Of a stretch of 28,155 bases of DNA, positions 1 through 28,155 are shown in pieces. Made by a program: the position numbers and the translations under genes. The DNA is from Psammoneis japonica. Its lineage: Eukaryota. A model generated the notes under the pieces. The model worked only from the letters and a program-made list of their open reading frames with translations. It had not been told where the DNA came from and did not search any database. How positions within the stretch are numbered: the first letter of the stretch is position 1; every line of letters starts with the position of its first letter. The stretch spans positions 501,719-529,873 of the forward strand of contig QPGO01000040.1 in NCBI GenBank assembly GCA_008632985.1, written 5' to 3'.

Positions 1-2097
1 GGCTGGTCAAGTGAATACAGCGGTCCCGACCTTGGTGACGCACCGAACACTATGAACCTTGATGCATCTCATGGTAGCAATGCGATCATGCTATCAGTCC
101 AAGACAACAGTCGAGACGCCAATTTTTGCGTCTGGGAGGGAAATACATGGCGTAGTGTCCACCGTATGACAAGCGATACCGGTGACACTACAAACACAAG
201 GTACCCCTACTTGTTTCTATGGAAGCCCAGTCTTGGGGAAAGAAGGTCAGCCCCGGTGCCATCAAGACCACCTACAGTGCTACCGACATCGGCACCGACT
301 GATCTCCCTACCCCATCACCAACTCAGAATCCATCCAGTCGCCCTACAAGCGCAACATCTCCTGAACCCACTCCATTGCCATCGATAGCACCTACGATGC
401 CACCTACATCGATGCCAACCCCAAAACCGACGAATCGTCCCACCAGTGCTCCATCTGTGAAACTCACTCCTTCACCTTCGGCGAATCCAACAAAAGCACC
501 AGCTATGCAGCTTACATTTAATCCAACGAGTTCCCCAACAAGAACACGCACTGCTGCACCAACAGAAGCTACCCAAATTCCAACTATTGCGCCCACCCAG
601 AAGGTAGCTCCAATTCCGACCATGATGCCAACGCCGTTGCCGACTGCTTTTCCGTCAAAGGCGCCCACTCCATCACCTACAAGAGGTCCGCCCTCACTCA
701 AAGACCCAACGCCATCAAACTCTACGATACCTGCTTCAAGGCAAGGGACGACTCGCGACACTGGAAAGTTTTGCTTGAGCGATTCGGATTGCAAGTCAAA
801 AACATGCCGAAGCGGTGTATGTATGGCAACGTCTGAATGCTATCCAATAAGGCATGAATTCGGGTCACCCTTTGATAAGCACAGGATTAACATTGTGTTT
901 GTCGCCTCCGGTTTTGACACCGAAGATCACGAAGTGTGGCGTGCTAATGTCAACAGGACCTTTGGATACTTCGAATATTTCAAAATGTTTGACAAGGAAA
1001 TCGAAACCCTCAACGCCTTTATTGTGGATCCAAACGAGTTGGATTCGAGCTTCTGTGCTCATGGGTGTTACGGCGTTGATCGGTTACTTTGCTGCGATAT
1101 CGACCGAGCTCATGACTTGGCCAGCAAATGCTTTCCTGTCGGGTCTAATCTACAGACTATCGTCATCCATAACTCATTGGCCTACGGAGGCGCAGGCTAT
1201 GTCGATCAAAATGTTGCCACTGTTTCCATACATCCAAAAGCTCCATTGGTGGCAATACATGAGCTTGGTCACTCGCTCTTTGAACTCGGTGATGAATACG
1301 TGTACGGTGACGGAACCGACGCGGACCCGAATTGCTGTGAAACATGTGATAAGTGGGCGGATCTTATTGGAAGAAAGAATACGCCCCGAGGGTACCCTGC
1401 TGTGCAGTGCGTCCCTGGTTGCAAGGACGGCGAATACTACATTGGGTTCAACTCCAACATGCGTACTTTAAGCCAAGGCATTGGGGCGGTGAATGCTAGA
1501 TTCACGTGTTGTACCTACCTTGCCATAACGAAGACCATGCCTCCGTTCTGCCAGGCATTTGACTTTTCGCCAGGATATCTGTTGAATTACTGTGTTACAA
1601 ATGACTTCCAGAACTATGGTGCAGCGAACTACTATGATGACGCTACGACGCGTATTGGTGGAAATTCAATGCCAGTTGACGAAAGTCTTATCGATCTCTC
1701 CAAATACCTTTTCCTGAGAGATCCAGTGTTGGTGAAAGTTAAATTGCGAAGAAACGGCAAGGCTGTTGTCAGGGACGACCCCGCACCTTTGCCAACTGGA
1801 CTGTATCGCAAGAATAAAGTGAAAGGGGATTATGTTCGGCTTAGGGATGCCGCAAAGGACGGATTGGACTCATTGGTGAAAGTGAAGATCTTCTATAACT
1901 CTGGAAAGGAGACATTACTCTTCTCCAAGAAGACCCGAATCGATGTCCCGTTGCCACCTAATGACGGCAATACCACTCGAAATGATAAGCCCCGCCGTAT
2001 TTTTGCACAGTCAAAAGTTATTGAGATCATTGTGGACCTAAATGGTAGAAAGCTGAGGCGAGTTCGCGGACAGCAGGTTGATATCACCGCGAACTGA
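1..2097 (+). CDS. 5'-partial modular protein: N-terminal repeat-like region, Pro/Thr/Ser-rich linker, Cys-rich module, peptidase M64 (IgA peptidase-like) zinc metalloprotease domain
   Basis: Frame is open from base 1 (GWSSEYSGPDLGDAPNT-M). Contains PTxxPT repeats, CLSDSDCKSKTCRSGVC, INIVFVASGF, YGGAG and HELGHSLFELGDEY (the HExGHxxxxLxDEY motif of M64). Confidence 0.8.
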   Translation, partial: GWSSEYSGPDLGDAPNTMNLDASHGSNAIMLSVQDNSRDANFCVWEGNTWRSVHRMTSDTGDTTNTRYPYLFLWKPSLGERRSAPVPSRPPTVLPTSAPTDLPTPSPTQNPSSRPTSATSPEPTPLPSIAPTMPPTSMPTPKPTNRPTSAPSVKLTPSPSANPTKAPAMQLTFNPTSSPTRTRTAAPTEATQIPTIAPTQKVAPIPTMMPTPLPTAFPSKAPTPSPTRGPPSLKDPTPSNSTIPASRQGTTRDTGKFCLSDSDCKSKTCRSGVCMATSECYPIRHEFGSPFDKHRINIVFVASGFDTEDHEVWRANVNRTFGYFEYFKMFDKEIETLNAFIVDPNELDSSFCAHGCYGVDRLLCCDIDRAHDLASKCFPVGSNLQTIVIHNSLAYGGAGYVDQNVATVSIHPKAPLVAIHELGHSLFELGDEYVYGDGTDADPNCCETCDKWADLIGRKNTPRGYPAVQCVPGCKDGEYYIGFNSNMRTLSQGIGAVNARFTCCTYLAITKTMPPFCQAFDFSPGYLLNYCVTNDFQNYGAANYYDDATTRIGGNSMPVDESLIDLSKYLFLRDPVLVKVKLRRNGKAVVRDDPAPLPTGLYRKNKVKGDYVRLRDAAKDGLDSLVKVKIFYNSGKETLLFSKKTRIDVPLPPNDGNTTRNDKPRRIFAQSKVIEIIVDLNGRKLRRVRGQQVDITAN

Positions 2098-2402
2098 AAA
2101 CTGAAAACGTTAATATCTACTAAACTCCAATGTCAGTGCCCCCAACGTAGTAATAACAGATAGAGACGAAAAGGGCCCGGCACTCTAGAAGTAAAACGTG
2201 AAAGGAACACATGTATGCCACAAACCTCAGACTGTACAGCTTCTCCCAAGAGTTGCCGCCCGCCGGCCTGAAGCATCGTCCACCTCGACCTGTATTCCTT
2301 AGACTTCGCCATTCGCCACCTTCCTGGCTGCGGTAGTCTTGTATTAACATGGTTACATCAGGATTGTCCTCGCGCGAATGTTTCTTCTTAAGCATCGTCA
2401 AC

Positions 2403-2720
2403 CTAGACTTGTATTTCCTCAACTTGTGCCGCTCTCCTGCTGGTTTCCTTCATCTTGTATGGATACACTTCGGGATTCTCTAGATTCTTCTCGCGAGGAT
2501 GTTTCTTCTTGCGCAAATGTTTCTTCTTACGCAAATGCTTCTTCCTGCACAAACGCTTGTTCTTACGCGAGTGCTTCTGGTTACACGGGTTCTTCTTCTT
2601 TCGAACGAGATCTCGTGTTGTGATCGCCTCCACGTCCTTTTCGAACGCTGTGGTGAACGCCATGTTGCGGCTAATGACAACTGCCGCCAAGAGCATCGAT
2701 TGAATGATTAAAAGCTTCAT
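2403..2720 (-). CDS. Small secreted basic protein with (RKKKHL)n repeats; possibly truncated by a premature stop
   Basis: Signal-peptide-like MKLLIIQSMLLAAVVIS, then RDL, then Lys/Arg/His hexapeptide repeats. A related unit continues in 2230-2400 (KKKHSRED...; IQVEVDDA in another frame). Confidence 0.6.
   Translation of the reverse strand: MKLLIIQSMLLAAVVISRNMAFTTAFEKDVEAITTRDLVRKKKNPCNQKHSRKNKRLCRKKHLRKKKHLRKKKHPREKNLENPEVYPYKMKETSRRAAQVEEIQV
2490..2602. repeat. About 6 diverged 18-bp tandem units encoding RKKKHL-like hexapeptides
   Basis: gcaaatgtttcttcttac-like units. Confidence 0.8.
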
Positions 2721-3485
2721 GGTTACTTTTCTTCTTCAGAATTTCAAGAGGGTAGCCCCAGCTGTGTAGTATGGAAAGCATTCGAATTTATGACCATCCG
2801 CGAACAGTAGTTGCACCATCCGCGAACAGTCGCAGATTTCCACCGCCCACGCGTTATGCGTCAAAGACGCGACGGAAGTCTTGCCATGACTGGATTTGTT
2901 GCCTTGATAACGTTTGGAATTTGTGAGCCTGAGGTGGCGCCTTATGTGAAGATCCGCGATTGCTTTAGATGTGCCTTTACGAGTTGCTGAACGCGACGAA
3001 GAGTCTTGACATGATTGGCCATCGCGGCCAACGGCCAACCGCAACACAGTAACGTTCTCATTTCGCGCACCACAAACACGCTGCGCGACAACCGAAGTGG
3101 AAGTGCGGCGGCGGTGGGTGGGACTTACCGGAGGACGGACGGACGTCAACCAACATTCTCAGCATGTTAAGCACAATCAACTAATGGCAATCGATGATCT
3201 TTAGCGCGGCCAAAAAGCCAAAAAGATGGCGCGACATCCAACATCCAACATGATGGCGGACAGCGTGAGGTTTCAGACGGCGCTCACGGCTACACTGTTA
3301 TCTCATTCTTAATGGTACTGTGCTGTTAAACGAATGAGGGTCGACTTCTTCAGGAACCATCATTTCTGCATTCTTCGCTGATTCTTTGCATGAAGCGTCT
3401 GTGGTTAGTAGTCTCTTTCACCGCTTTTCCTCTACCGTTCCACTGTCTTTGTCGTCTCGACCCAGATCGAAATTTTGAAGCCATC

Positions 3486-5013
3486 ATGAAGACGAAAGAA
3501 GACATGACAACTTCTCTGGATTCGTCAGCCTTACAGAGCACCCTAAATGGTGGTGAGACTCCCTCCGTCAAGCGAATCAAATTGAATGACTCAAAATCAT
3601 TCGTCACGCCACGCAGCATCTCTACGGAAAATAGCGAAAACAAGCCTTCAGAAACATTTCCAACTCCGCTGTCTCAGGAGAAAGCCCAGGAATTGTTTCA
3701 ACGAGAAACCAAACACAAAACGACCTTATCGAGTACCAAGAAACGTACGGATTATCTAACGTGGGACGATTACTTCATGTCGGTCGTTTTGTTGAGTGCT
3801 CAGCGTAGTAAGGATCCCACCACCCCGACCGGAGCCTGTATTGTCAATAGCGATAACCTTATCGTGGGTATCGGTTACAACGGATTTCCTCGGGATTGTT
3901 CCGACAATGTCTTGCCTTGGCATGATTCAAATCATACGGAGAAAAATACAGACAAGACTCCTTGGCTGCAGACCCGAGACGCATATGTTTGCCACGCTGA
4001 AATCAATGCGATTCTCAACAAGTGCAGTGCCAACGTAAAGGGCACGAAACTGTATGTCCAGCATTATCCACGTAAGTTGTGCCGTTTCGTCTGAAATATT
4101 CTTATATTCATACTGTAAGGGCTCGTCTCATTTCAATCTTATGCTACACAACCTTATCCCGTTCAAATCTACAGACAACGAGTGTGCCAAGGTCATTCTT
4201 CAAGCTGGAATTCGAGAAGTTGTGTATATGACGGATACTCAACACGAAAAAGAGGAGTACATGGCGAGTCGCATCATGTTTGCCATGGCTGGGATCAAGA
4301 CTCGCCAATACACACCCACTCTTTCTAGTGTCGTGCTTGACTTTGTTCAAAGCATGGCACCGACAAGTGGACACGAGACGATGATGATGATTCCCTCCAA
4401 TAATCAAGCAACGGATAATCAAGACTGCGAGCGCATGCAGTTTTGCAAACATCTCTTGGCCACGGAAGTGGGCGATTCCTATGACATGTCCAAGGCACCC
4501 TTGATAAAACGACAAGACTACATGTCGTGGGACGACTATTTCATGGCCATGGCATTCTTGACTGCCCAACGAAGCAAGGATCCAAACACTCAAGTCGGCG
4601 CCTGTATTGTGGATTCGAAGAAACGCATTATTGGCGTCGGCTACAATGGTTTCCCCCGAGGTTGTTCCGATGATGTCTTGCCTTGGTCACGGTCCTCTCC
4701 CGAAGGCAGCTTGTTGACAAAGTACATGTACGTATGCCATGCCGAAGTGAATGCTATTCTCAACAAGTGCACCACAGACGTGGAGGGTTCCACGCTCTAT
4801 GTCGCACTCTTTCCCTGCAACGAATGCGCCAAGTTCATTATCCAATCGGGAATCAAAGAGATTGTCTATCTGAGTGATCAATACCATGACGTGGATTGCT
4901 CCAGGGCCAGCCGGGTCATGTTGCAAATGGCCAATGTCACGACGCGACAATATGTGCCTAGCAAACAAGTTATTGAAATTGAATTGAAAGAGGCTTCCAA
5001 TGAGGCAAAGTGA
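3486..5013 (+). CDS. DCTD: dCMP deaminase with two tandem deaminase domains; exons 3486-4071 and 4175-5013
   Basis: Two copies of WDDYFM...AQRSKDP...GACIV...GYNGFPR...CHAE.NAILN. The C-terminal domain has PCNECAK. A GTAAGT...TACAG intron restores the frame. Confidence 0.9.
4072..4174 (+). other. Spliceosomal intron (103 nt, phase 1)
   Basis: GTAAGT donor at 4072, CAG acceptor ending at 4174; splicing joins YP-H-NECAK. Confidence 0.85.
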
Positions 5014-5103
5014 AATGCGCAAGAATCAGGTATTCTTTTATTTGTACCCTCTATCTTTAAAGAGGGTACTTTAGTGATGCAGTATTGTAACTGTATTTGC
5101 AAC

Positions 5104-5760
5104 TTATCTTCGTTTCAATTCTCTCCGTTTTGGTTTGCGTCGTTTTCGTTTCGGCTTTTCTTCTTGTTGTTCGTTCTCTTGAAAGTATTCGTGCAGCATT
5201 CTGTCAATCTCCTTGTCACGCCCGGTGCGGTATCCCGCCATGAATTCGGACAGACATTCCGTCGCTAGCTTCATTTGTTCTCCCGCCCACCGTTTCAAGT
5301 CTTCTCCCGAGTGAATTCCAGTCTCGTCTTGCACCTTGTTCTTCCAATACGTTCCTTCCTCTTGAACAAAATCTAAGTTTTTACTGACATTCTCCTTGAC
5401 TGATTTCTTTTTCTGCTCGATTGTTTCAATCAACTCTTCCTCGTCTTTTTGTATTGTTCCTTCTTGTTCCTTTTCCTTTGGAACCAAAAAACCTTCCCAC
5501 GTGCTCTTGTAGTCGGTCCACGTCCACGACGCAACTAATTTCCATTCGTTCAAAGTGCGTGGCATTCGATGAGGCCCGTCCTCATTCTTTGATTTTGGAT
5601 TGGGCAGAGGCTGGCCAAAAATGGCAGACTCTTTTCGTTTCTGGTCAACTGTGAGATGGAAATTTCGGAGAAACGCCATTCGCAGCGGTACATTACGACA
5701 TTGAAAACAGTTCTGCAAGACGAAAAATCGAGTCGCCATGGACCTTTGGTGGCATGACAT
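5104..5760 (-). CDS. Hypothetical protein ('gene X'), possibly organelle-targeted
   Basis: 218-aa ORF with normal composition, Arg/Phe-rich N-terminus, charged helical core and basic tail; convergent with the deaminase gene. The start may be the ATG at 5739. Confidence 0.7.
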   Translation of the reverse strand: MSCHQRSMATRFFVLQNCFQCRNVPLRMAFLRNFHLTVDQKRKESAIFGQPLPNPKSKNEDGPHRMPRTLNEWKLVASWTWTDYKSTWEGFLVPKEKEQEGTIQKDEEELIETIEQKKKSVKENVSKNLDFVQEEGTYWKNKVQDETGIHSGEDLKRWAGEQMKLATECLSEFMAGYRTGRDKEIDRMLHEYFQENEQQEEKPKRKRRKPKRRELKRR

Positions 5761-6203
5761 TTTATAAAGGTGGCGGGCAATTCATACAACAAACGATTTG
5801 CGGACGGCACTTGAGATAAGTATCGTCATGTTTCTTGCTGCTTGAGTGTGAGAGTGATGAGTGATTTGCGATTGGGGTCTGGCGGCCTGCGCGCTGCGCG
5901 CAACCACTATTCTCCGTTCGCCCATCATCCGCCACGCACCACGCCACGCACCGTCGACCTCTCGTCGCCTCTCATCACTCGCTTCTCGCTCGCTCCACCC
6001 CAGCGACCTCATTCACGGTATAATACGCGTTACTTCGTCGTCATAATATATCGCGTTACTGTCGATAACAGTAACTGTCAACTGTTTGCGTTCACAGTCT
6101 GGACTCGTGAGATCACAGTGTTTGTGAAATACTGTGCTGAATTCGCCGAGACAAGAGTCGATTTTTGAGTGCAGCCGCGAATCCAGTTTGACATTGCTGC
6201 AGA

Positions 6204-7370
6204 ATGGAAGACGATGCATCTGCTAGAATCCTCGGCACAATGGCACGAGCTGCAGGAGAGTCAGAGGAGGTGTTGTCATCAAGGCGACATGTCGAAATTG
6301 AACCAGGGTGTGAAGGATACGTCAATGCCAGAAAAATTCTCGTGCGCTCGAAGGATTTAGTTGAATTGCCAGCCGAGATCGGCATGTTGCACCGACTGGT
6401 GGAGTTAGACTTGGGGTATTGCCAAAATCTCCAGCGACTGCCTCCAGAGATTGGGCGATTGACGAACCTCGAAGTGCTGCATCTTTTTGAATGTCGCAAT
6501 CTCGTCACCTTGCCAGATGAGATTGGACGATTGACAAACTTGAGAGAGTTGCGATTGGATGGTTGTGTCAAGCTCGAACGACTGCCTCTTAGTTTGAATC
6601 GGCTCTCACGTCTTGAGGTGTTGGACTTAAGTTCGTGTAAAAGTCTCGTGGGGTTGCCAAGTGACATTTTCCATTTGACAAAATTGAAAAAATTGTCCAT
6701 GTGGAATTGCGAATCTCTCACTCGGCTTCCCCCGGGAATTGGACAGTTGCATCAATTGGAAGACCTCGACCTTTCCGGTTGCGAAAGCCTCACTGAGATT
6801 CCTGTTGAGATTGGTCAGCTGTCGAACCTGAAAACTCTCTCCTTGCGTGACTTGTCGCATGGCGCACGAGAATTCTTACAAAACATTGGCACAAGCAGTC
6901 TGTCGAATTTGACAAAGTTGGGTTTGAGCAGTTGTCTTGATCTCGAAGAGCTACCTCCCGCAGTGGGATCATTTCAGAAGCTAGAACAGCTGAATGTCTG
7001 GAGCTGTAGGAATTTGACTCAAATTGGCAAAGAGGTTCTGTCGCTGCCGAGACTCAAACATCTCAGTTTGTGGGGTTGTGCTGCTCTCACTGTTTCTCCC
7101 GAAGAAATCGGCAAGGCTTCGTATTCTCTTGAAAGTGTGCAGATGCCCCACTCTGCATCCCAAGATGAAATGGACTGCTACTGCGATATGAACAAGGCCG
7201 GACGACACCTGCTGCGTCGAGAAAATGGAGTTCCTGATGCTCTCTGGCCGCACGTCTTGGCGGGTCGTCGAAGCGACGAGAACTTTATATTTTGGATCTT
7301 GAAGCACAACCCGAACTTTGTAAAGAAACGAGTCAAAAAAAGAGGAACCAAGAGAGCTCGCGAGGAATAG
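6204..7370 (+). CDS. Leucine-rich repeat protein (24-aa LxxLxLxxCxxLxxLPxxIG repeats), copy A
   Basis: About 10 LRRs of the plant-NLR-like type, a C-terminal NKAGRHLL...LWPHVL...FIFWILKHNP motif and an NLS-like KKRVKKRGTKRAR. Confidence 0.9.
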   Translation: MEDDASARILGTMARAAGESEEVLSSRRHVEIEPGCEGYVNARKILVRSKDLVELPAEIGMLHRLVELDLGYCQNLQRLPPEIGRLTNLEVLHLFECRNLVTLPDEIGRLTNLRELRLDGCVKLERLPLSLNRLSRLEVLDLSSCKSLVGLPSDIFHLTKLKKLSMWNCESLTRLPPGIGQLHQLEDLDLSGCESLTEIPVEIGQLSNLKTLSLRDLSHGAREFLQNIGTSSLSNLTKLGLSSCLDLEELPPAVGSFQKLEQLNVWSCRNLTQIGKEVLSLPRLKHLSLWGCAALTVSPEEIGKASYSLESVQMPHSASQDEMDCYCDMNKAGRHLLRRENGVPDALWPHVLAGRRSDENFIFWILKHNPNFVKKRVKKRGTKRAREE

Positions 7371-8153
7371 TGAGTTTTGTGTGGACGTTTTGTAAACATG
7401 TTGTGGAGCGGTCTCAATTCGATGACGGTAGATGCTGTGTACTGTAGACTAATGCAATGTAGCTTTCTATGAACGCGCTTGCTAGACCCAATGACTATCT
7501 CATTGATGCCATTAGAATGTAGCCATACCCTTTGTATTACGGTAGACCAATATCTTAATGCAACCAGCTTTACACGCGAAAGAGAGTGGCGACAATTCAA
7601 GAATCTGCATGTGGATTCTCAGTGAAACAGTTGTCGTATGGTATTGCCATTCAAAAGAAGCCATACGCTAGTTGAAACGCTTGTTACATGTCTTTACATA
7701 AGGACCTCTCATTGTCTCGTCGGCCCGAAAGCCACGTTGCGTTTCACGACGAGCATGTGTCACCGCAGGGACGTTGTTTCACGGTAAGAATGGCTCGGAA
7801 ATGATCCAGTTAAGAGCACTACAGCCGCAAAATCTCTACCGCGTAAGTTGTGTAAATGCACAGCGATAGTACCGTAGATGCACGTTACTATCCTTTTCGT
7901 TTCTTATGGACGTGATTCAGGTTGTAGCTATGCGCCTTCTTTAAATAATAACAGATACCTTAGCAAAGCAGACAGCTACTTACTTGAAAACTTCCTTTTC
8001 CTTCTACCTTGTGCCGCATCTTCCGACGATTGGGCAGATCATATATGCAGACGTATCCAAGCGTGCATACGGTATGTGAGTTGTCGAGCGTATTTTTGTC
8101 TCAATTCGTGATGAAAGCGCCGCTGTTAAACTCGTTTGATTGGCGCAGAGAAC

Positions 8154-8521
8154 TGACCAGCCACACATGTATATACTGGTAATATGCTTGATTCAAGGTT
8201 TGTCTTTTGCCCTGTCATTGTAATATTCTCCGTAAAGGAACGGATTATCAGTTTCCAAAAGGACTTTTGAGTGGGCTCGTGTGTCGATTCCATCTTTCAT
8301 AATTCCAAGTCAAACACGGAGCTCATGATGACTTCAAGAGCTCATTGGAGTGTGATACTGCCTTTTTTTCTCTGTATTTCGGTCGACATTGCATCCTCGA
8401 CCTCCAACAATGCCAATGGATACACATTTACTCACTTGATGGCCGAGCCAGCCGGCCACTCCAGACACGTCGTCACGATACTGCACATTGAGCCATCTCA
8501 AGTAGCTTCGACCCAGTCCTC
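8154..8521. repeat. ~368-bp segment repeated at 9396-9759 across the N gap (probable second haplotype or assembly overlap)
   Basis: Near-identical copies with a few SNPs/indels; the second copy starts directly after the Ns. Confidence 0.85.
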
Positions 8522-9363
8522 GGGAAAAGTCAAAAAAGTGTACCACCCGTGAAGTGCACTACTACTTCAAGTGCACTCTCGAGTACACTTATGACTCTCA
8601 GGTAGAATTGTACGTACTAAAGTAATGTCGTTAGTCTACGTAGCCATGTACTGCTCAATGCTTCATTCATGAATATAGATTGAAGATTTGACAATGACAC
8701 CACAATGACTTTTGAGAGAATTACTTATGTGTGAGGACTTTTCGGGAGAACTAGCGTGGTGTAATCGCCACCTTCGTAGAAATGTGTAGGACATGTACCA
8801 AGAACCTCCAACTTTGCTTTTTGGTTGCATTGGTTGCAATCAAAACAGTGCCAAAAGACAAAAGCAATTCACCGCAAAAACTTGCACATCACATTCCAAA
8901 ATACATGATGGATTTTTGGGAGAAAAAACTGGGTTGAAATTGATGTATCGGCTGGCCTTATCGATCGTAAAGCAAAGTACACTTAATTGTCCATTCGCGA
9001 CCAAGGCACGACTTAAGTAGAAATGTGTAGAAAATGTACTAAGCTCCTTATTCTGCACTTTTTCGATGATCTGGATACGATCGAAATAGTGCCAAAATAC
9101 CTAGACCAATTGACCACCAACACTTTTGCGGAAAATGGTAAATTATATGACAGAGCTTTAGGAGAAAAAACCGGGTTGAAATTGATGGCTATGCTGAACT
9201 TGTCGAACGGAACACAAAGTACACTTGGTTGCCCAAAAAGTACACTTACGACTGAAAAGTACACTTACGACTGAACGCCGCACGTAGAATTCTACATGGT
9301 CATCTGGTACATTGGAAAAGGTACACTTCAATTACACTTGAGTACACTCATTTGTCTTTCCTC
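8522..9363. mobile_element. Non-autonomous DNA transposon (MITE-like), ~840 bp
   Basis: Absent at the homologous sites ccagtcctc|aaa at 9759 and 28059. Imperfect TIRs (gggaaaagtcaaaaaagtgtac vs reverse complement gaggaaagacaaatgagtgtac, 17/22). Many GTACACTT/GTGCACT motifs and an internal ~241-bp tandem duplication. Confidence 0.7.
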
Positions 9364-9395
9364 NNNNNNNNNNNNNNNNNNNNNNNNNNNNNNNN
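9364..9395. other. Assembly gap
   Basis: Run of N. Confidence 1.
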
Positions 9396-10340
9396 TGACC
9401 AGCCACACATGTATATACTGGTAATATGCTTGATTCAAGGTTTGTCTTTTGCCCTGTCATTGTAATATTCTCCGTAAAGGAACGGATTATCAGTTTCCAA
9501 AAGGACTTTTGAGTGGGCTCGTGTGTCGATTCCATCTTTCATAATCCCAAGTCAAACACGGAGCTCATGATGACTTGAAGAGCTCATTGGAGTGTGATAC
9601 TGCCTTTTTTCTCTGTATTTCGGTCGACATTGCATCCTCGACCTCCAACAATGCCAATGGATACACATTTACTCACTTGATGGCCGAGCCAGCCGCCACT
9701 CCAGACACGTCGTCACGATACTGCACAATGAGCCATCAAGTAGCTTCGACCCAGTCCTCAAACTAAAATCCAAAAGTCCATGGCTTCTTGTTTTGCGATT
9801 TTGCTTGGTTACTATACAGCAAAGACGACTGACTGTAGTTCAGCCTGAGTCGGCTCACAGTCAACCACAGGAAGCGCAAGCGGTTGTTTGGGATGTTCGT
9901 CATTTGAGCGACAAAGAAAAATGCAAAACGGCCTCCGTTAAATTCTTCAAACGAAAATTTACCATCCAAATCAAACTGCTCCAGCTGTTGAAAACTCATT
10001 TCATCCAACGTTGAGGACAGTTCGACCAGTTGTGCGACACTATTCGAGTTTCCATTTTTGATGAGCTTGTTTCACACGAAAGCATCCCGTCATCAAACTT
10101 GTGCCAAATACACATTGGAAGTGGTGCTCTACCATTAGTTCGAACATTACTCAAATGCACATTCTTCATTCTTGTCTCTGTGCTGCGCGTCATCGTCGCA
10201 AGCTAAGCGAGAACACAGCGAAAACGTTTGCGCAGAGCGTACATCGAGCTGATGATCCTTGCTTCGGCTTCTGAGCGTGTTGATGTCTTCGATCCCGTCT
10301 TCGTTTTGGGTGCCGTGGTTTCATTTGAACGATGACCTCA

Positions 10341-10422
10341 CAGTACGTTCGCTGTCATAACATATCGTCACTGTCGACAACAGGTTCACCATCAAATAAT
10401 GTTTGCGTTCATCGTTCTGACT
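10341..10422 (+). promoter_or_regulatory. Copy of the LRR upstream segment (paralogues at ~6030-6105 and ~25615-25692)
   Basis: Shared gtcataa...ctgtcga(t/c)aacag...tgtttgcgttca...ct(g)gact block upstream of all three LRR copies. Confidence 0.55.
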
Positions 10423-10429
10423 GCCCATG

Positions 10430-12860
10430 GCCCATGTCTGATCGCACTGCCTGCGTTTTTCTTTTTTGCCTGAGACGGTTCGCAGCGCGCTCCGGACAAG
10501 CGCACAGACCATCACCACGGTGAATGACTAACTCCATTCCATGCCATGCATTGCCAGCAGCCAATGGAAATTGAACGGAAGTTGCCGATGACGACAGTGG
10601 ACTTCATCGCGCAACTGTTTCCTGATGAACATCACCATTTCGAGTCCCATTGCAACAGCAGGCTTGTTGCACTGCCTCATGTGTGGGGGTGCGAAGGGGC
10701 CATCAGCGAAGTGGCAGCGAGCCAAGAAGTGTGCAAATGCGCCGCTCCAGCTGTTCGTGGTGTCACCACGTTGCATGCAGACAATGTGTCAACTCACCAT
10801 TTGCCAGATTTTGGGCACCTGCTGAGTCAAAGCTGGTGGAAATGCAAGAAAGGGTCAATGGGTGACTGATTTGTGGTGGTGTGAGACACGTTGCTCCTCA
10901 TCTTTTGGTGGAGAAAGCTCGATCGCAAGTCAGAGACCGCGTGAATGTCATGCAAATGTCGTTTTTGTGCACAATTTGGTCCACGTGTGGCTGGACACAT
11001 CAGGTTGGTTTTGTGTCAGAGCTGCCAGTGAGATGGAGAGGGAGCTGCTGTGGCGGTGTGATCTTCAAGAAAGCAAAGGATGTTGGCCCCAGATTTTCCT
11101 GTGTGCAGAGCAACAACTTGGATCCCAGAAATTTTTGAGGCTGCAGTGAAGCAACTCTGATGGCTCAGTCACTTTGATTTTGTTGATTTGGCAAGAGTCT
11201 GGTTGGAAAGAAAAAACACACAGGATGAAGTTTGCTCACAAGATTCTTGGTGTGTGATCAAAGAAAAAACACTTTCAAACAATGTCGACAGCATTGCATT
11301 GATGCCAAGATGCCAACATCCTGTGGGATGACAAAACCAAATGAGTTGAGCTTCCACACCTTGCTTTTGTCCAGTGCTCTGGATTGCTGACCTCAAAGAC
11401 ACAAATGTCAAATCTGAAAAGGAAAAAGAGTGAGTTGCTTGCAACAAGTTTTTGTGGGTTGCTTTGCCTTTGTGCAGCATTGAAGAAGTCAACCACAGTT
11501 GTCAGGAGGCCAGCCATGGAATGGAAAGCAGAACACAGCCATGAAATGGGTCGTGTTGATGTCATCATGATCCAATGTCTTGTTGGTGTTGAGAAAGGGT
11601 CAAAAACAAAAAAACAAACATTTTCATCACACCGCTGGTCATGAGTCTTGAATCCCACTTAACCCATTTGACTCAAAATTTTCGGAAGATTTGGCTGGAC
11701 TTTGATCTCCTGCTAGAGACACAACACAAATGCCCAAGGTGCGGGCATTTTTGGTCTCCAACACCTCAAATCAATGTCTTGTGAGATGGCAAAATCACAA
11801 GCATGCATTGTTTGTGGTGTTGCATGTTTGACAACAGAGCTGAGACTTTTCAAGGAGCTCCCTCATCACACATGGGAAAGCATGAGGGGCAAATTTCAGT
11901 GGCTCTGTGACCAGTGCAGCTCTCTGCATGTCACCCCAAAACGTTGCTGGGAATTTCTTGCATTGGCGTGATGCCAGTTGGCTGGAAATGTGTTTTGGCA
12001 AAACATGGGGGGGGGGTTGTGACCACATGCTGAAGCAAAGCATTGGGCCTCACAGCTGCAGAGCTGTCAGAGGAGACACCACGGTTTCACTCTAAAATTG
12101 AACCAGAGCATGAAGGGGGAGAGTTGCCAGCCAAAATGGGTGCGCTGTGCCAGCTGGCAGAGTTGAGCTTGAAAAATTGTGCAAATCTCCAGCAATTGCC
12201 TCCAGCAAACAGACAATTGACAAGACTCAAAGCAAGTGTAAAATCCCACAGATTGCTGTGGGCCAACCGAGTTGTTGCCTGATGAGATTCGACGAGTGGC
12301 AGCTCAAGGGCATTTTTGGGCTGGATGGCCATGTCAGTCGTCTTGAGTGGTTGCCTCACAGTGCTTGCACCAGCTCTTGTGTCTCAAAGTGTTGGGCTTG
12401 ACATCTCATGCAAAAGTCTCAAGGGGCTGCCAAATGATGTCTTCCTTTTGAGAAGTTTGAAATGTCTGATCTTGTCGAGTGTGGAGCTTCACATCTCCTG
12501 CCTTGTCGCTTGGCCACCGTCTGGAGCTGGTGGGGGGTAGATTTTGCATCAGTTGGAAGTCCTTCACCTTTCACACTGCAATGGTCTCACTAAAATTCAT
12601 GTTGAGATTGGTGTGCTTTCCAAGCTGAAAACTCTCTTGTGCTTGTGTGAAGTGTCGCACTGCACACGAGATTTCTTGCAAAACACGTTTCTGCTTGTGT
12701 GCCTGAGCATGCTGGGCTTTTGTTGTGGTCCCGAAGAGCTACCTCCTGCAATGCGATCACTTAAAAACCTGGAGGTCGTGCGGATGTGGAGCACTGTGCA
12801 CAATTGACTCAAATCAGCAAAGAGGCACTGTTGCTGCCAAGTCTCAAACTTCTCAGTCGA
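10430..12860. other. CpG/TpA-depleted hypermutated domain 1
   Basis: About 9 TpA seen in 2.4 kb; ORFs lack Tyr and are Cys/His-rich. Confidence 0.85.
12050..12860 (+). pseudogene. Degenerate, 3'-truncated LRR paralogue, copy B
   Basis: Fragments ELPAKMGALCQLAELSLKNCANLQQLPP, CKSLKGLPNDVF, HQLEVLHLSHCNGLTKIHVEIG and EELPPAMRSLKNLE align to 6204-7370, with frameshifts. Confidence 0.85.
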
Positions 12861-13133
12861 ACAGACGATCTGCGCGTTGAAGTCATGACGTCACACTAGC
12901 AACGCTCGGGACTGGAACTCGTGACCGATGAGACAGCAAACTTCGCGCGAAAAAACAGCTGAGCGCTTTTCGAAGCGGGACTTCAGCACTTCGCACTTCG
13001 CACAAGATTTCCAGATTGACATCATGATGTTGCATGCGCGTGATCACGTGATCACTCACAAATCTTGCACACCGCAAGCCGTAAGAACCAAGAAACCGAA
13101 CACAAAACAAAACCAGAGAGTATCCGAGAGAGA

Positions 13134-14254
13134 ATGTTTCACCTTCTAAATGCCGCTTTCCTCCTGCTAGTAAAAGACGCTTCGGGCTTTGTGGTGCCCA
13201 GCACCCGGGGAGGAGCCTACCGTCTCGCGGTGTCGCCTTTACCCGCCAAGTTCAACACTTGCCCTGATTTGACATTCAAAGACGATGATATCGTTCTCAA
13301 GAAGGTCGAAATTGAAAGAGAGTGGAACTACAAAGGCTTCCAGTCATACGACAAGATGGGCGTGGATCTCCTTGTCCCAGAAGGCAAAAAGGCCAAGGGT
13401 GTCGTCTTCTTCATGCATGGCTTCAGCCAATATCCCGAAGCCTACCGCAAGACGCTCAAGATCGTTTCGGACGCGGCGGATATAGCTGTTGTGGCCGTGG
13501 AGACGGGACTAACCGACAGGATTGCTCGTGATAAGGCTGGCACAAAAGGCTCGGAGAATGCCAAACAGTATTCCCTCCAACGTGCCGTCTCGCAAGATAC
13601 CGTTCAATGCATTCGCATGGCGTTGGATGGGGACGAGTGCTTCAAGCCTTACTTCGATAGGAATGTCCCCATGGCAGTCGCTGGGCACAGCATGGGCGGG
13701 GGGCTGTGTTTCACCGTAGCCGCTGAATTTTCAAACATTCGGCACCTTTTCGCAATGGCACCAGTCGCTGGTGTGGACGAGTTCAAACCCTCCGTTGCCC
13801 TCCAAGACAGGACGGTTCCAGATGCACTCCTCATGGCGGGTGGATGGACCTTATCGCAAGAGCATCAAAAGTGCAAGAGATTGCCGCACTCTCCAATGGC
13901 AACGCTCGTGACTCGGCATTGTATGCCAAGGTAGCTCGCGGTCTACACACTGGTTTCCAAGACAAGATTGTTCTCTTTGACGTGCGGCTAGGAAATCTCA
14001 TTGGCTTCGTGGCTCTCGCGCTTCTTGGCTTTATCGAATTCATTATTCTCCAGATCCTCTATCTGCTTCGTACCAAGACGGACCAGCTGGAAGCCACCGG
14101 TGAACTCATGTCGTACTTTTTCCAGCAAATGGTCTTACGAAAGCCGGTAACCATGGAAGAAGCCATGGACAGCGTGGAGGACGTGGCGAAAGAAGTCAGT
14201 TTTGACTACCCCAGTGGCACAGCACAGAAAGCCCCGGGTGCTTTGTTGATTTAA
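13134..14254 (+). CDS. Chlorophyllase-like alpha/beta hydrolase, probably plastid-targeted; -1 frameshift at ~13847
   Basis: Signal peptide plus ASG-F motif, FFMHGF, GHSMGG nucleophile elbow, AGGW-D-L (needs one extra G), GLHTGFQD and a hydrophobic C-terminal segment. Confidence 0.75.
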
Positions 14255-14256
14255 TA

Positions 14257-14402
14257 GACAGACACAGTGCCGAGAAAGAGCGAATGCAGCCGCCGCTACA
14301 CACATGCAGAGTGCAGAAAAGCATCGGGCCTCGGAAAGTGGCTCCATCTAACGAACGACAGAAACAGCACGGAGAATAGGCAAATGCAGCGGCTGCTGCT
14401 AG
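14257..14402. repeat. Diverged ~45-bp direct repeat with ~100-bp spacing, 3' of the hydrolase
   Basis: gacagacacagtgccgagaaagagcgaatgcagccgccgct vs gacagaaacagcacggagaataggcaaatgcagcggctgct. Confidence 0.5.
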
Positions 14403-15330
14403 ACTCAACAAAAAAAAAATCTGAGTTATAATACATAATTTATAATGCATGGTGATTGATGCGCTGGAAGTGCTGTCGACTTCGAAGGAGACGTTATTTG
14501 CGTGCATTCCTAGTCCACTATCCACGAGGCCTTCTGAAGATGCAGATAGCGGCCGCGACGTTTTTTGTAGGTTGTGCCGCAAGAAGTTAACAATCTCCGC
14601 TTCCTGCTTCATGTACTCGACTAGTTGAATGACTTATGCTGTTGTTTTACGTGATGAACGAATTCAACACGACGCGGAAATGCAAAATGGGGACTATAGT
14701 CTCGTATTCTCTACAGATTATGGCTGTCCACAGAACTTTTATCCCGAAGCTGTTCCCTGAAATACTTTGTGACTTCCTTTGTTTGCTCTGTAGTGAACTC
14801 TACCGATTCCGAGGCGAATCAATCTCAGGGGTGGATTGCTGTAACCATTTTTCACGATGGTGCAACAAGCTCGGAGAAAAAGCCACAAAAAGGAACTCGA
14901 TGTCCCATAGAAACCAAGCAGTTCACCATACCGTCGCATTTGACACGCTTTTATTGACCTAGTAGTCTATCACAAATCCCTTACCTTTCACGTCCAAGAA
15001 GTGATGGATTTGCGGTGGTCGTGACTGAGTCGTGAGTACTGAATGAAGATATTTTTAATGCTGTAGAAGTACATACAGATTCTTGGATAGAAGGACAGAC
15101 ACGTCTGAACGCTCGAGAAGAAAAAATCAAAAAAATGGAGATACGATGGTGGCGTCTCCATTACAGTAGACTGAATGTGAAGCACGTGGAAGTATTGCAC
15201 GTGCTGTTTGCATTTATTGGATAGAAGGGATAGGATAGAAAAATAAACAGGGGGGCTCATTCTTGGATTGTCAGCGACACTACGACGATACCAGCCTCAT
15301 TCACCTGCGAGGTGTAACTTCCTCAAAATC

Positions 15331-16928
15331 ATGTCTTCTGATGTTTCGAAACGCCGTCGACTAGAAGACTATAACTCTGCTGCAGCTGTCGATCCCCGAC
15401 TTGCCTTTGGAACCTTTCGAGGAAATACAATCTATCGAAATCGCCTTAATCCGGGAGAAGAGTTCAAGGACGGTCACGTTGCGATACAGAATCTCCTACC
15501 TCCCGCCTGCAGCTCGGCACTTTGTACGACATTTGTCGCTCCGGAAAAAGACTGGCTCGAACAAATCTTTGGTGACATTCCGGAACTCGCAGTGGTAGTC
15601 CATGATGGACGGCCCGACTCCGAGGCACGAATGATTGGAGATGCCCAACTCGTGGGAATTCCGAGACAACAACAAAGCCTTTCATCTTCACGGTGGTACT
15701 ATCTGCTGTGCAAACCTCATACGGGTGGCTGTCTACACAGCAAGCTACTGCTCTTTCGATGCAACTTGGGACTCCGTGTTGTCGTATGTGGAAGTAATCT
15801 CTTCCAGGGGCAGTGGGAAGTCGATCGAGACTGCTTGTGGGTACAAGACTTTCATTTAAATCGAGACAATCTTAGTTCGGAAGCATCGTGCTTTTGAAAA
15901 ACGCTACGGACCTTCTTGGACGATCTAACCTCCTGCGGAAGCGTATCCGACAACCGAATCATTCAGTCAAGACTAGATGCACTGCTGGCAGGTATAGACA
16001 TGACAACTGCTGCTGCGAGATTGGTCATGTCCTTTCCTCGTTCCGCTGGTTATGCTGGCTATGCTAATGATCGCGGTGGTTATAGTCAACTGGCATCCGT
16101 CGTCAGCAGTTTTCTTTGCGAATTGGGTGTCCATTCTGACTATGAGAGCTCTGACTGTGAGAGCGATGGTGATGGTCCTCATACTGCTGCTAGTATTGAG
16201 AAAGAGGAAGAGGGCGGAAAGCTCGTGTATGCCATGGCGGGATCGTTTGGGAATATCCGACCCGACTTTCTTCTGCAGATGCATCGAGCCTTTCAAGGGG
16301 AGAACACACCAGCACCAAGGAGCACGCCGTGGGAGAGTGTCTTGAAGAGCGTTCGTTGCATGTGGCCTAGCCATGAGACGGCCCTTACCATGAATTTGAT
16401 TTCTCTCATAAGTCGCACTCGCGCGATACCACAGTCACACTGGAATACAATCCCCGAAGCGGCCAAACGCCAAATTTCTTCGACTCACCTCCCAACCCAC
16501 CCGAGTATGGCTTATCCCATTTGGGTTGTCATGCCATTTCCCATGCCAAGGTTTTGTTTTCTCCCTGCAATCAAGGTGTCAGTATTGTCTACGTTGGTTC
16601 TCACAACTTCAGTGTGGCGGCGTGGGGCATACGCGGGGAAATGCCCAGGAATGTAGAGATTGGAGTCGTATTGGCCACAGCATGTGCGTCGACTCGCAGA
16701 GAGTGGCAGTGTCGTCTGCCATGCAGGCTTCCTCCTGTCTCTTCTACATCATCTGCAGACTGCATTCCCGCTTCGGCAAATCAAGATGCAGTGAAAGCTC
16801 TGGAAGAAGGACGGCCAGAGGAAGCGATTGAAATTGCCAAAACGTTTCTCCATAAGAAGGAAGAGAAGAAGGTAACGCCAAAGTCCAATGCACCCGCCAT
16901 TGTGATCGACTTGTGTGACTCGGACTAG
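15331..16928 (+). CDS. TDP1: Tyrosyl-DNA phosphodiesterase 1-like (PLD superfamily); in-frame TGA at 15895 and -1 frameshift at ~16475
   Basis: Two HxK...N motifs: LHSKLLLF...RVVVCGSNL and SHAKV...YVGSHNFSVAAWG...NVEIGVV; also WVQDF. Confidence 0.75.
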
Positions 16929-17939
16929 CTGAGGCTTTCCTCTAGACACACAGCACCATGTCATTCATAAAGCTTTCTACTCTAGACACACGCCTGTATT
17001 ATCACTGACAACAAAGGTTGCCACTGCTAATGAGCTTCCTCAGATGATTGGATGGTGGTGTTCTATGGATGCACATTAGGAAATGTGGCTGAATCGATAC
17101 AGTTGAAGCTGAGACCAAAAACTGTTTTTCAGTGATAAGTACTTGTAAACCTAAACCTGTGAATTCAACACTGCCATCACAGTAACACAAATGGCCTTTC
17201 TCAACAATAAAACTCGCAAACGTTGCGTTTCGGGTTTAGGGCTTTCTATTGTAGCCTTTGGAACAAGGACTCAGAACTGTGTCTTTGTAAATGGAGTGGC
17301 ACTCCATAAAAACATTCAGTTGTCTGCTTTGGCTTCAGAACAACCTGCAATCCACACCCTTGCATCTGGGCCTTTGGGTGTGGTGGCAGGGCAACTGGGA
17401 AAAAATGAGATGCCTTCCAGCCCTGGGTGGAAAGAAGTTGTCAAAAACAACCACACACCACCACCACACAACTTGCAAAAAACACATCATGTTGTTCCAT
17501 GTGGAACATGGTGGCCATGTCAAGAAGATTTTGAAGTTTGCTTTGAAATGAAATGTGGGTTTGAAGACACAACATTTGGAGCCAGCTGGAAATGGCTGCT
17601 GAGGTGCTGGGTCAGCTTCCATTGGAACATTTGGTGTGGAGCCCAGATTCCAAAGTCAATCTTTGGCATCACACACAGCTGGTCCACTGAGCCCAAGCTT
17701 CCCTGCAACTGCTGTTGCTGCAGCTGGTGCAACTGACTTTGTGGCGGGAGTTTAAAACCAACAGCTTGGGGGCACCCACCTGAGTCCCAGTGCTGTGCTG
17801 AGCTTCCCAAAGCTGTGGCTGAGCCCAGAACTGGGCCACTGGAAGCAAAAGAGTGGGTGGGGCAGAAGCTGGGCCATCTCAGCTCTGGCAAAGTGCCGCT
17901 GGCATTGAAACAACAAGAGGCTGCAACAACAACAGCTCA

Positions 17940-18480
17940 TTGACACTGGAGTTTGCTGCTGGCATTGCTCCAAAGTGCTCCTGCCCACCGGTGTGCAGCA
18001 GGCAGTTGCTCTCTCCTTGCACATGCTTTTCTTGTCCCCTTTGTTTCAATCAACTTCTCCTTGTCTCTCTGCATTGTTGCTGCTTCGTTTTTTTTTCTTT
18101 GGAGCCAAGAAGCTCTTGTGGTTGGTCCATGTCCATGACACAACTGGCTTTCATTCATTGAAAGCATGCAGTGTTTGATGAGGTGTGCACTTGGCTGGCC
18201 AAAAAGTGGCAAACTCTTTTTGTTCCTGGGTGGCCTGACTGTGAGATGGAAGTTTTGTTTTCTGAGAAAAGCCATTCCTCACAGAGGTGCATCACAGCAC
18301 TGAAACACACCATTTCTGCAAGATGAGTGGAGTTGTTGCAGTTGGCCTTTGGTTGCTTGCCATTGTGAGTGTGGCACCACCGGGAGTGATGCTTGCAACA
18401 CAAAATGATTTGTGAATGGCACTTGTTGTTCAAAAGCATCATCATGGTCAATCACTTTTTTTCTTGCAGCTTGTGCACAG
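17940..18480 (-). pseudogene. Hypermutated partial copy of gene X and its upstream region (5250-5845)
   Basis: Collinear nucleotide alignment; ORF remnants MAFLRKQNFHLTV...LFGQP and EKLIET. Confidence 0.85.
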
Positions 18481-18975
18481 CTTGTCATTTGTGTCATTGT
18501 GGCAGCCACACTCTCAGGCAACTCCAACATGAGAATCACACATGCCTTGCTGATGTGGTTGGTGTGGCAATTGCTCACCATTTTGCATGAAAATGACAGT
18601 GGATGGGAAATCTGAAAAGGCAACGGCAAGTGACAATCAGACACCACAAAGCTGCAAAGCACATTTGTCAAAGCTGCATGTTTCCAAGCAAAGTTCCAGA
18701 AGAGCCTTTTCCAGTCAAATGGGATTCTTGGGCACCACTCATCATTTTTCATTCAGTGAGGTGATTTCTCCTGAGGTGGGAAATTGTGGCTCCAATTTTG
18801 TGCAGAAAATTTGCAGAAAGGAAGGGACATTGCAAAGTCAATGAACAGACAACAGATCAACATCACAAACTGGCATTCAGAACTCATCTCTTGCACTGCA
18901 TGAGGGTGACAGCCAACTGGGTCATGACTCAAGTGAGTCATGTGTGTCAGCAAAACACACTCCAGTGGCATGTCG

Positions 18976-18999
18976 ACACACACACACACACACACACAC
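18976..18999. repeat. (AC)12 microsatellite
   Basis: Direct observation. Confidence 0.95.
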
Positions 19000-20069
19000 T
19001 GGAAAGAAATCAGGGCACCCAGACTGTGGAGGATCTGGCAGAATGCCAAAGGTTGATGATGACAACAACATGAAAGACTCCCCAAGCACTGGGACTGTGA
19101 CAACATGAGTGTCAGCAGAAGAGAACAAGAGGCAGATCTCAGAGAGATCTGCCGGCCCATCCAAGAGGTCTGGCCATCATCCACACACAGTCTGTCCATC
19201 ATGCAACAGGCAGACTGACGGGATCTCCTTGGATCTTCCTCCACTGACTTTTGTTTTGACCAGCAACAAGTCATCATCACTGTTCTGGCACATGTCAGAT
19301 TGTGGCACTTTTTCCCAATGGGCCCAGAACGCCCACTGTCCCAGAAATCACTGCAATGATGACATGTGCTGATGCAACCTCAGTGTCAATGCTTTGGACT
19401 TTGCTGGGGCGGGGGGCATGATGAGCCACCTCAGGACTCTTCTCCAGATGAAGCACTTCCAAAAGATGCCATCACACCCATGGACAACACCTTCAGCAGC
19501 TTTTGTGATCAGCTCACCCATCTTCAATTTCCCGTCCATGGACAATGACCACCACCTTCTCCATCACACCTGCATGGCACCTGTGTTCAAGATCAAGGCA
19601 GCACCAAACAAGGCCACAAAGTGACTGCATTTGGTCTGCACAGGGGATCATCTGTTTGACAGCTGCCCTGCTCTCAAGAACAACCCACACATCAAGGGCT
19701 TCCACACCCACTTTTGTCAGGTCTTGAAATGAGAGGCTGCAAAATGTGCACCTGCATTTGTTGGCAGCCCAAGAAGTTTGCCTGCTGGACAGAATGGGCA
19801 AACACTCGTGAAATCTGAGAACTCATTGTTGGATTTTCAACCAGGCTGTCACAGCCAGTTGTGGACACCTGCAATGCTGCCCACTCTCTCTTCACTCAGA
19901 CACCACAATGACAGCTGGGGGGCATTGAAGAGTGGTTGCCAGCTCCAACACCAACCAGTGCAAAACCTCTTTCTCCAGTTGACACTTCTGCATCCACCAC
20001 TCCTGCAACTTTGTTGACAACTTTCAACATCAATGTGTCAGCACCTGATGACACTTTTGTGCCACTGCA

Positions 20070-21232
20070 TGCCACACGTCAGCTCAGGGAGGGATCAAGA
20101 GCAGGGGAGGGCAGAGGAAACTGTCAAGCCCTTTTTGGAACCATCCCCACATTGGAGTGCTCAGATTGTGATGATGCTCTTGGCCTCACCACCATGTGTG
20201 CACTCAATTTCATGTCAGCAAGGTTGACGAAGCCTTTGCCACATGGCACAAAACCTGTTTTGGAGTTGACCTTGATTGGAACGTGGAGAGTTGCCTGTCA
20301 TGTGTGCACATCCAGGTCACCCTGAGGAGTCTGGAATTTTGACTGAGTGCAAAGCTCTTGTTCTCCAACACCACCCATGACAAGTGTGTCTGTGCATCCA
20401 CCCATGAGGGCAAGTGCACTCTCCTCCAGTGGCAAGTTGAAGACTTCTCAATCATGTGCTGTCCAGAGCATCTTCTTGGGCCATTGTTGTGTGCACATGT
20501 CATTTGTTGCCTTGGCGCTGGGGGCACACAATTGCAACACTCTCCAAGTTTGCCTTGTCACCTGCTCCAACTCAGTTTGCTGCTTTGGCAGACATTGCAA
20601 AGTGTCTTTGTTGCACCAAGTGTTGGGGTGTCAGCTGCAAGAAATCTTGGGAGGATCTTTTGCCACCTGCCTGTCTGTTTGAGCAGCTTGAGGTTGACCC
20701 ATCTTTGTCTGCTTTCCCTTCTGCAAAGTTGCTCATGCAGCTCATGGCTTTCTTGGATGCTGTTTGTGGCAATGACCTTCAGAACCACCAGTCCACTGCT
20801 GCAGGGCATGGATGCACTTTGGCAGGCACTGCAATCTCCTGCCATTGCAAGATGCAGCCAGCTGCTGTGGGTGACTCTGCTGAGGCTGATTTTGTGCCGC
20901 TGACACGCCACCACCAAGCATGTCCTGCATTCATGTTCAGTTCTTCAAGAGCTCTTTTTTCCCAGCCTGACCCCACTCCACTGTTTGTTGATGATGAGCT
21001 GCCTGTCATCAAGATCATCAGCAACCATGTTCCTGCTGAGCACTTGCAGCACCACACTGACACTCAGCAGATGTTGGCCACAATTCGGGGTTGGAAGGAA
21101 GATGGTCGGCACTCTGCCACAAGACACATCATTCCTGGCTGTGTCAGCGCAAGTGATGATCTTGCCAAGGCTCTTGGGTCGATGCTGAATCCCTGGTGCC
21201 ATGCTTGTTGCCTCATGGGACACTTCCATTGA
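20070..21232 (+). pseudogene. Copia RT/RNase H remnant
   Basis: FSNTTHDKCVC...LLQWQVEDFSI (YxDD-equivalent), ATLSKF, AFLDAVCGNDLQNHQST...AEADFV, QPDPTPLFVD, ASDDLAKALG, LMGH. Confidence 0.8.
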
Positions 21233-21615
21233 GACACAATGTCTCCATTTGTTTGGCATTTGGCACCTCCTGCTGCTGAACAGCACCTTGTGCATTTGTT
21301 TTGTTGTCCATTTGTTCTTTGGTCATCCAGCCTGCAATGTGTTTTTCACTGGTCAGCTCTGACTTTCCTGCTTTCCTTTTTGTTCTGTCTGTGATCTGTG
21401 CTGTCTCTGGTTTGGACATGCTGGATCAGGGAAGGGTGTCAGTTGACTGGCACTGCCACACATGGGTGACAGGAAATGACTTGTGTGGCACTGAGTCCAT
21501 GCAGAAAATGTGCAGAAAGGAGGGGGTGTTACAAAACTCAATGAACGGACCAACCTGACAAACAACCAGTGTTTGGAACTTGAATCTTGTGCACAATGAG
21601 CACGCAGCATGTTTG

Positions 21616-24600
21616 TGTTGGAACATCAGGGCAAGAGGCAGCTTTGGGAGTGTGTGATGTGCTGACAACAAACACTGACTTGGTGAATTTTCTGTTTGTT
21701 GCTCTTGACAAATCGCAGGGCTTGTTCCCATTTTTTAGCTTCTGCACCTGGTTGACATGACCACAGTGGCAAAAAAGGCAAAAGATGTGTGTGTGTGTGT
21801 GTGTGTGTGCAATCCATGTGGTGAGTTGAGGTCAGTGAGACCAAGTGACAACCAGCAATCTCTGGAGGGCCTTGCTGCAGGGCAGCTGGAGGGTCTGCCA
21901 AGGGAGGGTGCAGCAAGGATGTGTTGGACTGGAACACTGGTTGAGGACACAACAGCTGAGCATGGAAGCACAAAAGATTAAAAGGAGTGGGCACATGATG
22001 CCATTGCTGAGTTGGGCAGACAGGTGGGCAGTTGCATGGAAATGCAAGAAAGACAAGTGAGTGTGTGGGAAGAGTGTCCAGGCCAGAGATGCAGGTGTTG
22101 GCATCTCTGAGGCAAGAGAACAGGCCAGAGGAACCAGAACATCCACTGGGCATGACTGCATCAGAGAATGACAGGGCAATCTGGGGGAAACAGTGTGGTC
22201 ACTGCATGAAACAGGGTGCAATCCATGAGATGCAGAAGGTGAAGGCATTCAATGTGATTGTGGGACAGTGTGCAAAAGCTGTCCATCACAAGCTTGGAGT
22301 GACAGAGTTTGCAAAGGTCACAAAGGAATGCAGTGTGATGGCACACCATTGGAGGACACAATCAATTTGATCCTGTTTGATGCAGCCAAATGAGAGAGTG
22401 TGCCCGCATGTCCAGGTGGTCCTCAAGGCGTGGAAATGACTGGCGCTCATTTGACAGCATGGAGAAGTGCTTTGAGACCACCACAGCTGGTTTGCAAGCA
22501 CTGCAGAGATGGTGGAAGGGTCATGTTGCAGAGTTGTCCCCAAGGAAATCACCAAGAAAGAAAAAGGGTGCAGGTTGGATGCTGACATCCATTGGGGGGC
22601 TGAATTTATGAATCCTCCTGGCAGCTGGCTGACAAGCAGACAATGGTCAGAGAAAAAGTTTGTGAGTGCAAGCACATGAACTCATTTGTGATCCAATTCA
22701 TCACATGTCACACCTGTTCATGACAAGTTGGTGTGATTTGAAGTGAGCAAATGTCCTTTGCTTTCCAACAAATGTCCCCAAGTTTTCCAACTAAGAAGAG
22801 GTCAAACCAACAAGTTTGGCACAAATCAGCAAGTTGATGCCCACACAAAATGTTCAATTGGACAGTTGCCATCTAAAGTGCAGCTTCTGCAGTTGAGTGT
22901 CGCCATGGAATCTCACATTGAAAAATGAAAACAATGCCACTCACAGGTTTTTATCTGCCAAACCACCATCAACTCCAGTTTGCAGATCTTGGTGCAGCTG
23001 GCCATGTGGTCTCCCTCAGCACCCAAGTTCTCAAGTCCTTCACCTCCCTGCTTTCCATGGCTGGCTGCTGTTGTTCAACACAAATCTCCCCATCAACCAA
23101 GTCATTCACTTGTGATCATGTCTCATTTGATCTCCTTGACCGGCTCTTCAAAGAACTTGTTGGCTCTTGGCGGCCATGTCCCTTGCTTTTCCTTGGCATC
23201 TTGCATCATCTCCCTGTGCCTTCCTTTGCTGGGCTCAAGCTGCTTGGTGCACACTTTCTCTTTTCTGCAACAATCTCCTTTCTGTGAGCCCCTTGTCAGC
23301 AATGCTCTCAAGCTCATTCACAACTTCTGTCAGAGCTGAGAGTTGCTCCTTCATCTTGTCATGCCCTTGTGTCATTGGAAATGGCACAATGCTGTGCTGC
23401 TTGCATCAGCTCAAATCTTGCTCAACATCAACACCCAGCAACACTTGCAGCTGATCTTGTTTTTGCCATGCAGCATGCCTGTTTTGTCCAACTCAATTGC
23501 TTTGCACCAAACATGAGTGTGATGCTCACAAGTGCTTTTTCTTTGGACATGATCTCTCATCTTGATGATGTCTCTGCCAACCTTTTCATCATTGGCTGTC
23601 CACTTCCTCAGGCTGGTGTCTGTCTCTGAGCCACAGTTGCAATGTTTGACAATTGCCTTTTGTGTTGTACATGTTTGCCTGCACTTGCTGTGGTGGCCAG
23701 CACTGCTTTGCACACTGTTGCAAGCTGGCTTTCCCTTTTTGTGTTTTCTCTTGACTTGAAAAAGCAGAATGGATTTAAAATTGCACCCCTGAGTTTCAAA
23801 AACATTTTGATCATTTGTGACTGTGTGCGTGAATGACACAGTCTGTGAATCGTTCACAAAGAGAGTCGCCACCAGAGGCAATTCTGTGTTCCCTGTGCTG
23901 CACTGTGATTGGTCAGAAGAAATGACCCCCCTCTTTTTCATCACTGGCTGAGTCTTCAGAATCACTGGAAGAAGGGGCCTGATGCTTGTTCCTCTGTGCC
24001 GCCATTCTTGAACTGAGTCAAATGGGAGTCACCATGGTGCTCAGGAGATTTCTCCACACACCACCATTGGGCATGCAAACCTCACCCCGTTGATGTGGTG
24101 AAAACAAAGAGTGCAACAGTTGACAGGGTGAATTTTGTGCAGAACTCTCATGGAAAGGACAAAAAATTGCCGTCGAAGTCATTTCACACAAAGAGGAGAC
24201 CAAGTGGGTTTTTGAGGGAAATCACCATGTTGACATTGCACTTGATGGACTTCACAAAGCAAGAAAAAGTTGACAACAAGAGAAATCACACAGAAGTGTC
24301 ACAGAAAAGACAAACACACTGCAATGTTGGTTGCTTCACACAATGGACGAGTGCCGGATTCACCGTCGCCTTGCTCTGGATGTTGCCCTGACAACCAAGC
24401 ATGTCAATGTCCAATGTGAAAAACTTTGGTGAATGCACAAATTTCATTTGACATTTTCAAGAAACTGCCAAGTGGAAATGTTCACAGCAACAATCAAATG
24501 CAACTTTGCAGATTTGAACAAAATGATGCCGGACAGTCACGTGGCGACTGTTGTCACATGAGCCAAGATGTGACAAAAAATGAAATGATTTGGTCATGGG

Positions 24601-25410
24601 GCAACAGCCACGTGCTTGCTGAATGAAAATGTGGAGAACAAACAAAAAAGGTCAACTGCCAACAATCAAGCATCATGTGTTTCAATCAGAGATGGGCTGA
24701 TGCAACAAATCTGAGAGCGCGCTCACTGGGCCAAAGTGCCAAACACAATGCCCTGTGACTCATGTGCCCTTTCTCGCCTCTCTGATGACACCCAGAACAA
24801 GGAAAGGAACAAGTCATTGGTGGCTCTGCTGATGGAAGGCACCAAGGGACATTGCTTTGTTTTGAAAGACCTGCACAGGCAGCTCACATTTGGGGTTGAC
24901 AACAGCTGGGAGGCACTGCTGCAGGTGTTGAACACGTGTTGTGCCAACAAGAAAACCCTGGGACGCAAGTTTTGCAGAAGGCAAGAAGAAGCAGCTGAGG
25001 TGCTGGAAAAGGTGGCAAGATGGGGCATGCTGAGAAGAACTGCCCTTTGCTCAAAGAAGGTGATGGCTGGCAACGACTCGTCAGCTGCATCAGATGACTT
25101 GGGACACGAGAATGTCGGTGGAGCAGCAGCCGACATGGTGTTGGGTGGCATGATTTCCAACTGTCATCCACCCAGGACAGGCACACATGAGGCCAATCAA
25201 TTGATGGCTCATGTGAAGGAGTGTGTTGGAATGTCAGGGTGAGAGGCAGTTGAAGAAGAACAGACAGACAGTGTTGAAGTGTGCGACATGCTGAGAACAA
25301 GTCAATGGCGCGTGGTGAATTTGCGTTCTTTGTTGCTCTCACGAGGCTTGTTCCCACTTTTTAGCTTCCGCACCCAGTGAACACGGCAAGAGCAGTAAAA
25401 ATGACAAGAC
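21616..25410 (+). mobile_element. Degenerate LTR element 2 (gag-only remnant), apparently inserted in the 3' LTR of element 1 and itself interrupted
   Basis: LTR-like direct repeats starting TGTTGGAA at 21616 and 25224 (alignable for ~170-190 bp); PPT-like gaaggagtg at 25215-25223; gag-like AIWGKQ...AFNVIVGQC...KL (22150-22370) and ALLMEG...LKDLHRQLTFGVDN...LQVL (24800-24940). LTR 3' ends and TSD are unresolved. Confidence 0.65.
21786..21809. repeat. (TG)12 microsatellite
   Basis: Direct observation. Confidence 0.95.
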
Positions 25411-25614
25411 TGGGCGCAAACCAGTCGGGAAGCCGCATGCGCAAAGCTCCAACTAACATGCAGTCAGCCCGCCGTCCAGTTCGCATGTCAATTCGTCTGG
25501 CCTTCCTCCGTGCAAAATACTCTGTTGTTCAATCCAAATCGGCAAAATAAAATCGACAACACAGAAAACATGAAACAAACCATTTTTGACATCGAGCGAC
25601 TCACAAGGCAGCGC

Positions 25615-28155
25615 ACTGTACGTTCGCTGTCATAACACGCCGTCACTGTCGACAACAGTCACCATCAAATGTTTGCGTTCATCGTCTGACTCGTGAGATC
25701 TTTATTTTTTTGTGAAAGACGGTGCGCATCCAGTTCGACATTGCTTCACAATGGACGACGATGCATCTGCTAGAATCCGGAGTGCAATGGTACGAGCTAC
25801 AGATCTGTCAGAGAAACATTTTTCATTGTGGGTTCGTTTCGAAAATGAACCAGAACACGAAGGATTCGCCAATGCCAGAGAAATTCGTGCGCAGCATTGC
25901 CTTCGGTTGGTTGAATTGCCAGCCGAGATCGGCATGTTGCACCGACTGGTGGAGTTGAACTTGAGGTGTTGTGTAAATCTCCAGCGACTGCCTCCAGAAA
26001 TTGGGCGATTGACAAAACTCGAAGTGTTGAACCTTTCATGTTGCAGTAGACTGACCGAGTTGCCTGATGAAATTGGACGATTGACAAGCTTGAAGGAATT
26101 GTCATTGTCTTGTTGCGACAAGCTTGAACGACTGCCTCGTAGTTTGCATCGGCTCTTCCGTCTTGAGGTGTTGAACTTGTCAGAATGTGGAAGTCTCGTG
26201 GGGTTTGCCAAGTGACATTTTCCGTTTAAGAAGTTTGAAAAGGTTTTTTGTCNTGTTGCAGATCTCTCACTCGGCTGCCCCCGGGAATTGGACAGTTGCA
26301 TCAATTGGAAGACCTCGACCTTTGTCATTGCAACGGTCTCACTGAAATTCCTGTTGAGATTGGTCAGCTGTTGAAGCTGAAAACTCTCTCTTTGTATGGC
26401 TTGTTGCATTGCACACTACAAGAATTCTTTCAAAACATTGGCACAAGCAGTTTCTTGAATCTGACAAACTTGGATTTGTGCGGTTGTCGTGGTCTTGAAG
26501 AGCTGCCTCCTGCATTGGGATCACTTCGAAACCTAGAGGGGCTGAGTTTGAAGGGCTGTAAGCAATTGACTCAAGTTAGCAAAGAAGTTCTAGTGCTGCC
26601 GTGTCTCAAAAGTCTAAGCTTGTGGCGTTGTTTTGCGCTCACTGTTTCGCCCAAAGAAATCGGCGAGGCTTCGTATTCGGTTGAAAGTGTTCAAATGCCC
26701 ACCAATGAGTCTCAAGGTGAAATGGACTGCTACTGTGAAATGAACAAGGCCGGACGACACCTGCTGCGTCGAGAAAGTGGAGTTCCTGTTGCTCTCTGGC
26801 CGCACGTCTTGGCGGGTCGCCGAAGCGACGAGAACTTTATATTTTGGTTCTTGAAGCACAACCCGAACTTTGTAAAGAAACGAGTCAAAATAAGAGGAAC
26901 CAAGAGAGCTTGCGAGGAATAGTTTGTTCTATGTTGATTTCTTTTAAACACACAGCGGTCTCAATTCGACTACTTGTGGAATAGCACAATGTAAGCTTTC
27001 TATGAACGCGCTTGCTCTAGACCCAATGACTATCCAATTGATGCCATTCAGATTGTAGCTGTGCCCTTTCTATTCAACCAATGTCTTACTCAATGAAACA
27101 CCAGCTTTCCTCGTAAAAGACATCGCGACGATTCAAGAATCTGCAGCTGGATTCTCTGTGGAAGCAGTTGTCGTATGGTATCGCCATCCAACAGAAGCCC
27201 TAGTAGGGCACAATAGTAGAAATGCTTGTTACAGGTCTATCGCACCTTCCTCTCATTGTCTCGTCGTCCCGAAAGCCACGTTGCGTTTCCCGACGAGCAT
27301 GTATCACCGCAGCGACGTTTCACGACACGAAAATGATCTATTTCAGAGCAACATAGCCGCAGAATCACTAGTGCGTAAGTTGTGTAAATGCACAGCGATA
27401 GTACCTTAGATGCACGTTACTATCCTTTTAGTTCTTTTTGACGCGATTCAGATTGTATCTATGCGCCTTCTTACATATGACAGATACTTTAGCAAAGCAG
27501 AGAGCTACTTACTTGGAAACTCCCCTTTCCTTCAATCTTGTGCCGCATCTTTCGATGATTGGGCAAATCATATATGCAGACGTATCCAATGTGCATACAG
27601 TTACGTGAGATGTCGAGAGCGTCTTCTTTTGTCAAAATTTGGAGTACCTCTTCGCCAATTCGTGATGAAAGCTGCTGTGAAACTCGTTTGATTGGCGCAG
27701 AGAAATGACCAGACACACGCGCATATACTGGTAATGTGCTTGATCCGTGCTTTGTTTTGTGCCATTTTCTCGTAATATTCTCCGTAAAGGAAGGGATCGA
27801 CAGTTTCCAAAAGGACTCGCGAGGGCTCGGGTTGAGATTCCAACCTTAATATTTCTAAGCCAGACAAGTGATGAAATAAAGATAACATTGGGAGTGCGCT
27901 TCTTCCTTTTTTCTCTGGATTTCTGGCAAATTGTATCCTCGTCCTCGAACAAGTCGAATGGATACACATTTACTCGCTTGATGGCCGAGCCAACTGCCAC
28001 CCAGACACGTCGTCACGATACAAAGACATTGAGCCGTCAAGTAGCTTCGACCAGTCCTCAAATTAAAATCCAAAAATCCATGGCTTCTTGTTTTGCGATT
28101 TTGCATATATGCAGCAAAGACGATTGGCCATCGTTCAACCTGAATCGCCTTACAG
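25615..28155 (+). repeat. Segmental duplicate of ~6030-8521 plus 9760-9860
   Basis: Collinear similarity through the upstream region, LRR CDS and >1.2 kb downstream. Confidence 0.9.
25751..26922 (+). CDS. LRR protein copy C; net -1 frameshift at 26200-26255 next to an N (likely assembly error)
   Basis: Full-length paralogue of 6204-7370 (MDDDASARI...KRACEE); the indels fall in T homopolymers. Confidence 0.75.

Follow-up and report, generated by a model that had tools for sequence, protein, structure and literature searches.

Paralogous leucine-rich repeat genes of Psammoneis japonica diverge mainly at the strand-turn positions of a putative binding face

In a 28,155-nucleotide stretch of the diatom-like alga Psammoneis japonica (hereafter the window; contig QPGO01000040.1 of assembly GCA_008632985.1, positions 501,719 to 529,873, forward strand), two paralogous leucine-rich repeat (LRR) genes, copies A and C, differ mainly on one face of the encoded repeats. 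The differences are concentrated at positions 5, 7, 8 and 10 of a 24-residue register, where the rate of replacement exceeds that of silent sites and of the duplicated flanking DNA, and the remainder of the protein is constrained. This face-biased divergence had been proposed in a preliminary description of the window and is confirmed here; the interpretation offered with it, that the paralogues diverge at ligand-binding positions in the manner of immune receptors, is supported in part. On balance, our preferred explanation is that A and C belong to a multi-copy intracellular LRR-only family in which the binding face is under diversifying selection and the rest is constrained. The variable face would bind ligands and, by analogy with known recognition receptors, these may be non-self or otherwise fast-changing, as in immunity-like recognition.

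The locus and its copies

The features of the locus are collected in Table 1. An in-frame stop at 6189-6191 lies just 5' of the ATG of copy A, and the homology to copy C begins 27 bases 5' of the same ATG. The encoded N-terminus of copy A is acidic and has no hydrophobic stretch resembling a signal peptide, and read contigs from the same organism match the gene at ~99.7%. Copies A and C are part of a 2.4-kb duplication with 79.5% identity. Their 3' flanks differ at 199 of 1092 aligned bases, with indel lengths that are not multiples of three, and this duplicated 1.1-kb flank (0.18 raw divergence) served as the neutral yardstick for the rate comparisons. Copy C matches A in two frames, with a stop after the equivalent of residue 152; the breaks consist of an extra T at ~26204 and a 2-base deficit beside an N at 26253, and since both fall at T runs, one of them next to the N, they are possibly assembly errors. 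With one intact copy (A), one broken (C) and one dead (B), the locus fits the birth-and-death cluster that had been suggested for it, and the identical scaffold stretches and near-identical C-terminus that had been noticed between A and C are present.

Table 1. Features of the window relevant to copies A, B and C (position 1 is the first letter of the window)
Feature	Position	Strand	Remarks
Copy A, stand-alone LRR gene	6204..7370	+	Intact single ORF, 388 aa
N-terminal 51 residues of A	6204..6356	+	Acidic, predicted disordered (pLDDT 42-58), fast-evolving
LRR domain of A	6357..7124	+	Partial repeat and 10 repeats
HCS position 1 starts	6396, 6468, 6540, 6612, 6684, 6756, 6828, 6909, 6981, 7053	+	
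Hypervariable codons	start+12 to start+29 per repeat		Register positions 5, 7, 8, 10
Conserved C-terminal tail of A	7125..7367	+	Small predicted helical module ending in a basic NLS-like cluster (7323-7367)
Duplicated 3' flank of A	7371..8521	.	Common to C; apparently non-coding
TA-/CG-depleted block 1	10530..12900	.	Contains B; TA observed/expected 0.01-0.11
Copy B, dead relic	12055..12860 (approx.)	+	Several stops and indels, without tail
TA-/CG-depleted block 2	17310..25360	.	TA observed/expected 0.00-0.06
Copy C, paralogue of A	25751..26922	+	Two frame breaks, otherwise open and constrained
3' flank of C	26923..28059	.	Homologous to 7371-8521

Many further paralogues exist in the same organism. 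From one sequencing run, 135 read contigs fell on 6100-8600, 55 of them less than 90% alike, and one scaffold site is covered by up to 14 contigs. Among the matches listed, similarity breaks at the borders of the hypervariable segments (6428, 6476, 6623, 6715-17, 6775 and 6854), and the letters between these joints encode, among the read contigs listed, yet other LxLxxC variants. The allelic variation of copy A itself looks very low in the one sample, among the read-contig rows listed, and gives no hint of a balanced polymorphism. Protein collections, searched at similar and at shorter lengths, returned generic LRR proteins alone, at 49% identity or less, and no close relatives of A. In the JGI metagenome contigs, a locus search based on the tail gave 187 pattern matches, none of which was confirmed, and 0 matches came from an exact DNA pattern of the scaffold.

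Predicted fold and the conserved tail

The Pfam search of copy A, against a set without PF27087, found 11 LRR families above the cut-offs and no other family (best LRR_14, 1.4e-27; also LRR_R13L1-DRL21, LRR_RPS2 and LRR_13), in agreement with the initial view of a stand-alone protein without NB-ARC or TIR. There is no Pfam match to NB-ARC or NACHT in the 388-aa ORF, nor in copy A to a TIR, CC, CARD or PYD signalling domain, to Ras/ROC or COR, or to the LRRNT/LRRCT cap families, and no transmembrane segment or kinase was found in it. The best match in the protein databases (P0002) is a TIR-LRR protein, and it aligns over the LRR part alone. The ten repeats stand in one register of 24 residues, LxxLxLxxCxxLxxLPxxIGxLxx. 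AF2 models the LRRs at a pLDDT >90, with a 3-residue strand at positions 3-5 and helices at 17-21 of each repeat, and the DSSP register of this model was the basis for judging surface exposure. Foldseek matched the LRR to Leptospira LRR proteins, SHOC2 and the LRR of RPP1 (E down to 6e-14). Copy A is a member of the LRR superfamily, of the 24-residue typical or plant-NLR-like class, with a predicted curved solenoid.

The N-terminus evolves fast and the tail is conserved. In the N-terminal region, 49 of 167 bases differ between A and C (dN 0.40, dS 0.42, NG86), as against 21 of 260 over 7111-7370, and residues 308-388 have a dN of 0.07 and an omega of 0.47. The tail carries the motif LN+xGRxLL ... 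VPxxLWPxVLA ... FL+xxPxL. Searched with phmmer it gave 17 matches at E<=1e-3 (best 5.7e-8), and a profile search gave 19 matches at E<=1e-5, 16 of which carry PF27087 in precomputed annotation; R35 and W49 of the tail are invariant in 32 sequences. The NLS-like character first ascribed to the tail is borne out in that the basic C-terminal end is conserved in these relatives, which are other LRR proteins. A model of the tail alone has 4 helices (pLDDT 75). For this fold, Foldseek gave no match in the PDB at E<=0.001, the best Z in the wide VIA-align search was an uninformative 3.7, and the best ESM Atlas score of 0.81 is within the noise range. The LRR family labelled PF27087 is unnamed, a cluster look-up of the proteins related by the tail returned neither names nor taxa, and a literature search found no mention of the accession. 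Its members have the same C-terminal motif as A and C, followed likewise by a KRKR-type cluster; however, they are mostly of the ribonuclease-inhibitor type (LRR_6) with 28-residue repeats, whereas in A and C the tail is joined to 24-residue NLR-like repeats. The tail may signal or localise the protein.

Diversifying selection may be real and the role not immunity, if the variable face met self partners such as mating or gamete factors, selfish elements, or the substrates of a nuclear adaptor, which would then resemble SHOC2-like or F-box-LRR scaffolds. The LRR-only composition without a known signalling domain, the nuclear-type basic end, the scaffold SHOC2 among the closest solved folds and the low allelic variation described above for the sampled strain would all suit such a role, as they would immunity. 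Yet the precedents for the positional pattern are mostly recognition receptors, such as plant R proteins and the ROCO-LRRs of Ectocarpus (PMC3341825). We regard a non-immune role as possible, on the doubtful side.

Position and rate of the differences between A and C

At positions 5, 7, 8 and 10, a class to which position 10 was added after the data had been seen, 33 of 38 codons differ between A and C, compared to 33 of the 199 other LRR codons (Fisher 6e-17). By register position, the amino acid differs in 10/10 repeats at 8 and at 10, in 7/9 at 7 and in 6/9 at 5, as against 0-3 of 10 at each of positions 13, 14, 17, 18 and 21, and the heterogeneity among the 14 x positions gives a chi-square of 58.1 (13 df, p 1e-7). 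Divergence spread evenly along the repeats is therefore not what is seen. The seven pairs of differing hexamers that the preliminary description had listed are all present, in repeats 1, 2, 3, 6, 7, 8 and 9. Its assignment of the divergence to the xLxLxx positions holds for the end of the strand and the following turn (5, 7 and 8), but positions 2 and 3 differ in only 1/10 and 4/10, and position 10, which directly follows the conserved Cys, varies no less than position 8. Two or three base changes have accumulated in 18 of the 38 hypervariable codons and in 15 of 199 elsewhere, and one of these multi-hit hypervariable codons is a Ser-to-Ser switch (AGT/TCA). The convex x positions (13, 14, 17, 18 and 21) have a pN of 0.09, although from repeat to repeat they vary as much as the hypervariable positions. 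At the hypervariable sites copy B matches A in 25 cases and C in 21, a split that places changes on both lineages.

The codon tests rest on the single pair of A and C, the latter with its frame breaks, and the pairwise codon likelihood was computed with our own script; on that footing, positions 5, 7 and 8 have an omega of 5.2-5.7 (LRT 34-37, p about 1e-9), the class {5,7,8,10} one of 5.9 and {2,3,5,7,8} one of 2.9. The core residues of the same pair have an omega of 0.14, from which it follows that the divergence is not pseudogene decay. The counts point the same way, since the pN of 0.50 at 5, 7 and 8 stands against a gene-wide pS of 0.22 (Fisher 1e-5) and a flank divergence of 0.18 (1e-8), and with position 10 included the pN reaches 0.54, compared to 0.18-0.22 at silent sites and in the flank. 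When a separate silent rate is given to positions 4-10, omega for {5,7,8,10} is 3.5-3.8 (LRT 12-13, p 3-5e-4), and the likelihood test for such a local silent rate is itself not significant (p 0.16-0.17). Thus the diversifying rate proposed for the strand-turn positions stands for 5, 7 and 8 of this pair, where replacement exceeds the gene-wide silent rate, the 3' flank and, with position 10, the local silent rate. The suggested check of dN/dS >1 divides by method and class: the likelihood gives such a value at {5,7,8}, and NG86, using the small silent count of the class itself, gives an omega of 0.82 for {2,3,5,7,8}. Against the local pS, the hypervariable pN is marginal (Fisher 0.056).

The silent sites themselves leave room for a second process. 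Silent differences look enriched about twofold in positions 4-10 (10/32 amino-acid-identical codons against 20/139, p 0.04), with a dS of 0.55 there and 0.20 at core codons (p 0.03), and so part of the excess could stem from patchy exchange or clustered mutation. Carried to its limit, this becomes a mosaic exchange without selection, in which short patches of conversion or template switching from diverged paralogues repeatedly overwrote the strand-turn segment, and the conserved Leu and Cys codons, being common to all donors, seem untouched. It is consistent with the many paralogues whose similarity to A breaks exactly at the strand-turn segments, with the divergent patch of repeat 2, which extends through positions 10-14, and with the LTEL version that C has in repeat 2 and that is common to another paralogue contig. 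However, neutral copying predicts a neutral proportion of replacements, and the omega stays at 3.5-3.8 even with the silent rate of the segment itself. For none of the 20 strand segments (0/20) is a non-orthologous donor within A or C clearly closer, and because the repeat-specific scaffolds on both sides stay orthologous, ten separate patches of at most 18 bases each would be needed. The dS of 0.20 for positions 12-22 equals the raw flank divergence of 0.18, which argues that the scaffold was not homogenised by conversion. We therefore think exchange without selection unlikely as a full account, and exchange and selection are not mutually exclusive; in plant R-gene clusters both act.

A relaxation of constraint, with C a decaying pseudogene whose variable positions were free to drift, would explain its two frame breaks, the overall omega of 0.71 and the equal divergence of coding and flanking sequence (18%). 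But drift cannot beat the neutral rate, as the pN at 5, 7, 8 and 10 does, the omega of the core shows that constraint acted on both copies during most of their existence, the breaks in C may be artefacts of assembly, and hypervariable changes lie also on the lineage of the intact A, which together make this explanation very improbable.

The TA/CG-erasing signature of the depleted blocks is found, among the copies, in B alone, and A and C are without it: at the dinucleotides kept in both A and C, 3/3 TA and 11/15 CG read TG or CA in B. The preliminary description had also speculated that a neighbouring mutator helps to diversify the family, and this did not survive, as changes from TA to TG/CA between A and C number 6 against 6 in reverse and TA occurs 19 times in A and 21 times in C. 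The gene in question encodes a tandem protein of the dCMP/cytidine deaminase family, which acts on free nucleotides. That the hypermutation or the adjacent deaminase made the A/C differences is hardly credible: C does begin ~390 bases from the end of block 2, one Tyr-to-Cys change is TAT to TGT, and CG-to-TG/CA changes number 17 against 8 in reverse (not significant), but 96 of the 210 A/C differences are transversions and the Cys gains of C (21 Cys, 12 in A) come also from GAA, GGT, AAT, TCC and AGC.

With diversifying selection on the face as the preferred reading, it can be hypothesized that the members of the family would share one layout, in which some ten repeats of 24 residues follow an N-terminus that varies and precede a helical tail that is conserved and closes with a basic, NLS-like stretch. 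Purifying selection would keep the tail, the helices of the convex side and the hydrophobic core; these parts presumably maintain the fold and make contact with a shared partner or with the machinery of nuclear import. Positions 5, 7, 8 and 10, i.e. the last strand residue and the turn, would be replaced repeatedly under diversifying selection, and, as they line one continuous face, each paralogue would have a different binding surface. The family would turn over by local duplication and loss, copy B having probably been destroyed inside its hypermutated block.

Relation to known LRR systems

The signature of diversifying LRRs is textbook knowledge for plant resistance genes. The LRRs of plant NLRs and receptor-like resistance proteins share with A and C the repeat type LxxLxLxxCxxLxxLP, the clustered paralogues with birth and death, and the excess of replacements on x residues of the strand and turn over a conserved scaffold. 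The differences are that A and C have no NB-ARC, TIR or CC, transmembrane segment or kinase and close instead with a short helical tail whose terminus is basic, that they vary at positions 5, 7, 8 and 10 and not at the plant-type 2, 3, 5, 7 and 8, and that their host is diatom-like and not a plant. The variable lymphocyte receptors (VLRs) of jawless fish are likewise LRR-only, and their diversity lies on the concave strand and adjacent positions, including one after a conserved Asn/Cys. VLRs are built by somatic assembly of cassettes, carry LRRNT/LRRCT caps and are either secreted or anchored, whereas A and C are paralogues encoded in the germline, in which neither caps nor a signal peptide were detected. 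The best structural matches, the LRR-only proteins of Leptospira (4u08, E 6e-14, TM 0.56) and SHOC2 (~E 1e-12), share the stand-alone architecture of A, a likeness of the generic solenoid at 25-33% identity and without the tail of A and C; we are not aware of a hypervariable family with many copies in this group.

Closest by host are the LRR-ROCO proteins of Ectocarpus, also a stramenopile, for which Zambounis et al. 2012 (PMC3341825) describe 24-residue LRRs, a high birth-and-death turnover, positive selection on solvent-exposed LRR residues, ROC-COR GTPase domains and repeats each corresponding to one shuffled 72-base exon, and propose the proteins as immune receptors without functional proof. 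Unlike these, copy A has all its repeats in one uninterrupted ORF and no ROC-COR. The principle is therefore not new, as the signature is already known in plant resistance genes and has been reported for the ROCO-LRRs of this brown alga (PMC3341825). What the findings here would add, from one paralogue pair and partial read-contig data, is its extension to an architecture without a known signalling domain. A search of the open literature, which did not cover a 2015 survey of Phaeodactylum LRR proteins, gave no report of a diatom family of this kind.

To our knowledge, next to nothing is known of the receptors by which diatoms and related organisms detect viruses, bacteria or parasites, and an LRR family of many copies that combines a hypervariable face with a conserved tail provides concrete candidates and a testable surface. 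A wider picture can be offered tentatively, and we hold it to be rather doubtful: this diatom-like alga probably has at least a dozen germline-encoded, nucleus-targeted LRR-only proteins, with a strand-turn face in an arms race and an undescribed tail module for output or localisation that also occurs in RI-type LRR proteins of related protists. The whole would form an intracellular, innate immunity-like system without NB-ARC, TIR or kinase, in which duplicates that fall into silenced DNA would be erased by TA/CG hypermutation, as copy B may have been. If this is true, genome defence would shape both the birth and the death of the LRR repertoire.

Copies of the LRR gene and their neighbourhood

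The window looks to be eukaryotic DNA. Copy A of the stand-alone leucine-rich repeat (LRR) gene is an unbroken ORF with an in-frame stop immediately 5' of it, and a Pfam scan returned LRR families exclusively, the top one being LRR_14 (1.4e-27). Using the copy A protein as the query, we found two further copies in the window, B and C. Copies A and C lie in a 2.4 kb duplication of 79.5% identity that includes ~1.15 kb of apparently non-coding 3' flank. Three reading frames are needed to read copy C: a surplus T at ~26204 creates a stop following the residue equivalent to aa 152, and 2 bases are missing next to the sole N (26253). Because both lesions are at T runs, both frame breaks may be assembly errors. 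Position 6236 is C in the window and T in all aligned contigs of X1 and X2, two sequencing runs of one organism; this mismatch and the N at 26253 hint that the assembly is locally uncertain. A 368-base stretch occurring twice around a 32-N gap, with 98% identity, probably reflects duplication during scaffolding or assembly, not biology. Copy B has multiple stops and indels and is without the C-terminal tail.

Among the neighbours, the two domains of the deaminase gene fall in two overlapping ORFs in different frames, suggestive of an intervening intron or frame break. The dCMP/cytidine deaminases are a nucleotide-metabolism family.

Features of the window
Feature	Position	Strand	Remarks
Pro/Thr-rich protein gene	1-2097	+	IgA-peptidase-M64-like domain, 1.2e-11
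Deaminase gene	3390-5013	+	two dCMP/cytidine deaminase domains, E 9e-15 and 3e-32
Lys-rich gene	5104-5760	-	adjoins copy A upstream
Duplication, A side	6177-8521		
Copy A	6204-7370	+	388 aa product
368-base stretch, first	8154-8521		
N gap	9364-9395		
368-base stretch, second	9396-9759		
Purged block 1	~10530-12900		TA- and CG-depleted; contains copy B
Copy B	~12055-12860		
Alpha/beta hydrolase gene	13065-14254	+	weak chlorophyllase-like match
Tyrosyl-DNA phosphodiesterase-like gene	15268-16928	+	weak match
Purged block 2	~17310-25360		TA- and CG-depleted
Lys-rich gene relic	18015-18363	-	
Duplication, C side	25724-28059		
Copy C	25751-26922		

Distribution of the differences between copies A and C

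We used the 24-residue register L1xxL4xL6xxC9xxL12xxL15P16xxI19G20xL22xx, in which copy A has ten repeats (starts at aa 65, 89, 113, 137, 161, 185, 209, 236, 260 and 284); its first, partial repeat has register positions 12-24 only. Three codons of repeat 5 (gap or N in C), columns inserted in C relative to A and the irregular second half of repeat 7 were excluded from the counts. The amino acid differed at position 8 in 10/10 repeats, at position 10 in 10/10, at 7 in 7/9, at 5 in 6/9, at 24 in 6/10, at 3, 11 and 23 in 4/10 each, and at every remaining position in 0-3 of 10. At the hypervariable positions 5, 7, 8 and 10, 33 of 38 codons were changed, compared with 33/199 in the rest of the register (Fisher 6e-17), and 18 of these 38 codons, against 15/199 elsewhere, carried 2-3 base changes. 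The 14 x positions on their own were strongly heterogeneous (chi-square 58.1, 13 df, p 1e-7). Moreover, the convex-side x positions 13, 14, 17, 18 and 21 each hold 4-8 different residues among the repeats of A, equalling the hypervariable ones in between-repeat variety, yet they are conserved between A and C (pN 0.09), so the pattern is more than x positions being free to vary.

The preliminary description had listed pairs of divergent strand hexamers and identical scaffold stretches, all of which we found in the A/C comparison. Its assignment of the variable face held in part. In an AlphaFold model (LRR part pLDDT >90) the strand is formed by positions 3-5 and the helix by 17-21, so the variable residues occupy the end of the strand and the turn that follows, in line with the description; positions 2 and 3, however, are not notably variable, and position 10 is. 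Five repeats of copy C have Cys at position 8 and so read LxLxCC. This copy contains 21 cysteines versus 12 in A, with the surplus derived from six different codons, which may represent convergence or a CC-type variant frequent in the family. LHLMCC can also be read in the listed letters of one other paralogue contig.

Selection and its alternatives

Codon likelihoods were computed pairwise with our own GY94-type script on 385/388 codons, using F3x4 or equal codon frequencies. For the A/C pair, the proposed dN/dS check at putative binding-face sites gave omega >1 at positions 5, 7 and 8 by likelihood. At these three positions pN was 0.50, compared with 0.22 for pS across the gene (Fisher 1e-5) and 0.18 for divergence of the flank (Fisher 1e-8). 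Evenly spread divergence, named beforehand as refuting the idea, is not what we see, the differences being concentrated at 5, 7, 8 and 10. The concentration of LRR divergence at strand and turn residues is confirmed as an observation for A and C.

Divergence between copies A and C
Measure	Region	Value
Raw	CDS	210/1164, 18.0%
Raw	Duplicated 3' flank	199/1092, 18.2%
Raw	N-terminus	49/167, 29%
Raw	Last 260 bases	21/260, 8%
Nei-Gojobori	Whole gene	dN 0.19, dS 0.27, omega 0.71
Nei-Gojobori	Core positions	omega 0.14
Nei-Gojobori	Classic {2,3,5,7,8}, own small silent count	dN 0.47, dS 0.58, omega 0.82
Nei-Gojobori	{5,7,8,10}	dN 0.95, dS 0.46, omega 2.05
Likelihood, shared silent rate	{5,7,8}	omega 5.2-5.7, LRT 34-37, p ~1e-9
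Likelihood, shared silent rate	{5,7,8,10}	omega 5.9, LRT 51
Likelihood, shared silent rate	{2,3,5,7,8}	omega 2.9, LRT 18.8, p 1.5e-5

Silent differences seem to be enriched within the variable segment as well. Core codons 4, 6 and 9, which lie inside it, have a dS of 0.55 versus 0.20 at the remaining core codons (Fisher 0.03), and silent change in amino-acid-identical codons affects 10/32 at positions 4-10 versus 20/139 elsewhere (p 0.04). Patchy exchange or clustered mutation may therefore add part of the excess at this segment, and a simple count test of the hypervariable codons against the local silent proportion was marginal (Fisher 0.056). With a silent rate of their own for positions 4-10, omega at 5, 7, 8 and 10 was still 3.5-3.8 (LRT 12-13, p 3-5e-4), and in the likelihood model this extra parameter was not significant (p 0.16-0.17). 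We looked for conversion among repeats within and across A and C and saw no sign of it; the scaffold dS of 0.20 (positions 12-22) matches the flank, which argues that the scaffold is not undergoing homogenisation. Diversifying selection at positions 5, 7, 8 and 10 is the best reading.

The neutral rate is the upper bound for drift. Pseudogene decay as the source of the differences is rejected, since the hypervariable sites exceed that rate and the core omega implies constraint on both copies through most of their history. Where A differs from C and B can be aligned, B sides with A in 25 cases and with C in 21 if the site is hypervariable, and in 20 and 48 cases if it is not; changes occurred on both lineages. 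The speculation that a neighbouring TA mutator may have contributed to diversification of the copies fails, with 6 TA-to-TG/CA steps from A to C and 6 in reverse, 19 TA in A and 21 in C, transversions making up 96/210 differences, and the cysteine gains of C coming from six different codons.

Both purged blocks have a TA observed/expected of 0.00-0.11, scarce CG and over-represented TG+CA. Copy C, starting ~390 bases past block 2, is unaffected. Copy B has TG or CA at 3/3 TA and 11/15 CG sites that A and C both retain, and this dead copy bearing the signature of its block shows that a duplicated host gene has been destroyed by the hypermutated compartment, or after entering it. In fungi, RIP restricts gene duplication, and the loss of copy B recalls this. 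Hypermutable integrated viral DNA is reported for Bigelowiella natans in a preprint whose text includes the terms 'TpA' and 'hypermutation' (10.64898/2026.01.13.699255). Block 2 also contains a decayed relic of the Lys-rich gene (protein identity 33-36%, DNA identity 66%). The original duplication may have covered both the Lys-rich and the LRR gene, with ~7 kb of now-hypermutated DNA later splitting the relic from C.

The wider family and its possible role

The last ~80 residues, a tail with a basic end, are the best conserved region between A and C (dN 0.07). A phmmer search with the tail against 1.84 billion representatives gave 17 proteins at E<=1e-3 (top 5.7e-8), 10 of them with LRR_6 repeats upstream of it. 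Common to the relatives is the motif LN+xGRxLL...VPxxLWPxVLA...FL+xxPxL, followed by a KRKR-type cluster, and residues R35 and W49 of the tail are invariant across 32 sequences. A profile search among longer proteins found 19 at E<=1e-5, 16 of which bear a precomputed PF27087 label. A model of the tail by itself has four helices (pLDDT 75), and comparison of this model with solved structures gave no informative match. Conservation of the basic end in relatives supports, at the sequence level, the NLS-like character ascribed to it.

Read contigs of X1 and X2, aligned to the window at 80% likeness, give independent, partial support for many paralogues built of conserved scaffolds and hypervariable inserts. 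On 6100-8600 there are 135 contigs from X1 and 26 from X2, those of X1 falling at >=99% (31), 95-99% (24), 90-95% (25) and <90% (55) likeness; contigs of copy A itself show 0-2 differences per 290-570 bases (4 records). As many as 14 different contigs cover a single scaffold site (6797). Joints and loose ends among the rows listed gather at the borders of hypervariable segments (11/15 LRR boundaries within 3 bases of one), and the letters between joints give further LxLxxC segment variants. Protein collections and JGI metagenome contigs yielded no close relatives; the top protein match, a TIR-LRR protein, covers the LRR part alone (identity 46% over 43% of A). A 249-base contig in each of two sediment-metagenome runs matches 7278-7523 with one difference, which places this organism, or one very closely related to it, in such samples.

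The divergence signature of A and C equals that of plant resistance-gene LRRs, bearing out the likeness to plant NLRs put forward in the preliminary description, and that of Ectocarpus ROCO-LRRs (PMC3341825). Unlike these, the A/C gene is without NB-ARC, TIR, ROC-COR or kinase domains, and it also lacks the exon-per-repeat structure reported for the ROCO-LRRs. A conserved tail is shared with RI-type LRR proteins. We consider it moderately likely that selection has acted on the putative binding face of the A/C LRR, and, by analogy with these systems, an immunity-like role of the family is plausible.

What the first reader, a model, noticed from the sequence alone, without database searches (positions are those of the whole stretch)
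17310..25400. Repeat-associated hypermutation that erases both CpG and TpA, converting them to TpG/CpA: a candidate undescribed RIP-like genome-defence system
Seen: about 8 kb with only around a dozen TpA (none found in ~3.8 kb, 17755-21529), few CpG and heavy TG/CA excess, while the flanking genes carry TpA and CpG on nearly every line. ORFs here lack Tyr and are rich in Cys/His. The domain coincides with nested Copia remnants. Established: CG methylation of diatom TEs (DNMT5-type) plus 5mC deamination explains CpG->TpG/CpA. Fungal RIP creates TpA, which is the opposite direction. Near-complete TpA loss therefore needs a second process (A->G/T->C at TpA). Inference, candidate mechanisms: (i) a TadA-like DNA adenine deaminase, since TadA-derived editors prefer TA; (ii) mismatch-repair-recruited Pol-eta-like error-prone synthesis (A->G at WA) around T:G mismatches; (iii) a mutagenic thymine modification such as 5hmU/5fU. 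I do not know of a description of this process but cannot search the literature.
Basis: partly seen in the sequence, partly recalled or inferred. Interest (0 to 1): 0.92.

Follow-up and report, generated by a model that had tools for sequence, protein, structure and literature searches.

The report
TpA-erasing hypermutation of diatom repeats
Silenced repeat DNA in this diatom-like genome has had nearly every TA and CG step rewritten to TG or CA; the TA-erasing part matches a hypermutation process so far reported from a single alga, and related diatom retrotransposons from environmental DNA carry it too.

Summary
Window 17308-25361 has 10 TpA where 328 are expected and 62 CpG where 448 are expected. 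TG and CA gain (697) almost exactly what TA and CG lose (704).

Polarised comparisons show the direction TA>TG/CA and CG>TG/CA. They use in-window paralogs, conserved Tyr and Arg columns of a Copia fragment, and 30 related Copia copies from metagenomes.

TpA loss and CpG loss are two separate processes. Across copies TpA loss runs from 0 to 81% and is uncorrelated with CpG loss. It hits both strands equally and prefers T-A-pyrimidine; the few TAs that survive in the window are Y-TA-R.

This is not RIP. It matches the TpA-only A:T>G:C hypermutation of silent integrated viruses seen in Bigelowiella natans mutation-accumulation lines (bioRxiv, April 2026). So it is not undescribed, but my searches found no report of it in diatoms, on retrotransposons, or combined with CpG decay.

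The enzyme is unknown. DNA adenine deamination is the leading guess.

The parts
17308..25361 (.). Main erased domain: TpA and CpG converted to TpG/CpA. It holds repetitive, mostly unidentifiable DNA.
   Evidence: TA 10 against 328 expected, CG 62 against 448 expected; summed contig depth 70-1100 against about 52-57 in the flanks.
20220..21229 (+). Ty1/Copia pol remnant (end of RT plus the RNase H/C-terminal region). It has no Tyr, and its Arg residues are replaced by Cys, His, Gln or Trp.
   Evidence: E down to 4e-27 to C-termini of 1000-2500 aa proteins; those hits carry RVT_2, gag_pre-integrs and SH3_retrovirus; tblastn hits the window only here; 0 of 9 conserved Tyr and 0 of 11 conserved Arg columns are kept.
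18041..18326 (+). Erased copy of the sequence at 5421-5723.
   Evidence: 66% identity. TA 5 of 5 became TG (3) or CA (2). CG 14 of 14 were lost (TG 7, CA 4, other 3). TG 17 of 17 and CA 15 of 17 were kept.
5421..5723 (+). Unmutated relative of 18041-18326, lying between the dCMP deaminase gene and LRR copy c1. It serves as the polarising reference.
10530..12896 (.). Second erased domain. The TA-free zone spans 10530-12896; its CpG-poor core spans about 10985-12500.
10339..12857 (+). LRR gene paralog c2, a decayed pseudogene. It carries about 1.5 kb of extra sequence (10423-12120) that includes high-copy repeats.
   Evidence: 66% identity to c3; on its own lineage CG 14 of 15 and TA 3 of 3 were lost; depth 2500 in the bin 10652-11277.
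6034..8521 (+). LRR gene copy c1 plus its downstream sequence. The ORF 6204-7367 is intact and CpG is normal. TpA is low only in the LRR part.
25614..28155 (+). LRR gene copy c3 plus its downstream sequence, next to the main domain. TpA o/e is 0.13-0.25 in its first about 900 bp and 0.87 further on.
24000..25361 (.). Right margin of the main domain, where CpG recovers (7, 9 and 20 per 500 bp) while TpA stays absent.
21649..21781 (+). Erased copy of a short repeat. A less-erased copy lies at 25278-25407 and still holds CG and TA.

Best explanation
Two independent, context-specific transition processes have run almost to completion on silenced repeat DNA in a diatom-like nuclear genome. The DNA is a Copia remnant, other repeats and a dead LRR-gene paralog.

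1. CpG>TpG/CpA. This is the expected decay of methylated CpG. Methylation is inferred, not shown.
2. A locally targeted, DNA-level A:T>G:C hypermutation confined to TpA, giving TpG or CpA depending on which strand's adenine is hit.

What is shown:
- The direction of change.
- TpA specificity.
- Equal action on both strands.
- A preference for W-W-T-A-Y.
- All-or-little behaviour from copy to copy.
- Independence from CpG loss.
- Reach somewhat beyond the CpG-poor core.

What is inferred:
- An enzyme is directed to silent chromatin. The most likely candidate is a DNA adenine deaminase (A>I, read as G). The rival is an enzyme that modifies thymine at TpA.
- The process serves genome defence, as proposed for Bigelowiella natans.
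For: Mass balance: the TA+CG deficit of 704 matches the TG+CA excess of 697.

Polarised in-window pairs:
- 5421-5723 against 18041-18326: TA 5 of 5 became TG or CA. CG 14 of 14 were lost. TG 17 of 17 and CA 15 of 17 were kept.
- c2 lineage against c1=c3: CG 14 of 15 and TA 3 of 3 were lost.

Protein level, 20 Copia relatives:
- 0 of 9 conserved Tyr columns are kept (C 3, H 1, F 3, I 1, A 1).
- 0 of 11 conserved Arg columns are kept (C 3, H 3, Q 1, W 1, K 1, M 1, T 1).

Relatives are not TA-free: 78 of 80 metagenome Copia loci have whole-locus TpA o/e of 0.40 or more.

Metagenome Copia family, 30 non-redundant copies:
- TpA loss ranges 0-81% and CpG loss 6-49%. Spearman rho is -0.27, p 0.14.
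- L024 lost 27 of 35 TA but 4 of 41 CG. L069 lost 34 of 42 TA but 5 of 47 CG.
- In the 8 most affected copies, A>G at TpA is 234 of 982, against 2.1-5.7% in other contexts.
- TAY 166 of 543 against TAR 68 of 439, p 3e-8.
- Sense strand 122 of 490, antisense 112 of 492.
- TA>TG/CA 246 of 537, against TG/CA>TA 28 of 2012.
- W is favoured at -2 and -3, and there is no effect at +2 or +3.

Window survivors: 12 of 19 remaining TAs are Y-TA-R, against 15.7% in the flanks (p 4e-6). This is the mirror of the TAY preference.

The sequence is reproduced by contigs of a public run at single-copy depth.

Precedent: in B. natans MA lines, 230 of 231 mutations in two integrated viral regions were A>G or T>C, all of them on TpA (Results and Discussion read).
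Against: - There are no de novo mutation data, methylome, chromatin map or expression data for this organism. No genome is held, so genome-wide windows and a proteome survey were impossible.
- Run X1 may be the sample the window was assembled from, so it is weak independent support.
- The 8 'hypermutated' copies were picked after the fact by their TpA loss. Their high TpA rate is therefore partly by construction. The contrasts by flanking base and by strand are not.
- Consensus polarisation can err where several copies changed in parallel.
- The c2 branch is long. It also carries 60 A:T>G:C changes at 316 A/T sites in other inferred contexts. A broader transition excess in old copies is not excluded.
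- Only about 1 kb of the 8 kb can be named as a transposon.
- Nothing here tells adenine deamination from thymine modification. TpA is its own complement.
Confidence: 0.8

Rival explanations
1. The signature is the same, but thymine is the base attacked. Thymine at TpA is oxidised (5hmU or 5fU, by a TET/JBP-type enzyme) in silent chromatin, and the product mispairs with G. That gives T>C on either strand.
For: The TpA step is its own complement. So A>G in T-A-Y is the same event as T>C in R-T-A, and every result here fits this reading equally well. That 5hmU in dinoflagellates favours TpA is recalled, not checked.
Against: A search for 'diatom' with '5-hydroxymethyluracil' returned 15 papers, 12 listed. 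Every listed title concerns dinoflagellates (listing only). No TET/JBP survey was possible because no genome is held.
Confidence: 0.2
2. Error-prone repair synthesis. A Pol-eta-like polymerase is recruited to T:G mismatches from 5mC deamination and writes A>G at WA.
For: Both signatures coexist in the window.
Against: - ApA is hit at 43 of 1532 (2.8%), against 234 of 982 (23.8%) at TpA. A WA signature would include ApA.
- TpA loss is uncorrelated with CpG loss (rho -0.27).
- TpA loss reaches 77-81% in copies with only 10-11% CpG loss (L024, L069).
- The TA-free zone extends past the CpG-poor core.
Confidence: 0.05
3. RNA-level editing (ADAR-like) of retrotransposon RNA before reverse transcription, so that edited copies are inserted.
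For: The 5' T preference resembles the 5' U preference of ADARs, as the preprint's Discussion notes.
Against: - There is no strand bias: sense 122 of 490 against antisense 112 of 492.
- The 3' preference is for pyrimidine, not G.
- Sequences that are not retrotransposed are also erased: LRR paralog c2 and the copy of 5421-5723.
- ADARs being confined to animals is recalled, not checked.
Confidence: 0.03
4. One process that attacks both self-complementary pyrimidine-purine steps (CpG and TpA) at once.
For: In the window the two are lost together, and both end as TG or CA.
Against: - Across 30 related copies the two losses are uncorrelated.
- Relatives in the protein library include Tyr-less, Arg-keeping forms (P0150, P0193). 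They also include Arg-poor, Tyr-keeping forms such as P0132.
- The edges of the two depletions differ in the window.
Confidence: 0.04
5. Artefact or intrinsic composition. Either a sequencing or assembly error at modified bases, or sequence that never had TA because of selection or origin.
For: The window comes from one assembly with N gaps. X1 may be the same sample.
Against: - Contigs of a public run reproduce the domain at single-copy depth with 0-6 differences per contig.
- Independently assembled metagenome contigs show the same signature.
- Relatives have normal TA and use Tyr.
- The conversions destroy conserved residues.
Confidence: 0.03

Closest known systems
TpA-targeted hypermutation of integrated viral DNA in Bigelowiella natans (Mettrop et al., bioRxiv 10.64898/2026.01.13.699255, April 2026; outline, Results and Discussion read)
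   Same: - A>G/T>C confined to TpA, giving TpG and CpA on both strands.
- Confined to particular regions while neighbouring DNA is normal.
- Long-term footprint of TpA depletion with CpA+TpG gain in clusters.
- Reverse-transcriptase and DDE-endonuclease Pfam domains enriched among TpA-poor CDS.
- Enzyme unknown.
   Different: - A different lineage: diatom-like stramenopile here, chlorarachniophyte there.
- Targets here are an LTR-retrotransposon remnant, other repeats and a host gene paralog, not giant-virus or virophage inserts.
- Erasure is near total here (TpA o/e about 0.03). Their NCLDV region has Rho 0.45.
- CpG decay is superimposed here. A term search of the preprint's main text finds no 'CpG', 'diatom', 'trinucleotide' or 'flanking'.
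- No de novo events were observed here.
- The T-A-Y and upstream W preference is new information.
Repeat-induced point mutation (RIP) of ascomycete fungi
   Same: Heavy, localised transition hypermutation that kills repeats, and may leak into neighbouring genes.
   Different: - RIP makes C>T, mainly CpA>TpA, so it creates TpA and lowers G+C (recalled knowledge). Here TpA is destroyed and G+C is unchanged.
- Duplication as such does not trigger the process here.
CpG decay of methylated transposons by 5-methylcytosine deamination
   Same: CpG>TpG/CpA. It accounts for roughly half of the TG/CA gain. It is seen at 6-49% in related copies, and residual CpGs differ between the window and X1.
   Different: It cannot remove TpA. 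Methylation of this locus was not measured.
Deaminase editing of retroelements (APOBEC on DNA, ADAR on RNA) and TadA/ADAT2-type adenine deaminases
   Same: Context-specific deamination used against mobile or foreign nucleic acid. TadA-derived editors preferring a 5' T/C and a 3' C around the target A is recalled, not checked.
   Different: - APOBEC gives C>T.
- ADAR acts on RNA and favours a 3' G.
- No deaminase has been linked to this process in any organism. The preprint offers only an ADAT2 homolog as a candidate.

Membership tests
TpA-targeted hypermutation (B. natans type) | Substitutions are A>G/T>C transitions at TpA, far above other contexts | tested here: met
   234 of 982 at TpA against 2.1-5.7% elsewhere. 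TA>TG/CA 246 of 537 against the reverse 28 of 2012. TA 8 of 8 lost to TG or CA in the window's own pairs.
TpA-targeted hypermutation (B. natans type) | Both strands are hit (TpG and CpA products) | tested here: met
   sense 122 of 490, antisense 112 of 492. TG excess 352, CA excess 345.
TpA-targeted hypermutation (B. natans type) | Confined to particular regions or copies; neighbouring DNA is normal | tested here: met
   sharp left edge at 17307/17308; 0-81% loss among copies of one family.
TpA-targeted hypermutation (B. natans type) | Targets are silent DNA of foreign origin | tested here: inconclusive
   A Copia remnant and repeats are present, but a host gene paralog is erased too. Expression and chromatin were not measurable. 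No listed run holding the stretch is on record as RNA.
TpA-targeted hypermutation (B. natans type) | De novo events at about 1e-7 to 1e-6 per site per generation in culture | not testable with these tools
   Needs mutation-accumulation lines.
Fungal RIP | C>T/G>A, mainly CpA>TpA, with a drop in G+C | tested here: not met
   TpA is destroyed, not made. G+C is 0.486 against 0.473 in the flanks.
Fungal RIP | Triggered by duplication, and all copies are hit | tested here: not met
   The duplicated downstream halves of c1 and c3 keep their TA (bins at 7501 and 27001, o/e 0.92 and 0.87) and show no TpA bias. The copy at 5421-5723 is untouched.
Methylated-CpG decay | CpG>TpG/CpA | tested here: met
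   22 of 28 lost CpGs became TG or CA. One search gives the overall CpG deficit.
Methylated-CpG decay | 5mC is present at the locus | not testable with these tools
   No methylome is available.
ADAR-type RNA hyperediting | A>G on the transcribed strand only, with a 3' G preference | tested here: not met
   no strand bias. TAG 17.6% and TAA 12.4%, against TAC 33.6% and TAT 27.8%.
Pol-eta WA signature | A>G at both TpA and ApA | tested here: not met
   ApA 2.8% against TpA 23.8%.
Ty1/Copia retrotransposon (for 20220-21229) | Homology to the RVT_2-type pol C-terminus | tested here: met
   No Pfam model hits the window's own translation directly.

The most novel reading that the evidence does not exclude
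Diatoms and chlorarachniophytes, and perhaps SAR protists at large, share an enzyme system directed at silent chromatin. It is most likely a DNA adenine deaminase reading W-W-T-A-Y. It erases TpA from transposons, integrated viruses and dead gene copies independently of cytosine methylation. It also leaks into neighbouring or paralogous LRR genes and speeds their divergence, much as RIP leakage does for fungal effector genes.
Probability: 0.3. Interest if true: 0.9.

Novelty: new member of a known kind. Interest (0 to 1): 0.78.

Why it matters
In what I found, a TpA-specific hypermutation of silent DNA has been reported once, eight months before this library's date. That report covers one alga and names no enzyme.

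Finding the same signature at saturation in a diatom-like genome, and copy by copy in a Copia family beside a pennate-diatom gene, has three consequences:
- It suggests the process is widespread in a major group of primary producers.
- It shows the process acts on retrotransposons and gene paralogs as well as on viruses.
- It separates the process cleanly from CpG-methylation decay.

The flanking-base preference (T-A-Y with upstream A/T, both strands) is a concrete fingerprint against which candidate deaminases or thymine-modifying enzymes can be tested.

There are practical consequences too:
- Such domains defeat homology-based repeat annotation; Pfam finds nothing here.
- They produce long TGA-only pseudo-ORFs rich in Cys and His.
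- A natural enzyme with this specificity would interest base-editing work.

Tried and rejected
- No whole genome is held, so genome-wide dinucleotide windows and a deaminase/TET/polymerase survey could not be done.
- Pfam on 14 domain ORFs and on six-frame read-through translations of 17300-25701 and 10400-12201 gave no transposon domain. The only hits were two chance-level ones.
- tblastn with 18 Copia polyproteins at E up to 5 found nothing convincing outside 20220-21229. 'Nested' Copia is therefore unproven.
- A putative LTR pair around 18.8 and 21.5 kb gave only a 51-bp match and was dropped.
The sources of the Tyr-less relatives (P0150, P0157, P0184, P0193, P0223, P0233, P0239, P0250, P0251) remain unknown.
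- No listed run holding the stretch is on record as RNA.
- Paralogous contigs of X1 could not be extracted, so the 916 laid pieces gave only unpolarised totals. These were A>G 166, T>C 178, C>T 143 and G>A 168, against 38-59 for each transversion.
- The tandem CMP/dCMP-deaminase gene at 3390-5010 was considered as a candidate enzyme and set aside. Its relatives carry the name dCMP deaminase in diatoms and crustaceans at 45-57% identity, and nothing ties it to the domain.
- Earlier findings of this scan: nothing for this genome or for look-alike stretches. The word search returned only phage and bacterial cases, none bearing on this finding.
- Literature searches found no description in diatoms. 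A term search of Maumus et al. 2009 (PMC2806351) found no 'TpA', 'dinucleotide' or 'hypermut'.

Full report
**1.

In 500-bp windows TpA falls from 10-37 per window in the flanks to 0-4 between 17501 and 25000. CpG o/e drops to 0.04-0.31, and TG and CA rise to 1.6-2.3 times expectation.

Exact counts for 17308-25361, with expectations from flank density:
- TpA 10, expected 328.
- CpG 62, expected 448.
- TG 960, expected 608.
- CA 918, expected 573.

What TA and CG lose (704) is what TG and CA gain (697). G+C is unchanged (0.486 against 0.473). The longest TA-free run is 17754-21529, 3776 bp.

ORFs in the domain hold 1 Tyr in 5152 residues, with Cys, His, Gln and Trp raised and Arg halved. Stops are almost only TGA: 437, against 12 TAA and 3 TAG.

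A second erased block at 10530-12896 was not in the finding (TA 8 against 96 expected; CG 49 against 132 expected). On three edges the TA-free zone is wider than the CpG-poor core: 10530-10985, about 12500-12896 and about 24000-25361.

**2. The sequence is real.**

One public run (coded X1; it may be the source sample) holds 85% of the sampled words of 16000-25999. Its contigs cover the domain at the same depth as the unique flanks, about 52-58. Differences per contig are 0 (18041-19098), 4 (19866-20707) and 6 (21149-21776).

Summed depth over much of the domain is 70-1100, and it reaches 2500 at 10652-11277. These stretches therefore have relatives elsewhere in that data set.

Of the 15 listed window-against-X1 differences inside the domain, 8 lie at a CpG in one of the two sequences: 7 pair CpG with TpG/CpA and one is CG against GG. 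One more pairs CpA in the window with TpA in the read, though that one lies near a contig end.

**3. What lies there.**

*Host.* The flanks carry ordinary genes: an M64-type peptidase, a tandem CMP/dCMP deaminase, LRR proteins, an alpha/beta hydrolase and a Tdp1-like ORF. Named homologs of the deaminase are diatoms and arthropods at 45-57% identity. Named homologs of the peptidase are diatoms only, at most 40%. The host is therefore diatom-like, without a close sequenced relative in that library.

*LRR triplication.* Self-comparison shows a triplicated unit:
- c1 at 6034-8521.
- c2 at 10339-12857.
- c3 at 25614-28155.

c1 and c3 are 79.5% identical. c2 is 66% identical to c3 and coincides with the second erased block.

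*Copia.* Inside the main domain only 20220-21229 (+) can be named. ORF 20441-21229 matches the C-termini of long proteins (E down to 4e-27) that carry RVT_2, gag_pre-integrs and SH3_retrovirus domains. tblastn with 18 such proteins hits nowhere else. Pfam finds nothing in any frame. 'Nested Copia remnants' is thus only partly borne out.

**4. Direction of change.**

(a) The stretch 5421-5723 has normal composition. Its relative at 18041-18326 lies in the domain. In their alignment:
- All 5 TA of the former are TG (3) or CA (2) in the latter.
- All 14 CG are lost (TG 7, CA 4, other 3).
- 17 of 17 TG and 15 of 17 CA are kept.

(b) Where c1 and c3 agree, c2 has lost 14 of 15 CG and 3 of 3 TA.

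(c) In columns where at least 60% of 20 Copia relatives have Tyr, the window has none: 0 of 9 (C 3, H 1, F 3, I 1, A 1). For Arg it is 0 of 11 (C 3, H 3, Q 1, W 1, K 1, M 1, T 1). TAY>TGY/CAY and CGN>TGN/CAN predict the Cys, His, Gln and Trp replacements.

(d) Relatives are not TA-free. 78 of 80 related Copia loci from metagenomes have whole-locus TpA o/e of 0.40 or more.

**5. Two separable processes.**

*The family used.* One Copia family among those loci gave 33 homologous segments. 30 remained after three near-identical ones were dropped: L020, L027 and L044. A CaM-kinase-type gene lies beside one copy (L012). Every organism name legible among its top hits is a diatom, 78-83% identical, most of them pennate: Amphora, Nitzschia, Fistulifera, Fragilaria, Pseudo-nitzschia.

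*Copy-by-copy losses.* Each copy was polarised against the 70% majority of the others:
- TpA loss ranges from 0% (L037, 0 of 30) to 81% (L069, 34 of 42).
- CpG loss ranges from 6% to 49%.
- The two are uncorrelated (Spearman rho -0.27, p 0.14).
- L024 lost 27 of 35 TA and 4 of 41 CG.

*Protein library.* Of 139 relatives, 9 have almost no Tyr, with Cys or His in the conserved Tyr columns. Some of these, such as P0150 and P0193, keep many of their Arg. Others, such as P0132, are Arg-poor but keep Tyr.

**6. Fingerprint of the TpA process.**

I pooled the 8 copies with at least 33% TpA loss. They were chosen after the fact, so the overall rate is partly by construction; the contrasts by context are not.

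- A>G at TpA is 234 of 982 (23.8%). At ApA it is 2.8%, at CpA 5.7% and at GpA 2.1%.
- The next base matters: TAC 33.6%, TAT 27.8%, TAG 17.6%, TAA 12.4%. TAY against TAR has odds ratio 2.4, p 3e-8.
- A or T is favoured at -2 and -3. Positions +2 and +3 have no effect.
- The strands are equal: sense 122 of 490, antisense 112 of 492.
- Direction is strongly one-way: TA>TG/CA 246 of 537, the reverse 28 of 2012.
- The other 21 copies (L007 left out as the most divergent) show the same bias weakly: TpA 5.5%, TAY against TAR p 4e-5.
- Selection cannot explain the preference. TAY in frame is Tyr, whose loss is damaging. Yet these are the most-hit sites.
- Mutated and intact TAs are interspersed in 7 of 8 copies; the runs test gives z from -1.9 to 0.8. 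L066 is the exception (z -4.3).

The window gives the mirror image. Of the 19 TAs left in the two blocks, 12 are Y-TA-R, the context poor on both strands. In the flanks 15.7% are Y-TA-R (p 4e-6). Only 1 survivor is R-TA-Y, against 30.8% in the flanks.

**7. Targeting.**

Duplication as such is not the trigger:
- The downstream halves of c1 and c3 are equally duplicated. They keep their TA (o/e 0.92 and 0.87 in the bins at 7501 and 27001) and show no TpA bias (A/G differences 11 of 82 at TpA against 35 of 312 elsewhere).
- The copy at 5421-5723 is untouched.

Position or chromatin state fits better. That remains an inference.

The LRR-coding parts of c1 and c3 still carry long ORFs (the c3 frame is interrupted around an N at 26253) and have normal CpG. 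They differ at TpA more than elsewhere (12 of 33 against 52 of 430, p 6e-4), and their TpA o/e is 0.13-0.5. This may be low-level leakage, or a property of LRR coding sequence. It is unresolved.

**8. Comparison with what is known.**

*RIP.* Fungal RIP is excluded on direction, on G+C and on trigger.

*Bigelowiella natans.* The match is the preprint on B. natans (found; outline, Results and Discussion read; term search).
- In 15 mutation-accumulation lines, 231 of 302 nuclear mutations fell in two integrated viral regions.
- 230 of those 231 were A>G or T>C, all of them on TpA.
- Rates were about 6e-7 per site per generation, and only some lines were affected.
- 124 TpA-poor, CpA+TpG-rich clusters were found.
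- Reverse-transcriptase and DDE-endonuclease domains were enriched among TpA-poor CDS.
- An ADAT2 homolog was offered as a candidate enzyme.
- Its main text contains no 'CpG', 'diatom', 'trinucleotide' or 'flanking'.

*Literature on diatoms.* Searches found no diatom report. The diatom Copia paper of 2009 has none of the terms.

*Verdict on novelty.* The process is therefore not undescribed. Its presence in diatoms, on retrotransposons and a gene paralog, at saturation, layered on CpG decay and with a defined flanking preference, is new as far as these searches reach.

**9. Mechanism.**

*Shown:* a DNA-level, both-strand, TpA-specific A:T>G:C process. It has a W-W-T-A-Y preference, acts region by region, and is independent of CpG decay.

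*Inferred:* an enzyme directed to silent chromatin.
- Adenine deamination to hypoxanthine is my first choice, at roughly 0.4 within the main reading.
- Thymine oxidation at TpA cannot be told apart from it with sequence alone.
- Pol-eta-type synthesis, RNA editing before reverse transcription and a single CG-plus-TA process are each contradicted by a test above.

**10. Limits.**

- There is no genome, methylome, chromatin or expression data for the host.
- X1 may not be independent of the assembly.
- The hypermutated group was picked after the fact.
- Consensus polarisation is imperfect.
- The c2 branch also carries many A:T>G:C changes in other inferred contexts (60 at 316 A/T sites).

Noticed in passing
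window 3390-5010 (+): A gene with two CMP/dCMP-deaminase zinc-binding domains in tandem. The internal repeat 3760-3920 against 4526-4686 is 71% identical. Relatives named dCMP deaminase occur in diatoms and, at 45-49% identity, in crustaceans and other animals. Nothing links it to the hypermutation.
   Followed up: partly
window 8154-8521 and 9396-9759: A 98% identical direct duplication on either side of the N gap at 9364-9395. It is probably an assembly duplication at a scaffold join. There is also a single N at 26253, inside LRR copy c3.
   Followed up: no
window 6030-7400 and 25610-26950: The apparently intact LRR genes c1 and c3 differ at TpA three times as often as in other contexts (12 of 33 against 52 of 430). 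Their duplicated downstream halves do not. This may be leakage of the TpA process into LRR genes, or a property of the coding sequence.
   Followed up: partly
window 18969-19009 and 21777-21818: Two (CA)n/(TG)n microsatellites inside the erased domain, on opposite strands. Each lies about 200-300 bp after a 51-bp repeat (18801-18850 and 21500-21550).
   Followed up: no
window 9951-10046 (+): Four Copia polyproteins give weak tblastn hits (E 0.55-4.5), all to the same RNase H-region position. This may be a tiny Copia scrap just upstream of c2, in DNA that still has normal CpG.
   Followed up: no
L024:1-1210; L069:1-2553: Metagenome Copia copies with TpA o/e of 0.15 and 0.12. L024 and the first 1 kb of L069 keep CpG (o/e 0.66-0.90). 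L069 beyond 1000 has lost both, like the window.
   Followed up: yes
L028:3501-5000; L063:1501-3000; L047:1-3500: Other metagenome contigs show block-wise TpA depletion (o/e 0.10-0.37) beside stretches with normal TpA. Some low-CpG blocks have normal TpA (L028 5501-6739, L047 6501-7480). The two marks therefore tile differently along a contig.
   Followed up: partly
proteins P0150, P0157, P0184, P0193, P0223, P0233, P0239, P0250, P0251: Public protein libraries hold predicted 'proteins' that are Tyr-less Copia fragments with Cys or His in the conserved Tyr columns. These are translated hypermutated copies. Their sources could not be looked up.
   Followed up: partly
window 10652-11277: Summed contig depth of about 2500 in X1, with loose ends at 10766, 10832, 10902 and 10995. 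These are short, very high-copy repeat pieces inside the extra 1.5 kb of c2.
   Followed up: no

Follow-up and report, generated by a model that had tools for sequence, protein, structure and literature searches.

To our knowledge, fungi are the only organisms in which programmed point mutation of unwanted DNA is firmly established, in the form of RIP. RIP depends on pairing. In ascomycetes, it converts CpA to TpA and affects both copies (PMC2621366), and a RIP-like mutation targeted at TCG has been described in basidiomycetes (PMC3318451). The first report of a TpA-specific form dates from 2026 and concerns one chlorarachniophyte, Bigelowiella natans (10.64898/2026.01.13.699255). According to that preprint, of 231 new mutations that arose in two integrated viral regions of B. 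natans mutation-accumulation lines, 230 were A>G/T>C changes at TpA, the mutation rate in the hypermutable regions was about 1000-fold over background, the genome contains 124 TpA-poor and CpA+TpG-rich clusters, and an ADAT2-like deaminase was proposed by Mettrop et al. (10.64898/2026.01.13.699255). Clusters of A>G and C>T changes made by deaminases in ADAR/APOBEC hyper-editing, in which ADAR prefers a 5' U, are described there as a form of defence (10.64898/2026.01.13.699255). In the literature that was searched, neither a process acting jointly on CpG and TpA nor a RIP-like process in diatoms was found, and the B. natans preprint was the sole close match.

The window analysed in this study is the whole stretch of 28,155 nucleotides. 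It contains two blocks nearly free of TpA and poor in CpG, one of which includes a dead fragment of a host gene whose intact copy is located in the same window:

10530..12740, no strand: D1, the second converted block; TpA 6 vs 150 expected, CpG 41 vs 125
17310..25360, no strand: D2; TpA 10 vs 532 expected, CpG 62 vs 475, TG 960 vs 516, CA 918 vs 490

Gene X and its dead fragment

The intact gene, designated gene X, and its counterpart are as follows:

5104..5760, minus strand: intact gene X, an ORF of 218 aa for a conserved hypothetical protein, with normal CpG (O/E about 1.1)
5761..5887, minus strand: upstream non-coding part of gene X, common to the dead copy; CG and TA are retained here, and the alignment ends at 5887
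17965..18507, minus strand: dead copy of gene X, comprising upstream DNA and the first ~140 codons

Self-BLAST of the window paired 5391-5830 with 18012-18446 (63% over 477 columns, E 1.9e-33), and local alignment without a transition penalty gave a longer homology, 5339-5887 vs 17965-18507. The alignment of gene X with the dead copy comprised 486 aligned positions (362 identical, 92 transitions and 32 transversions) and 120 gap columns. Eleven homologues of gene X, all unnamed, were detected (E 6e-43 to 1e-17, the best match at 49% identity); across these 11 homologues the family has 23 invariant columns, mostly C-terminal. A Pfam search with gene X and the 11 homologues returned no family and only sub-threshold noise.

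The conserved C-terminal part of gene X (5104-5338) has no counterpart in the dead copy, which carries stops at codon 27 (CGA>TGA) and codon 73 (TGG>TGA) as well as frame-breaking gaps, and from which the invariant residues W88 and N124 are deleted. Two further conserved codons are altered, that of Y84 (Y in 11 of 11 homologues; TAC>CAC) and that of R68 (R in 8 of 11; CGC>CAT). One contig of the sequencing run X1 reproduced the dead copy over 18041-19098 with 0 other letters. The stretch 17965-18507 is a truncated, dead fragment of gene X; the homology and the truncation and death of the copy are established. The initial annotation, made from the sequence, had named an intact gene and a dead copy, and the homology, the truncation, the stops and the gaps bear it out; the strings that it quoted are present at their positions, and the span that it gave for the copy, 17940-18480, was roughly correct.

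None of the 24 aligned CpG of intact gene X is kept in the dead copy (16 read TG, 6 CA and 2 AG), and none of the 12 aligned TpA is kept (7 TG, 4 CA and 1 AG), while 253 of 423 other dinucleotides are kept (Fisher p 8e-10 for CpG and 2e-5 for TpA). The dead copy is nearly without CG and TA, so that zero retention is partly forced, and the presence of TG or CA at the opposite position is the fairer measure. Intact CpG and TpA face TG or CA at 33 of 36 sites in the transition-tolerant alignment and at 28 of 38 in a neutral MAFFT alignment, compared with a chance rate of 24% (460/1925) in 56 shifted controls (binomial p 5e-18). Transitions affected 12 of 26 A/T sites within TpA vs 41 of 248 elsewhere (p 1e-3), and 23 of 51 C/G sites within CpG vs 16 of 161 elsewhere (p 2e-7). 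The near-complete change of CpG and TpA to TG/CA that had been claimed is seen in the 33 of 36 aligned sites, and the enrichment at TpA over other A/T sites, on which the initial annotation had staked its reading, was present as well (0/12 TpA kept vs 78/129 AA/AT/TT, p 3e-5).

A deaminase gene region lies next to gene X:

3390..5013, plus strand: dCMP deaminase gene region, two overlapping ORFs, each with a dCMP_cyt_deam_1 domain

The two ORFs match human dCMP deaminase 2w4l (E 2e-36 and 2e-69) and are probably one two-domain gene, since each relative is a single protein of about 400-540 aa; the interruption, near 4054-4094, would be due to an intron, a frameshift or an assembly error. The best-ranked matches have 50-58% identity, and the best organism-named matches are from the diatoms Attheya, Seminavis, Thalassiosira, Cyclotella, Cylindrotheca, Nitzschia and Cyclostephanos. 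When 19 named matches, a set with no other stramenopiles, were placed in a tree with the window ORF, the latter fell into a 100/99 clade with 11 diatom-type rows, apart from animals. Judging from this one gene, the window probably derives from a diatom-like ochrophyte and not from Bigelowiella. dCMP deaminase is an enzyme of nucleotide metabolism, and its position beside gene X looks coincidental; these neighbouring genes were considered as the mutator and rejected on account of their match to 2w4l.

At the start of the window, an open frame of 698 aa (1-2097, plus strand) that extends beyond position 1 matches Peptidase_M64 (E 1e-11) and contains a PT repeat. Its nearest protein atlas clusters are bacterial with scores below 0.8, which makes them leads only, and the atlas gave no usable lead for either gene X or this M64-like ORF. 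The protein collections contained no high-identity relatives of any window protein.

Direction of the changes and the LRR gene copies

Three segments of an LRR gene are present in the window:

6013..8536, plus strand: LRR-A gene segment, beside intact gene X, normal composition; first half of the control pair
25601..28076, plus strand: LRR-B gene segment, directly right of D2, normal composition; second half of the control pair
12121..12858, plus strand: LRR-C, converted third LRR copy inside D1, with weak LRR Pfam traces; polarises the changes

Self-BLAST with YpR steps collapsed identified no homology in the window beyond the X pair and this LRR triple. LRR-A and LRR-B have 15 CpG in common, of which 1 is kept in LRR-C and 11 are now CA or TG; the 3 TpA that they have in common are all TG or CA in LRR-C, and other common dinucleotides are kept at 36-80%. 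The mass balance in D2 is established as well, with an excess of TG+CA (872) that approximates the deficit of CG+TA (935). Because the LRR triple, the conserved codons and stops (Y84, R68, codon 27) and the mass balance agree, the sequence comparisons indicate that both classes of change run from CG/TA to TG/CA and that CG/TA is ancestral. The same direction had been given for both classes in the initial annotation, and LRR-C, Y84 and the stops of the dead copy all concur with it. The weakest point of the direction argument is the small number of polarised TpA cases, namely 3 in the LRR triple and Y84. Gene X relatives in metagenomes, at 30-60% protein identity, are too distant for site-wise polarisation and served as a composition control only.

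In both loci the genes have the same order and orientation, with minus-strand X followed by plus-strand LRR, and transversions outside CpG/TpA amount to 9.3% between gene X and the dead copy vs 8.3-8.6% between LRR-A and LRR-B; both pairs therefore probably stem from one segmental duplication. In the LRR-A/LRR-B control, 79 of 129 CpG and 54 of 90 TpA are kept, with retention of other dinucleotides at 0.60-0.77. Since a pair of the same age retains CG and TA, time alone does not erase them in this genome. The window thus provides a natural experiment, in which paralogues with intact partners and a control of matched age fix the direction without an outgroup genome.

The specificity of the process is not absolute. 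Transitions outside CpG/TpA reach 13-18% in converted copies vs 6-7% in the control. Double flips between CA and TG were counted at 6/64, 11/108 and 15/116 in the pairs with a converted copy vs 7/359 in the control, i.e. about five times more commonly, and they explain the extra transitions only partly. Such flips would be expected if newly arising TpA and CpG were re-converted over a long period. In the LRR-C branch, A>G changes outside TpA were found at 10/36 ApC and 12/38 ApT vs 6/70 ApA and 4/53 ApG; this bias for positions before a pyrimidine may be a secondary context of the process, and the numbers are small.

Several further observations concern the LRR loci. LRR-A and LRR-B (6251-7250 and 25501-26750) have a TpA O/E of 0.13-0.25 with near-normal CpG, compared with a TpA O/E of 0.42-0.78 in other genes of the window; LRR-repeat codon bias or an older, partial TpA episode might account for this, and the comparison of LRR-A with LRR-B revealed no excess TpA loss after their duplication. 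A 368-bp segment, 8154-8521, recurs at 9396-9759 (98%), the two copies flanking a gap of 32 N (9364-9395), and 9396-9860 resembles 27706-28155 at 79%. Scaffolding may have duplicated the sequence around the gap, or the segment downstream of the LRR gene may truly exist in a fourth, partial copy.

The two converted blocks and their extra DNA

Subdivisions of the blocks and the extra DNA of the second locus are as follows:

17235..24345, no strand: CpG-poor core of D2; 39 CpG vs 418 expected
24346..25361, no strand: right 1 kb of D2; 0 TpA (66 expected), 23 CpG (59 expected)
10530..10990, no strand: left 461 bp of D1; 0 TpA (27 expected), 20 CpG (30 expected)
18508..25600, no strand: extra DNA between dead X and LRR-B, about 7.1 kb vs 126 bp at locus A

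The confinement of the changes to two blocks is established. D2 has an overall TpA O/E of 0.02 at an about unchanged GC content, and its 500-bp windows starting at 17251-24751 have TpA O/E values of 0-0.10 and TG/CA O/E values of 1.68-2.14; outside D1 and D2, the window has a CpG O/E of about 1 and a TpA O/E of about 0.57. No microsatellites that would explain the composition were present, and no converted-type 500-bp windows were found in 47 related eukaryote-like metagenome loci (266,775 bases). Nine of the 10 TpA remaining in D2 lie within 21530-23776, a 2.2-kb part that may be younger or less fully converted.

The loss of CpG travels with the loss of TpA inside the same sharply bounded blocks. 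Both classes have sharp edges in common at two places: on the left side of D2, dense CpG stops at 17231 and dense TpA at 17307, and on the right side of D1 the limits are ~12730/12740. At two of the four edges the TpA-free zone exceeds the CpG-poor zone. Both classes obey one domain, and TpA conversion is wider or more efficient. A single dual enzyme with two efficiencies fits these edges, and so does TpA editing combined with slower decay of methyl-CpG. The block edges do not coincide with the homology edges: at 8.05 kb, D2 is 15 times as long as the 0.54-kb X homology, and the dead copy lies at its left edge. Because the block exceeds the homology and holds extra, partly repeated DNA, the real unit looks like the domain and the X fragment like a passenger at its edge.

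The extra DNA of D1 amounts to about 1.7 kb (10422-12121) vs 237 bp at locus A and is followed by LRR-C. A Pfam search with 75 ORFs from D1 and D2 detected only weak LRR traces, in D1. ORF lengths in the blocks are within chance (an ORF of at least 263 aa occurred in 15% of simulations); the ORF at 21629-22198 on the minus strand had no relative, nor did that at 18756-19379 on the minus strand among 1.84 billion representatives. Neither Pfam nor homologue searches found a transposon or virus identity for the extra DNA of D2, and Rfam and tRNA scans found no RNA genes in the window. An organisation of D2 as a tandem array of ~2.7 kb was considered and rejected, as only modules of 129-161 bp are common and TRF found no array. 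The modules repeated within D2 are 18775-18913, similar to 21468-21608, and 21614-21783, similar to 25222-25409; another comparison of internal segments gave only shuffle-level similarity.

Of the X1 contigs that match the window, 219 of 465 are only 90-95% alike to it and pile up on parts of the blocks; differences in the contigs of this run comprise 192 transitions vs 67 transversions. The summed depth of X1 contigs was 1821 at 10336-11002, 621 at 19007-19673 and 319 at 21675-22341, compared with about 49-58 in single-copy gene bins (5000-5666 and 13004-17005). These values, which are summed contig depths and not copy numbers, suggest that parts of the extra DNA in D1 and D2 are repeated.

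Contigs of a second run, X2, whose kind is only guessed, fell into 12 of 30 bins, none of them from 17006 on, and are not evidence either way on expression. The X2 word depth was 4224 and 4003 at 13242-13840 vs about 25-40 elsewhere, with the peak on an alpha/beta-hydrolase-like ORF (13065-13934). X1 and X2 contigs share letters that deviate from those of the window at 15383, 15385, 15395, 15397, 15895 and 15908, near the break between the ORFs 15268-15897 and 15916-16656 (weak match to Tyr-DNA phosphodiesterase), and these differences may reflect local assembly errors in the window or another strain or haplotype.

Trigger, mechanism and comparison with known systems

The initial annotation had proposed that only the dead copy was hit, that the target was a host-gene duplicate rather than a TE, and that the process was directed by chromatin domain rather than by pairing. 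Intact gene X was indeed spared, with a CpG O/E of about 1.1 at its locus and with CG and TA kept even upstream of the ATG. Selection alone as the reason for this sparing was rejected, because the region upstream of the ATG, in which the intact locus retains CG and TA, contains 10 of the 36 converted sites. Pairing of the X copies is likewise ruled out as the trigger by the untouched intact copy, including its upstream part, and by a block that far exceeds the homology. The description of the target was not supported as it stood, given a 0.54-kb copy at the edge of an 8-kb block with ~7.1 kb of extra DNA. Chromatin-domain targeting is a fair inference from the two sharp boundaries in the sequence that both classes share, so that this proposal stands insofar as X-pair pairing is excluded; recognition of the inserted repeats by homology or RNA, followed by spreading, is a possible trigger.

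We consider it likely that a segmental duplication, an insertion-bearing block and regional conversion of CpG and TpA, presumably by deamination linked to silencing, together account for the window. One segmental duplication would have copied a head-to-head unit consisting of the 5' part of gene X and the LRR gene, and about 7.1 kb of extra, partly repeated DNA would then have come between the X fragment and LRR-B at the second locus. Regional, context-specific transitions would then have affected the entire 8-kb block, including its passenger, the X fragment, and put TpG or CpA in place of nearly every TpA and CpG; the conversion would have stopped at boundaries unrelated to homology, sparing intact gene X and both normal LRR genes. 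The blocks may represent silenced domains seeded by insertion. Loss of TpA may have proceeded through an A-to-G change, i.e. adenine deamination as proposed for B. natans, and loss of CpG through the same enzyme or through deamination of methyl-cytosine within the same domain. The process would have been long-lasting, re-converting CpG and TpA as they newly arose.

An alternative that keeps a RIP-type homology trigger would have the repeats in D1 and D2, rather than the X pair, recognised by pairing or small RNA, with the mutation leaking into the flanks. It would be in keeping with the many X1 contigs that are only 90-95% alike (219/465), with the predominance of transitions among the differences in that run's contigs (192 vs 67 transversions), with depth peaks that fall inside D1 and D2, and with the extra DNA that both blocks hold relative to the paralogous loci. 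The duplications of X/dead X and LRR-A/B, however, triggered nothing in the intact copies, and the block spans single-copy flanks such as 18041-19098. The signature is also reversed, as RIP makes TpA from CpA and hits both copies (PMC2621366), and we regard this alternative as unlikely. Less probable still is that one enzyme acted on 5-methylpyrimidines in self-complementary YpR steps, as a TET/JBP-type oxidase would do if it turned T in TpA into 5-hydroxymethyl- or 5-formyl-uracil, leading to T>C, and also used 5mC in CpG, so that no adenine deaminase would be needed. 5-Formyluracil mispairs with G, giving T>C, and 5hmU occurs at TpA in dinoflagellates. Such an enzyme would suit the two targets, both of them palindromic steps in which a purine follows a 5-methylpyrimidine, as well as the two sharp boundaries that both classes have in common. 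C>T at CpG is not explained by it without deamination, and the authors of the sole experimental precedent interpreted it as adenine deamination (10.64898/2026.01.13.699255).

There is very little probability that the blocks arrived free of CpG and TpA as foreign DNA, e.g. an integrated virus, or as retro-copies of hyper-edited RNA, with no mutation in place. Most of D2 is without a recognisable host-like gene, and the hypermutable regions of B. natans are integrated viruses (10.64898/2026.01.13.699255); the host paralogues dead X and LRR-C, however, display site-by-site conversion of CG/TA to TG/CA, and the edges of the blocks differ from the homology edges. A retro-copy is further contradicted by the upstream DNA retained in dead X and by its order and orientation relative to the LRR gene, which are as in locus A. 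An artefact of assembly or of base calling at modified bases is barely credible. The near-total depletion does look deterministic, and the window differs from run contigs at scattered sites, X1 and X2 agreeing against it at 15383-15908. Against an artefact, D2 was reproduced by X1 contigs (18041-19098 with 0 other letters and 19866-20707 with 4), where X1 may be the assembly's own source, and the dead copy also differs from the intact gene by 32 transversions and 120 gap columns.

Host genes beside inserted DNA appear to have been destroyed as collateral. If one system acts on both dinucleotides, it would constitute a new DNA-editing activity (on A and C, or on T and 5mC, in YpR palindromes), and the absence of CG and TA together with doubled TG and CA would be a signature for silenced DNA in protist genomes. 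We put forward, tentatively and as the less probable extension of these results, that a diatom-like stramenopile possesses a single domain-targeted DNA-editing defence that rewrites CpG and TpA to TpG/CpA by means of either a polynucleotide deaminase acting on both A and C or an oxidase of 5-methylpyrimidines. Insertions would seed this defence, which would spread to sharp chromatin-type boundaries and kill host paralogues as collateral; it would be a functional analogue of RIP with the opposite chemistry, either common to or convergent with the rhizarian TpA hypermutation. It is also possible that the loss of CpG is a separate, slower process from the loss of TpA. Coupled CpG loss, spread into host paralogues and the diatom-like affinity of the window were not found in print.

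Diatom transposons are methylated at CpG. Like the decay of methylated repeats through deamination of 5mC, the process described here turns CpG into TpG/CpA, in blocks that may be silenced. Such decay and the TCG-targeted mutation of basidiomycetes (PMC3318451) spare TpA, which is lost here, and ordinary decay rarely reaches a CpG loss of 87-91% with sharp edges within 8 kb. The substrates of ADAR and APOBEC are RNA or the element's single-stranded replication intermediates, whereas the conversion seen here affects both strands of flanking single-copy host DNA that has kept its original order and its upstream region.

The blocks resemble the products of RIP in that dense transitions in specific contexts inactivate duplicated or repeated DNA and spread to some extent into its flanks. 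Unlike in RIP, TpA is destroyed rather than increased (10 vs 532 expected in D2), CpA and TpG accumulate and are almost doubled, and GC content is about the same. Nor are both copies hit within the duplicated span, since the intact copies are spared, intact gene X is normal and the block is 15 times as long as the homology.

The closest comparison is with B. natans. In both cases the effect is regional, extends over several kb of mostly unannotatable content and turns TpA into TpG/CpA (10.64898/2026.01.13.699255); here, none of the 12 aligned TpA is preserved and 11 now read TG/CA, with extra transitions elsewhere. In 500-bp windows, D2 falls within the cut-offs used for the B. natans clusters, i.e. 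at least 3 kb with a TpA O/E of at most 0.43 and a CpA+TpG O/E of at least 1.52 (10.64898/2026.01.13.699255). The depletion is deeper here, with a TpA O/E of 0.02 vs a Rho of 0.45 in the B. natans giant-virus region (10.64898/2026.01.13.699255). The spectrum is not restricted to TpA: CpG is lost along with it (24/24 in dead X and 14/15 in LRR-C), whereas the new mutations in the B. natans lines were at TpA in 230 of 231 cases, and the main text of the preprint has 0 mentions of CpG (10.64898/2026.01.13.699255). Some host-type domains are among the affected genes of B. natans (10.64898/2026.01.13.699255), and two host paralogues are hit here; unlike in B. natans, it is their intact partners that give the direction. 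The closest named relatives of the dCMP deaminase gene in the window are diatoms and not Rhizaria, unlike B. natans, and there is a hint that the process is present in a lineage far from Bigelowiella.
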